In this document: piece by piece, positions 1-64,000 of the stretch
Layout: each line of letters begins with the position of its first letter
How positions within the stretch are numbered: the first letter of the stretch is position 1
DNA from: a virus
Strand: one strand, 5' to 3'
IMG/VR virus record: IMGVR_UViG_3300025674_000028
Coordinates: 1 to 64,000 of that record
Length of the DNA: 64,000 bases
Program-made: the position numbers and the translations under genes
Notes under the pieces: generated by a model
Database searches by the model: none
Seen by the model: only the letters and a program-made list of their open reading frames with translations
Told to the model about the DNA's origin: nothing

Positions 1-1138
1 TCCCTGGCATAAATTTCATCACCATGTGACGAAACTCTTCTGGGCGAAGGACGATACCAAGGGAAGCCAGATTACTCAAACAGCCAATTTGACTGCTGCT
101 TGATTTCACGATGTCTTCGATTTTGTCAGGCGAGATGTTGTCTTCTGACTTTGACAGCGGCGTCAGCACCTCAGTGGCCATCGCCGGAATCTGCTTTATC
201 ATGTCGCTGACTTTAATCGGTTCAAGACCGCTGGCTTTCGTCAATTTACGTGATCTGCTGTCAACGCCATCGTGATACGCAGCAAGGTACGCAGAGGGCA
301 CAATGATGCGATGGCTGCGTTTCACGTCACGAAACGAAGCGCTTGATGCTTTTGTATGCCCGCTTGTCTTGCTCAAAGTTTTCAGAAACGCAATCAGTTC
401 AGGAAATATCCATCCTAAAGGAGTCGCTTCCGGAGCAGCGTTCGTGTCCACGGCAGACAGGTCAAAAAACAACGGAAAGGGATTCATAACGCGCATCTTG
501 CGACCGTCAGGAAAGATGGAGCCGAACCCAGGGTCGTGTACGTGGTCGCAGTAGTTTGCAGGTGTTTCTGCCTTGTTGTTGCAGATGGAGCAAACATCAT
601 AGGGCACTTTGCAGCCCATGCTGATTGGAAAGTCTTTCCCGCTTCGATAGGTGTCGATGGTGCGCTGCGCGCCAACAACTTTTGGCGCGTCGTCGTGAAT
701 CAAACGCCAAATGCCCTCGCACCTGTCCATGGCGTCGTTGAAAAACATGCAAGGGAAGTCACCGAACGAACGCATCGGGTCGGTGTTCCTGTGGTGCATG
801 TACGCTCGCCCGTGCGTTTCAAACGTTTTGTGGCCGAACTTCGGATTGACTGTCGCTAAGTGCTTACGCTCAAAAGCGTCACCGTTGATGGTCTGCTCCC
901 AGCTTTCGTCCGCGCCAAGCGGAGCTACAATCACGTAAGTGTACCGGTCGTGGTTGAAGCTGTGGTTTTGAATAAAGGAGACAATGCGTGGGTCAATGTT
1001 GCTTGTTGAAGACATCCAGTTGACTTGCTGCCCTCTCGTGTCGGCGTTTGGCTCCAACATCTGACTGATGGAACGACCGCCGTCTAAAGTAGCAAGGCCG
1101 CACGACATATCTCTACTGAGCTTTACCCACTTTTCCAT
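1..1138 (-). CDS. Prohead (capsid maturation) protease, 3' end runs off the window
   Basis: Absent from the ORF track because no stop lies in the window. Manual translation from ATG 1138: MEKWVKLSRD...NGDAF...AYMHH...FPISMGCKVPYDVCSICNN...YCDH...FFDLSAV...GIVLRPEEF. SMGC (putative catalytic Ser) followed by a CxxC/CxH Zn site is typical of large-phage head proteases. Confidence 0.75.
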   Translation of the reverse strand, partial: MEKWVKLSRDMSCGLATLDGGRSISQMLEPNADTRGQQVNWMSSTSNIDPRIVSFIQNHSFNHDRYTYVIVAPLGADESWEQTINGDAFERKHLATVNPKFGHKTFETHGRAYMHHRNTDPMRSFGDFPCMFFNDAMDRCEGIWRLIHDDAPKVVGAQRTIDTYRSGKDFPISMGCKVPYDVCSICNNKAETPANYCDHVHDPGFGSIFPDGRKMRVMNPFPLFFDLSAVDTNAAPEATPLGWIFPELIAFLKTLSKTSGHTKASSASFRDVKRSHRIIVPSAYLAAYHDGVDSRSRKLTKASGLEPIKVSDMIKQIPAMATEVLTPLSKSEDNISPDKIEDIVKSSSSQIGCLSNLASLGIVLRPEEFRHMVMKFMPG

Positions 1139-1142
1139 CGTA

Positions 1143-2417
1143 TCACTCCGGCTCAATCAAACGTCCAAGCATCGAGCCGACGTTGTCAAAAATGGTCTTG
1201 TCTTTACGACGTGACATGGCATTTTGCAGGTTGATGGCCTGCTCAGTGTGTTGCGCGTATTCGTGCGGCGTCATCGCCACGCCATACTCGTCTTTGCCTG
1301 CGACAATGGTCTGCAAGAAGTTGGCAGCAAGGTTGGGATCATCAGTCACGTCAGGCGCATACTTGTCGAGAACATTGAATGCGTTGCGAACGCTTGGCAA
1401 AGTAGATTTTCCAAGCTCGCCGTTTGGATCGATCAAGGGCAAGTAGTCCTGCTGAAAGTTAGGATCTTCACGCAACGCTGTCAGTGCATTCTCAAACCTC
1501 GCGTCAGCGCCTCGCATGCGTCGCTTGTTTACGACGTACTGAGCGCCTGCGTTAATCGCGTACAGCCCGCCGATGGCCAGGGGGATGCGAGCCAGGCGTC
1601 CTGGCATGCCAGGCAACAAGGTTCTTTTGCGTCCAATTGGCACGCCAGACGCGTTCACAATCAGCTCATCTTTTGTGATCAAATCTTTGATCTTTTCAAG
1701 ATTGCGCTGCCATCGTGGCTTCCCGCCAAGCATCTCTGGCCTGTTAGCCCATGCCTTCGCCAGCGCGCTCGGCCCTGCTAACCCAGGAGTCGTGTAGGGC
1801 TGTTTTCCCAACGTCTCATTAACAACTGCCTGAAAGTTTGCGCGCTTTTCAAGAGGACTTGAAATCACGATTTTCGTGCCAGACATCTTGACGTTGTCTG
1901 ATGGAATCAATTTGACAGCGCCTGCGTCAAACGCCTCACGAGTCGCAGCCGCCTCAAACAGCAGTTGAATCCCAAATGCTCTTTTGGCACTGATTTTTTC
2001 CATTGACGTCTTGGCGCGGACTTGCGCAAGCGGATGCCGAGGTGGTGCTGCCATGTGAACTCTCCTAGCGCTTTGTTTAGGTTGACGCCGAAACGAAGGC
2101 ATTCCTTCTAAGAGGTCGTTTGCGCGCGCTGCGCTGAGCCAGGAGGTGTCGACCTTTGTTTGAGCCGTGTTGCCCGCAGGATTCGTCAGCCAATCAGCAC
2201 CTCCAGTGATGGCCCCCATGCCGAGAAATCCTCCTATACCACCAAGCATTCTGCCTTTTGCGAGGCTGCTGATGCCTTCGTAAATGCCTGCGCCATACAA
2301 CGCTGTCTTGTACGGCTGACTGGCCTGCGCCACATCTTTGACGTTCGTCGGCCGGTTGCCGCTTAATCCAAGGCGAGGATCTGAGAACTGCTGCGCTTGC
2401 TGGGGATCAAGAAACAT
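1143..2417 (-). CDS. Putative virion/internal head protein with Gly-rich hydrophobic segments
   Basis: 424 aa, directly upstream of the protease; GGIGGFLGMGA and IPLAIGGLYA segments; MEKISA and LEKRA motifs. Confidence 0.5.
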   Translation of the reverse strand: MFLDPQQAQQFSDPRLGLSGNRPTNVKDVAQASQPYKTALYGAGIYEGISSLAKGRMLGGIGGFLGMGAITGGADWLTNPAGNTAQTKVDTSWLSAARANDLLEGMPSFRRQPKQSARRVHMAAPPRHPLAQVRAKTSMEKISAKRAFGIQLLFEAAATREAFDAGAVKLIPSDNVKMSGTKIVISSPLEKRANFQAVVNETLGKQPYTTPGLAGPSALAKAWANRPEMLGGKPRWQRNLEKIKDLITKDELIVNASGVPIGRKRTLLPGMPGRLARIPLAIGGLYAINAGAQYVVNKRRMRGADARFENALTALREDPNFQQDYLPLIDPNGELGKSTLPSVRNAFNVLDKYAPDVTDDPNLAANFLQTIVAGKDEYGVAMTPHEYAQHTEQAINLQNAMSRRKDKTIFDNVGSMLGRLIEPE

Positions 2418-2431
2418 GATGGACCATGCCC

Positions 2432-3394
2432 TCAGATATCAGAGACGGGTGAAAACAACACGTGGTGCGCGGACGATGACCAGTCTTCCACCATCTTCTC
2501 CAATTGCGCAGCAGTGCGCAAAGCAATCTCGTGCTCGTCTGCACACGCAGCGGCAGCGCGAGAAGCTTTAACCAGTGGGTGCCCAGGGTTGATGATGAGT
2601 TGCCCGGTCATGCCATCCGCGAGCGCATCGGTATTGACTCGCATCATGGCTCTGGACGCCTTTATTAATTCATCGTTCAGCTGACCATGTTCATCAATGC
2701 TGTGACCGAGCAGAGCATTTGGATCAACGTTCAACTCACGCATCCAATGGTCGGCGGCACGCACGACAGCGTTGTGATTGGTGCAACTTTGCTTCACGAT
2801 CGTCAGGACTTCGCCAAGAGACAATGCTTCATTTTCCAGCGCGTCCAGTCCGACCGCCTGCAAATAAGCGTCTGCCCCGTCGCGCGCCATCTCCGCTTCA
2901 GACAGCTTTTGCAGCGACAGCTTATAAGCTTCGCGGGCAGAGCTCACCATGTCTTGCAGTTGCAGAACCTTGTCAATGTCCTGACCGTACTGACCGGAGT
3001 GTTCCAAGGCGACTGGAGCGCTTTGCTTGGCGCGTACATTGATGGCAGGCGACGTGCGCGTTGGAATCAAGTCATTCCATGACTGCTCATGAGCCTGCGC
3101 GGCGCTTTGCTTGCGACGCAAGGGCGTATCAGGTGCGCTCATACCAATCATCTGTGCGACCACTTCGGGTTTGGCGGTTTCCCAACGCTGTGACCACAGC
3201 CTTCCGCCGCTCTCTTTTGTATATGCTTTACTTTTGTCTTTCTCTAGTAACGCGATGTTGACTTTCGTACACACGCGAGAAATCTTTTCAAAGTTCAAGC
3301 CGTGCCCGCGCACTGCGTCTGCCACTGCGGCTGAAGGCGACTTGTCTGTCCCTACGGCGCGCTGCGCTGATTTTGCAAGAGAGTCGATATTCAC
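2432..3394 (-). CDS. Putative head-associated protein (start revised to GTG 3394)
   Basis: GGGAGG SD precedes GTG 3394 and removes the overlap with the opposite gene; many KxS motifs (LAKSA, FEKIS, RKQSA, AKQSA, LIKAS, LVKAS). Confidence 0.55.
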   Translation of the reverse strand: MNIDSLAKSAQRAVGTDKSPSAAVADAVRGHGLNFEKISRVCTKVNIALLEKDKSKAYTKESGGRLWSQRWETAKPEVVAQMIGMSAPDTPLRRKQSAAQAHEQSWNDLIPTRTSPAINVRAKQSAPVALEHSGQYGQDIDKVLQLQDMVSSAREAYKLSLQKLSEAEMARDGADAYLQAVGLDALENEALSLGEVLTIVKQSCTNHNAVVRAADHWMRELNVDPNALLGHSIDEHGQLNDELIKASRAMMRVNTDALADGMTGQLIINPGHPLVKASRAAAACADEHEIALRTAAQLEKMVEDWSSSAHHVLFSPVSDI

Positions 3395-3406
3395 AAGGAG
3401 CCTCCC

Positions 3407-4345
3407 ATGGACCACATCAGGTTTCAACTTGCCACAGGCAGTGTATGGATCACAACCGCTCAGGCGTGTGAACACATTAACGTCTCGCGCCAGGCTCTCA
3501 AGCAGTTGATTGACAGAGGTGTCATGCGTGCTCGTCGCCAAGACGACCGTAAGAACTATATCTTCCGTGACGACGTGTTTTATGTCTACCAGCAGCGTCA
3601 GCAGGCTCACGATGATAACAACCAAAGGGCCAGTTATGAAACACTGGTAGAACGTGGGATTTTTCCTGAATCGTTAGAGACCGCAAATGGATTTGATCTG
3701 ACGACGTGGGCTCAAAACAATCAATCGGAACTGCTGCGCTCCCGACTTGCGATCCCACCGACGCTGCCATCTTTAAATGAAGCTGGCGAAAAGGTAGATG
3801 AGCCCGTCACGCTGGCATTGTTGGCGCGACGCCTGCTGCGCGCCGAACAAGCCCTTAATACAGTTCTTGCGGGGCAATCGATCAACCCCATTCTATCGAA
3901 ACTCTCTCCGACAGACATCGCGTCGATCATACGTCGCACTAAGGCAGCGCTTCGACTTGGGCTTCACAGCGCGCAGGACATCACAAGCCTGTGCCAGCTA
4001 TATCTTCGACTAGACGCACACCACATGACGCAAATCAGTCAGTTTCCTGTGACGCACCCTGACATGGCTGCGGAAGTGTTAGAGGGCGGCGAAGTGGCGT
4101 ATCAGAGTTTGTACCGCATTGGTGATTACCTTATTGCTGCGGCTAGCCAATTGCCCGGCGCGGGACTGAAGGGCTCTGTGCACAATCGCACTCTGGACAT
4201 CGCCAGACAGGTAAAAAAAATCTTGTCGAAGCTGTGCTCTAATCAAGCAGGGATTGACTTCTTACTGCGTCAGGACGCCGGCCACTACTTGCCGGTCCCC
4301 TTAACTGAAATTGACCGATACATTTTGAATCAGGTCACGGGGTAA
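3407..4345 (+). CDS. Helix-turn-helix (MerR/excisionase-like) DNA-binding protein
   Basis: N-terminal WITTAQACEHINVSRQALKQLIDRG fits an HTH_17/MerR-type pattern; AAGGAG SD upstream. Confidence 0.65.
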   Translation: MDHIRFQLATGSVWITTAQACEHINVSRQALKQLIDRGVMRARRQDDRKNYIFRDDVFYVYQQRQQAHDDNNQRASYETLVERGIFPESLETANGFDLTTWAQNNQSELLRSRLAIPPTLPSLNEAGEKVDEPVTLALLARRLLRAEQALNTVLAGQSINPILSKLSPTDIASIIRRTKAALRLGLHSAQDITSLCQLYLRLDAHHMTQISQFPVTHPDMAAEVLEGGEVAYQSLYRIGDYLIAAASQLPGAGLKGSVHNRTLDIARQVKKILSKLCSNQAGIDFLLRQDAGHYLPVPLTEIDRYILNQVTG

Positions 4346-4400
4346 AAAAAAACCTCAACCCCCAGGACGGGGGGAGGTGCCTCCAGGACGGAGGCCTTTG
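4344..4400. terminator. Double-hairpin, probably bidirectional intrinsic terminator (repeat copy T1)
   Basis: Minus strand: GCCTCC-GTCCT-GGAGGC then CCTC-CCCCC-GTCCT-GGGGG-TT-GAGG-T9; lies between convergent genes. Confidence 0.8.
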
Positions 4401-4403
4401 ATC

Positions 4404-4652
4404 CTACAAGAGGCTTTTAGCCTCCCTGTAGGAGTTTGACAGCGCGCCATACAGCGCGCTGTCAAACCCGGCGCGAGCCGGGCTGACGACGACGTCGTAC
4501 ACGTAGTTGGTGGCCATCAGCCACCAACTACCGGAAAGGAGGCCCCACTGGACCTCCTTTCCGTCGACGAGGAGGATGACTCCATCCTCCCCGTCAAGGA
4601 CAAATTCGAAAACCTGGTCTCGCCAAAATTTTTTCTCAATGACCTTGCGCAT
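4404..4652 (-). CDS. Small accessory hypothetical protein (cassette ORF 1)
   Basis: 82 aa, GAGGAG SD, flanked by leader repeat A and terminator T1. Confidence 0.7.
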   Translation of the reverse strand: MRKVIEKKFWRDQVFEFVLDGEDGVILLVDGKEVQWGLLSGSWWLMATNYVYDVVVSPARAGFDSALYGALSNSYREAKSLL

Positions 4653-4843
4653 ATCATCTCCTCATGCGCTATGCAGTGCCTTTGTGTCAGGCGCACTGCT
4701 TGTTCCTGTGAGTTGCCAGCACAACCATTGTGCTTTCAACAACTCGGCGCCTTCTCGGCATGGAGGATCTGCTTCCTCTGGGCTCACCACTTGCGGTAGG
4801 TGACACCGGCCTAGTGAATCCATGCAGGTCTTCGCATGGAATT
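4647..4843 (-). repeat. Structured leader repeat, copy A
   Basis: Ungapped 197-nt match to 7645-7841, about 85% identical by manual count; serial hairpins with compensatory changes. Confidence 0.9.
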
Positions 4844-4976
4844 GGTCTGACGCATTTGTGGTCTTTGCCGCAGCATTTCCACTCTAGGCCATGCGTGGCC
4901 ATCCCAGAGAGCATTGCACTCTTCTGAGTCCCCCTACATCCGGGGTCGGGTTTGTCCGTCTTCACCCTCGGACTCC

Positions 4977-5363
4977 CTAGGAAAGGGAGTGCTGGCGGCA
5001 CTCCGAGATCAGACGAACAACAGCCAGGGCGAACCCTGGGTAGTTGCCGATTGTCTCGTAGTGCACGCCATACGAGGGTGCGCCGGTTTTGAAACCGAGC
5101 GCGACGGCTTTCGGCGTGGTGTCGTAGACGCACACGTCCCAGACCCAACCTTTTTCACGTTGGATCCGGATGACCGTGGCGCATCCGCTCTCGCCGGCCT
5201 GCCCAATGAGCCACGTGTTTTTCACGTTTCTCACTGGTTTGCACTTCCATCCACTCATGAACGGAGCGCTGGCCCGGTTGTCGAGCGTCCACCCTCCGCC
5301 CCAGAGCAAGCTGGGACAAAGTCGGTTCGACACTTTCACGCCGCGCAACATAGGCTTGAACAT
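4977..5363 (-). CDS. Accessory hypothetical protein
   Basis: 128 aa, strong AGGAGG SD, downstream of the GGACATAAG motif at 5507-5515. Confidence 0.7.
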   Translation of the reverse strand: MFKPMLRGVKVSNRLCPSLLWGGGWTLDNRASAPFMSGWKCKPVRNVKNTWLIGQAGESGCATVIRIQREKGWVWDVCVYDTTPKAVALGFKTGAPSYGVHYETIGNYPGFALAVVRLISECRQHSLS

Positions 5364-5506
5364 AGTTCACCTCCTATTGTCACACTGTGTTACCCCACCG
5401 GGGACAGTCTCGGCTGGAGACTGACTCGACAGCACACACTTTGCCGAAGTGTGTGACACGGGACCTGCACTTCTTTTGGAGAATAAAGAAGTATGAGATC
5501 ATAATA

Positions 5507-5515
5507 CTTATGTCC
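5507..5515 (-). promoter_or_regulatory. Putative phage promoter motif GGACATAAG
   Basis: Intergenic; context AAAATCGGCTATTTAC-GGACATAAG closely matches the 7876 copy. Confidence 0.65.
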
Positions 5516-5596
5516 GTAAATAGCCGATTTTGTTAGGGTTTTTGAGGTCATAATGTATGGCCATTTGCCGTGGTTTTGAAGGGCTGACGAGGGGGT

Positions 5597-5655
5597 AAAA
5601 AAAACGCTCAACCCCAGGACGGGGGAGCGGCCCAGCAGGACGCAGGGGCTTTTTG
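5597..5655. terminator. Double-hairpin terminator (repeat copy T2)
   Basis: Minus strand CGCTC-CCCC-GTCCT-GGGG-TT-GAGCG-T8 preceded by a second GTCCT-loop hairpin; homologous to T1. Confidence 0.8.
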
Positions 5656-5661
5656 ACTCGA

Positions 5662-6462
5662 TCACGTCATCGGTCCGATGTCGTGATCATAGATTTCGGC
5701 GCCGTCGAGGTGAGCGCCGTCTAGGTCGGCACCTACGAGTAGAGCGCCGGTGAGGTCTGCACGGCGGAGGATGGCGCCTCTAAGGATTGCATAGGGAAGG
5801 AAAGAGTTCGACAAGTCGGCGCCCGTGAGGTCAGCGCCGGTGAGGTCGGCGCATGTGAGGTGGGCGCCGTCGAGGTCGGCGCAGCGCAGGTCAGCCCCCG
5901 TGAGGTTTGCGTTGGAGAGGTTTGCCCCCGCCCGCTTACCTTCTAGGGCGAGATCAGCGCCGCACAGGTCGGCGCAGCGCAGGTCGGCGCAGCGCAGGTC
6001 GGCGCCGGTGAGCTTTGCCTCGCGCAGGTCGGCGCAGCGCAGGTCGGCGCCGGTGAGGTCGGCGCCAGTGAGATTGGCGCCGTCGAGGATGGCGCTAGTG
6101 AGGTTGGCGCCGGTGAGGTTGGCGTCGGTGAAGTCGGCTTTGTCGAACACTTCGACCTCCGTGAGGATGGCGCCGGTGAGGTTGGCGCCCCTGAGGTCGA
6201 CCTCTGTGAAGATGGCGCCGGTGAGGTTGGCGCCGGTGAGGTTGGCGCACCGGAGATAAGAGCCGATGAGAACGGCGTTTGTAAGGTTGGCGCCGGTGAG
6301 GTTGGCGAGAGCGAGGTTGACGCCGGTGAGGATAGCGCTGGTGAGGTTGGCGCCCGTGAGGTCGGCGCCCGTGAGGTCGGCGCCGGTGAAGTCGGCGCCG
6401 GTAAAGTCGATGCCGGCCAGGTGCTGGCCGGCGCGGTCGACACCTTGAAAATTTGTGCGCAT
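5662..6462 (-). CDS. Pentapeptide repeat protein
   Basis: A(D/N)LTG and ADLRC repeats span almost the whole 266 aa; 15-nt DNA periodicity; AAGGAG SD. Confidence 0.95.
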
Positions 6463-6550
6463 ATCATCTCCTTATGCGCTATGCAACACCTTTGTGGCAG
6501 GCGTGTCGCTTACTCCCATGGGTTGCCAGCACAGCTATTGTGCGGGCAAC
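6457..6550 (-). repeat. Structured leader repeat, copy B (gene-proximal three hairpins only)
   Basis: Matches the gene-proximal ~94 nt of copies A and C. Confidence 0.85.
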
Positions 6551-6553
6551 GGC

Positions 6554-6578
6554 AAAAAAATATACGCAGCCGGCGTAT
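6554..6578 (-). terminator. Intrinsic terminator
   Basis: ATACGC-CGGCT-GCGTAT-A-T7 on the minus strand, downstream of ORF 6649-7650. Confidence 0.65.
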
Positions 6579-6648
6579 GCGGGTCACTCTCTTCCGGAGA
6601 ATGACAACGGGCGTATGTTTAACGACCTCGCCAGGTCGGGGCCGCGGC

Positions 6649-7650
6649 TCAATCCGTATGGATCACAACCGTGACCCGGTCGAGCCCGTGGACGCTCGAC
6701 CGGGTCGCGACAAGTTTCCCGTCGTGCAGCAGGCGCTGCACGCGGGAATCCCCGTCCACGCGGAAGGTTCCCCAGGCCCCGAGGCCCCAAACCTCAAGGG
6801 CCTCGAGGGTGTGTAGGGGGCTCCGGCGCATGATGCGCCAGAGGAGCGACGGAGTTGGAGAGGAGGCGAAATCCTCCATCTCCATCTCCGTCATCGGAGC
6901 GTCTTCTGGGAAATAGTAAGAGGGAGGGTTTTTTGCCCCCCATCCCCTCACGAGTTCCACTAACCGACGTTTTCTGTCGGCTCCGATCTCCTGCCCCTCT
7001 GCCCCCGCTAGGAGGAACGGCAGACGCTCACAGACTGCCTGCCGTTCGAGGCCCAAAGCGCGGGCCTCCTTTTCGGCAGAGAGCCGCTTTGTTTCCAAAG
7101 CGGCTCTCTGCCGAGCCTCCCTCTCGCGGCGCCTTAGACGAGGCCACACCTCGCCTAAGGAGAATTGAGCGCTGAAGACTCTCCCTTGGCGCTCTCGAAA
7201 CGCCCGCCACCACTCATGGTGGTATGGGTCACGCCGGAACGAGTCATCGTCATCGACCCATTCCCCGTAACTGCATGAGAGGTCGTCGGCCGCCTCCACT
7301 GCCTCAAAGAGGCAGTGGTACTCTTGCTCCAGCGTCTGCTGAAGCAAGAGTACGTAGGCGCTCCGCATGGAGCGCCAAGGGAAACCTGTCGGGCGGGCGG
7401 CGAGGTCTCCGTCCGCCCACTCGGCCAGGGCGCGATGCGCCTCGCACGTCTGCCGGCCCCACCCTGTGAGGCCGGAGATGTACGCGAGGGTGACCTCGCC
7501 AGCGCCGCCCGCTACGGCGCTGTTGTAGAGAGACTGCAACGCCTTGTCGCGCTCCAGCCCCTCCTCCCGACCCCCCGCGATGAAGCGGGCCTTTTCGATG
7601 AAGAGGTTGGTGTTGTTGGCGGCGTTGTTGGTGGGGTCCATCTTGCTCAT
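6649..7650 (-). CDS. Accessory hypothetical protein (start revised to ATG 7650)
   Basis: GGAG SD and the same position relative to the leader repeat as the starts at 4652 and 6462; GC-rich coding style. Confidence 0.7.
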   Translation of the reverse strand: MSKMDPTNNAANNTNLFIEKARFIAGGREEGLERDKALQSLYNSAVAGGAGEVTLAYISGLTGWGRQTCEAHRALAEWADGDLAARPTGFPWRSMRSAYVLLLQQTLEQEYHCLFEAVEAADDLSCSYGEWVDDDDSFRRDPYHHEWWRAFRERQGRVFSAQFSLGEVWPRLRRREREARQRAALETKRLSAEKEARALGLERQAVCERLPFLLAGAEGQEIGADRKRRLVELVRGWGAKNPPSYYFPEDAPMTEMEMEDFASSPTPSLLWRIMRRSPLHTLEALEVWGLGAWGTFRVDGDSRVQRLLHDGKLVATRSSVHGLDRVTVVIHTD

Positions 7651-7841
7651 GTCATCTCCATATGAGCAATGCAACACCTTTGTATCAGGCGTGTCGCTTG
7701 TACCTGTGAGTTGCCAGCACAACCATTGTGCTTCCAACAACTCGGTGCCTTCTCGGCATGGAGGATCTGCTCCCTCTAGGCTCACCACTTGAAGCAGGTG
7801 ACGCTTGCCCAGTGAATCCATGCAGGTCTTTGCGTGGAATT
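7645..7841 (-). repeat. Structured leader repeat, copy C
   Basis: 197-nt homologue of 4647-4843; begins about 35 nt downstream of the GGACATAAG at 7876-7884. Confidence 0.9.
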
Positions 7842-7875
7842 TGACCGTCACAATGGAGGTATGGCGGTCAACAGT

Positions 7876-7884
7876 CTTATGTCC
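7876..7884 (-). promoter_or_regulatory. Putative phage promoter motif GGACATAAG
   Basis: AT-rich intergenic region; followed by ACTG-TTGACCGC, like the plus-strand copies. Confidence 0.7.
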
Positions 7885-7941
7885 GTATATAGCTAATTTT
7901 ACACGGTTTTTTTCCTGTCTTTATAAGGCTTAAAAACGCTC

Positions 7942-7969
7942 TTTTGGACATAAGACCATTGACCGCACA
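7942..7969 (+). promoter_or_regulatory. Putative phage promoter (28-bp exact repeat of 35169-35196)
   Basis: TTTTGGACATAAGACCATTGACCGCACA, divergent from the 7876 copy. Confidence 0.75.
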
Positions 7970-8004
7970 TGTCGTGCTGTCCTACCAAAAACCAAGGAGA
8001 AGAT

Positions 8005-8766
8005 ATGAACAACGTGGAAGGTGTGACCGTGAGCGATGAGGTAGCCAGCGCAATCATGGGCGCTCAGCCAAGCCAGTCGATGGCGTTTCATGCCAGTCAG
8101 GTCTACCAGCTGATAACAGACCCTGTGAAAATCACAGTCAACAACGGTCCAGACCAGCCGGGCCATATAGAGACGGTGCCACAAATCTCCCTGCTCCAGG
8201 AGATTTACAAAAACAGCGATGAGGTCCTTGCCAGAGTGCGCGAAGGTGTGGGGATTGTCTGCGAGCGACAAGACAAAAACAGCGAGGCAATCTGCAAGGA
8301 AGTGAAGAAGTACTGTGACACTGTGACGCAGACGCTGGCGGCGAACCAAGAGAAGCTGCAGGAAAATCAGACGGCAGGACACAACATCGTCTGCGGGAAG
8401 ATCCACGCCGCAGAAGAGCGCGTGTCGCACTATGCTCGCATGGGCATGGTGGCAAGCTGCGCAGCGGCAGTGGCAGCGCTTGCGGGCATGTTCTTCAGTC
8501 AGCGGTCTCCGTCTGCTCACGCCCCGCATTTCGCGCCACAGATGCACGATCAGCAGATGCACGCACAGCGAGCAAGGGAGCGGGCGCTGGCAGACAAGGT
8601 GGACAAGCTCACTGAGACGGTCAACCAACTGTCACAGTACGCGCAGGCGCAGCAGCCTGTCTTTGCTGCGCTTCAGCATCAGATGATTCGCCCAACCACT
8701 GTGTCGGCGGTCAACATCCCAACGCCTGCCGCAGCACAGACGGGCGACGCACCTTTGTTTGGCTAA
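8005..8766 (+). CDS. Gln-rich coiled-coil protein with one hydrophobic segment (putative early protein)
   Basis: AAGGAG SD before ATG 8005; MGMVASCAAAVAALAGMFF segment. Confidence 0.7.
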   Translation: MNNVEGVTVSDEVASAIMGAQPSQSMAFHASQVYQLITDPVKITVNNGPDQPGHIETVPQISLLQEIYKNSDEVLARVREGVGIVCERQDKNSEAICKEVKKYCDTVTQTLAANQEKLQENQTAGHNIVCGKIHAAEERVSHYARMGMVASCAAAVAALAGMFFSQRSPSAHAPHFAPQMHDQQMHAQRARERALADKVDKLTETVNQLSQYAQAQQPVFAALQHQMIRPTTVSAVNIPTPAAAQTGDAPLFG

Positions 8767-10676
8767 CTGTTGGCAAACTCTGCCAGCTCCATGTTTCGCC
8801 ACATCTTGGCTGACATGAGGTAGAGCAGGCTGTGAAAGGCGTCGTCTGGGTCTGTGTGGTTGTACTGCATCTGACGCAGCTTTGGTGAGCGATCGGCGTA
8901 GATGGTGAGGATATCCTGGGCGAAGCCTCCATCTAAGCGTGGAGGCCCGTCCATGATTTCCCATGAGGGCAACACCACGCGTCGATTTTTTAGCTGATTA
9001 AAGATCTTGGCCATCCACCGAGTCTTGTTGCATTGAAACTGGTTGCTTGTTGGATCCCAACTCATGATGGCTGATTGATTGGTGTATCGCATAGGAATGA
9101 AGCGACGCATGCCGTCTCGAATTCTTTCGCGCACGCCATCGATCATGCCCCAGCCAAAACCTGCATCGCAAAAGCAGATGTCAACGTGATTGGCTTCCAT
9201 GAGGTACGAAATCTCATCCCACAGGAACCGGGGGTCCGCTTCAACGCCCATGTACCTGCGCATAAAGAACACTTGGAGGACACTGCCCACCTCGGGGACG
9301 TGGTTGACGTACCCCATGCTCACGACAGTAAACGCGCCGTCGCCTGTACCCTCACCCCAGTCAATCCCCATGAAGACATCCCACGCAGGGTCAGCAAGCA
9401 CCTCTTTTGGCGCAAGGCGCTCTAGGGACGTGATGCCTGGGTGGCACAGCCTGATCAGCTCCTCTCGGCTTAGCGGCTTCTTTCCGCTGTCCCACGACAC
9501 GCCAAAGATCTCATTCATCTTTGACGCTTCAGACGCTGTGGGGTCATTGACATCTTGGTAGAAAGCCAGCCAACGCTCAGCGAAGCGGTCCCTGTCATAA
9601 ATTGATGTGTATGGCATCAAGCAGCGGCTGAGATGAAATCCTTCAAAGTCGCTGTCTAAGGCTCCCGTCCGTACCCAGTTGCAATGCTTGGACAAGGGAT
9701 TGATGGCGCGTCCGCATTTGATGCACAGCAGCCCCTTACGGCCAATCATGCGATCTACTTCATTGGGATTTTGGGGCGGAAAGTTAGGGTGGTTGCATCG
9801 GTCGCAAGGAATCAGCCACAGGTTCTTAGTTGAGCGCTTAGACCAGATTTGCTCAATGGGATTGTCAAAGGTCAGTGGCGTGCCACTGAATAGCGTGATG
9901 GCACCAAAGGGCAACTCACTGTTGTTGAGCGTGGCGGTGATGACGGGAATGTTGGCCATGACGAAATCCTGAATCTCATCAATGGCGAGCACGTCGGCCG
10001 CGATGCCGCGAACACGGTTGGCGTTTAGGTGCGCCGAGCGCATGACGATGCGGCTGTTGTTGCGTTTGAGTCGTTTGAAGAAGCGGTTGTAGTTGACGAA
10101 CCCACCGACAAACTGCTTGAGCCTCGGTGAGATGCGCAGCGTGTTGTCGACGCGCTCATCAGCAAACTCCTGCATGTTAAGTCCTGCGCTTGTCACGTAC
10201 AGCGCGCAGATGTTTGAGAGCATGCTGATGAACGTCCACAGCTTATTGCCAAGGCCAGTGGATTTTTCGGTCTGACGTGCGGCCTTGACCAGCGTCTTCC
10301 TTGCCAGCCGCGTAGACGCCTCGTCACCTCCTAAAGCGACAATACGCTTCTTTGTGTATTCGCTGTCGTAGATGGCCTTTTGCCACGGTCGCAGGTGCAG
10401 GCTGATGCTCTTTCCCATCGGGTTGCTGCGATCTGGCGCGTCAAAGTTAATCCGGTACTGCACAAACTCGCTTGGCAGCTCCGGCTGCGTAAACGCTCCG
10501 GGTCTCAGGCGTTTGGATGCGCGCTCCTGTGCCCACTGTACAGCACGGACATAAGCCTCTTGCTCGTCCCGCACATCGCTGCCCCGATCAAAGGGTACGC
10601 CTGTGCGCGGATCTATCACTTTTGTCTCTACGCCTACGGGTATAGAGCTCTGTACATTAACCAATGGAGAAGTCAT
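8763..10676 (-). CDS. terL: Terminase large subunit (lambda GpA-like, with Zn-ribbon)
   Basis: LRPWQ adenine-binding motif, ARQTEKST Walker A, LAIDEIQD Walker B, SGTP coupling motif, CxxC pairs, GIDWG and PDDAFHS nuclease motifs. Confidence 0.92.
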   Translation of the reverse strand: MTSPLVNVQSSIPVGVETKVIDPRTGVPFDRGSDVRDEQEAYVRAVQWAQERASKRLRPGAFTQPELPSEFVQYRINFDAPDRSNPMGKSISLHLRPWQKAIYDSEYTKKRIVALGGDEASTRLARKTLVKAARQTEKSTGLGNKLWTFISMLSNICALYVTSAGLNMQEFADERVDNTLRISPRLKQFVGGFVNYNRFFKRLKRNNSRIVMRSAHLNANRVRGIAADVLAIDEIQDFVMANIPVITATLNNSELPFGAITLFSGTPLTFDNPIEQIWSKRSTKNLWLIPCDRCNHPNFPPQNPNEVDRMIGRKGLLCIKCGRAINPLSKHCNWVRTGALDSDFEGFHLSRCLMPYTSIYDRDRFAERWLAFYQDVNDPTASEASKMNEIFGVSWDSGKKPLSREELIRLCHPGITSLERLAPKEVLADPAWDVFMGIDWGEGTGDGAFTVVSMGYVNHVPEVGSVLQVFFMRRYMGVEADPRFLWDEISYLMEANHVDICFCDAGFGWGMIDGVRERIRDGMRRFIPMRYTNQSAIMSWDPTSNQFQCNKTRWMAKIFNQLKNRRVVLPSWEIMDGPPRLDGGFAQDILTIYADRSPKLRQMQYNHTDPDDAFHSLLYLMSAKMWRNMELAEFANS

Positions 10677-11214
10677 GACTCTGCTCGAAAAAGTCTTGCG
10701 TCGCTATGGACGCATCGGCGGAAAGCTGCCGCCAAACTGCGAACAAGGTGCCTTGCTTAATATACAATGCGACGCTGAGAGCGAACAAATCGTAGACGAC
10801 AATAACCTCTATCTGATCTGCGACAACCTGTCTGGTCAGTGGCAGTGTTTACGGCGTGCGACGTGCTGGACGTGCTCAAAGGGCCGTGAAATGGCGCGAG
10901 ACGAGCTAGACGAGGAGTACGACTACTTTGTCGCTGACGCCGTACTGTCGTTACTTGCGCCCTGGCTAGATCAAGCTCCTCAAGGACATACCAGAGCCTT
11001 TTGCATTCACTGCGATGAAGGCGTCACCTTGGCCCATACCCCTGCTGACCTAATCACAGCAGGACTCATCGACAGTCCGTGCCTGCAATACCAGTCCTGC
11101 GCTCAATGTCCTGAAAGCGCAGAATGGGTGCAAACAGCAGTCTTTGCATTGATTGAAGAGGGATGGGAGGGCTCAGTCGGGCAGTGGGTACGCAATAGCC
11201 TGGGAATGCTTTAG
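10675..11214 (+). CDS. Cys-rich hypothetical protein (start revised to ATG 10675)
   Basis: GGAG SD at 10666; CWTC, CIHC and CAQC motifs; GGACATAAG at 10547 upstream. Confidence 0.6.
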   Translation: MTLLEKVLRRYGRIGGKLPPNCEQGALLNIQCDAESEQIVDDNNLYLICDNLSGQWQCLRRATCWTCSKGREMARDELDEEYDYFVADAVLSLLAPWLDQAPQGHTRAFCIHCDEGVTLAHTPADLITAGLIDSPCLQYQSCAQCPESAEWVQTAVFALIEEGWEGSVGQWVRNSLGML

Positions 11215-11837
11215 AACTTGTACTCAAATGCGACGCCTGCCGCTCGCCCTTTAAACGGACCGCCTTTTTCTGGCGCAGGCAGGTTCTTTAGATTCACTGT
11301 GTCTGAAAGCGGCACGGCCTTGTTGTCGATGATCTTTTTCAAAAAAGGCTGCTTGTCAGCCTTTTTTTTTACGTCCTTTCCGGATGACTCTTTGTGATTG
11401 CGCGCAAACAGCGACGACGCCAATTTCTGTGACCTTATTGCGTCCAGTCCTTCAACCATTCGCGTCTCGTAATCGTCAAGACGCACTGATGCGCTCTTCA
11501 TCAGGCCTAAAGCTTTGAAGCCAGAGAAGGGATCCGCATACATTTGCGCTGCTTTTCTAGGCACAAACCACGGGTCTAAGTACCAGGGCACTATAGGTCC
11601 TAGCTTACCTTGCGGTGTCCCGTCAGCAATACGTTTGTTGAAGAAGTACGCGTTTGGGTCTTTAAAGGAAGTGCCTTCGGGCAATGATGAAGCATCAAAC
11701 TTACTGCGCGGCCGGAATGTGTCGTACAGGGCGAATCCGCCTGCTCCAACGCCGAGCGCTTTTGCGCCCCGCACAAGGCGTGACTGACGGCGTGCTTGCT
11801 CAGCAAACATATGAGGAATGACACCGCGGTAACTCAT
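11211..11837 (-). CDS. Putative virion protein
   Basis: 208 aa; ALGVGAGGFAL segment; MKSAS and QKLAS motifs. Confidence 0.5.
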   Translation of the reverse strand: MSYRGVIPHMFAEQARRQSRLVRGAKALGVGAGGFALYDTFRPRSKFDASSLPEGTSFKDPNAYFFNKRIADGTPQGKLGPIVPWYLDPWFVPRKAAQMYADPFSGFKALGLMKSASVRLDDYETRMVEGLDAIRSQKLASSLFARNHKESSGKDVKKKADKQPFLKKIIDNKAVPLSDTVNLKNLPAPEKGGPFKGRAAGVAFEYKF

Positions 11838-11877
11838 GATTCAGTTCCTCAAACTTTCGGAGATGAAACACGCCTGC

Positions 11878-12429
11878 TTACACTGCGCGACTTTCAGCCA
11901 CTCGTCTCATTTCCTTCTGACATTCCTTTAGAACGTCTACCATAAAGGTGTGCCACCCAAGATTCTTGTACAACTCAGCAAGGCGCAACTCCAGCAAGTC
12001 CATGCCTCTGCGCCTGCTGTCGTGTTTTAGGGTAACACGGTGAGGACGCTCCATGCCATAAGCGTAGTACTCTGCCTTCACGTTGCAGACCGCGTCGAAG
12101 ACGCGAGCAAAAGGCTTCTCTATGGCCTCCAGAAACACATCAAGGCTTGGAAACTGAGCGCGTCCTCGAGGAGGATACAGCTGCATCATGATGTCTCGGT
12201 CATCTTCCATCCAGATGTCCGCATCAAAGCCTTCAAATTCTGTAAAGACGCCAATCTTTTTGTCCTTGAGTTGAACGACAAGACCTTTGCGGCGATCCAA
12301 CGTAGAAGGATCGCGCAGTTCCTCATCGGTCATTCCAAAGACATCTTTGTTGACTGAAGAGATCAGTTTGTCGGCAAACTTTTGCTGCTCGACGCTTTGA
12401 CCCCATGCATCTAAAAGACCGTAGCCCAT
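11878..12429 (-). CDS. Hypothetical protein
   Basis: 183-aa ORF with normal globular composition in the minus-strand operon. Confidence 0.65.
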   Translation of the reverse strand: MGYGLLDAWGQSVEQQKFADKLISSVNKDVFGMTDEELRDPSTLDRRKGLVVQLKDKKIGVFTEFEGFDADIWMEDDRDIMMQLYPPRGRAQFPSLDVFLEAIEKPFARVFDAVCNVKAEYYAYGMERPHRVTLKHDSRRRGMDLLELRLAELYKNLGWHTFMVDVLKECQKEMRRVAESRAV

Positions 12430-12480
12430 TGTGTGCCTGGTTAGTAAAGATGTGCGAATGACGCTTGTGCCATCCGGCTT

Positions 12481-13188
12481 TTACCTAGTCAACATTTCAT
12501 AAGTTGACGTTAAAAAGTCGGGATATCCTCGGGTCAAGACATCTTGTGCTTCGTCCTGAAAGTAACCTTCTGGCAGGTTCATATATCTACCGAGAAGCGT
12601 GGGCTCAGGTGGCTTACGAGCATCGAAATAGCGTTGGCGATCATTACCTTTTAATGACCTGACAGAGTCTCGCTTGATCGTTGACGGGCGCGAATATCCG
12701 CCAGTCATGGGATCTGACACGTCAGGCGCTGGCGTTGACTCCGCCGGCATTTCACTTTCCGTCCTGGCGTCGAATGCCTCACGACCCTTCACGTCTGCAT
12801 ACTCGCTTCGGTATCGAGGAGTAGCCAGTCCAGGCTTTAACCCCAGTGCATTGCTCAGGCCGCCGGCCGCAGTATCAAACATGCGGCCGGTCGCTTCCGA
12901 AATGTCTTCGTCGCTCAAGCCGGCAGCGCGAGCACCGCCGTAAGCGGCAACTGGCGCGGCAAGTCCACCGTACAGAAGACCTCTCGCGACGCCTCTGCCT
13001 ACGTTTGTGGTTGGAGGTGGGGCTTGCAACCCTAAGCGCTGCAATACGGAGCTAATGGCACCCGTCGGACGACGAGACACCTTTTCGCGGACTTGCAAGA
13101 TATTGGCACCCCGCGCCACCAAAGACGGCATGGAGTGTTTTATAAAGTTGTATTGGCCCACGTTTGTCCTCCTCCAAATTTTGCTCAA
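12481..13188 (-). CDS. Putative internal virion protein, paralogue of 13204-13788
   Basis: Shares VARGLxYGxLAAPxAAYGGARAxGLSDE with its neighbour. Confidence 0.6.
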   Translation of the reverse strand: MSKIWRRTNVGQYNFIKHSMPSLVARGANILQVREKVSRRPTGAISSVLQRLGLQAPPPTTNVGRGVARGLLYGGLAAPVAAYGGARAAGLSDEDISEATGRMFDTAAGGLSNALGLKPGLATPRYRSEYADVKGREAFDARTESEMPAESTPAPDVSDPMTGGYSRPSTIKRDSVRSLKGNDRQRYFDARKPPEPTLLGRYMNLPEGYFQDEAQDVLTRGYPDFLTSTYEMLTR

Positions 13189-13203
13189 GCCACAAAGTCA
13201 CTT

Positions 13204-13788
13204 TCACTTAAACAACTTTTCGTTTGGGTAAAGGTTGGGGTCAATAGGCACGCCAGGCTGCATTGGGCCCTGCACACCACCGAACATCGTCGGATTGTTT
13301 TGGACACCGGGGTAGATATCGGTGGCACCTAACGCGTCGCGTCCGCCCCCAAAGTAAGCAGCGTCTTCACGTAACGCTTGAGCTGCACTGCCAACAGGCG
13401 CTTCCGCAGGACCCTGCACAGAAAGGGCACTGCCGGGCGTCCCGGTCTGACCAAAGTACGCTTCATCGCGGCCAAGTTTTGCACTAAGGCTCATGGATGG
13501 GTCGTCGGCTACACCAACGCCGCCCATCAGACCAAGCGCTGTGTCGCCAATGGCCGACCCGATCTGCTCGTCTGAAAGCCCATAAGCACGGGCCCCGCCA
13601 TATGCAGCCAGTGGAGCAGCTAAGGCGCCGTAGCCGAGGCCGCGCGCAACTGAAGCACCAATGTTTGGCCCGGCAGGAGCCGGAGTGCGCAGCCCGGCAC
13701 GCACAAGCAGGTCGTTCAGGAGGCCAGCGCGGCGCGCACGCATCCCGCGGCTAATCTTGATCATGTTTTTTACAGACGGAGTACGCAT
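13204..13788 (-). CDS. Putative internal virion protein, paralogue of 12481-13188
   Basis: GAGG SD; MIKIS motif; shared hydrophobic block. Confidence 0.6.
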   Translation of the reverse strand: MRTPSVKNMIKISRGMRARRAGLLNDLLVRAGLRTPAPAGPNIGASVARGLGYGALAAPLAAYGGARAYGLSDEQIGSAIGDTALGLMGGVGVADDPSMSLSAKLGRDEAYFGQTGTPGSALSVQGPAEAPVGSAAQALREDAAYFGGGRDALGATDIYPGVQNNPTMFGGVQGPMQPGVPIDPNLYPNEKLFK

Positions 13789-13813
13789 TGTGATGTCCTC
13801 AAGTATGTGCCTG

Positions 13814-15034
13814 CTAACTTAGCATGGCTGTCAAAGAGAGAGAATGAGCCACGTCCAGGTCTTCGTCAACCTCAGCGTCAACTTCTTCTACGTCAGATTC
13901 GTATTCTACCGCGACAGTCTCTGCCTGTGTACTGCCAAGCTCCGCACCAAAAAGCTCATCGTCTTTCTCTGGCGCAAGCCGGTCATCCAGCCAGTCTGAC
14001 AGCTCCATCCTAATTCCGTAGTCAAGCAGACGTCCACTGCTGACTTGGTTAAGGAGCTCTTGATACCTAGTGCTGTCAATGCCGCCGTACTTATTGACTT
14101 GTTCCAACAATTCGTGGTCGGAGCTGTAGTCAATTTCGCGCAGTATGTCGCCCAAGTTTTGGAAGTCTTCTGCTTCCCTCAACTTCATCTTGTCCAGTTC
14201 GTCTTCAGCCCCAGCAGACAATTCAGCTTGAATCTCTTGCACTTTAAGCACTGCGGCGTCCATCACCCCATACGCGCTAGTAAATTCGCGATGATCAAAC
14301 TTTTCAGGGCGAGCGCGCATCATGCGTATCTGCGTGTGGGCGACGTCACGTGCATCTTCGTAGCGTTGAAGGTCGGTGTATTTCAACGAGCCTCGACCAA
14401 GGCGCCACAGAAACTCTTCGGAGCCACCCGTGACTGCAGCGGCCTCTTGCATGTTTAAGCCCATGCCGCCGACGTACATCAGGCGATCCGCGACTCCCAT
14501 GCCTGACAAATCCCAGAACAACAGGCGCACTGCCTCGACATCGACAGGCCGAGGAGCCCTCTTGTTGCACAGGCGCAGCTTAGGGACTTGATCTTTTATG
14601 GTGTCTGCAATGGAGGTATCAGAGCAATCTGCGCTTATAAGGCCGCGCAACAGAGTGCGTACGAGGTCGTGCTGCCAAAGCATAATCGCATTTCGAAACT
14701 TTGCCGTACGCGCTGACGATCCGATAAATCCATCTAGACCGAAGTATTTGAGATATTCGGACTCACTGAGTTTTGTGACGTCCTGGACGTCTAACCAAGT
14801 CTGAGGCGCTTTGCTTGATGCTTTTTTTGACTTGCTAGACACCAACTTTACAGGTCGGTCTACCCTGCTCGTGTCTACGATGGCGCTGACCGCAGGCGTA
14901 AATTCGCCACGTTTAGAGCCTGCAACGCCTGGCAGACGCAGGTGAATGGACGCTTCTTCGTGCAACGCGACGTGATCAACGCCTTGCCAGATGCGCAACC
15001 GAATGTATCTTTCTGCGGGGTGACGCACGATCAC
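13814..15034 (-). CDS. Hypothetical protein with acidic C-terminus (start probably GTG 15034)
   Basis: GTGA overlap with the upstream stop; long open frame. Confidence 0.6.
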   Translation of the reverse strand: MIVRHPAERYIRLRIWQGVDHVALHEEASIHLRLPGVAGSKRGEFTPAVSAIVDTSRVDRPVKLVSSKSKKASSKAPQTWLDVQDVTKLSESEYLKYFGLDGFIGSSARTAKFRNAIMLWQHDLVRTLLRGLISADCSDTSIADTIKDQVPKLRLCNKRAPRPVDVEAVRLLFWDLSGMGVADRLMYVGGMGLNMQEAAAVTGGSEEFLWRLGRGSLKYTDLQRYEDARDVAHTQIRMMRARPEKFDHREFTSAYGVMDAAVLKVQEIQAELSAGAEDELDKMKLREAEDFQNLGDILREIDYSSDHELLEQVNKYGGIDSTRYQELLNQVSSGRLLDYGIRMELSDWLDDRLAPEKDDELFGAELGSTQAETVAVEYESDVEEVDAEVDEDLDVAHSLSLTAMLS

Positions 15035-17472
15035 ATGTCCTGCAAGCTGGTCTCTAAAAGTCGCAGACCCTGCAACGTCGGCTCCAATCCATGAATGCAC
15101 ATTGTCAGTGCACTTTCAGGTACTTCAGTCATACCGAGCCGAGACGCCATTAGCAACGCGCAAAGCTTAGACAAAGACTCTTCTAAGTCGGGCCGCATGT
15201 CGGCAAACTTAATCAATGTCTCAGGATTAAGGAAATTTAAGCTTAGAGCTGCATCGACCGACATGCCAAGAATTAAGCTGCTGACCTTCTCTCGTTCGAT
15301 GTGTGGTCGCAAGTGACTGTAAGCCACCTCAATGACCGATGGCATCTCATTGACGGGAATGGCGCTTGACACCTTGTTGAGCAGCTGCTTGACCCTGTTG
15401 GCTTTCTCCCTTGCTGACGACGCGATGTCACTGCCCATGCTGTGTGCAGGGGTGTCCACTGTAAAGGAGACGCTGTGACTAATCTTGACCTGCTCTAAGA
15501 CTTCATTTGCCTGCATGTCTGACAAGCCGCAGAAACGCAGACAGGCACTGGCTTGCTTTGTAAGCATCTTTTCTTGACTGCCAGGGATGCCAGACAGAAG
15601 TGGGTGACTGATGGCGTAACCATCTCCCATGCTCTGTACCGTCAAAGTCGCAGGATTTTTGATTTCGCCAGCCCAGCGATTTGAATACAGTGCTGCACTT
15701 TCTTTCGCGAGGGGCGCTGATTCTTCAATTGGCTCAAGCGCCGTCTCTTGGAACAGTTTGTCTTCATCCTGCTGCTTATCACCAAACACAGACGTTCGGC
15801 TCGCTTGAGAAGGCACATGCAAGATGACTCGGTCTTTACGCGGCTCGGTCACCATACGAGCGAAATCTTGACTGAAGTGCGCATAGATTGACCTGTCATT
15901 GTCCATCATGCGCGCACAGCCAGTCTCTGGATCAATGGTCTTGTAGAATAGCTCTCCGTCAATAGAGGTCGTGTTCGAAGACACAAGCAGGCCCAGCAGG
16001 GCACCGTCTTGCTTCCACATTGCAAACTCTGATGGCTGGAAGTCCATACTGGATGCCATGCGGGCACTGACGTATTTGCGTACTTTCTTGATCGCCGGGA
16101 TGTTGTCAGTAGAGCTGTCCCCTAACCACAGAACTTTGATGTCTTCGAGGTCGCTCCACTGATCGGACGGAATACACAAACACCCGTCCATGCTTAGAAT
16201 GGCTTGCCTGCCAGACGCAAAGCCAGCTTCCCCGTGCGCCGAGTTGACGATGTATCCATCAAACAACTCAGGCATGCCCAGCTTCTTTTTTGGATTGAGG
16301 AACCGCAGCTTGTAGGCAGGGACCGGGCCTGTCTTCAGTGAACTGTGCTTCGCCTTCCATGGGTAGAAATATCCAGGCTCATGCATCTCTTCAAGCTGCT
16401 CAAACGCTTCGCTTTGAGCAAGCTGCTGGGCTACTGCAGGAAAACTTCCTGTGACGCCGTGCGACTCTTTGGTATGCAACGCGACGTATCCGTCACTAAG
16501 CAGCTGTTGAGTCATGTCCTGGCCTAACGCCTGACTGACTTTGTGGTAGGGCACTGACGACCACTTGCTTCGAGACACTTTGCCGCTGGTAGGATCGCTA
16601 AGCCACCAATCACGCGCCTGAATGTCTGCGCTCGTCTTTTTAAACTCAATCAGACTGAGGCTCGCTTCATTTTCAAGCATAGATGAGATGACGGCGTCCA
16701 AGTCGTCTTCCGAGCTACTACTTGAACTCGCCTTAACAACAGTGCCACCCTTTGTCACGTGGCTTAAAGCTGCTTGCAGCGCCAGACGGCCTTCAGATTG
16801 TTTTTGCAGATGAGCGACGTTGTCTGACGTCAAAAACTCTTCTGCATGACGACGCATGCGAGCGGTGACGGAGGGCAACGCGGCGACCAAAGCATCGGCA
16901 GTCAAGTTGCGCAGCTGATCCAAGTCCGACACTGCGCTGGAAAACTTGACACCAGGGAGGCTGTTGCTCGCTGTTGTCCAATCAAAGTCCTGAAGCCCTT
17001 TCGGGTGCATCCCTTCACGCACATTCTGCTCAAGAGAGTGCGGTGACCGATCAGTCTCAATATACAGATCAGGCAAGCGCATCAAACGCATGATGCGTTC
17101 TTCATTCAACGGGTAGAATTGATCTTTGTGAAGAAAGATGTCGAAGGGGTAGAGCTTGAAGTCTGAGATGATGATCGGGATCGACACTACGTTAATGCGG
17201 TCAGGCCCTGTGGCGCTTGCGGGTATATTCTGTGGCGTGACATGGAAAAACCCGACAGCATAACCGTCTTCGCTTTTTGCAGTGATGTGCGTGTTGATCG
17301 TTGTACGCGCAAGCCAAGGATGCGTGCCGATCAAAGCGTCATAGGATTGCTGATCCCACGCATCGCAGTTTTCGCCCACGTCAATACGCGGAGCAGAACT
17401 TTTTAAAACAGAGCGTCGTCCGACATGAATGTGTTCTTTTAAATCTTGATGTCGGTAAAATGCTGCGGTCAT
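15031..17472 (-). CDS. Large putative head morphogenesis/core protein
   Basis: 813 aa; GAGG SD; many KxS/KxAS motifs (LKSSA, VKFSS, QKQS, VKASS, KKTSA, AKESA, TKQAS, EKVSS). Confidence 0.55.
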   Translation of the reverse strand: MTAAFYRHQDLKEHIHVGRRSVLKSSAPRIDVGENCDAWDQQSYDALIGTHPWLARTTINTHITAKSEDGYAVGFFHVTPQNIPASATGPDRINVVSIPIIISDFKLYPFDIFLHKDQFYPLNEERIMRLMRLPDLYIETDRSPHSLEQNVREGMHPKGLQDFDWTTASNSLPGVKFSSAVSDLDQLRNLTADALVAALPSVTARMRRHAEEFLTSDNVAHLQKQSEGRLALQAALSHVTKGGTVVKASSSSSSEDDLDAVISSMLENEASLSLIEFKKTSADIQARDWWLSDPTSGKVSRSKWSSVPYHKVSQALGQDMTQQLLSDGYVALHTKESHGVTGSFPAVAQQLAQSEAFEQLEEMHEPGYFYPWKAKHSSLKTGPVPAYKLRFLNPKKKLGMPELFDGYIVNSAHGEAGFASGRQAILSMDGCLCIPSDQWSDLEDIKVLWLGDSSTDNIPAIKKVRKYVSARMASSMDFQPSEFAMWKQDGALLGLLVSSNTTSIDGELFYKTIDPETGCARMMDNDRSIYAHFSQDFARMVTEPRKDRVILHVPSQASRTSVFGDKQQDEDKLFQETALEPIEESAPLAKESAALYSNRWAGEIKNPATLTVQSMGDGYAISHPLLSGIPGSQEKMLTKQASACLRFCGLSDMQANEVLEQVKISHSVSFTVDTPAHSMGSDIASSAREKANRVKQLLNKVSSAIPVNEMPSVIEVAYSHLRPHIEREKVSSLILGMSVDAALSLNFLNPETLIKFADMRPDLEESLSKLCALLMASRLGMTEVPESALTMCIHGLEPTLQGLRLLETSLQDM

Positions 17473-17500
17473 GTTCTACCTCGCTTCGCGTACAGCAGAG

Positions 17501-20500
17501 CTATCGATACAAATCCAAAAGTTGATCAGGCTCGTCTACTGACAGAGCTTTATAGATCAAACCAATGTACCCACATGCAGGTACGCTTGCCAACTGCCCA
17601 TCTGCGCCGTCCCACGGCAACCGGACGTCTTGCGTTAACACACTATCACGCCAACTTGGTTTTCCGATACGCCAAGCGCCTCCCGCCTCCTTTAAGCCCT
17701 CGAGGGTGCGGACCGTGGGATTGGCGTCACCGCTATCTATTGTGACAGTAGAGAGAGCTTGCTGTGACCAGACGTCTGCTTGTTTTGTACTAAGCATCAA
17801 CGACAAACGATTTTGCGCGGGTACGACATCTACGACAATGCCGACATGAACTCCGGACTCGCTATGGTTTGCGCTGATGGTTGTGCGCTCGTACCAAGTG
17901 CCCGTCAATATATCCTTTTCCTCTAACGCAAACTGCTGTTGAGTACTCGTCAATGTGAGCACTACCCTGTGGCTGCCGCCCAAAAGCATCACATAGGTGC
18001 CGTGCTTAAACTCGTATGTCGGGCGCGCTGTGATGTATTCTAAGGCCACCCCGCCGCCCCTCAAGTCCGCACTTGGGCGCAGTGATATGCGGCTTGTCTT
18101 AGGCAATGTTTCATACCAAATAGAGCCTGAGTCAACAGGGTCACAACCACCAAAGACAGACATGCCTGCACTGCCTATGCCTGCCCTAGCCCACGGCCTC
18201 CCGCTCAGAATAAGATGATCGCCGTCTTCCCAGATATCTTCGTCACCCAAACTTGTACGGATGAAAGGATTGAACTGCGCATAGGGGCGGTGCCTGTCGT
18301 AGCTGACTTCGTCTGAGACGTAGGACGAAAATTGACTGTTGATGACAAGGTACGCGTCTAGTCCGCCGTAAGAAGAATCTGTGGCACTGTCCACGACGAC
18401 TTGCCAGGACTTGTTGGGCAAAAGCCCTGTCTCTCCTAACACATCGTCTGGCAATCCACCGTCCAGCACGCTCAAGTCAAGCTGTGTCATCGAGCCGTCA
18501 GCATTACGAACTAACAAGTGGCGCCAGCTTGAAGGCCGTGCATAGACTGTGACAGGCGATGTACTGACGGATCCAATACCGATACGGACAAGAGAGGGAG
18601 CAACGCACGACAACACACGCCACAAGTTGTTGATTGGCGTAGGCTCCGTTGGGGGCGTGTAAACTGCGCCATCTCTCTCCATACTGTAAAGCGTCGCTGA
18701 GCCATTCGCATTGATGGTCTGACCCAACTCCGTCAAAGACTGGACATCTTTTGCAAGTGCCGTATTTCCGCTGCTTAAAACGCCCTCTATCCTTAAATCC
18801 AGATTAGGAAACTCCTGCATCTGACTAACATCCCGAACCTGACTGTCTCCGCTGATGGAACCACTTGTGATGTCAAGCTCGCGGGCGTTTGTCCCTGTCA
18901 CCACGTCAATGCTCTGGTACGAGCCCCATTCGTCGTTGTTGACGTCAATGACATGCCCTGCGGAGATGGCTTGCAAGCCACAGGGCATGGCGGCATCTAT
19001 GGTAGACACACGGGGCGTGGCGTTTTTCTTCCACGATGCGGCCAAGTCAAACGACACGCCGGGACACGATTGCGCAATGACACTGGTCTCTGGCGCAGGG
19101 CTGCTCGGTTGAATCGTCAGACATGGCTCTTCGTCCACAAACACTGCGCCAGTCACAATTCCGCCAAGTGTGACGAGTGGAGCTGAGGGCAATGCAGGAT
19201 AGACGTACACCGTGGAGCCCGGACTTGGATCAATCATGGTTGGCGACGTCCTGATGTACCGTAAACTGCCGTCGAACCACGGAACCCCGACGTCGATGTA
19301 ATATTTCTCATTCAGGAGCACAGCGGGGAAGCCAAGGCCATCAAGAATTGTCCACAGTGACAAGCTGTCGATGGCGCAGCCCCCCGGAAGAATCGTACCT
19401 CCCACAAAAGTGTCTGTCGGCTGAGACGGAGATCCAGACGCCTCGATTTTGTAGTTTTCCGTAGGCAGTTCGGAGTATAGCGCTGTCTGCCTTGAAATCT
19501 GGACGTCACTGTGGGGGATATTGGAACGCACGCCTGACGCAACCATTCGCGTCGTTGTCCATGTGCTGGCATCGTCTCCAAGAGGTAAGGTAGCACCACC
19601 AAGGAGTGGATACTTTTCAGTGATCCACGCATTGCGTGCCTGCGCGGGAGGCACTGAGACAATGGCCCTGTAATCAGGTTCAATAGAACGACTGCTACCA
19701 TATCGGTCTAAACGACGCAGCAATCTTTCAGGGGGGGCAATGGCATCGATGATGACATTTGCGTCCGCTGGAGTGCCAAGATCCAGGCCTGCGTTAACGG
19801 AGGTATCACTGTCAACGTTATCAACGGGCGTATCGACGCCAGTCTCTCCAACTGTGCCGTCTCTATCGATTGCGTTATCGGGCGGTAACGACGCAAAGTC
19901 AGAGACTCCTTCAGTGACAGCGTCAATCGGGACTTTTGCCTCCGGACCGTCACACAGGTACTCCTGCCAATCCTCCTCCGTAGGTGCAAAGAGGTTGGCA
20001 AACAGCCGAGACAGCGCGCCTTCGACAAAGAAGATGCCTACGCCGTAAATCAGCAGGTTTCCGGGAGGGCCAAAGCTAAGGGACGGAAACACTGCTTGAA
20101 TTCCTTCGGCGTAGCTTTTCCGTATGGTCTCGCCTGCTCGGTATACTCTTGGATCTGAGTAGTTGAACCCGTCTCTGCCAGCGGCAGTAAATTCATCATC
20201 CAACTGCAAAAGCTCGCTGCGCTTCATCCAGTCGTTAACTTGCTGACCTGAATATGACGGTATCCCTGTAGTGTCCGTCGGCAGCGCGGTAATCCTTCCA
20301 TACCTGTACTCTGTCAACGATGGCGACCCGTCGTCGTTGACGCCTGCGTGAATGGTCCCCCAGGTGATTCGTACAGTGTCATCCCGCTTCGCGGTCTCAA
20401 TGCGGTTTACGAGATGATCGAGACCTCCAGCCTCAGGCTCAATATGTAACCGCCACACCTGCGCCAGATCCATGATGTCTGCCACACGGGTCAGAAAATC

Positions 20501-21577
20501 GACGGTACGGTCAAACATCTCCAGATATTTTCGGATCTTCTCAGCTAAGCGCTCGGCGATGGTCAACAGAGAGAAGTTTTCTGGATACGGCAACCCTGCA
20601 AACTCAACGAGGTTCTTCATGTCCAGCAGAAAATTGCCCAGGAAAGGTAAAACTTCTGCTGATGACAACCGCTCAAAGTCCGGACTTGATGAATAGCGCG
20701 GCATGATAAAGGGCCGCAGCGGAGAATTGACACCATTCCACTGTAAGCTGTCTTGAAGGTTCCAGTGCTCAATGGTGTCGAGGCCGAGATTCTTGTCCAA
20801 GTCTTCTACAATGTCTGAGAAGTCCAAATGCTCAGTGGTCACCTCTTCAAAGACTGTCTTAAGACGCAGGAACGAATCGTACACTTCTAGAGGATCTTCA
20901 CCTTGGATGGCGAAGAGAAAACCTCCGATTTTGTCCTGGTCAAAGACGACAGGCTTATTTGGATCACCTGGATCGTAGAATGCTGCCAGTATTGGCGCGA
21001 GCCAATCGTTGAATGCGTTGAACTCTGTATCTTGAAATGCGTCTAGTGCGCTGCGCACAGCTTCTCTTCGCCGCGCATCCAGTTGACCTTGGATGATTTC
21101 AGGATAGCGGCGATACGACTGAAAAGCACCCTGCTGCGGGTCTGCTTCAGGTCCAAACTGCACAAAGCTCGAGAGCTCCCCTTCGCGAGCGGCCAAGCCT
21201 TGCAGGTCGGCTTCTCGGATGTAGTTCTCCATCCCTTCTATAAACTGAGCCGTCCCGGTCCTCTCAAACAACTCTCGCGTATTGCCATGCTGAATGAAGT
21301 AGACGCCATCAGTAAGGTACTGCTTCAGAAACTCCATTAGGAGTTCAGACAACACGAGGCCCAAAGCTCGCGGCGTACTCAAGATCTGGAAGATTTCAGT
21401 CAGGCGTATCTCGATCTCAGCGACCGTTGACAATCCCTGGGCGATGGGATCGAGCACCTGTAAGAAATCTCTCGCCTGCCGTAAGATGTCTAACAGGTCT
21501 CGCAAAGATTCCGGACTGCCTATCCGGGCAGACCGTATCCAAGTCAATTCGTCTGGCGCGCAGCTATGCTCAGTCAT
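17501..21577 (-). CDS. Large putative baseplate/tail structural protein
   Basis: 1358 aa, acidic, helical N-half and beta-rich C-half; translationally coupled downstream of the spike gene pair. Confidence 0.55.
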   Translation of the reverse strand: MTEHSCAPDELTWIRSARIGSPESLRDLLDILRQARDFLQVLDPIAQGLSTVAEIEIRLTEIFQILSTPRALGLVLSELLMEFLKQYLTDGVYFIQHGNTRELFERTGTAQFIEGMENYIREADLQGLAAREGELSSFVQFGPEADPQQGAFQSYRRYPEIIQGQLDARRREAVRSALDAFQDTEFNAFNDWLAPILAAFYDPGDPNKPVVFDQDKIGGFLFAIQGEDPLEVYDSFLRLKTVFEEVTTEHLDFSDIVEDLDKNLGLDTIEHWNLQDSLQWNGVNSPLRPFIMPRYSSSPDFERLSSAEVLPFLGNFLLDMKNLVEFAGLPYPENFSLLTIAERLAEKIRKYLEMFDRTVDFLTRVADIMDLAQVWRLHIEPEAGGLDHLVNRIETAKRDDTVRITWGTIHAGVNDDGSPSLTEYRYGRITALPTDTTGIPSYSGQQVNDWMKRSELLQLDDEFTAAGRDGFNYSDPRVYRAGETIRKSYAEGIQAVFPSLSFGPPGNLLIYGVGIFFVEGALSRLFANLFAPTEEDWQEYLCDGPEAKVPIDAVTEGVSDFASLPPDNAIDRDGTVGETGVDTPVDNVDSDTSVNAGLDLGTPADANVIIDAIAPPERLLRRLDRYGSSRSIEPDYRAIVSVPPAQARNAWITEKYPLLGGATLPLGDDASTWTTTRMVASGVRSNIPHSDVQISRQTALYSELPTENYKIEASGSPSQPTDTFVGGTILPGGCAIDSLSLWTILDGLGFPAVLLNEKYYIDVGVPWFDGSLRYIRTSPTMIDPSPGSTVYVYPALPSAPLVTLGGIVTGAVFVDEEPCLTIQPSSPAPETSVIAQSCPGVSFDLAASWKKNATPRVSTIDAAMPCGLQAISAGHVIDVNNDEWGSYQSIDVVTGTNARELDITSGSISGDSQVRDVSQMQEFPNLDLRIEGVLSSGNTALAKDVQSLTELGQTINANGSATLYSMERDGAVYTPPTEPTPINNLWRVLSCVAPSLVRIGIGSVSTSPVTVYARPSSWRHLLVRNADGSMTQLDLSVLDGGLPDDVLGETGLLPNKSWQVVVDSATDSSYGGLDAYLVINSQFSSYVSDEVSYDRHRPYAQFNPFIRTSLGDEDIWEDGDHLILSGRPWARAGIGSAGMSVFGGCDPVDSGSIWYETLPKTSRISLRPSADLRGGGVALEYITARPTYEFKHGTYVMLLGGSHRVVLTLTSTQQQFALEEKDILTGTWYERTTISANHSESGVHVGIVVDVVPAQNRLSLMLSTKQADVWSQQALSTVTIDSGDANPTVRTLEGLKEAGGAWRIGKPSWRDSVLTQDVRLPWDGADGQLASVPACGYIGLIYKALSVDEPDQLLDLYR

Positions 21578-22284
21578 GTAAATACCAATGGTAAGCCAGG
21601 ATAAGGCACGCCTGGCACAGCCGGCGTCGTTGCGGGCGGTGATGGATTTACGATTCCGCAGCCCAGCTGTATTGAATTTACCGCATCCACTACGGCACCA
21701 ACCATAGCATTTGCCATCAAAAACCTGTCAGTGCTCACGCCAAGGTCTGGGTCTGCGTTCCATGCAGCGAGGACTTGCGGGACAAACTGCTGGGCAGTCA
21801 ACGGCGCTCTTTGTAACTCTACAAATCCGGAGATGAGGTTAAGAAAGACGGGATCGGCAGGCGTCGCTGCGATTGAAAACGGACTGCTGTTTAAGGCCAT
21901 CAGCACTCCCATGGCGACCCCTGTCGGCAACGCAGCGGCAAAAGGCCCTGACCATGTGTTTTGAGCGGCAATGGACTGAGCATTGACCGGAACAATTGGA
22001 AGCCGTATTGCGATGTCTGCCTGCATCTGAGTAAGGCTGACAAAAGGCATTGGAGCTGGCGGTGACACGACCGCACTGGGCCCGCCTACGCTGCCAACAA
22101 AGATCCCAGCCTGGAAACCCGCGAGCACCTGCGGCCACATCACGTCCAGCATAATGTCTGCCATGCGATGTAAAGGGTTGAAGGGCACCTGCGTTGCACC
22201 GACAGCAATAGCGCCAGGGGCGCCAGCAGCGGTCAACTGCGCTTTCATCAAAGTGCCGACATATGGTGCTTGCGGTAAAGGCAT
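21574..22284 (-). CDS. Ala/Pro/Gly-rich baseplate-associated protein (start revised to ATG 22284)
   Basis: TGATG overlap with the spike gene stop. Confidence 0.55.
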   Translation of the reverse strand: MPLPQAPYVGTLMKAQLTAAGAPGAIAVGATQVPFNPLHRMADIMLDVMWPQVLAGFQAGIFVGSVGGPSAVVSPPAPMPFVSLTQMQADIAIRLPIVPVNAQSIAAQNTWSGPFAAALPTGVAMGVLMALNSSPFSIAATPADPVFLNLISGFVELQRAPLTAQQFVPQVLAAWNADPDLGVSTDRFLMANAMVGAVVDAVNSIQLGCGIVNPSPPATTPAVPGVPYPGLPLVFT

Positions 22285-24023
22285 CAGGTTGCAGCAATGG
22301 CTTCGGGCAATGAAGGCGTCGGTAATGGCGCGACAGCGGGAACGGCAACACCTGCGGTACCAATTGTCGGAGGACCTAACGACGATACAGTCAATGCCGC
22401 CGTTCCTAGAGGAGGCAAGCCAGTCACGTAGCATTTGTGACTTAAAGTCGTCACGGCATAACCAGCAGGGGTGGCAGGATTGGCAGAGCCGATGTGAATT
22501 TTACCAGTCACGTCACTGTGGACAGAGCCTCTAGAGCCGCCCAGTCCTGCCAACTGCCACGCGCCGTCCTGTTGCAAGACCAAGCGGCCGCCTACCTTCG
22601 TTCCCAACTCGACACGCCCAACAAATGCAGCCAAGCGTACCGGGTCGTTTATCATGCGCATATACCCCAGCGCTTGCCCCGCAGGTCCAATGTTTAACTC
22701 TAAGCTACCAGTCTCTACTTGCAGCAGACTCTTACCCCTCTTAACGATCGTCCTGTGACTGACAATGTCACGACCTGCGTTTTCCAGGGCATCGCCGCCC
22801 ATGACCCTCAGCGAGTATCGACCGCCGACTGCCGTCGACAAGGACTCACCGATTGAGCGCGTCATTGCACCGTCGGTGGCCGTAAGCGCGTGACCTCCAA
22901 TGATCGTGTTAAAATTCCCTTGAGTCTTCCAATCGCAACCCCCGTCAAAACTAAACGTGCCGTTGCTTGCGCGGTGAAAGTAATCTTTGGACTGGACGCG
23001 CATTTTTCCTGAAGCCAGGAACGACATTGCTCGCTTTGACTTCAATGACAGCTGTCCGGCGCTGGTGACCTCATACGCGCCTGCCGTCGTTTCATGCTTG
23101 ATCGAGTTTGCATTGACCACTTCACGGCCGTACACAGCGCTGGTCCTGTCTCTCGCCTCCATAAAGACGTGGCCCTTAGACCGTATCTGAATGTCGCCGC
23201 TCGCATACATGCGCACCAAGACCCTTGCTTGTCGAGGGTCAGGGGGATTTAAGCCTGCGCTGGCCTGGTTCTGAGCAAATGCCTGCTCAAAAATCATGAT
23301 GCGGACGCACGACCCAAATCCAAAGGCCTTCTGCGACACTGACGGATACCCAGCCGGCGGCAGGCTTTCATCTTCAAGGACTGCCCCTGCGTCTACAAAG
23401 ATATGAGGTGCCTGTTGCGCCAAGCTTTTAAGCTGAAGGCTCATGCCTGTAGGCGTCTCATCCTGCTCATCGCGCCCATCTTCGCGCAACGTCCAGTACC
23501 GTTGAGAGCCGAAAATGCCTTCAAGTACGAAGTTTTGACAGACCGTCTTAATGGTCTTTTCATCACGGAAAAAGGCTTGAGTACACAGTGGGTCAGCCTT
23601 TATTTCCATGTTGCCGTTGCGCCGAATCAGCATTTCGCCACCAGCCGGACCCATCATCCCCAATTCACCCGGCTGGAGAATCGGACGATCACCCCTGTAA
23701 TCATTTCGCGGCGTCGTTTCTGTGCCGTCCTCAGTGCCGTCAGTTGCTTTACGGTTTGGATAGGGGACGTAGTTGATGAGGATGTAATCCTCACTCATCT
23801 CAGGCTTAGCAAGCAAAGCAAGGTCGCCGACTTCAGGCAGAGCCCCCATCCAGCCGGGGCCTCTCAGCGAGACGTAGGAACCTCCAAGGATGACCTCCTC
23901 GACAGGAATCTCACTGTTCACCAACTGGGCAGAAACCGTATAGGTGTCTGGATTGACTGCGACGACAATCGCCATCCGCAACAACACGCGAAAATCAGAG
24001 TCGATTGCGCCGCGACTGACCAT
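22284..24023 (-). CDS. Baseplate central spike protein, gp5/VgrG/GpV-like
   Basis: N-terminal OB-fold pattern (IVVAVNPDTYTV...ALPEVGDLALL), Gly/Ser/Thr beta-helix-like repeats, C-terminal HKCYVTG tip motif. Confidence 0.7.
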   Translation of the reverse strand: MVSRGAIDSDFRVLLRMAIVVAVNPDTYTVSAQLVNSEIPVEEVILGGSYVSLRGPGWMGALPEVGDLALLAKPEMSEDYILINYVPYPNRKATDGTEDGTETTPRNDYRGDRPILQPGELGMMGPAGGEMLIRRNGNMEIKADPLCTQAFFRDEKTIKTVCQNFVLEGIFGSQRYWTLREDGRDEQDETPTGMSLQLKSLAQQAPHIFVDAGAVLEDESLPPAGYPSVSQKAFGFGSCVRIMIFEQAFAQNQASAGLNPPDPRQARVLVRMYASGDIQIRSKGHVFMEARDRTSAVYGREVVNANSIKHETTAGAYEVTSAGQLSLKSKRAMSFLASGKMRVQSKDYFHRASNGTFSFDGGCDWKTQGNFNTIIGGHALTATDGAMTRSIGESLSTAVGGRYSLRVMGGDALENAGRDIVSHRTIVKRGKSLLQVETGSLELNIGPAGQALGYMRMINDPVRLAAFVGRVELGTKVGGRLVLQQDGAWQLAGLGGSRGSVHSDVTGKIHIGSANPATPAGYAVTTLSHKCYVTGLPPLGTAALTVSSLGPPTIGTAGVAVPAVAPLPTPSLPEAIAAT

Positions 24024-24025
24024 GG

Positions 24026-27000
24026 CTAGTAGTCCCCTTGCTTGTTACGCGCCCCTCCTGCCTTTGATGCTCTGTTAAACTCAGCCGCATACGTCAACGC
24101 AGGGATTGGGTGCGTACTATGATAATTTGAAGTAGCGCCTGTTTGCGCTGCGTCTGTCAAGACTTGGCGGAGGTTGTTGTAGTTAAAGCGCGCTAAGAAG
24201 TCCTCCCGATACTCTCTCGGCGCGACGTCCACACCTCGCAGCAACGGCCGCACTGTCAGGTTTTTAAATGTCTTGTGAAGTTTCTTTGCTTGTGCTTCGG
24301 GAATCTTTTGACCGGGCAGCAGGTCTGCACCGCCAGGATCTGCAACCTCGACAGTGCCAGTCATGGCACGAACCACCCCTTCAACATTTCGCCGCAGCAC
24401 GCCCTTTTCCGCAAACAAGTTGCCAAGACGATTTGTCAGGTAGCCGCGAACCTTCTCCATGTCACCCGTGGCGTCTAAGATTTCCTTTGGGTTTGCCAGG
24501 CCGTCAGTCAAAACGTCGCCCTTCCCTATGCGTCTCCCCTTTTTGTAAAACCTCGGCGCATCGTACCCATCAGGAGCGTTGCGATTGCCGGGTAAAAAGA
24601 TGGTAGGGTTGGGGGCGTTGCCGGCTGTCTGTATCTTCAAATCCCAGCCGCCTTTTTCGCGATTTCTCTTTATGGTGTCGACCTTACCTGCGACTGGAGA
24701 CACCACTGCTTTTTGACCGCCCATGGTTCCTGGCATACGAAGCAACGCGCTTGCTTCTTGGAACAGGTTTTTCGCAGTGCTCGTGTCCCCTGGCTCGTAA
24801 ACGCCGCCAGCGTGGAAGGTAGACAGCGTAAGCTGAGTGGATCTTTCACCGATGGCCTGCGAAGCCAAGATGCCGAAGTTGTTGCCGATAGGCAGCGTCT
24901 TGCCGTTGGGTAATGCACCGACGCACTTCTGACACACACCTTCTTCAGCTTCACAGGTGGCAGGCGAGCGTACCTTAATCTTGCCTTGCCCCTTTTGGCG
25001 CATGAAAGACAGCACATTGCCGTCTACCAGTCTGTTGCGGTTCCAGCTTTTGTTGCCACTCTTCACGGAGGACGCCAAAAAACGTCCTTCTAAGTCGTCT
25101 TCCGGACGGTTGATGTCCACGTCAACGCCAGATTTGGTTCCACAATCTTCGACGGTGACTGTCATGTCCATCGCTGTGTTAATCAGCTGCTTTGTAAGAT
25201 AGCCAGGATCTTGAACCTCAATAACTTTTGACACTGTACCCATTCGAGCGCCGTGCAAAGTACCCCAGTAGCCCGTAGCGTCCAGTCCCTCGGTGTAGCT
25301 CTTCATAATCGGAGTGCCGACAACATCTCCCCGGCCATCCAGCACAGCGCCGGCGCCCATCATGACCTGTTGAAGCTGGACGGGCTTGACGCGAGCACCT
25401 GAAAAGGTCAACTCCGCGTTGACGTTGCTTCGCTGAGTTGGCTGACTTGTGATTCGACCCTTGAGGACATTCATGCCTCGTTTGTTGAGCTTACCTAGGA
25501 CGTCGTCAAAAATGCCGCGGATTGCACGCTGGTGCTCGTTCTGAGTGCGACTTGTTGCCTTTGCAATCTGCAACTTCTTCAGCAACGTCTTTTCAGCCGC
25601 CTCACGTTCTTTTTTTAGAACTGGCTTGAAGTCTTCCATTAAAAGAGTCGTGCCCGTCAACGTTGCTTGCTCAGCTCCAAGCGTACGAAGCCTGTTGGCG
25701 GCTCCACCGAAGGCCTCTGGCGTCTTTACCGCAATGTGAGTCGTCAGCTTTTTAATGTCCTTCTTTGACAGTCCGATGTCGCCATAATTCTGTGAAACGA
25801 TGCCGGCTGATTGGAGAGAATCAAGCGTCATGCCCGCAGGCAGCGCCTGGTTTACGAGCGATCGTCCAAGAGTTGTTCTCTGGCCGCCTACAGTAATCAA
25901 GTCATTGACGTCGATCTTGTCTTCAATAAACGCTTTGCGAGCGTCACCAACCTTCGAAAAACTGCCGACAGGCTTCTTTTGCACGGGATTCCGAGTGATC
26001 CTGTTCAATCCAAGAATCGCCTCGTGACTCAACGTGTATGCCAGGTCTCCTGACGCTAGGCTAAAGAGGTTTGCTTGCGGTCTGAGCTTTTCCTTTAACT
26101 CTCTGTTAGCTGCTTTTGAGACTGGAGCGAACACCGCCATCGTGTCGCCGTCATTGTCAGCACCAAACCCTCCGTATACCAACGGGTTCAATTGTATGGT
26201 CTTCTCATCCGTCAGGCGAGTACGAAAGCCCTGGAAGCCGTACTTGTGCAACACGGGATCTCGCTTAAGAGCGACCCAATTAGTTTTGACAGTTCGTTCA
26301 AGAATGCGGTCAACTTCCTTGTCTTTCTTGCCGTCTGATGCGTATTCGCCAAGTGCTTTATTGAATCGTCTGAGCTTGTCCCTACCTACAGTTGTCTTCC
26401 ATTGCGGGTGGCTTTTCTTGTATTCGGCTTCAAGCATTGGCCGATAGACTTTGACTGCCAGATTTCTCGGCAGTGCAATCTCGTCGATGTCCAAATCGCC
26501 ATTTGGCCCAATGACAGTGCGGCCGCTGAGAACTTGACGTCGCTGCACCAGCGTCTTTTTCAACAGAGATTGCTTGAGATCTCCGACCTCCCTGCCGTTT
26601 GTGACGGGGCGACGCCCTGTGATTGTGCCGACGATGCCTTGATACTCAGCGCCGCTTAAAGGAGCACTACCTTCGGTCTGCATAAGCTGCAGCATGCCAG
26701 CGTACAAACCCGACTCAAGCTCTGAAATGACCTTCTGCGGCAGTTTGCGCTTCTTTGCGTCCTTTAACTGCTCATCAATCATGGCAAGGTCACGATACAG
26801 GTAGTTCACGTCCCCAACGACAAAATCTCCGGAGTCCTTGTCGATTTTGAAGTCACGCATATTGGCAGGCAGTACAAGCACCTGCTTACGCATAAATGCT
26901 TCAGCTGGAGACAGTTTGTTGCGCTCAAGCATGTCTATAGTTTTGATTGTCCGGTAAGCGCTCGAACGCTTTGAGGCCTTCTTGTCATTCTTGGCGACGT

Positions 27001-30000
27001 CGTAGGCTTGCTTACGCACGCTTTTGAGGTCGACATTTTTGAGCATGTACTCTACGGCAGCAGCACCATATATCTCCTTGTCGCCGTCTTTGACTCCCTC
27101 AATGCCGGCCATAATGTTTTCGAACTGCTTCTTTTTCAGACCAAGTACGTCCCGGATTCCATTCTCGTACACTGGATTTGGGATGTTTTGTGAGAGCTCA
27201 AATCGAGACCAACGCTGACCTCCGCGACCTCCTGTCGCTTTGGGATCAAACAATCCACCCTTGTCTGGAGACATCGTACGTGCCGAAACAGTCCGAGTAG
27301 GACGCGCGATGACATTGTCCTGACCGTTGGTCTTGGACATAATCAGGACGTCACGGTCTGTTAAGGGCTTCATTCGAAGCTCGCTATGTTTAGCACTTCG
27401 CTCTACATCAATGCCCGCAGCTTTAAGGTAATTTTGGAACCGCACAAAAGCTCCGGGTACTCTACCTGGAGGCAAAGGCCGGCCGGCTGCCAGCGCATCC
27501 CACACTTCCGGGCGGTCTTCAGAACTGTAGAGCTGGGCAGAACGTAAAAACTCGCGTGCGTCCTGGGCAAGAAGACCGTAGGTTCCCAACTCACCGAGGC
27601 TTTGTGCGCCGTCTTTACCCTTACTGGCCAGTCCGGACTCTTGGAATGTGCCAACTCCGCGACCTTTGCTTTTGTGGTCAACTTGATGCTTAGCCTTGAG
27701 TATGTACTGATTCCCGACCCCGATGCTTTTAAGAGTCTTGCCTGATCGAGGGTCATACAAGTCCTCCCCGTCAGCGACGCCGGCCTCTTTCAGCTTTTGA
27801 GCAACAAAGTCCCAGTTCGACTCGTATTTGTAGTTCTCAACAATTTCAGGTGCGCCTGCTTTCTTTGCGATCTTACCTAAAAACGTCTCAAAGTTCTGGC
27901 TGGGGTTGATGCGTCCAGTCACCGCCGCAGGGTTATACAGAATCTCCAGGTGCTCGCCTGCACTGTTACGCGGCATTTCATCGTCAGGGACAATCTCAGC
28001 GATGGTTGCTTTGTTGGCGTGTCGGCCATAAACCTTGTCGCCGACTTCCATAGGCTCGACAGTCTTTACGTAGACTTTAGCGCCGATGACGTTGCCATCG
28101 CGGTCACGTTCTTTTGCAACGTCTACAACCTCGCCTCCATGACTGTGATCCCATCGTTTTTCAAAAAAACGACGCGCCCTCTTTGCGCCTCTACGGTCTT
28201 GAGTCTTGTAAAGCCCAACCTGCTTAGTCCGCTCCAACATCTCTTTGCCAGCAAGAGCGTCTGACTGATGTCCTACGAGGTAAAGGTCTCCAGGCTCTAT
28301 GATCGTACCGACTTTGATGACTCCGTCGTCATCCAGCTTCGTATCGATGTCCGTTGGAAGTGGCGTACTGACTGTCTTGCGCCAAAACTTCTTACCAAGA
28401 CGCATCGTATCGCTGGCGGCGCCTTCCTCATACATATGAAGGCTTGCCATTTTGTCAGCGGCTGATTGGCTGACGGTGATTGAATCCTCAAAGGTGGATG
28501 TATGGTAAGGCAAATATGCCGTTTTCAGGTTCACGCCCATTGCCAGTACGCCGTCCTTTGTAAACGTACTGTCTGCCAACAGGTCACCCTTTTTGATTTC
28601 ATCGCCGACCTTGACGGTCGGGGTAGAGTCGAGGGGGGCGCCACCGCCAAGCATCAGGTTTTTCGGCAGAGCAATTTGAACTGTCTTCCGCTTACCCTTT
28701 GGTAAAATCTCGATGTATCTCTCGCCCTTATCCTTATCCACAATGCGCTTGACGACACCGTCGTAAGCGGAGCGTACAGCGCCTGCCTCTTCAGCAAGTA
28801 ACGTCTCTGTGGAGTGAGTGACGCCGTCAAATTTGGTTTGCACTAACGGGGCTTCGCGGCGCAGCAGAGGCACAGATTGAGTCGTTTGCTTGTCGCTGTA
28901 GCCGATACGGCCGCCCTGAATGCTGTTTACAAAGGGAATGAGCGCACTGTTGGTGTCGAAGAGGCTTGCACTGTCTTTGAGGTAGTATGCGACCTCTGAC
29001 GGCTTTACACGAACAATCTCGCCATCTCTCCAACCCTTGACCATGCCTTGAGCATCGACTTTAGGCTTAAACTTGCCTCCGTCCTTGGTCCACTGATCAA
29101 ATGCTCCAATGACTTTGCCGACCAGCTTATCTGGACTGACGTCAACGCTGCGCCCTGATGGTGACAACATGTCGGCCATCAGCTTGCTGTGGCCGATATT
29201 TCGATCCGTCACGGATGAAGTATCTTTTACGATCCTCGTGCGAATTGGCACATTTAGGATGACGCCGGCCCGACCCGACTCCGGCGTGTGGACAGGATCA
29301 AGAAATCCAACACTGCCAGGATTAAGTAACTTGGCGTCTTTTGGAATGGCCATCTCCGCGCCAATTGCGCCCTCGCCCATGATGGTCGTCGAGGTGGCTT
29401 GTCCAAACGCGTCTAAAGGCGTCGTACTTGTATCTGTACGTTGCACCATGGACGTTGACGCTCGTCCTTTGATGTTTTTCTCAAAAGGACTGCCAATCAA
29501 CTGATCAACTTTGATGGGAGTTTTGTTGTCAGTATATCGACGCAGACGTGATTCGATGCCCCTGACATACTTTCTAACAGTGGACTCACGTCCCACTGAC
29601 TCCGCGAGCAAGTCAGCCGGACTGTAAATTTTCTTCAGTGCAATCGACTCACGGTCATCCTCGGGTTCGCCGTTTGCGACTTGTTGAAGTCTGGAAAAAC
29701 TGGCAAGCAACGTCTTTGCGCTTATGCGGTCTGACTTAGTGCCAAGTGTGACTGCCGTGATGGATGGGTCGACGCGGCTTGTGTTGAACTGATCTTTGAG
29801 TTGAGTAATGACTGCATCAAACTCGATGTCGTCTTTTTGCCTTTTGTACCGGGGGAAGACCTGACCGTACAGGTTTCGCATGGACTTCTCAAAACGCTCA
29901 TCTGTACTCTGACTTATGATTGCCTTAGCGGTCTTTTTGCCTACGGCCTTTTCTAAGTCTTCGTTTTTAGCGCCGAGCAGCTTAGCGATGTCCCAGACCG

Positions 30001-30664
30001 GGATTGATTTGCTGCTCTTGTACAGCAGCTTAAAGTCAGGATCGTCACCCGTGCGGTCAAACAAGACTTTAAAGCTGCGCACGTTGCTTGATGTCGCCGG
30101 GTCAACGTTAAACTCAGTGACGATGTCGCCTGACTCGTTCGTGCGCGTAAATACACCAGGCTTACGACGCCACTGATGCATCATGAAGCGTTTTTTCCCG
30201 TCGACAATAAACGATCGGTCAAAGACCGGCGTCGGAATCTGACCAAGCTGCACTCTCTTGCTGCTGACCACCTTGCCTGTCTTGGTATCAACCACTTCAA
30301 AGTCACCAAAGGCGCGGACGCCATATGTCGACTTCACGCGGCCCTTTGGCTCTCGCAGCGTTTGATAGATTTTTTTGTAGTCTCTAGGGTCTGGGATGTC
30401 TGTGTGTTGGATGTCGCCCTTTAGTCTAAGACTGTACCTCCCGCCTTCAATCGGTTGATCGTAGGTCCGCTGCATCGCTTGCACGACCTCTTTCACCACA
30501 GTCTCTGCGGTCTCTGCGGGGTCAGGCAAGCTGCGAAAGGTTTCTAGAAATTCTTGACGCTGAGGGCTGACCGCTGTCGCTTCTGACAGCTTCTCTACAA
30601 ATGACTGCTCTTCCGCATCCCACAATACTACGTCGCTCTCAGGCGTATCTGGAAAGTCAGTCAT
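24026..30664 (-). CDS. rpoBC: DNA-directed RNA polymerase, beta-beta' single-chain fusion (start revised to ATG 30664)
   Basis: Beta motifs: FIVDG..RRKPGVF, PVHTPESG, LIPF..QSVPL, FEDSITVS, GDKVYGRHANK, YILKAKH, GAQSLGE. Beta' motifs follow in frame: GGLFD, RDPVLH, GADNDGD, HGAR..GYLT, RSPATC..CQKC, QAIGERSTQLTLSTFHAGG. GAGG SD before 30664. Confidence 0.96.
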   Translation of the reverse strand: MTDFPDTPESDVVLWDAEEQSFVEKLSEATAVSPQRQEFLETFRSLPDPAETAETVVKEVVQAMQRTYDQPIEGGRYSLRLKGDIQHTDIPDPRDYKKIYQTLREPKGRVKSTYGVRAFGDFEVVDTKTGKVVSSKRVQLGQIPTPVFDRSFIVDGKKRFMMHQWRRKPGVFTRTNESGDIVTEFNVDPATSSNVRSFKVLFDRTGDDPDFKLLYKSSKSIPVWDIAKLLGAKNEDLEKAVGKKTAKAIISQSTDERFEKSMRNLYGQVFPRYKRQKDDIEFDAVITQLKDQFNTSRVDPSITAVTLGTKSDRISAKTLLASFSRLQQVANGEPEDDRESIALKKIYSPADLLAESVGRESTVRKYVRGIESRLRRYTDNKTPIKVDQLIGSPFEKNIKGRASTSMVQRTDTSTTPLDAFGQATSTTIMGEGAIGAEMAIPKDAKLLNPGSVGFLDPVHTPESGRAGVILNVPIRTRIVKDTSSVTDRNIGHSKLMADMLSPSGRSVDVSPDKLVGKVIGAFDQWTKDGGKFKPKVDAQGMVKGWRDGEIVRVKPSEVAYYLKDSASLFDTNSALIPFVNSIQGGRIGYSDKQTTQSVPLLRREAPLVQTKFDGVTHSTETLLAEEAGAVRSAYDGVVKRIVDKDKGERYIEILPKGKRKTVQIALPKNLMLGGGAPLDSTPTVKVGDEIKKGDLLADSTFTKDGVLAMGVNLKTAYLPYHTSTFEDSITVSQSAADKMASLHMYEEGAASDTMRLGKKFWRKTVSTPLPTDIDTKLDDDGVIKVGTIIEPGDLYLVGHQSDALAGKEMLERTKQVGLYKTQDRRGAKRARRFFEKRWDHSHGGEVVDVAKERDRDGNVIGAKVYVKTVEPMEVGDKVYGRHANKATIAEIVPDDEMPRNSAGEHLEILYNPAAVTGRINPSQNFETFLGKIAKKAGAPEIVENYKYESNWDFVAQKLKEAGVADGEDLYDPRSGKTLKSIGVGNQYILKAKHQVDHKSKGRGVGTFQESGLASKGKDGAQSLGELGTYGLLAQDAREFLRSAQLYSSEDRPEVWDALAAGRPLPPGRVPGAFVRFQNYLKAAGIDVERSAKHSELRMKPLTDRDVLIMSKTNGQDNVIARPTRTVSARTMSPDKGGLFDPKATGGRGGQRWSRFELSQNIPNPVYENGIRDVLGLKKKQFENIMAGIEGVKDGDKEIYGAAAVEYMLKNVDLKSVRKQAYDVAKNDKKASKRSSAYRTIKTIDMLERNKLSPAEAFMRKQVLVLPANMRDFKIDKDSGDFVVGDVNYLYRDLAMIDEQLKDAKKRKLPQKVISELESGLYAGMLQLMQTEGSAPLSGAEYQGIVGTITGRRPVTNGREVGDLKQSLLKKTLVQRRQVLSGRTVIGPNGDLDIDEIALPRNLAVKVYRPMLEAEYKKSHPQWKTTVGRDKLRRFNKALGEYASDGKKDKEVDRILERTVKTNWVALKRDPVLHKYGFQGFRTRLTDEKTIQLNPLVYGGFGADNDGDTMAVFAPVSKAANRELKEKLRPQANLFSLASGDLAYTLSHEAILGLNRITRNPVQKKPVGSFSKVGDARKAFIEDKIDVNDLITVGGQRTTLGRSLVNQALPAGMTLDSLQSAGIVSQNYGDIGLSKKDIKKLTTHIAVKTPEAFGGAANRLRTLGAEQATLTGTTLLMEDFKPVLKKEREAAEKTLLKKLQIAKATSRTQNEHQRAIRGIFDDVLGKLNKRGMNVLKGRITSQPTQRSNVNAELTFSGARVKPVQLQQVMMGAGAVLDGRGDVVGTPIMKSYTEGLDATGYWGTLHGARMGTVSKVIEVQDPGYLTKQLINTAMDMTVTVEDCGTKSGVDVDINRPEDDLEGRFLASSVKSGNKSWNRNRLVDGNVLSFMRQKGQGKIKVRSPATCEAEEGVCQKCVGALPNGKTLPIGNNFGILASQAIGERSTQLTLSTFHAGGVYEPGDTSTAKNLFQEASALLRMPGTMGGQKAVVSPVAGKVDTIKRNREKGGWDLKIQTAGNAPNPTIFLPGNRNAPDGYDAPRFYKKGRRIGKGDVLTDGLANPKEILDATGDMEKVRGYLTNRLGNLFAEKGVLRRNVEGVVRAMTGTVEVADPGGADLLPGQKIPEAQAKKLHKTFKNLTVRPLLRGVDVAPREYREDFLARFNYNNLRQVLTDAAQTGATSNYHSTHPIPALTYAAEFNRASKAGGARNKQGDY

Positions 30665-30677
30665 GTTGTCCTCTTTG

Positions 30678-32948
30678 TTAGAAATTTGAGCCGTAGTCTC
30701 GAGTCTCTGCTCGGTTATGGCCCTTAGCGTAAACAGACCTTTCGCCCATGTATGCCTGGCCCATGTAAAGCTGAGATTGGACAGCAGTGGCGATATCCAT
30801 GCCCATGTCATCCTGAATCTGCTGAATCATACCAGGCCAGTGCATAGGGTCTACATTGCCAAACATTCTGACAAGCCGGGCAACATAATCACTGTCATCA
30901 TCGTTAGAAGACGGTGAAGGCTCTGGAGTTGCGTTTGGGTCGTTTACAAAATCCCCCAGCAACATTTTCACAGCTTGTGGATCTACAGCATCCAGAGTCA
31001 TCTGCGCACTTTGATCTGCTGCTGCTTGAGGAGCGACCATTTGAGGGATAGGCGTCTGCGGCGTCTCTGACTGTATTGCCCTGTTAGACAGTTGAGACAC
31101 TTCCGCGCTGTTGGGTCCAAAGATAGACGCAGCGAGCTCAGGACTGGCCATGACATGCTGGTACATCTGCGGATCTGACCGAACGCGCTCAGCCAACTTC
31201 TTCGCCTCTTCCAGCATCGTCTCCTGGCCTTTAACTTGACCTTCGGCTTGCCCCATCGTCTGACGCAACATGATCTCCTGCTGCGTTCTGGCGTCAAGCT
31301 TCATGCGGTTGCGCTGCAACTCCATCTCAAACATGACATCTTCACGGATGTCTTGACGCTCAGATTCTGTGTCAATACGAAGCAAACGGTGAAGACGTCG
31401 TGTACCGACGGCATACTGGCCTTTGAGTGATGCGATCATCTGAATAAAGGGCAAGTCCTGACCGAGTCGGAATTCGTCAAATTCAACAATGACGTCTGGC
31501 CACCCCATCACTTCACAAATCCTACGCACGACCCACTTATTCATCGCCAATAGGTCTGCTCGATAGTCCTCCAGCTTTTTAATCATCTGCTGGATGCTGA
31601 CGTCGCTTCCACTGTAAGACAAGCCGCCGAAGATAAACTCAATAGGACATTCAAGCGCTGCACACAGAATCTCCATGTACACTCTGATTTCAGACGACAA
31701 CAGCAGCGCTTTACCATCCCCGCCTACCCTGGTCGAGGCTACAGGAAATGGCATGACGGGGCGGTAGTTTGGATCTTGCCTGTGCTGGGCCAACTCGCCT
31801 CGGATGACGTCCATGTAGTTTGCGACGTTGATCATCTCAAACAAGTTGCCACTTCGCGCCGAAGACTCTGGATAGACAATGTCTAGGGGGTAGATGTGCA
31901 GGTTACTGATCGATTCGCTGGCACGCTGAAGCTGCCGCATTTGCCAGTAGTCTTTGAGACTCGACAGGAATGCGGGCATGGGCAGGCCGTGCTTCGCAAA
32001 CTCCAAGTGGACATTGCGCATCAGGTAAAACTGGTCATCGCGCAACTTGACAAAGGGCTTGTCAGACATCCACCCGCCATATCGACGCAATCCCAGTGCT
32101 GCTTCAATGTATGCCTGAGGCTGGCGCAAGATAAACGCCCGATCCCCGTACTCCTTCGAGCGCAGCCGCTCAATGGTATGCGAGTCGATCTTTAAGTAGA
32201 CATCGACATCGTCGCCAGCACCACTTTTGAGCGTATGGACCATGCTCATGTCTGGGACGCTCAGCTTCACGTCGTGCGGGGAACGGATGTAGCGATCCGT
32301 CACCATTTTTGGGCCTTTGCTACTGCAATGTATGCAGCACGCCTCAAATCGTCCGTCTTCCTTCAATTCCCAGTCCGATTGATCAGCCCTAAAGGTCTTC
32401 GTGCAATCTGGACAGGTCAGCATCTTAATGAAGGGGAAATGTATTTGGACGACACTGCTGCTGTACGTCCAAAACTGAACCCCCACGCGCTGATTAAACT
32501 TCTTAAGGCGCAAGTGATCGTCTAAGAGGGCCCGCACTCGATCAGTCAACGCATCCTCTGGCATTGCAAAGGAGTCAGTGCGTTCCTCACGGACCTTTTG
32601 ACCTCTACGGGGTGTGTGCCGCTTACTCTTTATGACTGGATCAGTGGCGGGCAGGCACGCCATGTTTCGCACAAACGCTTTGTGGACAGGTGACCATATT
32701 GCCAGAAATTTACACAGCTTAAACATCTCCTGAGGGTCTTCAGGGATGGATAAGTTAGACAGGTCTGTAAAGGGCGAACTGCTGGGCACAAACCCGCCAA
32801 CGGAAGCGGCACCAGACCCTACTGTCGGCGAAGCGTTGTAGCCATTGCTTACATACTCAGAAAGGCTATCATTCATGCCTCGAGGAGACAGTCCAGTGCG
32901 AGGCAGCCTGGGCTTGTTTAATGCGGGCGGTCCTACGATGTTTGCCAC
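30678..32948 (-). CDS. Portal protein with Zn-ribbon insertion
   Basis: 756 aa; portal-like layout (GLP-like motif, CPIEFIFGGLSYSGS, VEFDEF, coiled-coil C-terminus); CPDC...CIHC insert; GAGGTG SD before GTG. Confidence 0.75.
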   Translation of the reverse strand: MANIVGPPALNKPRLPRTGLSPRGMNDSLSEYVSNGYNASPTVGSGAASVGGFVPSSSPFTDLSNLSIPEDPQEMFKLCKFLAIWSPVHKAFVRNMACLPATDPVIKSKRHTPRRGQKVREERTDSFAMPEDALTDRVRALLDDHLRLKKFNQRVGVQFWTYSSSVVQIHFPFIKMLTCPDCTKTFRADQSDWELKEDGRFEACCIHCSSKGPKMVTDRYIRSPHDVKLSVPDMSMVHTLKSGAGDDVDVYLKIDSHTIERLRSKEYGDRAFILRQPQAYIEAALGLRRYGGWMSDKPFVKLRDDQFYLMRNVHLEFAKHGLPMPAFLSSLKDYWQMRQLQRASESISNLHIYPLDIVYPESSARSGNLFEMINVANYMDVIRGELAQHRQDPNYRPVMPFPVASTRVGGDGKALLLSSEIRVYMEILCAALECPIEFIFGGLSYSGSDVSIQQMIKKLEDYRADLLAMNKWVVRRICEVMGWPDVIVEFDEFRLGQDLPFIQMIASLKGQYAVGTRRLHRLLRIDTESERQDIREDVMFEMELQRNRMKLDARTQQEIMLRQTMGQAEGQVKGQETMLEEAKKLAERVRSDPQMYQHVMASPELAASIFGPNSAEVSQLSNRAIQSETPQTPIPQMVAPQAAADQSAQMTLDAVDPQAVKMLLGDFVNDPNATPEPSPSSNDDDSDYVARLVRMFGNVDPMHWPGMIQQIQDDMGMDIATAVQSQLYMGQAYMGERSVYAKGHNRAETRDYGSNF

Positions 32949-32952
32949 AATA

Positions 32953-33840
32953 TCACCTCATAGCCTCGGCAATCTGCTCTGATAGCTTTTCAAGCACCAA
33001 CTCACGAGCAACTTCTCCTCGATGGTACAACTGATTAAAGCGCCCATGGAAGTCGAGTACTCGAATAACTTGTATTCTCGTAATCAGCTCTCGCTCTGAA
33101 ATACCTTCTTCATCAGGGTCAGCTGCATCGTCACTGCCTTTTTGATCTATCAACAAGCCAATGACGCGCTTTTGGACGGCATCAACGTCTGCTCTACCGA
33201 CTGGTATGCGCAAATACTGGAGGTTTTGATATACAGCGTCTTGCGCCATTGCCAAGATCTCTGGCAGGCACCACGTCCCGTGGTATAGACAACATGAAGC
33301 AATGGCGCCCATCACCTGATCGGAGAAGCCGTGCGGTCTAAACTCCAAGGCAATGTGGGCGGCAATAGCTATCTCAACGGGCGTCGGCACACACATCTCG
33401 CCCCACTTCACAGGGCGCCCCATAAGCGCACACGTCATGAACAAAAAGCTGTTCCAGTCGCGGTAAAAGGGGTTGTTGTGAAGAGGGGCGCGCAAGAGGC
33501 ACCAGAGCGCCATCAACTTACTGTGTCCCGGTCCGTCGAAAAAGTAATTGTCTTTTGCAAGCTCTTCGACAAGGACTTCCCATTCGTGCATCCACCACTG
33601 TTTGCCCAGCTTCGCGACAAGCAAGTAATACAGAGCCTCGCATGGAATGCGACCGACCCTGCGCCGAGACTCGTCGTCAGTCAGCTGTTCTAGCGCAATC
33701 TCTTCTTCGGAGTCGTCACGAGACAGGTCTACTTCCCAATCAAAGTGCACTACTTCGACGGGCGCAACACCAGTAAAAGGGTCTTCACCGTGCTTCTGGC
33801 GCACGCGCTCCAAAGCATCCTGAGGAGTAATTTCAACCAT
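32953..33840 (-). CDS. Hypothetical protein (head gene cluster)
   Basis: 295 aa; AAGGAG SD; directly upstream of the portal. Confidence 0.7.
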   Translation of the reverse strand: MVEITPQDALERVRQKHGEDPFTGVAPVEVVHFDWEVDLSRDDSEEEIALEQLTDDESRRRVGRIPCEALYYLLVAKLGKQWWMHEWEVLVEELAKDNYFFDGPGHSKLMALWCLLRAPLHNNPFYRDWNSFLFMTCALMGRPVKWGEMCVPTPVEIAIAAHIALEFRPHGFSDQVMGAIASCCLYHGTWCLPEILAMAQDAVYQNLQYLRIPVGRADVDAVQKRVIGLLIDQKGSDDAADPDEEGISERELITRIQVIRVLDFHGRFNQLYHRGEVARELVLEKLSEQIAEAMR

Positions 33841-33853
33841 GTTTTAGCGCTCC

Positions 33854-35092
33854 TTACGGACGCGCAGTGGGGCTTGGATACAAACGACCGCCACGGATAC
33901 GTTCGTTCATAAAGTTTGCCATCCAACGCTTCCCAGCTGCCGACAATTTTTCAAATGTGGCGATAGGGTCGGTGCGCAAGCCTTGTACGACATCGCTGCT
34001 GAAGATTTCTTTGACGTGCCTCAGGGGCATCAGCTCCAGCTGGTCAAAATCGCATTCTCGGAGAATGATTGCGCCTTCAGAGTAAACAACTGGACTGGCA
34101 GGCTTAGCCGACTGTTTTTCCATTGCGGTTGGAAAAAACACACTGAACGCAGGAGTGACTTTATCCTGGATGCCTAATGCTTCGTCTAAGCCAGACATCT
34201 GCATCGCAACGGATATGCCCTCTTCAATCGTCCACGGCGCGCTTCGCTTTTCCACTGTTGAAAGCAATCCTTCATACGCCGCAATGAGCCTATCGCCATT
34301 AGTCACAGTGTCAGCTGACAATTTGACTTGATCCAGCGCCTCTCTTCGCTCATCAACCATGTACGCGGCGTCCTGCCTGACACTCGTCAGGTCATGGGCG
34401 TGCTTCATCAGGCTGCGATGATATGTTTTTCCCACGCGGCTACGAATAGGATCTATTCCAAAATGCAGGTACCCGTCTATGAGTCCTACAGCCATAGTGT
34501 GCCGGGCGTAAGACGACAATTTGTGGGCGTTGCGATCAAGCCATAGGTGCGCGTCCTTTAAGTCAGATACTTTACGCACGGGCACAGAAACGTCCTGGCT
34601 GTCACGCAGCAGAGGATTTGCCGAGACTTTAATGAAGAACTCGACAGGGCCCTTGCCCTTTGTGCTCTTTTTTTGAAGAGAACGTGCAATGTTGAAGTCA
34701 GCATCCCATTCACTGTTCCACGCCCAATAACGACGTGCAGTGCCAGAGCAAACCATTTTTAGTTCGCGGGGAGCTTCAACCTGCATTTCACTCAGCCTGT
34801 TTACAAGCAATTTTGCTGCAGCTCCTGCCATGTCTGATGGGATGGCATCGTGAAGTCCCACTACGACCCCTGCACTGTGCTTTGCTAACGCGGCGGTGGC
34901 CATAGGTAACAGCCTGTGGACAGTGCCAGTTGGGCCGTGGCAAATCAGCGCAAACTCAGAGTCTGGCAAAGTTTCAAGTAAATCCTGAACCTCAGCGCTG
35001 CTGATCTTCAACATCGCGCTGTCTACTTCCCAGGGTAAGTTACAGAAACCATCATATGAGACATTTGCCCGTGGTGCGTCTGGTTGCTTCAT
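33854..35092 (-). CDS. Putative head-associated protein
   Basis: 412 aa with dense KxS motifs (LKISS, AKHSA, IKVSA, VKLSA, EKRSA, EKQSA, EKLSA). Confidence 0.6.
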   Translation of the reverse strand: MKQPDAPRANVSYDGFCNLPWEVDSAMLKISSAEVQDLLETLPDSEFALICHGPTGTVHRLLPMATAALAKHSAGVVVGLHDAIPSDMAGAAAKLLVNRLSEMQVEAPRELKMVCSGTARRYWAWNSEWDADFNIARSLQKKSTKGKGPVEFFIKVSANPLLRDSQDVSVPVRKVSDLKDAHLWLDRNAHKLSSYARHTMAVGLIDGYLHFGIDPIRSRVGKTYHRSLMKHAHDLTSVRQDAAYMVDERREALDQVKLSADTVTNGDRLIAAYEGLLSTVEKRSAPWTIEEGISVAMQMSGLDEALGIQDKVTPAFSVFFPTAMEKQSAKPASPVVYSEGAIILRECDFDQLELMPLRHVKEIFSSDVVQGLRTDPIATFEKLSAAGKRWMANFMNERIRGGRLYPSPTARP

Positions 35093-35168
35093 CGTTTTTT
35101 GGCTCCGAATTAGACGTCGTGCGGCAGCCCATCGCAGGCTTACAGATCAGTAGAGTACACGAAACTGT

Positions 35169-35196
35169 TTTTGGACATAAGACCATTGACCGCACA
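35169..35196 (+). promoter_or_regulatory. Putative phage promoter heading the replication block
   Basis: 28-bp exact repeat of 7942-7969, located at the strand switch. Confidence 0.75.
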
Positions 35197-35240
35197 CGCC
35201 GACCTGCGTGTGCACTTTGTAAACCACAGAGGAGAAGACA

Positions 35241-36011
35241 ATGGCAAACATTACTAATCTCAGCAACCGAGGGCTGAGTGAGGGCACGGGAAGCCAAGTG
35301 GGTACGTTTATCCCAAAGGAAAAGTTGTTTAACCTTTACACACAGACGCTGGCCGAGGCTCACCAGATCCGAGACCAGATGAAGTCTGTACCGCCCTCAG
35401 AGCCTCAATTCAAGGCACTGAAGACGAGATACGACTCGGCGCAGCAACGCCTTGTCGGACTCCAAGTGCTCGTTGACAAGCACGGATGGGCCAACGACTT
35501 GAAGAAGTACGCGGGCATCCAGCTGGCGCACGTCTACAACGTCGGCAGCCGGCAGCCGACAAGCCTCACAAGGTCAACGTCGGCGACCATGGACAGCCTT
35601 CGCCAGAAGTATGTCAACGACCCCGTCCGATGGACGACTGCCTTGCAGGAGGGGGAGCAAGCGATAAGTGAGGGGACTCAGTCTAATCAGCAGACGCTGC
35701 CAACCATCAGCCCGCAACTCCAAGGCACGGTGCAACTGAACAACTCAGGCGCGCAGATGGTCAGCGGCATGAACGCCGACTTTGCGCGACTGGCAAACAG
35801 CCAGCCTGCGCGACTGAACCTGATGCCTCCTGGCGCGGGTCGCGACAGCGTTGACTTCCTGAACATCTTCGTCGTCAATGGTCTTGCAGCAGGCATGACG
35901 TGGGCGGTGAACAAGATGGCGCAGGGTCACAACTTCTTTGCACCGACCACGCCGGCCCACGAGATGCACTTCCAGCAGCACTACTTCAAAACCGTCACCG
36001 GCAACGAGTGA
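35241..36011 (+). CDS. Gln-rich putative early protein
   Basis: GAGGAG SD; first gene after the promoter repeat. Confidence 0.75.
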   Translation: MANITNLSNRGLSEGTGSQVGTFIPKEKLFNLYTQTLAEAHQIRDQMKSVPPSEPQFKALKTRYDSAQQRLVGLQVLVDKHGWANDLKKYAGIQLAHVYNVGSRQPTSLTRSTSATMDSLRQKYVNDPVRWTTALQEGEQAISEGTQSNQQTLPTISPQLQGTVQLNNSGAQMVSGMNADFARLANSQPARLNLMPPGAGRDSVDFLNIFVVNGLAAGMTWAVNKMAQGHNFFAPTTPAHEMHFQQHYFKTVTGNE

Positions 36012-36022
36012 CATTCCTGACA

Positions 36023-36060
36023 TGCACCCCCCTTCGTCCTGTTGGGGCGAAGGGGGTGCA
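36023..36060 (+). other. Strong intergenic stem-loop (processing, stability or termination)
   Basis: TGCACCCCCCTTCGTCCT-GTT-GGGGCGAAGGGGGTGCA; no U-tract. Confidence 0.6.
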
Positions 36061-36083
36061 CAAGCATCTCCATGAGGTTTTAC

Positions 36084-36248
36084 ATGTCAAACCCTTTCAG
36101 TCCCTTCTTTACGGATGCGACACGCCAGATTTCCCAGCAGCAGTTGATGGCAATGCTGATGCGCATTGAGCAGAGACTTGCTGCGATCGAAAAAAGACTG
36201 GAGCAAATCCAGGCACAGCAAAACTCAAAACCGCAGGAGACAAAATGA
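36084..36248 (+). CDS. Small coiled-coil protein
   Basis: GAGGT SD before ATG 36084; LMRIEQRLAAIEKRLEQI heptads. Confidence 0.6.
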   Translation: MSNPFSPFFTDATRQISQQQLMAMLMRIEQRLAAIEKRLEQIQAQQNSKPQETK

Positions 36249-37360
36249 CAACCGACGATGGCCGTGCTGATGCATGGAAAGGACATTACAAAGCCTGGCG
36301 CCACTGCCTCCGCTGTAAAAACGCTGATTGGCGCTGTCACCATGACCCCGACATCAACAAGCGCGCTACACCAACTCCAATGGCGGGATCACTGAAGACA
36401 TATACGAACTGGCGCAAGCCAAAAATTGTCAATCAGTTTCCGATCGTCTTGCTTCTACCTTTCCCGGACAGCGTTCAATCTTACTACGCCAGTCCTGTCG
36501 GCAACGTCAAAGACAATAAGGAAGAGTGGTCTCCTCAACTCCACGCACTTGTCAGCGTATGGGGTGATTTGGAAGGCAAGCTGCCTTACGACCTCGCAGA
36601 AATCCCCATCGTCTTTGCGTTAGGGTGTCGTCCCGTCAATTGGCGCCGGACGCGCGACGTTGTAGGTCCAAGTCAAACCATCCTGTCGTCGTGTCGGCGC
36701 AGATGGCAGGAGCAACTGCTGATGATTGACCCTGCGCTCGTGATTTCGTTTGGCCACTGGGGGCACGCGACTCTCTTTCCAAACGAAATGAAGAAAGGCG
36801 ACTACAGCGATTCTTTGGGCGAAGTCAAGACATTCTCAATTCCCTCTCCAAAGGGCAGTGTCAGTTACCCTGCCTATATTGCATATGATCCATATGTCGT
36901 TGCCGACAGAGCTCGAAATGACCAGTGGACGCGGCCCTTTAGTGCCCTCCCCACGTCATCGTCTGCCAAGCACCCCGTCGAGGCTTTACGCTGGGATATT
37001 TGGAGAGCCTGTTGGCTAGGCAAGGTTTTGGAGTTGTCTTCGCATGGGGAGTTTACCTTGCCGGGCGTTGATGAGGGACTGGATGAGTGGGTATCTATGG
37101 TCACTGCGCTAAACGACTTTTATGACGGACGAGACCATGTGACGGATGCAGTCAGTCAAGTTGAAGGGTATGTTGACTATCTGACAAAGGTTGAGACATC
37201 GCCCCAGAATGTGCGCCTAGCACAGTTGGGTGAGATACCTGCCGAACGGCCTAAGACACACATCTTTAACAAGATCGGCGCGCACCGTAAAAGAAGCATG
37301 AACGCAGATATGGAGGACTTCGACGATGGAGATTCCACAAGCCCTTCGACGCAAAGTTAA
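36245..37360 (+). CDS. Uracil-DNA glycosylase family 4-like protein, degenerate active site
   Basis: CLRC...CRP...C cluster ligands and QLLMIDPALVISFG motif; GE(A/G)PG and HP motifs absent. Confidence 0.7.
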   Translation: MTTDDGRADAWKGHYKAWRHCLRCKNADWRCHHDPDINKRATPTPMAGSLKTYTNWRKPKIVNQFPIVLLLPFPDSVQSYYASPVGNVKDNKEEWSPQLHALVSVWGDLEGKLPYDLAEIPIVFALGCRPVNWRRTRDVVGPSQTILSSCRRRWQEQLLMIDPALVISFGHWGHATLFPNEMKKGDYSDSLGEVKTFSIPSPKGSVSYPAYIAYDPYVVADRARNDQWTRPFSALPTSSSAKHPVEALRWDIWRACWLGKVLELSSHGEFTLPGVDEGLDEWVSMVTALNDFYDGRDHVTDAVSQVEGYVDYLTKVETSPQNVRLAQLGEIPAERPKTHIFNKIGAHRKRSMNADMEDFDDGDSTSPSTQS

Positions 37361-37649
37361 GCCTGCCCTTAAGCGCCTAGCCTTACTGGGCGTGATGGTG
37401 TGGAGACTTAAGAAAAGTCCACTGAGGCAAAAGCAACAACTTCGTAAGGATTTGCGTCAGGCTGGACACGACTTGCTCAACAACGTGCTCGCTGTTCTTG
37501 ACCCATTCTTAGATACTGTCGCTTCCTTTGAGTTTGATGAGTTGCAGGTACATCTTAAGAAAGAAGATGGTGACTCAATCAAAGTGTACGTCGAGATTTG
37601 CGGTGAACACCGCATACTGACGACGACCTGGCAGTTTGATGCCCTCTAA
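37326..37649 (+). CDS. Hypothetical protein
   Basis: GGAGG upstream; fills the operon gap. Confidence 0.55.
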   Translation: MEIPQALRRKVKPALKRLALLGVMVWRLKKSPLRQKQQLRKDLRQAGHDLLNNVLAVLDPFLDTVASFEFDELQVHLKKEDGDSIKVYVEICGEHRILTTTWQFDAL

Positions 37650-37663
37650 ATTTAGGAGTCCAA

Positions 37664-38443
37664 ATGTTCGACCTACACCGCAACTTTAAGTCGTCCATCT
37701 CCATCAACGACTTGGTCTTGCTGGGCGTCAAAAAACAGGGCCTGACAATCAGTGTGCGAAAACTTGATGTCTCATTGTGCAATGAGATGGCCCCGTTTGA
37801 AATGGACGTCGAAGTAGACACGCTCTTGAAGCATATGCTGATGGACGCCGAGGCAGAGAAGAGCACACTTTTGCCTTGGCCTGATGAGAGGGCGTGGGTC
37901 AATCTCCAGCGGCAGAAACTGGGCATACATGAGCAGCAAGCTACCTTCGTCTCGATGCTTGACGGCCTCTGGGGCCTTATCACGAAGTGGCTCGGACATA
38001 AGACGCCTGAATTCCTGCTCCAGCTGAGTGAGAAGAGCAAGACGGCGGGCAAGACATTTGGATATACGCTGGAGCCAGCGATCGTCGTTGTGAAGAAGCT
38101 TGACGTTGAACATTTTAAAGACAACGTGTTCGTCTTCCCTCACGTACTCGCCAGCCTCGACCGTATGACGCACGCATCGTCCGCCATCATGCACTCGCGC
38201 TTTATTGCGTCTCCGACTGAGCAAGAGAAGGCGGGCTCATTGCACGCCAACTTAGAACACGCCATTACTCTAGAAGCGTTTGACAATCTTCCAGAAGATC
38301 TTCAACACGACTTGAGGCAGGCGGTAGAACAGATGCAGACAATCATCTGCATGTACACGTCCATAGCCACAATGGCTGTGACCATGCGGCGCATTGAGCG
38401 TCACTTTACAAATGAAGACACCACGGAAAAGGCCATAAATTGA
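37664..38443 (+). CDS. Hypothetical protein
   Basis: AGGAG SD; 259 aa. Confidence 0.7.
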   Translation: MFDLHRNFKSSISINDLVLLGVKKQGLTISVRKLDVSLCNEMAPFEMDVEVDTLLKHMLMDAEAEKSTLLPWPDERAWVNLQRQKLGIHEQQATFVSMLDGLWGLITKWLGHKTPEFLLQLSEKSKTAGKTFGYTLEPAIVVVKKLDVEHFKDNVFVFPHVLASLDRMTHASSAIMHSRFIASPTEQEKAGSLHANLEHAITLEAFDNLPEDLQHDLRQAVEQMQTIICMYTSIATMAVTMRRIERHFTNEDTTEKAIN

Positions 38444-38461
38444 GCTTACCAGGGAGGGTAA

Positions 38462-40057
38462 ATGAACAGCCCGATACACGAGCTGTGCCGAAATAATGAG
38501 GACGCCGAAGTCCTGGCAGCGATGGCTGTCACGAAAGACTTCAAGGCTCTCTTAGATGGCACTGTCGATCCCAGATTTATGAGGGAGGAGCAAAGAAAGA
38601 TCGCCCAAGTGATCATAGACAGGTACTCCACTGACGTTGACTGGCCACCGAGTTTTGATGCGCTCTTGGCTGAGTTTGGAGCCAGGGCGTGTTTTCCCGT
38701 TGGATGGACAAAGAAGGACATGCAGGGCTTAAACCTGAACCACTACATTACGCGGTTCAATGCTCAGGCACGCGCATGGGCCATGCAGGACGTTGCCATT
38801 AAGTTGTTTCGCAGCGTCCATACGCTTATCGGGGAGCACGACAGCGCGCAAGAAGAGGCTATAAGGGAGTTTGCACGCGAAGCGCGCAACATCAGCGACA
38901 TCGGCAAGCCACGACAAGGCGCTTACGTCGTCGGTCAGAACCTTGAAGACATTCGGGCGGAAATTACAGGCAAGCGAACACGTACGAGCCTGTGTCGAAC
39001 ACACATCCCTATGCAAAATGCGCTGATTAGAGCGTATGAGCCTGGGGTGTATCTTTGGTTTTCAAGGATGAAGAACGGCAAGACTCACGAACTCAATCAG
39101 ATTGTGATTGAGAACGCCGTTGAGGCCGGACTTCGTGGCGTGTACGTCGATAGAGAGAACAACCGCAAAGACATCTTGACCAGGATGGCGTGTGCCATTG
39201 TCGGTGCGCCGTACCACCACTTCAAGTCTCTGGCCCTTAAAGTGCACCACTATGACCGTACTCACCAACGAGGAAAGTATCCTCTTGCAGACTTTGATAA
39301 GCATCTCTTTGAGCTTGTCATGGACTCGTTTGAGGAGCTTGCCGCCACAGGTGCGCTGGCAATCATTGACAAGACTGCGAACCAACAAAACCTGCGTGAC
39401 CCAAGCCGCACTTCGTCCTTTTTTACCATCAACGAGGTGTTGCGGGCCGCAGATAAACACGATGCGCAGTGGGTGGCATTTGACCAAATCCAACGCTACG
39501 AAATCGACAACCTGCGCAAAGGCGCTGCTGCAAATGAGCGAATGGAGAAGACGTTTGCGCTGCTCGACAGCTATGACGACCGCATCTTCTTTGGGACTTG
39601 TCAGGAAAACCGCGAAGGCGTGGATGAAGACACGCAAATGCACTTCCCAAAAACAGCACACATTTACGGAGGTGACACCGCCGCCCAGATGTGCAGCTAC
39701 CTGTGTCACGTCAGGACGGTACGCATGATCCACCCCGTCCTTTACAAGGACATCTATGGCATCGAACGCCAAGCCAAGTTTATGCGCTGCTTCACACCAC
39801 TGCTGAACAGGCCAGGTGAAGACGCAGGGACGCACGCTCGATGGTTCGGTCACTTGGACCACTACAGTTACAGTGAGTACCTGCCGGGGGACATCGGCTT
39901 TCCCATGTTCGAAGGGGTTATCGGAGATGCCCGAGAGGCTGCTGGGCTGCCTCGTGACTGGAAAGAAAAACCAGGAAAGAAATCCGCGAAAGCCGGCAAG
40001 TCCATGGGCAAGATGCCGTCATCGTTCACGTCGTTCTCATCCGACGACGACGAGTAG
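38462..40057 (+). CDS. dnaB: Replicative DnaB-like (SF4) helicase
   Basis: SRMKNGKT Walker A, VYVDRE, VAFDQIQ Walker B, CQENR motif; adjacent to the primase. Confidence 0.8.
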   Translation: MNSPIHELCRNNEDAEVLAAMAVTKDFKALLDGTVDPRFMREEQRKIAQVIIDRYSTDVDWPPSFDALLAEFGARACFPVGWTKKDMQGLNLNHYITRFNAQARAWAMQDVAIKLFRSVHTLIGEHDSAQEEAIREFAREARNISDIGKPRQGAYVVGQNLEDIRAEITGKRTRTSLCRTHIPMQNALIRAYEPGVYLWFSRMKNGKTHELNQIVIENAVEAGLRGVYVDRENNRKDILTRMACAIVGAPYHHFKSLALKVHHYDRTHQRGKYPLADFDKHLFELVMDSFEELAATGALAIIDKTANQQNLRDPSRTSSFFTINEVLRAADKHDAQWVAFDQIQRYEIDNLRKGAAANERMEKTFALLDSYDDRIFFGTCQENREGVDEDTQMHFPKTAHIYGGDTAAQMCSYLCHVRTVRMIHPVLYKDIYGIERQAKFMRCFTPLLNRPGEDAGTHARWFGHLDHYSYSEYLPGDIGFPMFEGVIGDAREAAGLPRDWKEKPGKKSAKAGKSMGKMPSSFTSFSSDDDE

Positions 40058-40072
40058 CTTTAGGGAGACAAT

Positions 40073-41254
40073 GTGGTGGCCGAAAAGAACGTGCTTGAAG
40101 ATATTCTGGCGCAAGCTCAGGCGTCGTATGAGATCTTTCTTGCAGACGGACTCGACCCTGTTGGTGAAGCACGCCGACAGGTGGAGGTCGCAATTAAGGA
40201 GGTGTCTGGACAACTGAAAAAAGTTCGTCCTGTGGAGTACCGAGGAAAGACAGAGCTGTGGTCTTTGTGCCCCTTCCACGACGATCGCAATGTCGGCAGC
40301 TTTTCAGTCGACAGCAGTACCGGCAATCACTTTTGCTGGGTCTGCGGGGCACAAGGTGGACTTGTCTCACTGCTAAAGCACTTCGGGCTGTGGACTCAGA
40401 AGATGCGCAGCGCTTTTAAGGATATAGATCTCACTGCCCTGCTTAAAGGCACGTCAGACCGCGGCAAAGTACAAAGCCTTACGCCTCTTCCAGAGGCGCT
40501 GTTGGCCCATATCAAGCAATACAGGCCTCGGCGCTATGTCTCAAAAGGGCACATGCGTCACATCCTCGACAACATGGAGGTCTGCTACGATGATCAGCAT
40601 CAGAGAATCTGCTTCCCAGTACGAAGCGCAACTCAGGACTTGGTGGGGATACAATCAAGGGTTGCGTTTGATACGTCTCAGCATCTGCGCTGGAAATGGT
40701 ACCGATTTGAGTTGGGTGACATGCAGAAGTATTTGCTGGAGCCTGAGTTCTTAGATGCCTACGAGCCGCCGCGCAGCACTGTCTTCTACAACGAGCATCA
40801 AGTGCTGATTCCGCTGGCTCAGGGCGCAATCGACTGCGTCGTAATCGTTGAGGGCATGGGAGGTGCGCTGCGCGTCATGGCTGCGGGGTATCCTGTACTT
40901 GCCACATTTGGCACTCGTATGGGTGCAGGTCAGAAACAGCGCATGCTTAACGCACTGCGTCAAAGCGTCATTTCACGGCACGGACATAAGGTCCGTGTCG
41001 TACTGGCTCACGATGGTGACGCGCCTGGTCGTCAGGCAGCGCTTGAAGTGCTGTTCTACCTGGGCATGGAGGCTGACTGCGTTCTTGCTGAACTGCCGCA
41101 GGGGAAAGACCCTGAAGACCTGACTCCTGCCGCACTGCGTCATACCCTGAGCTCCGCTCAGAGCCTGGATAAAGTCACATCGGACGTTTGGAATGACGCA
41201 CTGTGTCAGTACTTGGCAACAACTACAAAGCACAAAAAAAGGGAGGCGCCCTAA
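40073..41254 (+). CDS. dnaG: DNA primase (CHC2 Zn finger + TOPRIM)
   Basis: CPFHDD...SFSV...CWVCG; VIVEG; HDGDAPG; GKDP. Confidence 0.92.
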   Translation: MVAEKNVLEDILAQAQASYEIFLADGLDPVGEARRQVEVAIKEVSGQLKKVRPVEYRGKTELWSLCPFHDDRNVGSFSVDSSTGNHFCWVCGAQGGLVSLLKHFGLWTQKMRSAFKDIDLTALLKGTSDRGKVQSLTPLPEALLAHIKQYRPRRYVSKGHMRHILDNMEVCYDDQHQRICFPVRSATQDLVGIQSRVAFDTSQHLRWKWYRFELGDMQKYLLEPEFLDAYEPPRSTVFYNEHQVLIPLAQGAIDCVVIVEGMGGALRVMAAGYPVLATFGTRMGAGQKQRMLNALRQSVISRHGHKVRVVLAHDGDAPGRQAALEVLFYLGMEADCVLAELPQGKDPEDLTPAALRHTLSSAQSLDKVTSDVWNDALCQYLATTTKHKKREAP

Positions 41255-41271
41255 ATATTAAGACGCCTCCC
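41234..41271 (-). terminator. Antisense-oriented intrinsic terminator-like hairpin
   Basis: GGGAGGCG...CGCCTCCC stem preceded by A7 on plus, giving a U7 tail on minus. Confidence 0.5.
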
Positions 41272-41288
41272 AACGGAGCTTCTATAGC

Positions 41289-42782
41289 ATGACCGAAACA
41301 CAACCCAACCCAACTGCGCAACCATTGCCATCGAACTTGCCGATGTTCCCCGCAATGGTGTCAGCCCCCAGGAGGATCACTCGCAGTATGAGAACCAATA
41401 AGCAGACTGTCAATGGTCAAAAGTCGATGCGGTGTCGCATCGGAGACTATGCGTTCTGGTCTCCTCGATTGTCCCCCATGTATTGGGTGGAACGACAGAA
41501 GACCGTGTTGATGCGCTTGATGCCCGTCCATCACTGTAAGCGACAAACACTCTACCAAGTCAGAACCCCTGCCGACGTCAGCGTGCTTCCAAAGTGGATG
41601 CGGCCCTACGCACACAACAAGTACTACCTCGGCCCACTTTCCAGCCCTTCGTTTCCGGTATTTGATGACAATTGGACTGCCGACAGGCGATGGGAGTCCA
41701 TGATGATCGATGACGCTTACAAAGGGATGCGACTTGAACGAGGGGCAATCACTGTCGAGATTCAGGAAAAAGCTGAAAATGTGTGGAGACTTTTGAGCGC
41801 CCCGGAGCACATCCCTCAATTTTCCGCAGTTAGCAGTGATTTGAGACTGCGTGAGCTGCAATTCAGGTGCGAGTGCATCATTCAAGAGTGTTTTCACAAC
41901 CCGCTGGGCATGCAGGCGACGACGGACGCACTGACTAAAGACTACAAGCAGAGACAGGTCGTAGAACGCGATGTTTACCTTGCGCCGGGGTATTGTATGG
42001 CTTGGTGTAAATACGTCGATGCCGGCTCAGACAAGCTTGGCAAGATGCAGCCGGATGGCGATTATCCGATGCGCAAACCGTTAGGGAATGGCATGCCATA
42101 CGCTCGGCTGGGTATGACTTGGCTGGAACTGTCCAATGACGCCTTGAGCCCTAAATACGCCAGCACGGTAAACTACCACAAACACGCACTTTCGGTTTTT
42201 CACATCTGCAAAACGTGCTCCGCCGACCAACGCTATCCGTCACTTGAGAAGTATCCCCGCATCCACTTCTCTGACCCCTTCGAATGTAAGCACTGCATTC
42301 GTGTGCTGAGCAAGGATGACATAGCTTACGACCGACGATTCTTTGCCGGTGCGACAACCGAAGAGTTGGCTATGCACGCACTCTCCCCATGTGAGTGTCC
42401 GTCGTGCGGTGCAGTGGATACGCCCAAGGTGAAGTTGACGTGCAGCAATCCTGACTGCAAGAACCCCCAACCGACTGCACTTGATGACGTCATCACTTAC
42501 GCAAAGAAAGACTCTGCGGGCGTCTGGCAGTTTGGCGTCTTTTACATTGACGCAATGCCGTCATTACTGCCACGATGGGAAGATGTCATTGCATCTTACC
42601 CTCAAAATATCGGCAGCCTGAACGTCCCTGCAAACGTCAAAGATGGGTACTACGATCAGTTCGATCCATGTAAAGCCGGGTACTACGTTTATCTCTCGGC
42701 ACCAGATCAAGTCCGCTTCTTGGGAAGTGACTTGTTTAATCCCAGCAGCGAGGCTGCTGAACAACGGAGGTTTGAAGAATGA
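41289..42782 (+). CDS. Multi-Zn-ribbon protein in the replication module
   Basis: CKTC, CKHC, CPSC and CSNPDC; GGAG SD. Confidence 0.65.
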   Translation: MTETQPNPTAQPLPSNLPMFPAMVSAPRRITRSMRTNKQTVNGQKSMRCRIGDYAFWSPRLSPMYWVERQKTVLMRLMPVHHCKRQTLYQVRTPADVSVLPKWMRPYAHNKYYLGPLSSPSFPVFDDNWTADRRWESMMIDDAYKGMRLERGAITVEIQEKAENVWRLLSAPEHIPQFSAVSSDLRLRELQFRCECIIQECFHNPLGMQATTDALTKDYKQRQVVERDVYLAPGYCMAWCKYVDAGSDKLGKMQPDGDYPMRKPLGNGMPYARLGMTWLELSNDALSPKYASTVNYHKHALSVFHICKTCSADQRYPSLEKYPRIHFSDPFECKHCIRVLSKDDIAYDRRFFAGATTEELAMHALSPCECPSCGAVDTPKVKLTCSNPDCKNPQPTALDDVITYAKKDSAGVWQFGVFYIDAMPSLLPRWEDVIASYPQNIGSLNVPANVKDGYYDQFDPCKAGYYVYLSAPDQVRFLGSDLFNPSSEAAEQRRFEE

Positions 42783-43441
42783 AGCCACAACTTGCGATGC
42801 CTAACGTCATGGGCAAAGAGATGAAAGAGCGCGTCCGTCTGGCGCAGTTTACCGCCGCGCTGTCCTTACCAGAAACGGCTGAAGACATGGGGTTAGAGTT
42901 TGAACGAGGTGCGGACGGAGCCCCATTGCCAGCAGACGTCAGTTCGGCAAACGCTGACGCCTCGTACTTTGCCACCGTGACGAGCGCCATGCTCACGATG
43001 GCGGCGTACAACATCTTCTTTGCGTCTCAGGACAAGCTTAGAAGAACCAACATTTTGCAGGTCGCAAAGGAAATCGAGCGTACATTCGAAGTCGCGTGGG
43101 TTCGACTTGACGCATTTAAGCTGCGTCCTGAAGGACAAGACCTCCCCCTGATTATTCGCAGGCACATCGCATCATACTTCGTCGCGGTCGGAACTGCCGT
43201 CGATCCTGATTTTCTAGAGGTTCTGCGAAAGGCGACAATCAACTGTCCAACCACACTGCCGCCTACAGACGAGAATTATCTCATCAGTAAGGTGTTCGCA
43301 TTGCTGATGGCAGACAGCGAAACACAGGCTCAGTGGCATCAAGCTCGACTCGCAGTTGAACGAGACGCAAAGAAAGCGAAGCAGGCGCTGATGCGCAAGC
43401 GCCTTAAGAACAAACGCAAGAGTAAAGAGGACAAAGCATGA
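42779..43441 (+). CDS. Hypothetical protein with basic C-terminus
   Basis: ATGA coupling on both sides. Confidence 0.7.
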   Translation: MKPQLAMPNVMGKEMKERVRLAQFTAALSLPETAEDMGLEFERGADGAPLPADVSSANADASYFATVTSAMLTMAAYNIFFASQDKLRRTNILQVAKEIERTFEVAWVRLDAFKLRPEGQDLPLIIRRHIASYFVAVGTAVDPDFLEVLRKATINCPTTLPPTDENYLISKVFALLMADSETQAQWHQARLAVERDAKKAKQALMRKRLKNKRKSKEDKA

Positions 43442-46059
43442 GATTTTCATCGAGGGGTCAGCTGCCAGACTCCCAGTGGATCTGCCACCCAAAAGACGTG
43501 GAGCGTGTCGCGCAAGCTCTTGTCGATTATCAAGGCATGTATGGCTTTGACACTGAGACAGATGGCCTTGGCTACACGATAGAAAAGGTCAAACGCAAAA
43601 GCACGGGGCAAAAGAGTGTTAGTGAAGACCATGCCGGAGATGGCCTCGGCGCTTATCTGGAGGTCGTTTGTCTCGCATTTGACAACCAGCGCTACGGCAT
43701 CGACGTTGGCCATGAGTTTAGAGACAACTTGAACATCTTGGCTCCCGCGATATGGGAGACGCAAGAGTACTCTTGCTGCTTCAATGCAATCTTTGACTGG
43801 AACGTGTGGGAGTACAACCTTCAAGGCAAATACTCCCTGACCACCTGCTACGCCGATGGGCTGACCTTATGGCAGCTGTGGGATGAGGACGCGGAGGACA
43901 CTCACGGCAAGCGCGGACTTAAAGCTCGCAGCAAGCACTATCTCGGCATCAACATGTCCAGCTTCGGCGATCTTATCTTGAAGCAAGGCGGAATCCGACA
44001 ATGTCTGCGAGACAGAAAGCTCGCAAAGCGCACCCGTAACTATTGCTCTAGAGACGCATGGGCGCACCTAGGCATCTGCGCACTGGGAGAGCGCCTGGCT
44101 CGAAACCTGACGTGGTGCATGCTGTGCCCAAAGTGCGACAACCCTGCATACCAGCGCAACCACATCACAAAACAGTGGGTTTGTGCGGACTGTGGCGATG
44201 TCAATGGCGGCAAGATGCTGTCTATGTGGGACTGGCACAAACAAAAAGACATTCCGTTTTTGCAGATTCTCAAGGAGATGGAGCAGGATGGCGTACCAGT
44301 CAGTGAACAGTACATGCGACAGTTCATTGAGCCGCTTGAACAGTCACTTCAAACATCGCTTAAGCAGTTCCAACGCGAAGCCAGCGATGCGCTGGTTAAA
44401 CTTGGTGGAGACCCTGTAGAAATCACGCCAAGCTCTCAACAGCTTTCAAAGTTCTACTTTCAAGACTTTGATGTGACAGGCAAGCGCGTGGGTCTTGGAC
44501 TGCCAGTCATTGAGCGTACAGATGCAGGAGGAGCGTCCACGACAGAAAAAGTGATGGACGAGCTGACGGTGCGATTCCAAGCGCCAGGCACGACCTCGTT
44601 GATGCGCTACAGAAAGATCGAAAAGATTCTGTCTACATACGCGGAAGGAGCGACGGCGTGCATCTGGGATGACACAAACAGGGTTCACCCAAAGATTCGA
44701 CCAGACACGGCCACAGGTCGGTGCAGTTGTCGCCGGCCAAACATGATGAACCTACCGCGAGACCCACTGCAATTCGAGGTCAGTGCAGTTCAGCCTCTGC
44801 CAGCAGAGACGGTCGAACAACTCGCGACTCTGTGGGGCATCGCTGAGTCTGAAGCTCAAGCAGAATTTGACAAGCCATGTTACCACCCATCGAAGTACGC
44901 CATTGAGGTGCGGCGCGCCGTGGTAGCACCGCCTGGCTACAGTCTTGTCGGGGCTGACTACGCTCAGCTTGAAGTCAGACTGACTGCTGCAGAGAGTCAG
45001 GACAGTAAGCTGATTGACATCATCAACACAGGCAAAGACATGCACAGCTACACGGCATCAATCGTGTACGCGGCGCAAGTCCCTGGCCTTTCCTACAACG
45101 ACATTGTGGAGGCAAAGAAATGGAAGGACGTTGAGGGTCCAGAAACCTACGCATCAAAGCCTGCGTTGTATCGATTCGCGACGCTGGGGAAGATGCTGCG
45201 CAGTAAGCGTGACTTCGATGAGGTATTGACCATGCGTTGCCAGCACATGTCTGGAGGCGAAAGGTCGCAGGTGAGGTCGAGTGTTGAAACCGCGGTGTCC
45301 AATATAACCAGCGCCCTGAGTGCGCGCGACATGCTTGGGGCAGCACAACACAAGATGATTGATGCGGTTGCGCTGGGAGCGTCTGATTCGTGCGTTGCTG
45401 AAGGCATCTCGACGATCGAAGCCTTAATGTCTGTGTGTACTGCTGAAGACATAGACGCTTGCTTCTCAGTGCTCGGCGCTAAAGACAAGGAGCTGCGCGA
45501 TTTCAGGCAGGCGGCCAAGAACGCCATCTTTGGCATCATCTACGGCATCGCAGGAGTCGGCTTAGCGGTGCAGATAACCAAGGCCACGGGCGTTGTTTGC
45601 GCCCCTGAAGACGCTCAGAAGATTATCGAGTCAATCAAGACCGAAGCCTACCCAGGCATAGGCATTATGATTGAGCGCCTGCATGAAACTGCAAAAAAAT
45701 ACGGATACGTCCGCACTCAGATGGGGAGATACCGGCACCCCGCAGGCGTCCACTCCGGTAACCATCGACATGTCGGGCGTGCGCTGAGGCAGGCAGGCAA
45801 TGCCCCTATTCAAGGCCTTGCGGCCAACATCATGCAAACCATCATGATTGCGCTTCGGCGCGATCCGAAATGGAATGGCATGAAGGCGCGCATGATTATG
45901 CAGGTCCATGACGAACTCCTGTCGCTGGTTCCTGAAGAGCACGCCGATGATGCGCTAGCCCTACAAATTCATCACATGGAGACAAGTCATCGCCTCGTTA
46001 CTCCATGCCATCTGGCGGCAGAGGGCGGAGTCGCTAAAGTCTGGTGTGATATTAAGTAG
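43438..46059 (+). CDS. polA: DNA polymerase family A with 3'-5' exonuclease
   Basis: FDTET (ExoI), FNAIFD (ExoII), YCSRDA (ExoIII), TATGR, ADYAQLEVR (motif A), RQAAKNAIFGIIYG (B), NAPIQG, QVHDEL (C). Confidence 0.96.
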   Translation: MRFSSRGQLPDSQWICHPKDVERVAQALVDYQGMYGFDTETDGLGYTIEKVKRKSTGQKSVSEDHAGDGLGAYLEVVCLAFDNQRYGIDVGHEFRDNLNILAPAIWETQEYSCCFNAIFDWNVWEYNLQGKYSLTTCYADGLTLWQLWDEDAEDTHGKRGLKARSKHYLGINMSSFGDLILKQGGIRQCLRDRKLAKRTRNYCSRDAWAHLGICALGERLARNLTWCMLCPKCDNPAYQRNHITKQWVCADCGDVNGGKMLSMWDWHKQKDIPFLQILKEMEQDGVPVSEQYMRQFIEPLEQSLQTSLKQFQREASDALVKLGGDPVEITPSSQQLSKFYFQDFDVTGKRVGLGLPVIERTDAGGASTTEKVMDELTVRFQAPGTTSLMRYRKIEKILSTYAEGATACIWDDTNRVHPKIRPDTATGRCSCRRPNMMNLPRDPLQFEVSAVQPLPAETVEQLATLWGIAESEAQAEFDKPCYHPSKYAIEVRRAVVAPPGYSLVGADYAQLEVRLTAAESQDSKLIDIINTGKDMHSYTASIVYAAQVPGLSYNDIVEAKKWKDVEGPETYASKPALYRFATLGKMLRSKRDFDEVLTMRCQHMSGGERSQVRSSVETAVSNITSALSARDMLGAAQHKMIDAVALGASDSCVAEGISTIEALMSVCTAEDIDACFSVLGAKDKELRDFRQAAKNAIFGIIYGIAGVGLAVQITKATGVVCAPEDAQKIIESIKTEAYPGIGIMIERLHETAKKYGYVRTQMGRYRHPAGVHSGNHRHVGRALRQAGNAPIQGLAANIMQTIMIALRRDPKWNGMKARMIMQVHDELLSLVPEEHADDALALQIHHMETSHRLVTPCHLAAEGGVAKVWCDIK

Positions 46060-46369
46060 GCTTTCGACCTGCACAAAGGGCGTGATCACAAACACTGGCA
46101 CCCTCTCTGAATGCTTAGCTTTAGAGTGTTGGAGGTACATCTAAAATAGTGGTGACCCGTGGCTGGTAAGCACAGATGTCTCTATCATGGTGGGGAGCAG
46201 AAGTGTGCGGCCTCGTGCCTGATAATACCGGGTACGAGGCCTTACATTTCGCAACCAAGATATCTGCTTGTCAGGTGTCTAAAAACTTGCCAGGGATCTC
46301 GGTCAGTCGGTACATTGACATGCTGAGACCTGTCAGCAACGGCAGCATGTGGGCTGCAGGAGGAACATC

Positions 46370-46537
46370 GTGGAAAAGAACAGCGTCGTGCAGAAGAACA
46401 AGCCGCAAGTATTGCGGCTTGGACATAAGACCAGCGCCAGACGCCCTGAGCCTCGCTGCCCTGTATGCGGTAAAGACGCAATGCAAGTAGGTCAGACTTT
46501 GAAATGTCCAGACCACGGCTCTAGGCCCTGGGAGTGA
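46370..46537 (+). CDS. Small Zn-finger protein
   Basis: AGGAGG SD before GTG 46370; CPVCG...CPDHG. Confidence 0.65.
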   Translation: MEKNSVVQKNKPQVLRLGHKTSARRPEPRCPVCGKDAMQVGQTLKCPDHGSRPWE

Positions 46538-46610
46538 ATTCCCCTCACTCCCACTGCTTAGTGTGACCCCGTAAGTCAGTATCTGCTGACACAACATGAG
46601 GAGATTTAGC

Positions 46611-47441
46611 ATGACCGACACCTCCGCCGAGGGGGGTGCGAACCTGTATGGTGCGCTCAGGTTTAAACCGCCCCCTAATGTCGCACGATCGTTCATGGAT
46701 TTTTGTGAATGGTCTGCGCAGCAGCCCCCAGCCTTACGGGGTGAGGTTCACGTCTCTGACGTGGTCAGTCCTCGCGGCTGGGATTGCGATCGTTACGTCC
46801 AGTTCATCCTTCAACAATCCATCACCAACCAGGTAGACAGTCTGAAGTTTATCTACAAGTCGTTGACCTACGGGACGGCGTTTCATCAGTGGATTTACAA
46901 CGACTTGGAAAACTCATTGACGTGGGCATACAAAGACCGGGACTACGTCATTCAAGACATCATCGTCGAGCAGTCAGGACGGGACGAGACCACTGACATC
47001 GTCATGACTCCAGACATTGTCGTTCGCTACTCCCATACTGACAATCCTGATGAGACTGCCCTGGCGGTCTATGACGTAAAAACTGTCACGGTGTCGAAGT
47101 GGAAGAGGCGTCAGAGTCGTTTGGGCTACAGCATTGAGCCCGAATATAAAAGGCAGCTTTCATTTTACGCCCAGTCACTCGATGCGACGCACGCCGCGTT
47201 TATTATCGGCGTCATAGACGATCGTCCGGGCAAAAATCGGGCAGACAACCATCGGCTGTTTCAGCTGGAGCACGATTTTTCAGGACGGCGTCTTTTGCCT
47301 TGGATTCGAGATCGACTTGATGGCCTCGAGCAGATGACTGCGCAAGGTGCCATCGCTGAAAAGACGACAAAGAAATCACGGTGCACAGCGTGCCACTTCA
47401 GCGCCATCTGTCAGAAGGCAGATGCTATGCAGAGGAAATAA
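46611..47441 (+). CDS. PD-(D/E)XK nuclease, Cas4/RecB-like exonuclease
   Basis: HVSD..C, GTAFH, TPD, YDVKT, QLSFYA and CTACHFSAIC; GAGGAG SD. Confidence 0.85.
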   Translation: MTDTSAEGGANLYGALRFKPPPNVARSFMDFCEWSAQQPPALRGEVHVSDVVSPRGWDCDRYVQFILQQSITNQVDSLKFIYKSLTYGTAFHQWIYNDLENSLTWAYKDRDYVIQDIIVEQSGRDETTDIVMTPDIVVRYSHTDNPDETALAVYDVKTVTVSKWKRRQSRLGYSIEPEYKRQLSFYAQSLDATHAAFIIGVIDDRPGKNRADNHRLFQLEHDFSGRRLLPWIRDRLDGLEQMTAQGAIAEKTTKKSRCTACHFSAICQKADAMQRK

Positions 47442-47443
47442 GC

Positions 47444-48259
47444 ATGACAGAACGCGACCAAACTCAGAATCCCCCTGAGACGGACGAAGAAGAAGGAGAC
47501 CAGCACGGAGGTTACTTCACGCAAGACCTGCTGGAACAAAGGCGGATGATCATCAAAGCTGCGAAGGCGACGGACTACGCAGCAGATTTGCAGCGCCGTG
47601 CCGCTCAGCAAAAGATTGTGATTCACCCGTTTCCACCAATCCCTCGATCTCTTGTGGGACTCATCAGAGTTTCAATCCCAGGGGTGCCTGACCATGAAGC
47701 GCAGCAGGGCGAGATCGAAGTTGAACGTATTACTGTCCCGTTGACACAAGCGGTGTACCAAAGCCACAGCGACACTGCGGTGCCCATTCTGAGCGTCGGA
47801 GACACCCAGAAGATGATGGGTGACGCGATGTTTGAGTACTGGAGTTATGGTAGAGCATACCAAGCGTATCTGCGCACGCAGGAGAGCTTGTACCGGGCTA
47901 AGGAAAAAAGCTTTAAGGTGCGAGCTCGAACGCTGAAGCTTGAACTGGCGTCGATGTACGAGCAAGCACGAGACGCAAAAGGCAACAAGATCCCTCAAGC
48001 GACCCGTAAAGCCAACACTGAGAATGATCCTGTGTTGAAGAAGTGGGAACGTGAGGAGGCGATGGCCAAGTTGATTGCCGAGCACCTTTCTCTTCAAGTC
48101 AAGACCGTCAATGACGTTGTTGAGCTTTGCAGTCGCATGTTGACCAGCAATCTCAAAATGATGGACTTGTACAATCAAGGCCGACAGTCCAACTCCCGTC
48201 AGAGTAGGCAAGACCAAGCGTTTAACGCGTTGAGTCACTTAGCCAATGGAGGCGACTGA
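47444..48259 (+). CDS. Helical protein, possibly a UvsY-like recombination mediator
   Basis: Coiled-coil C-half next to the exonuclease; resemblance judged by eye only. Confidence 0.4.
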   Translation: MTERDQTQNPPETDEEEGDQHGGYFTQDLLEQRRMIIKAAKATDYAADLQRRAAQQKIVIHPFPPIPRSLVGLIRVSIPGVPDHEAQQGEIEVERITVPLTQAVYQSHSDTAVPILSVGDTQKMMGDAMFEYWSYGRAYQAYLRTQESLYRAKEKSFKVRARTLKLELASMYEQARDAKGNKIPQATRKANTENDPVLKKWEREEAMAKLIAEHLSLQVKTVNDVVELCSRMLTSNLKMMDLYNQGRQSNSRQSRQDQAFNALSHLANGGD

Positions 48260-48819
48260 TGTCAGACATCGTATGGACCCGGCAGCGTCTCGTAGAGTGT
48301 CCTGTTGATGAGCTTCCTCCTCGCTTTCACCCATACCGCAAGAAGAAAAAGCAGACATGGGAGTCATGGCGTCAAGAGATCATCATGCGGATAGACAACG
48401 GTACCATTGACCTGTCCCCGCGGCAGAAGAAAAGCACGAAAAAGACAGAGTACGACAAGCGCCAAAAGGAAACGCTTGAAGCGCTGTCGAGCTTTGGCAT
48501 TAAAGACGAAGCAGCGCTTCGCTTTTGTGCTGACCCAAACTATGACGACGCATACATGCGCAATCTGAACGTCAAGTCCTGGCAACACCAAAATGACGTT
48601 GAGCCCTGCGGTCAAGGCGGCATGTGGCACCTCCGTATGGGCATGGAGCGCGCTGTGAGAGCTTCTATCGAGCTTAAGCTGGAAGAGGCAAACTGTGACT
48701 TGATGTGTGTCCACTGTCCGGCTGGGACAGTCCTAGGCTGCGTCACGCAGAACGTGACAAGCATTGAAACTGAAGGAATCAACCTGAAGCCAATACTTGG
48801 CCTTACACAGGAGAACTGA
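48259..48819 (+). CDS. Hypothetical protein
   Basis: TGATG coupling; Cys cluster near the C-terminus. Confidence 0.65.
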   Translation: MSDIVWTRQRLVECPVDELPPRFHPYRKKKKQTWESWRQEIIMRIDNGTIDLSPRQKKSTKKTEYDKRQKETLEALSSFGIKDEAALRFCADPNYDDAYMRNLNVKSWQHQNDVEPCGQGGMWHLRMGMERAVRASIELKLEEANCDLMCVHCPAGTVLGCVTQNVTSIETEGINLKPILGLTQEN

Positions 48820-49940
48820 TGACGATCTACCCAATTGACAAGCTAGAGCCTACCACGGCTTACGACAGGGCAACGTTGAAGCGCTTCCTTGAAGAGAATC
48901 CGCTGCAAAAGGTGCAAGAGTGGCTTCTTAACGCATATGGAGAAGACCACTTCGGCAAGCCTGTTGAGAGCGAGCATACGCCCATCTTGAAGACGGGACA
49001 TGAAGGCTGGCTGCCTCATCAAATCAAAGCCTTCGGACAGGGTCAGAAGTTTCGTGCGAAGCTGATGGACTCTGAGTTATTGGACTACATCGACCATGCT
49101 TACGCGGTCGCGCTTCAGGGGGGTACCAATGTCCGGTCTTACGATGAGATCTTTGGTGAAACGGCTGAACAAACCAAAGCTGCCGAAGCACCTAAGAAAA
49201 AGCCCGCAAAGAAGAGAAAGACAAAGAGCGCTGCCAAAGAGCAAACTTCGCTCATCGCTACGGACCACACTGCGAGTCCTCCAGATGCGACCATCGAAGT
49301 AAGTCAGCCTACGGCCCAGACTGACTTGATGAAAATGCTGGCGCAGCTTGGTCAGGAGGTCCAGACGGGTTTTAAGCGAATGGACTCTCGCTGTGACGTA
49401 CTGGAGTCGTCCATTGCTGAAAACAGGCAGGCCATCGAGCAGTGTGGGTCTGAGGTCAAGGCAGCACTGACATACCTAAGTGATCCTTTCAACATTCCAG
49501 GCATGTCCGCCTACAAAACACAGCTGACCAACTCGCTCGCATACTTGGGTGGCATTACGGGAGGTCAGTCTGCCGAAGACGTCGTGTTTGGCATTTGGGC
49601 AACCGAGCCTGCCACTCAAGACGTTGTTTCTGTTGAGCCTGCGACCGAGCCTGCAAGCCCCGATGACAATCAAGAGCCAGACGAAGTCCCCTTGTTTACT
49701 GAGGGGGATGAAGTCAGCTTGCCAATTGATGAGTTGTTGCAGGGAGATCGGTTGATTTTGAGTCGTCTGCTCAAAGGCTGCCAAGTCTCAACGGTCAAAG
49801 AGCTCTCGGAGCGATGTACTCAGCAACGAGCTTTTCGCAATCGGGCTTTGAAGATGCTGGCTGACAATGGCGTGGAAATCAAAAGCGCTGACAAAATTGG
49901 GGAGCTGCTTGCTTGGATCAGCGCCGCATCTGAGGGATGA
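48819..49940 (+). CDS. Hypothetical protein
   Basis: TGATG coupling; Lys-rich linker and coiled coil. Confidence 0.7.
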   Translation: MTIYPIDKLEPTTAYDRATLKRFLEENPLQKVQEWLLNAYGEDHFGKPVESEHTPILKTGHEGWLPHQIKAFGQGQKFRAKLMDSELLDYIDHAYAVALQGGTNVRSYDEIFGETAEQTKAAEAPKKKPAKKRKTKSAAKEQTSLIATDHTASPPDATIEVSQPTAQTDLMKMLAQLGQEVQTGFKRMDSRCDVLESSIAENRQAIEQCGSEVKAALTYLSDPFNIPGMSAYKTQLTNSLAYLGGITGGQSAEDVVFGIWATEPATQDVVSVEPATEPASPDDNQEPDEVPLFTEGDEVSLPIDELLQGDRLILSRLLKGCQVSTVKELSERCTQQRAFRNRALKMLADNGVEIKSADKIGELLAWISAASEG

Positions 49941-50253
49941 CTTGTTGGGGGCTAGGAGGGGAGGCGTTGGCATTGTAGAGCGCGCTGCCAGCCAGCAGTA
50001 CGCCAGGCAGTACGGCCCAACGAGGCATGCCAGCTAATGCTGCGGCGCCAAGCCCCAATCCTGTCCCAACAGCAGCCCCTCGCATCGTCTCTGTCTTCGG
50101 GTCTCGCCGAGGGTCACCGCTTAAGGACGCCGCCCCTCTGGAGGCTGTGCCTCCTATGACAGCACCGCCCAGCGCCATTGGAACCATACTGCTCTGCTTA
50201 ATTCCTAGGAGGCGCTGCCCCTTTGCATAAAGCCTTCTATTGAGCGAGTGCAT
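49918..50253 (-). CDS. Small glycine-zipper membrane protein
   Basis: ALGGAVIGG and GAAVGTGLGLGAAALAG segments. Confidence 0.55.
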   Translation of the reverse strand: MHSLNRRLYAKGQRLLGIKQSSMVPMALGGAVIGGTASRGAASLSGDPRRDPKTETMRGAAVGTGLGLGAAALAGMPRWAVLPGVLLAGSALYNANASPPSPQQVIPQMRR

Positions 50254-50710
50254 AAATCAAGCCTCCAATGACGGCAACCAGGACTCCTTCAATTATAAGA
50301 TGCGTCGGACTCCATAACGTCGTGTCAGGGCAAGCCGGCTCTAATACTACAGGGGTCCGACGCATCTCCAATTCATTCTCTAACAAAGCAACCGTTTCTG
50401 TCAGGGACTCAATCTGCTCGTCTTTTATTTTTAGCCTCTGGCCGAGCAATCCGTAGCGTCTTTTAAGGTCGCCGTGCTGTGCGTCAAATATCGCCAAGCG
50501 CTTGATCCCTTCAAGATCGTAAGCCATGTAAGACTTGCCATCGACTTCAATCAGAGTACCGCCGGGCACATGCTCAATGGCTATTTTTGCAGTATCTGCA
50601 CATGCAGCTTGAGGACAGATCGTACTAACGAGCAAAACGGCGGCGAGCGTCAGTGCGCAAACCTTAAAAAGAAAAGCAATCAGGAAACTGAAGTGACTGG
50701 CTTTACGCAT
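50237..50710 (-). CDS. Exported/membrane coiled-coil protein, possibly spanin-like
   Basis: N-terminal hydrophobic signal, central coiled coil, C-terminal TM segment. Confidence 0.5.
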   Translation of the reverse strand: MRKASHFSFLIAFLFKVCALTLAAVLLVSTICPQAACADTAKIAIEHVPGGTLIEVDGKSYMAYDLEGIKRLAIFDAQHGDLKRRYGLLGQRLKIKDEQIESLTETVALLENELEMRRTPVVLEPACPDTTLWSPTHLIIEGVLVAVIGGLIYALAQ

Positions 50711-50769
50711 TTCTGGAAACCCCTGACGTTGCCCTTTTTCAGCATAAGGATGTCTTGATCCTGGTAAGA

Positions 50770-51075
50770 TTACTTTCGGAAAATAAAATCTTCCAGATCG
50801 TTTGCAGTTTCTATGCTTCGGACCTTTTTTTCTAGCGCGGACTGATCAACTTCCTGGCTTTCAAGGTCGTTATCTTCGGCATCGAGAGACTTTTGCCGAC
50901 TCTTACGAGTTTCCAGTTTATCTCGTAATTCTGCCAGTCGCTCTTTCAAGCGGATCTCGTCGTGTTTGAATTTATCGATGTGACGCAGCGCGTGTTGATA
51001 CCTGCTGTAGGTCCATAGAAGCCCGACAGTTAAACAAAACCCCATGACAACCGTTAGAAAAAAGGTGTAGTCCAT
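50770..51075 (-). CDS. N-terminal TM + coiled-coil protein, possibly i-spanin-like
   Basis: FFLTVVMGFCLTVGLLW followed by charged heptads. Confidence 0.5.
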   Translation of the reverse strand: MDYTFFLTVVMGFCLTVGLLWTYSRYQHALRHIDKFKHDEIRLKERLAELRDKLETRKSRQKSLDAEDNDLESQEVDQSALEKKVRSIETANDLEDFIFRK

Positions 51076-51076
51076 G

Positions 51077-53512
51077 TCAGTACCACGTCGGATCATACCC
51101 GAATACGACGATTCGAAAAGTTAGGTTAACGTCAGTGGTCAAATTCGTAACATTGTTTGACATGGTATGCCGTAACAAAAAATCCATGCGATATCGTGGG
51201 TCGACTATACCATTTACTCGTTGGTGATTGTAAATCTCAACACTGTACTCATCCGTATCAGTTTTAAAAATAATCCACGCTTGCGCGAACTGTCTTAACT
51301 GATTGCTAACGCCAGTCACACCCGAAGCATCAGCGTTGAAAGAAAATGTGACATTGATGTCTTGGCTACCAAGCTGATTGTATCCAACAGCATCCACGTT
51401 GTTCTCAAAATCACCAGAGCCGTCATTCCATATTGTAATTGTCGGTGCTACACCTCCTGCATTTGTAAAAATGTTGATGATCGCCATTGCGCGGGGTGTG
51501 TTGTAGGCATATACGTGCCCCGACACATCTACGGTGTTGGCTGTCAACGTATCGCCGGACAAATCAGACGACACAGTAATCGCGCCGCCTGTTGTCGACT
51601 CAAGAAAATCAGTTTTTAGGGTGACGGTAGATGGAACAATAATGTCGGATGCAGTGAGGATGACGATGTCTTTCAATACATCGTTAGGGTTGTCCCATAC
51701 ACTGACGACGCCAGCCGTATCTCTATCATTTGATGCATTGGCATTTTCTGCACGAATCAACAACTGCGTAAACATCTCAGTGCCGTGAAATGCACGCAGA
51801 GCTAAGCCAGTCTTGCGGTATCCTGTAAGATATGACGTCCCTGCATCGTCGTCGGTGTTATCGATGGTCAGGGCAACCATCTCAGAGTTGCTGTTGATGC
51901 TCTCGCGCAGCGTCGTTCTGGGTGAACCATAGTCAAGGTTCGGCCCAGACAGGTCGTAATAGACAGGATCTACGTCGTCGGTGGACAGGATGGAGTTTGT
52001 GTCAATCAACACCGGCCGTCCTGTCAGTATGCTGATCTCGTCGCTGCGAATAATGAATCCAGGATTAAGTTGTAATGGATCTGACCCGTCATTGACCTCA
52101 ATTCGAAATTCACCGTCCGTAGTATCCGTCGCGTAGGGGTTCAGAAAGCTGATTTTGCCCACATCATGCAGCGTGCCGTCTTGCTTTTCGCCGCTCCCAA
52201 TAAGGCAAGTCTCTCTGCCAAGGGTTAAGTCTGTTGCATGAACGTCATGCAGGCGGATGCCAACGTAATCAATGTTGGCATCGTTGCCGTCATCCATGAC
52301 TGTCAGCGTAATGTCCGTAAAAGGCTTGTAGTCTACGCCATCCTTACGGTGGATCAATACGCCGTCTTCACTGCGAATTTGAATGGGAGAGCCAATATGT
52401 GACAGGTCGGTATTGTATGCCACAGTAGACTGAATTTTTACGGGGGCGTCTGTGACGTTCTGAGAAAAAGTCGCGTCGCCCCTGAACAAAAACGTCGATG
52501 TTCCGCTGTTTAGAATAAACGTTCCCGCCTGCGTCGTGCCTAACACCAAGTCGGCGTCATTGTTTGCCGTAATGCTGAGCGTGCCAGATGCGTCGTTCTC
52601 GTAGATAGTCAACCCAGCGACGCCAAACTCCAGACCGCGCTCGAACTGAAGCCCAGTAACCAAGCCAAAGTTCATCGTCGCGCCAAACTCAAATGACCCA
52701 TTGTCACCGCACGTAAAGCGGAAGTCGTCGCCGGCATTGAAGTTTGAACTGTTGCCTAAGAATAATGAACTGTTATGTGAAAATAGAAGTTGACTGTTGT
52801 CTTGACCTTGCAGCTCCATGGCTCCAATCGTGGCAGTCACAGAGATTGTTGAATCGCTGACTTGCACATACTGCGTATCACGATCAAGCAGCTTCCAAGT
52901 CATTCCGTCTCGGATCGTCCAACGACCTCCCACGACCGACAATGACGTACCCGCTATTTTAAATAATGGGACGTACTGCGATGCCTGCTCCGCGCTAGTG
53001 TAGCTTGCTGGCTGATTCGGGTCGCCTGCGTTAAAAATCGCAGATTGAGACGCAGCGAGGCTGTTTGACAAGATAATGCGGCCGTCATTATTGGGACTGT
53101 CCGAGATGCTTGCTAAGTCAGCGGTCACTACGACGTCAGATCCAGGCGTCAAACGCACCCAGACGTTGTTGCCGCCTCCGCCAAGGACGTGCGCCCCTTC
53201 ATTGATGACAATGCGCGTCGAGCCTGGTGATCCAGTAGATGGATCTACCCAGGCTGCTTCCAACGTAAAAGCACTGCCCGTAATCGTCAGTGTTTGAGTT
53301 GCGTAGTCCCATGCAAGAGACGGTTGATCTGCCGACACAGGCTCAAGGCTTTGCCACGCTCGTCCAGCAGCGGCCAGGAAGTCTGTGCTGGCAGCCATCA
53401 AACTGCTGCCCCTGTTGTCTGTCGCAGCAGCCACAGACTCAAAGGGATTGATCAACAACTTCTTACCCAGAGCATCCGGAAAGTTGAGCTCAGCGTCAGA
53501 CTTGTAACCCAT
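51077..53512 (-). CDS. Tail fibre/spike-like structural protein (start revised to ATG 53512)
   Basis: AAGGAG SD; Asp/Thr/Gly/Asn-rich beta-type composition. Confidence 0.6.
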   Translation of the reverse strand: MGYKSDAELNFPDALGKKLLINPFESVAAATDNRGSSLMAASTDFLAAAGRAWQSLEPVSADQPSLAWDYATQTLTITGSAFTLEAAWVDPSTGSPGSTRIVINEGAHVLGGGGNNVWVRLTPGSDVVVTADLASISDSPNNDGRIILSNSLAASQSAIFNAGDPNQPASYTSAEQASQYVPLFKIAGTSLSVVGGRWTIRDGMTWKLLDRDTQYVQVSDSTISVTATIGAMELQGQDNSQLLFSHNSSLFLGNSSNFNAGDDFRFTCGDNGSFEFGATMNFGLVTGLQFERGLEFGVAGLTIYENDASGTLSITANNDADLVLGTTQAGTFILNSGTSTFLFRGDATFSQNVTDAPVKIQSTVAYNTDLSHIGSPIQIRSEDGVLIHRKDGVDYKPFTDITLTVMDDGNDANIDYVGIRLHDVHATDLTLGRETCLIGSGEKQDGTLHDVGKISFLNPYATDTTDGEFRIEVNDGSDPLQLNPGFIIRSDEISILTGRPVLIDTNSILSTDDVDPVYYDLSGPNLDYGSPRTTLRESINSNSEMVALTIDNTDDDAGTSYLTGYRKTGLALRAFHGTEMFTQLLIRAENANASNDRDTAGVVSVWDNPNDVLKDIVILTASDIIVPSTVTLKTDFLESTTGGAITVSSDLSGDTLTANTVDVSGHVYAYNTPRAMAIINIFTNAGGVAPTITIWNDGSGDFENNVDAVGYNQLGSQDINVTFSFNADASGVTGVSNQLRQFAQAWIIFKTDTDEYSVEIYNHQRVNGIVDPRYRMDFLLRHTMSNNVTNLTTDVNLTFRIVVFGYDPTWY

Positions 53513-53552
53513 GGACTTGCGCTCCTTGCATGTCAAATTTTTTTTGGACAGT

Positions 53553-54008
53553 TCAGAGCCCAGAACCGTAATATTCTGGAGCGTCGTCAAACCGCCTGAT
53601 TTTGTGCTTTGTGTTGATTAAAGCATCATATGCACTAGGCACACCGCCCACTAGTAAGCCTACACCTGCCATCGTCGCAATCCGATGTGGGGCGCGCCTC
53701 GCTACTTCCCCAATAAGAAGGCCTTTCAATGCTCCGTAACCTGCTGCCTTTGATGCATAGTCGTAATCGACAGGAAGGTATGCAGGCACGAGCCCTTTAT
53801 CACGGTCACGGTGCTGTTGGTAAATATTCCGCAAACCTTCAGTCGTGCCAAATAACGCAGCGCCTCCAAGTGGATACGCAAAAGTCGCAGCGCCTCCAAG
53901 TGGAAACGCAAAATGTCTTGCTGAAATGCGCGCACTCATTTTATAGAAGGCATCATGTCGCTTGGCGCCAACTATCGACAAGCCTTTTTGGTAGAGCCCA
54001 TGAGCCAT
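53553..54008 (-). CDS. Small Gly-rich membrane/virion protein
   Basis: YKMSA motif; internal 10-aa duplication. Confidence 0.55.
   Translation of the reverse strand: MAHGLYQKGLSIVGAKRHDAFYKMSARISARHFAFPLGGAATFAYPLGGAALFGTTEGLRNIYQQHRDRDKGLVPAYLPVDYDYASKAAGYGALKGLLIGEVARRAPHRIATMAGVGLLVGGVPSAYDALINTKHKIRRFDDAPEYYGSGL
53856..53913. repeat. 30-bp tandem duplication
   Basis: CGCAGCGCCTCCAAGTGGA(T/A)ACGCAAAA twice, encoding FAFPLGGAAT and FAYPLGGAAL. Confidence 0.85.
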
Positions 54009-54028
54009 GATATTGCCTACTTACCAGT

Positions 54029-55498
54029 TTAGAAGGGGCCGTACTTTAAATACTCGGAGAGAAAAGCCGTAGGCACAGCAGGCACTAACCCGGCAGCCAT
54101 CCCTCCAAGCATGGCAGTGGACCCTACTGCATTAGGGACGATAAACGGGGCACCTGCACCGTATGCCCCTCCAAACGTCATGCCCATCGCAGCGCCTTCT
54201 AGCCCTTCTCCTGAAGGCGCTCCGATGCCCGCCCCAACAAGTCCGCCAGCGCCTATCCCCAGGGCCGTACGCTTTGCAAACCTGTTTAACATCCCTGGAC
54301 TGTACAGCTTCTTTTGGTCGTAGCTATATCGATTCGTGAGGTCGCGCAACGATTGCCGAAATGTCGGATTTCTGCGTATGAACGATGTTTTGCCTTGACC
54401 GCCTGAGTTATTCAGGAGAGAAGCCGCGAGCAGTGGATCTTCCGCAACAGCTTCGTCTAAATCAACGCCATAAGCGATCTCGGGAGCCGTCTCAGGATCT
54501 TCGAAGTGTTCTCTGGTCGCAACCGCGAAGTTGCCAGGCTGTTGACCGGGCGACAGTTGAGCAAAAACGTTTTGAGGAGCGCGCCCTGCGAAATAACCCA
54601 AGGCTTCACCGGTGCCAGTGTCATAGATCGTGTTGACTGACCTGTTGGACATGCCTCCGAGCAAGCCGCCGCCGAGCAAACCTAGCCCTGCACCAAGCAG
54701 ACCTGGCTTTCGGCCGGCACCCCGCATTTTTAGCGCAAAGTTTTGGAGTGCGGGGCTTGTCATGCGTGGAGCAAGAGCGGCAGCAGCGCGCTGAGCAGCC
54801 ACTCCTGCACCGCCGCCTAACAAGCCGCCGACACCACCAAGGACCGCAGCACGTTGTAGCCGGTCTTTGACGCCGGGTGCAGTTTCCTCCATGTAGTATT
54901 CCAGAAACGGAGCGTCGGCATTCTGCTGATACCCAACAAGGCCGGCGTTGCGCAATTGAGGGACGTCTTGACTGATTTTTTGAAGCATGCGACGTCGCAT
55001 GTGCAACTCACGCGCAGCGCTGGTCTTACCGCTTGTCATTGGAGTCTCCTCATTGTCGGGGTTGTCATATCCGCTGTCGTTTTGAGGGCTCCGTAAACCC
55101 ATGGCACGACGCACGTCCTGTTCTACCGCTTTGCTCTTGCGAACTTCACGATCAAGCTCACGTCCAAGTTGTTCTCCCAGCGCATTCTGCTCCCAGAGCG
55201 TCATGGCTTGATCTAACGCGAGGGCCTGCATGCCCTGTTTGGCTTCGTGTATTGCGTTCAGCGTTCGCTCTTTCTCAATCTTAGCGTAAGCTTCGGCGTG
55301 CCGCTGTTCCATTGCCATCTCATTGAGCTCGGCGATGGTCTTGACCTTTTCGGCGCCAGCAGAATCGGCCATTAAGCTCTTGGCCAGTGCGAGCGTAGGG
55401 TTGCTCTCAGGCAGCGGACCAATAGAACCAACGTTGCTTTTCTTGTATGTCATCTTCTTCGTGGCCTCGTCCAATTCTGTCGTTATCCTAACAGCCAA
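54029..55498 (-). CDS. Glycine-zipper putative internal/ejection protein
   Basis: Several GxxxG blocks; GKTSA, QKIS and GKTS motifs; start uncertain. Confidence 0.55.
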   Translation of the reverse strand: MAVRITTELDEATKKMTYKKSNVGSIGPLPESNPTLALAKSLMADSAGAEKVKTIAELNEMAMEQRHAEAYAKIEKERTLNAIHEAKQGMQALALDQAMTLWEQNALGEQLGRELDREVRKSKAVEQDVRRAMGLRSPQNDSGYDNPDNEETPMTSGKTSAARELHMRRRMLQKISQDVPQLRNAGLVGYQQNADAPFLEYYMEETAPGVKDRLQRAAVLGGVGGLLGGGAGVAAQRAAAALAPRMTSPALQNFALKMRGAGRKPGLLGAGLGLLGGGLLGGMSNRSVNTIYDTGTGEALGYFAGRAPQNVFAQLSPGQQPGNFAVATREHFEDPETAPEIAYGVDLDEAVAEDPLLAASLLNNSGGQGKTSFIRRNPTFRQSLRDLTNRYSYDQKKLYSPGMLNRFAKRTALGIGAGGLVGAGIGAPSGEGLEGAAMGMTFGGAYGAGAPFIVPNAVGSTAMLGGMAAGLVPAVPTAFLSEYLKYGPF

Positions 55499-55504
55499 GC
55501 GTGT

Positions 55505-56281
55505 CTACGTCCGAATCTCCCACCGTACCGTAAAGCTCATCTCGAAAAGCTTGACGACGTCGGCGACCTTGCGTGCTAAAAGCGTACTCGGGGACGCGGA
55601 AGGCACTTGAGGGTCACCTATGACCGCGGGGGCGCCTTCAATAGGATGATCGTCTCCGCCCGCGCTGTTAAACAACCCAAATTCGCGCAAGAGATAAGGT
55701 GTGGCCTCAGCATCGACCCCCTGACGCAAGGTTCCTGCGGGGATGTCAAACTCAAAGGCCACGTTAATAGATTCAAACAATGCGTCGTATTCCGACTTGG
55801 CGTCCTGGACAATCACCCTCGATAAGTCAAAGTAGACTGGCGCCGCATTCAATGTATCTGATTCTGTCAGGTAGTAATCCAACTGCGTGTCAGTTGGCGC
55901 AGAAGGTGTTGCGCCTGTGCCGACGTAAAGGCGCACTGGAAAAACGGGATCATTGTAGTCAAAGCCGTCTTTGCCATTGGGAAAAGACGATGTTCCTACG
56001 ACCGCTTGGACTTGCGCCTCCTTGCGTGCAAGGATTTTGGCAACAATGACTCGGAATGGATATGTCAGCGTGTTGCGCCCCAAGTCCTGAGTTTTAACGA
56101 CTTCATTCTTATGCTTGTGAAGCAAAAGTACGCGGCCCTCTCTCAAGATCTTGGAGCAATCGTTCAATTGCTTTTGCACGACCGCCTTGCGTACCAGACC
56201 CAAGGCATTGAGGTCATCGTCGCTCAGCAGCGCCAACTGTCGTTGAATGAATTGTTTTCGCACGACGAGTTTCCCCCTCAA
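55505..56281 (-). CDS. Tail-collar/fibre attachment-type baseplate protein
   Basis: YVGTG...PTDTQL and LREFGLF motifs typical of tail-collar fibre domains. Confidence 0.65.
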   Translation of the reverse strand: MRGKLVVRKQFIQRQLALLSDDDLNALGLVRKAVVQKQLNDCSKILREGRVLLLHKHKNEVVKTQDLGRNTLTYPFRVIVAKILARKEAQVQAVVGTSSFPNGKDGFDYNDPVFPVRLYVGTGATPSAPTDTQLDYYLTESDTLNAAPVYFDLSRVIVQDAKSEYDALFESINVAFEFDIPAGTLRQGVDAEATPYLLREFGLFNSAGGDDHPIEGAPAVIGDPQVPSASPSTLLARKVADVVKLFEMSFTVRWEIRT

Positions 56282-56643
56282 GAGCCGATGTATGAGTACA
56301 CGCCAGTGCCCGAGGTACTGACGACGTAAATGTTGGCGATGTCGTTGATTTCCAACTTAGGGCTGCTTTCGCCAGGTCGGACAGGGTAGCCTGTGGCATC
56401 TGTCACAGTTGCGTCGCCAACATACACCGTCTCGGGACTGGCAGAATCGCATGTTATTGTAATGCCGCTTAATACTGCCGTAGATGCACCCAAAGCAGCT
56501 GCAACAGCTCCAGCAGTGCCTTGACCAAACAGCAGCGCCGATCCCATTTCCTTAATATGGTGAGGAACGTGGTTGCCCGAGCCATTGACGGTACTTTCAA
56601 CGGCGATTTTAATGTGGTTTGCGTCAAAAACGTCAAAGGCCAT
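56278..56643 (-). CDS. Small virion structural protein
   Basis: GAGG SD; beta-sandwich-like VYVG...GYPVRPGES. Confidence 0.6.
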   Translation of the reverse strand: MAFDVFDANHIKIAVESTVNGSGNHVPHHIKEMGSALLFGQGTAGAVAAALGASTAVLSGITITCDSASPETVYVGDATVTDATGYPVRPGESSPKLEINDIANIYVVSTSGTGVYSYIGS

Positions 56644-56653
56644 GTGCGTGTCC

Positions 56654-59368
56654 TCAGATTATAGGCACATAGGGAGAATTGATCGCCCTGGAAAAATCAA
56701 GATTGACTTCAGAGCCCTCACACTCGTCCCAATAGTCCGGTTCGTTGAATGTGTGACTCTCACCAGCGCTCAGTGTCTTGTCTTCTTTATACACCCGGAG
56801 CACCTGAGGGCCATTGTCTACGCCAGTGTAGCTCGCAGTCAACGTGACCCGCGAGTCCATGACCCAGATTTCAGCTTGGTCGTACAAGGGCAGCGGTTGA
56901 GGGCATGCGTCTGGATCGGGAGGGTCATCCCCATAGACGTCGCTCCCCACATTGTAGCGCGGGTCATTATAGCCTGTCAGGGCTTCCCTGGCGGTCAATT
57001 GTGTCCGATCTCGAGGATAGGTTGTGCGGTCAAATTCAAGAGTCGTAAACACGAAATCGGACCCGCTGGCACCATCGACGTCAATCCCATTGTAAATCAG
57101 CATGTCACTTGGATTGTTGAATGTGTATGGCGCGATCAGCGGCTCAGTGGCGTGCAGCACGACCCTTAAATTCTCTGGAGGAACGCCCCCGACGTTTTCG
57201 ACCAGCAGTGACCATTGATAGCCGATCCAATTGACAATGTCTCCGTCTGCAACAGTCAAAGTCCCAGCCGTTAGTACGCCGCCACCCCCAGACACAATGT
57301 AGGCGTCTCCGAAACCAGGACTCAGTGCATTCAAGTTGGCGACTGTTTGTTGGCCGACCATGTATCGCGTTGCAGGCTTGTAGTCCTGGTACAACGACTC
57401 TACGACTCGAAGATTGACAAAGTCATCCGGCTGTTGATTATCCCAATCACTGGCAAGCTGAGGAGAGGGGGGCATGCTTACTATTCTAGCGACATAATGG
57501 TCCCTCCGGCCTGACAGTGACGCATAGTCGGTAAGCTCCAAGTCGTCGTGGATCTTCGACGTGATATTGATCAGGACGTCAGTCAAGCCGCACCACACTC
57601 CTATGGCGTTAAGAAGGTATCGCCTGATGCGTTCTGAAAATCTGCTGCTGAACAATCGAATGATGTTGCCTGTCAGTGGACGCGGCAGTGCACGAAACTC
57701 GGCCATCAGGTATTCGACTTGAACGTCTGTCAATACTCGGCTGTATTTCTGAACTTCGTGTGACACCGCTTCAGCCAGCCTCACAGGTGCGCTGACCCAA
57801 TCGTGACACACGGGCATTTCAACCAGCGGGTCAAAACGTTCAACGAGGTCGCCGATTTCTACTGTCGTTTGTAGTCCTGGCGGGTAAGGGTAAATGCGCT
57901 CCCTGTCGACCTCCTCCATGACAATAGCAGGTTGACCTCCCAATGACGTAAAAGACTTAACAACGCCAGGCCGCACTGCGATGGGCGCCCCAAGAAGACC
58001 CCCGATGGCCGAAGACAACGGACCAAGGTGTGGACCGCTGATCAATCCGTACAGTGCGCCGATGATTTGCGTTTTTAGCTTCAACGTATCAGACGATTCC
58101 AAAAGGTCTGCTATGCCAGTAAGGGGCGCAAACATCTTCTGCATCAGCTTGCCATCTAAAGCGACGGCCTCAGCCCACAACCTCGACGCTGGCTGATCTT
58201 CAAATTTTATGTACGCCCACAGGCCCTGCGGATGGCGCAGTAAGTCGTAATCAATGCTGGCGCGCAGAAACCCTTCGTCGTTTGAGACGTTTGGCTGGAG
58301 GATGGGCAGGTGACGAACGTTCGCGTCTACGGATGGGTCGACAAAGTTCACAGTCTCAGGCTTGACCTTGACTATGGAGTCATTGGATGCGAACGCGGGG
58401 ACAGCCTGAGCAACGGCAAGGCTTGGCGTCGTGATAACCCACGAATCCGCCCACCACGGATCAAGATACGTGTCATTTGTGCGTTCGGTGGTAAAGGACA
58501 GCCGGAGGGTTTTGCTTAAAGTAGCGCCGTTGTCCAGGTCATCAACTTGAACTGTGACTTCCGCTCCCTCCGTAGGGTTTAGGCCGTGGGTCGAGCCGTC
58601 ATACCACAACTGGACTTGCAGTCTGTTGCCAGACGTCGTTCCGAGAACTCCCAAAGATGTATATTCGATAGAGTCGCTGGTCAGTGTCGCTGCAAATCCA
58701 TCTTGTCCAGCTTTAATGACAAGCAGACTGACATCGCCTTTTGTGCTGATGCACACGTACAGTCCGCTATGCCTCGATGCGTGTGCCTGGTTACGATTCT
58801 TGTACCCCAGCATGACCCATGCCTTGTCCACCGTCGGCGACAGGACTGCTGTGAAGCTCAAGATCGTCGAAAATCTATACTCTGTGTCGTAGCTAGAAGC
58901 TGAGCGGAATGGCACACCGACAAAAACATCCGGGCCGGTCGTGTAAAGATCGTACTGCGTGCGAAAGTTGTCTTCGTCTACAGCGTACTGCGTGACTTTA
59001 CTTTGCGTGTTCCCAGTGGTGCCGTCTACGATGGACGTGACGTCAGTTTCTAACTCGACTGTGCGCAGTATGTCGTAGTAGAGCCACTTGCGAGGCAGGT
59101 GCAGGGGAAAGTCAATGAGACTGGCTGTTTGGTCGAGGTGAGCCGTCCTGACCATGATGTCAGAGGCGTATTGAATTAGCCCGCGCCACACGCATTCTAA
59201 GATGCGCTGGTCGTTTGCTGGCAACTCTTGCAGGTCGTCAGGAACAATGCCCCATAGAGGAGAGACATTGATGCCCTCAATAGTACCAAGCAAGGGCTCG
59301 TATGATTCTTTGCCTTGCGCCGTCGTGACAACTTCAAGACCGTCAGTGAGCAGCGTAACGAAACTCAT
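56654..59368 (-). CDS. Baseplate wedge/tail structural protein
   Basis: 904 aa; GALYGLISGP...IGGLLG pattern; position downstream of baseplate J. Confidence 0.55.
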   Translation of the reverse strand: MSFVTLLTDGLEVVTTAQGKESYEPLLGTIEGINVSPLWGIVPDDLQELPANDQRILECVWRGLIQYASDIMVRTAHLDQTASLIDFPLHLPRKWLYYDILRTVELETDVTSIVDGTTGNTQSKVTQYAVDEDNFRTQYDLYTTGPDVFVGVPFRSASSYDTEYRFSTILSFTAVLSPTVDKAWVMLGYKNRNQAHASRHSGLYVCISTKGDVSLLVIKAGQDGFAATLTSDSIEYTSLGVLGTTSGNRLQVQLWYDGSTHGLNPTEGAEVTVQVDDLDNGATLSKTLRLSFTTERTNDTYLDPWWADSWVITTPSLAVAQAVPAFASNDSIVKVKPETVNFVDPSVDANVRHLPILQPNVSNDEGFLRASIDYDLLRHPQGLWAYIKFEDQPASRLWAEAVALDGKLMQKMFAPLTGIADLLESSDTLKLKTQIIGALYGLISGPHLGPLSSAIGGLLGAPIAVRPGVVKSFTSLGGQPAIVMEEVDRERIYPYPPGLQTTVEIGDLVERFDPLVEMPVCHDWVSAPVRLAEAVSHEVQKYSRVLTDVQVEYLMAEFRALPRPLTGNIIRLFSSRFSERIRRYLLNAIGVWCGLTDVLINITSKIHDDLELTDYASLSGRRDHYVARIVSMPPSPQLASDWDNQQPDDFVNLRVVESLYQDYKPATRYMVGQQTVANLNALSPGFGDAYIVSGGGGVLTAGTLTVADGDIVNWIGYQWSLLVENVGGVPPENLRVVLHATEPLIAPYTFNNPSDMLIYNGIDVDGASGSDFVFTTLEFDRTTYPRDRTQLTAREALTGYNDPRYNVGSDVYGDDPPDPDACPQPLPLYDQAEIWVMDSRVTLTASYTGVDNGPQVLRVYKEDKTLSAGESHTFNEPDYWDECEGSEVNLDFSRAINSPYVPII

Positions 59369-60717
59369 ACAAAACCTCCAAGCACCTCGGTCCCGCTTGG
59401 ACCTTCACCTGCCGGGGGTGCCAAAGTTTTGCCAAGGTGAACGACAACAGACTGTGGATACAGCGTCTGGTTAATGCTGAGTTTGACTGGGGGCTCGTCG
59501 TAAGTCCGCTGCCACAGCACTTGCCTAAACTCCATGTCAAAGACATAAAGCACGCCGCCATCTTCTAAATCAGTATCCGGGTTAAAACGAACCAGAACAC
59601 CTGGATTTATGCCGTCAAACGCGACATCTAATATTTGACCGGGCGTCGGGATGCTGCTGCCCCGCACTTCCAGTCCAAGATCGTCACCATCAAAAGTCGC
59701 CCACAACTCATAGTTTTCCGGAGCACCTTTTGGGTCGCTGATTTTCAGGATTGCAGAGGCACAGAAGATGTAAGCGCTGCCGTCAGGATCAAATACGATG
59801 CGCGGGATTATTTGCGTGGTAGCGTCAGTTCCGATCTGACTCTCTGCGATAGAGTCAAAGACAAAGCTGGGCAACAATGTCGATGTCAGGGTCCATGAGG
59901 CAGTGCTCGCTCCGCCAGATGCAAAGGCAATGCTTGGTACTAAGGGGCCGTTGGATCTACCAAAAACAACTTCTCCTGCCTTGTAAGCTAAAAAGCACGC
60001 AAAGCCATCGGGACGTATTTTGAAGTCAAGAAATCGGTGCGCGAGATCTGTTGTAATCATCCCAGGCGCTAACTCCAAAGCTTGCCAGGGGCGCGTCCAC
60101 GCTGTAGTGTCGGGGAGACGGTACAGCACTTCCACGGCCTCTTCTCCGCCCACGACGATGACTTCACCATCACCAAAGATGGCGTGCTCTAAAATTGTGA
60201 GCGACATGCCAGGATAATTTGCACACAGTTCGCCGCCCTCAATGACATTGGGAATAGCTGCGTCTGGTAACCCTGGCGCCCTGTAAATTGTATACGTGTC
60301 TTCACCGTAGTCTGCGTTCCACAATGTGTCGCCTTCGCGCAGCACAAAGTACCCGCCGCGGTATAGGCGACTCTTGTGTTTTCGGCGATCTGAGACGCCT
60401 ACGGTGTAGTGGGAGATGAGCTCATCACGGGTGATGTACTCTATACCCTGTGTTTCAATTTCACTCCCATTGCACAAAAAGACATGATTTTCGCACAATA
60501 TGACAAGAGGGGACGGCGGCCACTGCTTCCCAATGTCTGTAAACCATTGCGCTGCATTGCTGTCAGAGTCCAGGCCAGTGACGCTGTAGGTAGACGCATC
60601 GATGAAAGACTCCATACGTCCGGGCGCGTCATAATCTAAGATGGCCGACGATGGGTCCATAATTTCGTCACCGCTGTCATCACTTCGTGACACGGCATCT
60701 GTCGACCGGATGCGCAT
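59365..60717 (-). CDS. Putative baseplate protein, beta-propeller-like (start revised to 60717)
   Basis: GAGG SD; repeated hydrophobic-strand/DG patterns. Confidence 0.5.
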   Translation of the reverse strand: MRIRSTDAVSRSDDSGDEIMDPSSAILDYDAPGRMESFIDASTYSVTGLDSDSNAAQWFTDIGKQWPPSPLVILCENHVFLCNGSEIETQGIEYITRDELISHYTVGVSDRRKHKSRLYRGGYFVLREGDTLWNADYGEDTYTIYRAPGLPDAAIPNVIEGGELCANYPGMSLTILEHAIFGDGEVIVVGGEEAVEVLYRLPDTTAWTRPWQALELAPGMITTDLAHRFLDFKIRPDGFACFLAYKAGEVVFGRSNGPLVPSIAFASGGASTASWTLTSTLLPSFVFDSIAESQIGTDATTQIIPRIVFDPDGSAYIFCASAILKISDPKGAPENYELWATFDGDDLGLEVRGSSIPTPGQILDVAFDGINPGVLVRFNPDTDLEDGGVLYVFDMEFRQVLWQRTYDEPPVKLSINQTLYPQSVVVHLGKTLAPPAGEGPSGTEVLGGFV

Positions 60718-60719
60718 TG

Positions 60720-63700
60720 CTAGTCCTCTTGGTAGTCCCCAAAGCGGTAGACAAACTCGCCAATCCAATTGCTGGGATTTTCGTCAACGAAATCTTGATT
60801 GTTTGCTTTAGCCTGAGCGCGAAGCGTCGTGTCGATCTGACGACACAAGATGGCATCAGGGATTAAGTCACCGATGTCATCAAGCTGAGTGGTGCCACGG
60901 CTGGCGTTGCGCCTAAAGTCACGCAAGTGATCCTGCACCATGACAAAGGCTCGCCCCGTACTGACATAGGTCGCCCCAGCGTCACGCAAAGCATCAACCA
61001 AATCTGACAAGTCTAATGCCTTGCTGACTTGCGCTTCAGCGAATGCGGCTACAACCACGCTGGCTGCCTGCTCCGCCTCTAAGTCCTCAGCTTCGTAATG
61101 AAATGCAATGACAACGCGCGCGGGCGGCATCTGCCGTACAAGTCCTGTGTTTGTCATAGGACGTACAGATGGATCATCCAGCGTCTCCTGAATGTCTGTC
61201 AGACGACTGCCTGTTGGCCCGTAGAGCTGCAGGGTTCTGCCGTCTACTTCTTCCCCGTCATTGAGGTATCCAGTTGGCAGCAAAAGGCTGACGTCGTCGT
61301 CTGCCGACATAAACGTGCCCGGCCGCGACGAGTACAGGAAAAAACCATGCGCGTACAGTTCAAGGGGATCAAACTGAGCGGGCGTATTGAACGGCGGGTG
61401 TTCTACGTCTTGCGGATCGCTGCTTGTGTGGTCAAGACGTGCACAGAAGACATCAAAATTATATGTGCCTTCCGCTGTACGTCCTTGAGCAATCTGCGCA
61501 GCCCGGCTCGTACCCTGCACTATAAAAAGCCGCCCGGTCTCGTTAGAAGGTATGTCTGGCGCAGCGACAATAATCGCGTCACCGCCTGCTTCTATGCTTT
61601 GAATTGGAAAAGCTCGAGCAACCTTGAACCACTCCTGCTCTGATAAATCAGTGTAGTTTGGAGCGTAGGGGTAGGGGTCTGGCCAACCTGCTGTGTCGGA
61701 GATGACTGCGTCAACAAAGGTGTCGGGGATCAAAAACGCCCAATCGCCTGCCCTCGGTGTTCTTGGGCCATCCTCATCGTAGACAATTTGACCAATAAAA
61801 TCCGTCAAATTGGATTCGGCGATGCCGGGCGTGCCCAGTACAAGACGGTCTGTCTCGGCCAGGGTTGCGTCAAGTGGAGTGGCCGCATACGTCGTGGAGC
61901 CCCAATAGAGGGGTCTGTATGGGCCATAGCGCTTCCACGAATCCTTTCCGACGACAGGATTTCCTGGCGACGCCGCCTCGTAACTGACGCCTGAACCTAC
62001 AGGCGTGTATCCGCTGGGGACTGACGGATCGACGTCAAAGTCAATCCCGTCGATACCTATACTGCAAGCAGGGCTTGGAGCCATGGCCTGCGGGCCCGTT
62101 AGGTGAAATCGAACACGCACAGGCGTCGACCCTGCGGTGGCGTCTGCGCTGTGACGCGCCTCCAAAAATTCTACAAATAGTGGGTGTGCAGGATAGGCGT
62201 AAGCCCGTTGCCCATTGGACTTTGGTTGTCCGTTGATGGCATCCATCAACTCAATACGCGACAACCACGCCAAGGGCAGCGGAGTCTCTTGCTCAATCAA
62301 GTTGCGAGTTCTGGGCACGTAGGCAAAGTTTACAAGCTCGGGCGTCTCAACGCCTGGCTTTGTCAACGCTGGATAATTGCCAACAGTGATGACATCTCCA
62401 TTTGCCCCAATTGCTCGTCGCCGTATTAAGGGCAACGCAAAACATGGAACGGATGTGTGTGGCAAGATGCTAGCAGCGTACTTTCCGCGGCTGGAATCCG
62501 TCCAGTCTGCGTTGCTGCGCACAGCTTGCCACCTGAAGCGATCGACATCAATGTTTATGGCAGTATCGGTTGTATCCCACTCAACAACCGTCTTTTGCCC
62601 GTTGGTCAAGATGCCGTTGCCGAGGGACCGCACAATGCCCCGTGACCGGATGCCCGTCAGAGTATCCACCCAAGACTCACGTTCGATAACGTCCCCTATT
62701 TCAATAGGGAAAGCAGACCAGGTGTGACGCACAAAAGGTTGACGATAGATGGAAGGATCGTTGACAACCAAGCCCAGGCTCAAAGCGCGTGTCACGAAGA
62801 CATACTCATTAGACGCAAGGGGTGCACTTGATGTTGGGTCTACTTGAACCGGTGTCGCCGGGTTTCCGTCGTGCTCAATATACCCAATGTCTCCGCTGAC
62901 AAGCAGCAGCCCTTCGTCTCGACAGTTGCTGACTCGTACCGTTGTCGTCTCTTGTTGTGTGCCTCCTTCAGACGTAATCCACAGATCGTAGGCCACGCCA
63001 AGCGACACAAACTCTCCTTGAGTCAAGCTGGTTGAGGAATTGCTGTAGTCCCGCTTGTAGCCTCCTAACACGCCGCTGATAAAGGACGGACCGTAAATGC
63101 GGTCGCGCAGCATAAGCTCATCGCCTGCTCGACTGAGGTAGTAGGCTGACAGTCCCAGCGTCCCAAGCAAATACTCCAGCCCGCCAAAGGAAGCGGCACT
63201 GCGATTGCGGTTGCTGTTTTGAATGCGCGCCAAATAACTTGTTGGATCGTCAGCGTCTGCCCCGCCTTCAATCCGAGTCAAGTTGGTGATGCTGCTTGCA
63301 CCGACTACGCCTGTTGCGCCTCTCGCCTGACCAACCTCCAAATCATAGATTGTCCCTGGCTCTGTCGCGACTACGGGAATGTCTACATAGTAGCGAGTCC
63401 CGTCAATTTGATTGCGCATAGAGGCAGCGGTAATCGTGACAAAAGAGCTTGGCCTGTAGATACGCTCCGGCGCGTCGCCGCTGCTTGCAATCGTGATGCG
63501 CGTCACACCATCGACAGTCAAATTGCGAGGTGTTGGGAAATATGCCCGCATGGTACCTGACGCAAATCGACCGTTTTCGGGGTCGACAAAGAAAGAACTG
63601 CGATGGTCTTCTAGGTCGCTGCCTGACAGCAGCCGGCGATCATTCAAAGACCTACGGCTTTTGGCCGCCTCGTTCTCCAAGTCAAGCGTTTGAAAAATCA

Positions 63701-63935
63701 ATGCCGCGATACGTCCGACGGCGTCACTCAGCGCGCTGTCTTCTATATCGGGAAACTCTTCAGACAGTCGCGCTCTGACAATCGCAAGGACGTCAGACTT
63801 TGGCTGCCCTATGCCAAAATAGGAAGACACCGGAGATGTAAACTCCGCTTGAAACGTGGTGCTGTTTTGATCTACTTCGGGAGCTACAGCGGCCAAGCGC
63901 TCAAGTAAAAACTCGAGTGTATTTTCAGAGGACAT
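60720..63935 (-). CDS. Baseplate J/gp6-like wedge protein
   Basis: FASGTMRAYF, VDIPVVATEPGTIYDL, ITNLTRIEGGADADD..YLARI are Baseplate_J-like motifs. Confidence 0.8.
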   Translation of the reverse strand: MSSENTLEFLLERLAAVAPEVDQNSTTFQAEFTSPVSSYFGIGQPKSDVLAIVRARLSEEFPDIEDSALSDAVGRIAALIFQTLDLENEAAKSRRSLNDRRLLSGSDLEDHRSSFFVDPENGRFASGTMRAYFPTPRNLTVDGVTRITIASSGDAPERIYRPSSFVTITAASMRNQIDGTRYYVDIPVVATEPGTIYDLEVGQARGATGVVGASSITNLTRIEGGADADDPTSYLARIQNSNRNRSAASFGGLEYLLGTLGLSAYYLSRAGDELMLRDRIYGPSFISGVLGGYKRDYSNSSTSLTQGEFVSLGVAYDLWITSEGGTQQETTTVRVSNCRDEGLLLVSGDIGYIEHDGNPATPVQVDPTSSAPLASNEYVFVTRALSLGLVVNDPSIYRQPFVRHTWSAFPIEIGDVIERESWVDTLTGIRSRGIVRSLGNGILTNGQKTVVEWDTTDTAINIDVDRFRWQAVRSNADWTDSSRGKYAASILPHTSVPCFALPLIRRRAIGANGDVITVGNYPALTKPGVETPELVNFAYVPRTRNLIEQETPLPLAWLSRIELMDAINGQPKSNGQRAYAYPAHPLFVEFLEARHSADATAGSTPVRVRFHLTGPQAMAPSPACSIGIDGIDFDVDPSVPSGYTPVGSGVSYEAASPGNPVVGKDSWKRYGPYRPLYWGSTTYAATPLDATLAETDRLVLGTPGIAESNLTDFIGQIVYDEDGPRTPRAGDWAFLIPDTFVDAVISDTAGWPDPYPYAPNYTDLSEQEWFKVARAFPIQSIEAGGDAIIVAAPDIPSNETGRLFIVQGTSRAAQIAQGRTAEGTYNFDVFCARLDHTSSDPQDVEHPPFNTPAQFDPLELYAHGFFLYSSRPGTFMSADDDVSLLLPTGYLNDGEEVDGRTLQLYGPTGSRLTDIQETLDDPSVRPMTNTGLVRQMPPARVVIAFHYEAEDLEAEQAASVVVAAFAEAQVSKALDLSDLVDALRDAGATYVSTGRAFVMVQDHLRDFRRNASRGTTQLDDIGDLIPDAILCRQIDTTLRAQAKANNQDFVDENPSNWIGEFVYRFGDYQED

Positions 63936-63943
63936 GATTGCTC

Positions 63944-64000
63944 CTAAATAGTCACTGCCGACGCTAACTCAACCACGTCATCGCCTTGCACGACTTGCAT
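63944..64000 (-). CDS. 3' end of an upstream gene (by position possibly gp25-like)
   Basis: Open frame ...MQVVQGDDVVELASAVTI* ending in the SD of the baseplate J gene. Confidence 0.4.
   Translation of the reverse strand: MQVVQGDDVVELASAVTI

What the first reader, a model, noticed from the sequence alone, without database searches (positions are those of the whole stretch)
24026..30664. Single-chain beta-beta' RNA polymerase with divergent catalytic motifs and no beta' N-terminal Zn finger
All major beta regions run in frame into beta' (…AAGIDVE-RSAKHSELRMKPL…) in only ~2,200 aa. The catalytic NADFDGD reads GADNDGD, and the trigger loop QLTMRTFH reads QLTLSTFH. GLFCARIFGP plus its Cys4 finger is reduced to GLFDPKATGG with no cysteines. 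No alpha, omega or sigma gene is recognisable in the window. Established: a Caudovirales lineage encoding deeply branching, cellular-like multisubunit RNAPs is known and is distinct from the split phiKZ enzymes. Membership of this phage is inferred.
Basis: partly seen in the sequence, partly recalled or inferred. Interest (0 to 1): 0.75.

Follow-up and report, generated by a model that had tools for sequence, protein, structure and literature searches.

The report
Fused phage RNA polymerase with own sigma
An uncultured large phage encodes both big subunits of a bacterial-type RNA polymerase as one protein, lacks the usual helper subunits, and carries its own sigma-like factor, which would make a very simple transcription machine if it works as predicted.

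Summary
A minus-strand gene at 24026-30664 encodes 2,212 aa that run from a full bacterial-type beta module into a beta' module. The motifs read as reported: GADNDGD, QLTLSTFH, and GLFDPKATGG with no Cys4 finger.

It is not an assembly artefact. Contigs from 4 independent studies cross the junction unchanged. The junction lies in one reading frame in 74 of 76 related IMG/VR loci.

The protein does not nest among the bacterial beta' sequences sampled. An AU test rejects a common clade with bacterial fused rpoBC (p 7.7e-5).

Loss of the Zn finger is family-wide. The F-to-N change and the Ser in the trigger loop belong only to a 7-member subclade. The three catalytic Asp are invariant.

The same record encodes a divergent sigma70-family protein at 71311-72363. 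Its family is present in 17 of 18 genomes that carry the fused polymerase. Alpha and omega are absent.

The gene sits 13 nt downstream of a portal-like gene, and this order is conserved.

Membership of the published mReC lineage is doubtful. Its Gp23-type capsid marker is absent here but present in phages with separate, Zn-finger-bearing subunits.

Best reading: an alpha-less fused core that works with a phage sigma.

The parts
24026..30664 (-). Gene for the fused beta-beta' RNA polymerase, 2,212 aa plus stop
   Evidence: ORF, translation, Pfam Rpb2_6, Rpb1_2 and Rpb1_5 in one chain, exact match in the own record
30669..30674 (-). Shine-Dalgarno-like AGAGGA, 4 nt before the ATG at 30664
   Evidence: Read from the sequence. 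Like boxes precede other genes
27401..30664 (-). Beta module (residues 1-1088): lobes, fork region, DPBB, flap region and C-terminal clamp part
   Evidence: phmmer to T. thermophilus beta residues 89-1101 of 1119. The AlphaFold model of residues 1-560 (pLDDT 87.6, pTM 0.84) matches bacterial beta chains over 540-580 columns (Foldseek E 1.7e-26, TMq 0.64-0.70)
29360..29455 (-). Equivalent of rifampicin cluster I (residues 404-435), strongly diverged
   Evidence: Alignment to T. thermophilus beta and family columns. The residue numbering of the E. coli hotspots is recalled
27362..27421 (-). Beta to beta' junction, AAGIDVE-RSAKHSELRMKPL (residues 1082-1101); short in-frame linker
   Evidence: The junction is in one tblastn segment in 74 of 76 related loci. 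It is bridged without differences by contigs of 4 runs from 4 studies
24029..27400 (-). Beta' module (residues 1089-2212)
   Evidence: phmmer to bacterial beta' from about E. coli residue 168 to the C-terminal region (E 2e-76). Pfam Rpb1_1 (weak), Rpb1_2 and Rpb1_5
27227..27256 (-). GLFDPKATGG (residues 1137-1146): the place where the beta' Cys4 zinc-binding domain is missing
   Evidence: No Cys4 in 41 of 41 family members, nor in Arash, D69 and P0058. CxC...CxxC is present in 5 of 5 bacterial fused proteins and in 4 of 4 Gp23-type phage beta'
26696..26791 (-). Clamp-helices region (residues 1292-1323), predicted docking site for the sigma-like protein
   Evidence: Aligned to T. thermophilus beta' 546-580. 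It is the interface in the predicted complex
26144..26164 (-). Catalytic loop GADNDGD (residues 1501-1507); three Asp intact
   Evidence: D1503, D1505 and D1507 are invariant in 41 of 41. F to N/S/V occurs only in 7 of 41
24923..25144 (-). Second beta' zinc site retained (C1841, C1904, C1911, C1914)
   Evidence: Each Cys is present in 40 of 41 family members
24812..24835 (-). Trigger-loop motif QLTLSTFH (residues 1944-1951)
   Evidence: His is invariant. The position of the bacterial Arg is variable in the family, and is Ser in the subclade
30678..32948 (-). Portal-like gene (756 aa) ending 13 nt before the polymerase start
   Evidence: tblastn to Arash gp204 'portal protein' and its D69 counterpart (E 8e-31 and 6e-41). 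A homologue lies upstream on the same strand in 56 of 76 loci. The Atlas gives portal clusters at feature score 0.92-0.93 and structural TM 0.60/0.71. There is no Pfam or PDB sequence match

Best explanation
The gene encodes the catalytic core of a phage-specific, bacterial-type DNA-dependent RNA polymerase. Beta and beta' are made as one 2,212-aa polypeptide.

Shown here:
- Both modules are near full size and of bacterial architecture.
- The Mg-binding Asp triad, the trigger-loop His and the second zinc site are kept.
- The N-terminal beta' zinc finger is deleted in the whole family.
- The family's genomes encode no alpha or omega, and only one such polymerase each.
- Nearly all of them, including this record (positions 71311-72363, outside the window), encode one family of divergent sigma70-type proteins.

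Inferred:
- The covalent beta to beta' link takes over the assembly role of the alpha dimer.
- Promoter-specific initiation comes from the phage sigma-like protein docking on the retained beta' clamp helices. The holoenzyme would then have two polypeptides.
- The gene is translationally close-coupled to the portal-like gene, so the enzyme is probably made together with head proteins. Whether it is also packaged into virions is open.
- The subclade changes (N to G and F to N in NADFDGD; Met-Arg to Leu-Ser in the trigger loop) and the diverged rifampicin cluster suggest altered kinetics and natural rifampicin insensitivity. They do not suggest loss of activity.
For: - Architecture.
- Conserved catalytic residues, purifying conservation over 41 members and absence of the Zn finger.
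- Fusion is real and lineage-wide: 50 fused proteins of 1,992-2,954 aa among the 120 listed hits. At least 145 relatives are in IMG/VR. The junction is in one segment in 74 of 76 loci. Four independent runs bridge the junction.
- One polymerase locus per genome in 18 of 18.
- No alpha: 0 of 1, 0 of 2, and 0 of 15 over the cut-off. No omega: 0 of 16. The controls gave a hit in 14 of 14 genomes.
- Sigma-like protein, sequence evidence: 69 significant relatives in 1.84 billion representatives. 25 of 47 relatives match Pfam Sigma70_r3. A profile of only the 19 closest relatives hits 60 PDB sequences, all named sigma factors, best RpoD at E 1.1e-8.
- Sigma-like protein, fold evidence: the model has pLDDT 81.8 and all listed Foldseek matches are sigma factors.
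- Co-occurrence of the sigma-like family: 14 of 15 long records, 10 of 10 of those at least 90% complete, 2 of 2 isolates, and the own record. It is in 0 of 3 Gp23-type RNAP phages.
- Predicted complex of beta' residues 1106-1560 with sigma-like residues 100-350: score 0.64, best of 3 controls 0.00. That mark was reached by 58 of 80 solved complexes and 2 of 110 mismatched pairs. The runs agree in at least 32% of contacts, and the partner's pLDDT is at least 68. The interface is on the clamp helices. This is the textbook sigma2/clamp-helix pair, so the pass may reflect likeness to solved structures.
Against: - No experiment bears on activity, subunit content or promoter use.
- Single-sequence Pfam scans of the sigma-like protein give nothing. 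NCBIfam gives only 19 bits (FliA/WhiG, E 9e-4), far under its cut-off.
- Phage sigmas commonly redirect host polymerase, so co-occurrence does not prove partnership.
- Absence of alpha and omega in phage genomes does not exclude use of the host's copies. In bacteria with natural beta-beta' fusions alpha is still used (recalled).
- The record is only about 40% complete.
- My tree uses only the beta' core (492 columns), a quick search, a bacterial sample drawn from best hits, and no archaeal or eukaryotic outgroup.
- A consensus sigma70 promoter scan around the gene shows no enrichment: 5 found, 8.8 expected.
Confidence: 0.62

Rival explanations
1. Sigma-independent single-chain enzyme. On this reading the fused protein finds promoters by itself or with a non-sigma factor, as in AR9 and phiKZ non-virion polymerases or crAss-like and YonO enzymes.
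For: No sigma is recognisable by Pfam in the window or the record. The beta' zinc finger, which lies near sigma and upstream DNA in bacterial holoenzymes (recalled), is deleted.
Against: A sigma70-family gene is on the same contig and in 17 of 18 family genomes. The clamp helices are retained and are predicted to bind it.
Confidence: 0.08
2. The phage sigma-like proteins serve the host polymerase (as T4 gp55 or SPO1 gp28 do), not the phage enzyme. The fused core then uses another factor or acts only in elongation-type roles.
For: Phage sigmas that redirect host polymerase are common in large phages without their own polymerase (PMC7824862 and PMC7598289, passages read). Several family genomes carry two sigma-like genes.
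Against: The divergent sigma family tracks the fused polymerase (17 of 18) and is absent from 3 of 3 other polymerase-encoding phages tested. It is a small family: 29 representatives at E up to 1e-10.
Confidence: 0.15
3. The fused core still borrows host alpha2 (and omega) for assembly and regulation.
For: The beta and beta' modules are full-size and bacterial in architecture. No phage substitute for alpha was identified.
Against: Relatives infect or occur with very different hosts and habitats (Salmonella, Vibrio, freshwater, marine). This makes dependence on one host's alpha interface less likely (inference). Alpha-less phage multisubunit polymerases are established (PMC7598289 abstract and passages).
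Confidence: 0.15
4. Assembly chimera, or bacterial contamination carrying an rpoBC fusion.
For: None found beyond the general possibility for metagenome contigs.
Against: Contigs of 4 runs from 4 studies bridge the junction with 0 differences and 0 gaps. The same junction is in 74 of 76 loci. The surrounding genes are phage genes. The family sits apart from bacteria (SH-aLRT 99). The AU test rejects a clade with bacterial fused proteins.
Confidence: 0.01

Closest known systems
mReC, multisubunit-RNAP-encoding Caudovirales (Weinheimer and Aylward 2020, PMC7481178; sections read, supplements closed)
   Same: Phage contigs encode beta and beta' that match cellular profiles and branch outside cellular clades. 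Genomes are large, and the lineage was found in IMG/VR and metagenomes.
   Different: The paper reports Gp23-type capsids (PF07068) and Terminase_6N, and does not mention a fusion of the mReC subunits. Here PF07068 is absent (own record, 15 long records, Arash, D69). It is present in 4 of 4 phages with separate beta/beta' that keep the Zn finger. The same authors later place multisubunit RNAP mainly in Chimalliviridae and Straboviridae (PMC11835377, passages).
Salmonella phage Arash (OQ632216.1) and Vibrio phages D69, D181, D148: nearest cultured relatives
   Same: The order portal-like gene then polymerase is the same. The beta to beta' junction is fused, the Zn finger is absent, and both carry the same divergent sigma family plus a canonical sigma. 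Genome size is about 180-187 kb.
   Different: Only 25-29% identical. Their beta' is cut after about residue 1600 into a second gene, with inserted ORFs between the two parts. They keep ADFDGD-type motifs on a different branch. I found no paper on them: a search for 'Salmonella phage Arash' gave 0 papers.
phiKZ / AR9 virion and non-virion polymerases
   Same: Phage multisubunit-type polymerases that work without alpha and omega (PMC7598289).
   Different: Those are split into 4-5 polypeptides, come in two sets per genome and have no recognisable sigma homologue. Here there is one fused chain, one set per genome and a sigma70-family partner.
Bacterial rpoB-rpoC fusions (Helicobacteraceae and Wolbachia, as stated in PMC7483510; fused MAG proteins P0057, P0059, P0060, P0063, P0065)
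   Same: Beta C-terminus joined in frame to beta' N-terminus.
   Different: The bacterial fusions keep the Cys4 finger (5 of 5) and sit among bacterial beta'. The AU test rejects a common clade with the phage family. Bacteria keep alpha, omega and host sigmas.
crAss-like phage and YonO single-chain two-barrel polymerases
   Same: One polypeptide carries both catalytic barrels.
   Different: Those are so diverged that cellular profiles do not detect them (PMC7481178 text). This protein matches Pfam beta and beta' domains at E 1e-21 to 1e-39.

Membership tests
Bacterial-type multisubunit RNAP catalytic core (beta + beta') | Beta module with DPBB/Rpb2_6 and lobes | tested here: met
Bacterial-type multisubunit RNAP catalytic core (beta + beta') | Beta' DPBB with DxDGD Asp triad, bridge-helix and trigger-loop region | tested here: met
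Bacterial-type multisubunit RNAP catalytic core (beta + beta') | Beta' N-terminal Cys4 zinc-binding domain | tested here: not met
   Absent in 41 of 41 family members. Present in the bacterial and Gp23-type phage comparators
Bacterial-type multisubunit RNAP catalytic core (beta + beta') | Alpha dimer and omega encoded with it | tested here: not met
   Use of host copies is not testable here
mReC lineage (PMC7481178) | Phage contig with beta and beta' detectable by cellular profiles | tested here: met
mReC lineage (PMC7481178) | RNAP branches outside cellular clades | tested here: inconclusive
   Outside the 22 sampled bacterial beta' rows (SH-aLRT 99). There is no archaeal or eukaryotic outgroup, and no mReC reference sequences were available
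mReC lineage (PMC7481178) | Major capsid protein of Gp23 type (PF07068) | tested here: not met
   0 in the own record (40% complete), 0 of 15 long records, 0 of 2 isolates. Positive control: 4 of 4 other RNAP phages
mReC lineage (PMC7481178) | TerL of Terminase_6N type (PF03237) | tested here: inconclusive
   The own TerL has no match at E 0.1 and only a weak GpA_ATPase match. In the family's records (15 long records, Arash, D69) 7 of 17 match at E 0.01 and 2 are over the cut-off. The Rhizobium comparator scanned in the same call gave no match
mReC lineage (PMC7481178) | Listed among the 97 contigs of the paper | not testable with these tools
phiKZ/AR9-type phage RNAPs | Beta and beta' split into several polypeptides, two sets per genome, no sigma homologue | tested here: not met
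Sigma70 family (for the 350-aa partner at record positions 71311-72363) | Regions 2, 3 and 4 recognisable | tested here: met
   A profile of close relatives against the PDB hits only sigma factors. 25 of 47 relatives hit Sigma70_r3. Foldseek matches are all sigma factors. Single-sequence Pfam is negative
Sigma70 family (for the 350-aa partner at record positions 71311-72363) | Binds the beta' clamp helices of its core | tested here: inconclusive
   The predicted complex passes (0.64 against 0.00). The pair resembles solved complexes, and a prediction is not a measurement

The most novel reading that the evidence does not exclude
These roughly 170-210-kb phages run a self-sufficient two-polypeptide bacterial-type holoenzyme: one fused beta-beta' chain plus one dedicated, highly diverged sigma. 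It assembles without alpha, omega or the beta' zinc finger. It is made with, and possibly packaged through, the portal module, so the phage would transcribe independently of host polymerase. That would be the simplest known sigma-dependent multisubunit-type polymerase, and a lineage separate from the Gp23-type (Straboviridae-like) RNAP phages.
Probability: 0.4. Interest if true: 0.78.

Novelty: new variant of a known kind. Interest (0 to 1): 0.6.

Why it matters
How beta and beta' assemble and initiate without alpha is a standing question for phage multisubunit polymerases. The known alpha-less examples (phiKZ, AR9) are split into many pieces and use non-sigma factors.

This family offers the opposite solution. 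It has one chain, a clearly bacterial architecture and a recognisable sigma partner. It also has cultured members (Arash, D69-like Vibrio phages), so the question can be tested directly.

A two-gene, probably rifampicin-insensitive, sigma-directed polymerase would also be a candidate orthogonal transcription system.

For phage taxonomy, the data suggest that 'phages with cellular-type RNAP' comprise at least two lineages. They differ in capsid type, subunit organisation and presence of the Zn finger.

Tried and rejected
- PHROG and Pfam scans of ten neighbours on each side gave almost nothing beyond TerL, primase, PolA and a Cas4-like nuclease.
- The search for related loci with the single protein found no relative. 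With alignment A1 it worked.
- phmmer of the Arash sigma against all ORFs of the record found nothing (best E 0.32).
- A profile of the portal-like family against the PDB, and Pfam scans of its 22 members, gave only chance-level hits. The portal reading rests on Arash's annotation and on Atlas leads.
- The consensus sigma70 promoter and terminator scan of 22000-37800 showed no enrichment.
- A second intergenic word, CCGACCTGGCG, is not above chance: 4 matches against 1.41 expected, and 5 of 100 shuffles reach it.
- My greedy gene caller mis-called genes, so I dropped it and set intergenic regions by hand.
- In one search three stop-to-stop lengths (49, 101, 1025 aa) are artefacts of where the segment began or of contig ends. 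I drew nothing from them.
- The reverse co-occurrence test (do records with the sigma-like gene always carry the polymerase?) could not be run. A2 and A3 were too diverse for pattern search, and the closer set A6 found no relative in IMG/VR.
- Literature: searches found no description of a fused beta-beta' in this phage group. Subscription journals and supplements are not covered.
- The tree left out 10 intein-bearing family rows and 43 rows at least 75% identical to a kept row. The clade for the AU test was named after the tree had been seen.

Full report
WHAT IS THERE

The window is part of a 73,229-bp IMG/VR virus record that CheckV rates about 40% complete. On the minus strand one frame is open from 30811 to 24026. 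The ATG at 30664 is the likely start. It is preceded by AGAGGA with a 4-nt spacer, and the upstream gene ends at 30678. The product has 2,212 aa.

Pfam finds beta domain 6 (residues 680-1008, E 7e-39) and beta' domains 2 and 5 (1376-1525 and 1793-2110; E 8e-21 and 6e-22) in the same chain.

The surrounding genes are phage genes:
- large terminase, 8763-10676
- primase, 40073-41254
- family A DNA polymerase, 43438-46059
- a Cas4-like nuclease, 46596-47441

IS THE FUSION REAL?

Yes, on four independent grounds.

1. A search of 5.8 billion proteins lists 50 fused proteins of 1,992-2,954 aa (28-63% identical) among the 120 best hits. The longer ones carry intein or LAGLIDADG domains.
2. IMG/VR holds at least 145 relatives. 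In the 76 loci fetched, the beta to beta' junction lies inside one tblastn segment in 74. The other two loci are truncated.
3. Contigs from four sequencing runs of four different studies cover the junction (27362-27421) with no differences and no gaps. A fifth run that may be the source of this DNA was left out.
4. The linker is short and the beta' part begins at its conserved N-terminal segment.

WHAT KIND OF POLYMERASE?

The beta part aligns with T. thermophilus beta from residue 89 to 1101 of 1119. The least conserved part, the first 560 residues, was modelled with pLDDT 87.6 and pTM 0.84. The model superposes on bacterial beta chains over 540-580 columns (Foldseek E 1.7e-26, TMq up to 0.70). 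The lobes are therefore present.

The beta' part aligns with bacterial beta' from about E. coli residue 168 onwards, including the clamp helices, and it has no trigger-loop insertion.

In an alignment of 41 family members:
- The three catalytic Asp and the trigger-loop His are invariant.
- The four Cys of the second zinc site are each present in 40 of 41.
- The N-terminal Cys4 finger is missing in all 41.

The finger is also missing in Arash, D69 and P0058. P0058 is the only one of the three unnamed fused proteins P0056/58/64 for which the motif region was located. The finger is present in 5 of 5 bacterial fused proteins, in 4 of 6 bacterial beta' checked (the other two were probably missed by my window), and in 4 of 4 other phage beta'.

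Only 7 of 41 members have AD(N/S/V)DGD. These 7 form a clade with full support on a long stem. The position of the bacterial trigger-loop Arg varies across the family.

The rifampicin cluster I equivalent is strongly diverged. By the alignment, the residues at the classical hotspots are T, Q and T (hotspot numbering recalled). I therefore expect insensitivity, as an inference.

PHYLOGENY

I built a beta' core tree: 492 columns, 68 rows, LG+C20 PMSF, quick search.
- One side of a branch with SH-aLRT 99 holds the fused family, together with Arash, D69 and three further unnamed fused proteins.
- The other side holds all 22 bacterial rows and four other phage enzymes (Carin-5, Rhizobium TM3_3_6, IME392, Vibrio 1.031.O).

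Forcing the phage family into one clade with three bacterial fused proteins costs 89 log-likelihood units (p-AU 7.7e-5). I named that group after seeing the tree. The phage fusion is thus independent of the bacterial ones. The tree has no archaeal or eukaryotic outgroup and a biased bacterial sample, so 'deeply branching' is not shown here.

PARTNERS

Six-frame profile scans found no alpha N-terminal domain:
- own record: none
- Arash and D69: 0 of 2
- 15 long records: 0 over the cut-off, with one E 0.02 fragment containing stops
.

They found no omega in 0 of 16. The controls were positive in 14 of 14 genomes. Each of 18 genomes has a single polymerase locus.

Sigma is different. Arash and D69 each encode a protein over the Sigma70_r2 cut-off; Arash gp196 is annotated as a sigma factor. 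5 of 15 long records do so too.

In this record a weak hit led to a 350-aa ORF at 71311-72363, outside the window (TIGR02937 E 0.011; FliA/WhiG E 9e-4). The evidence that it belongs to the sigma70 family is:
- It has 69 significant relatives among 1.84 billion representatives.
- 25 of 47 aligned relatives match Sigma70_r3.
- A profile of only the 19 closest relatives hits 60 PDB sequences, all named sigma factors (best RpoD, E 1.1e-8).
- Its model has pLDDT 81.8, and all listed Foldseek hits are sigma factors (E from 7.6e-6). The TM-scores are low, as expected for a multi-domain chain.

This family is present in 14 of 15 long records (10 of 10 of those at least 90% complete), in Arash and D69, and in the own record. 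It is in none of three Gp23-type RNAP phages.

A predicted complex of beta' residues 1106-1560 with sigma-like residues 100-350 scored 0.64, against 0.00 for the best of three controls. That mark was reached by 58 of 80 solved complexes and 2 of 110 mismatched pairs. The runs agree in at least 32% of contacts, and the partner's pLDDT is at least 68. The interface lies on beta' 1292-1323, the clamp helices. This pair resembles solved holoenzymes, so the pass shows likeness, not binding.

CONTEXT

The 756-aa gene just upstream is homologous to Arash gp204 ('portal protein') and its D69 counterpart. A homologue lies upstream on the same strand in 56 of 76 loci. Atlas look-alikes are portal clusters, but sequence profiles give nothing.

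The polymerase gene thus belongs to a 35-kb leftward block that also holds the terminase. That placement, and the 13-nt spacing, suggest co-expression with head genes. Packaging into virions is a hypothesis only.

RELATION TO WHAT IS KNOWN

The mReC paper (PMC7481178; abstract, introduction, results and parts of methods read) describes phage contigs with beta and beta', Gp23-type capsids (PF07068) and Terminase_6N. It mentions fusion only for crAss-like phages.

PF07068 is absent from this record, from 15 long relatives and from Arash and D69. It is found in 4 of 4 phages with separate, finger-bearing subunits, which also serves as the positive control. Later work by the same group places multisubunit RNAP mainly in Chimalliviridae and Straboviridae (PMC11835377, passages; PMC13282480, passages).

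I therefore read the fused, finger-less, sigma-paired enzymes as a lineage of their own, or at least an undescribed one. The paper's contig list is in supplements that were closed, so I cannot exclude that some mReC contigs belong to it.

VERDICT

The most likely mechanism is an alpha-less fused core directed by a phage sigma. It is a new variant of a known kind, and it can be tested in cultured relatives.

Noticed in passing
window 7864-7884 (-), 7946-7966 (+), 35173-35193 (+): There are three exact copies of a 21-nt element, GGACATAAGACNNTTGACCGC (0.01 expected by chance). They lie in two divergent intergenic regions, 50-60 nt upstream of RBS plus ATG. The 11-nt core occurs 6 times against 0.63 expected. 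This is a candidate phage promoter or operator.
   Followed up: partly
own record 71311-72363 (-), i.e. L006:7311-8363, outside the window: A 350-aa divergent sigma70-family gene with an acidic, poorly modelled N-terminal 100 aa. It is the likely initiation factor of the polymerase.
   Followed up: yes
window 30678-32948 (-) and alignment A4: The portal-like protein family has four invariant Cys (C179, C182, C205, C208 in the window protein). This suggests a zinc ribbon inserted in a portal fold.
   Followed up: no
proteins P0003, P0004, P0007, P0008, P0026, P0031, P0035, P0049, P0052; loci L001, L003: Many family members are interrupted. Inteins or LAGLIDADG domains give chains of 2,600-2,950 aa. 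In Arash and D69 the beta' is cut after about residue 1600, with inserted ORFs between the parts. In D181 and D148 a homing endonuclease is annotated there.
   Followed up: partly
records G002, G005, G006, G009, and Arash and D69: Several complete relatives carry two different sigma-like genes at separate places. One is canonical (over the Sigma70_r2 cut-off) and one is of the divergent family. This hints at temporal classes of promoters.
   Followed up: partly
L007 (Cobetia phage Carin-5), L008, L009, L010: A second group of RNAP-encoding phages has separate beta' and beta, keeps the Cys4 finger and has Gp23-type capsids. In Carin-5 an annotated sigma gene lies directly upstream of the two subunit genes, and the first 'beta' CDS is in fact beta'.
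   Followed up: partly
window 22284-24023 (-): The 579-aa gene just downstream of the polymerase has no family match. It has weak homologues downstream of the polymerase in 15 of 76 related loci.
   Followed up: no
window 26400-28400: Near-identical DNA is held by 20 listed runs from 13 studies. They are labelled freshwater, aquatic, seawater and oyster metagenomes, from 2017 to 2025. Seven runs hold at least half of the sampled words, so this phage or very close strains recur widely. Only four of these runs were laid.
   Followed up: partly
proteins P0057, P0059, P0060, P0063, P0065-P0067: Bacterial-type fused beta-beta' proteins of 2,231-2,927 aa are found in metagenome-assembled bacteria. 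Two are named Omnitrophica and Elusimicrobia by their source. They have an intact Cys4 finger. These are further natural rpoBC fusions.
   Followed up: no
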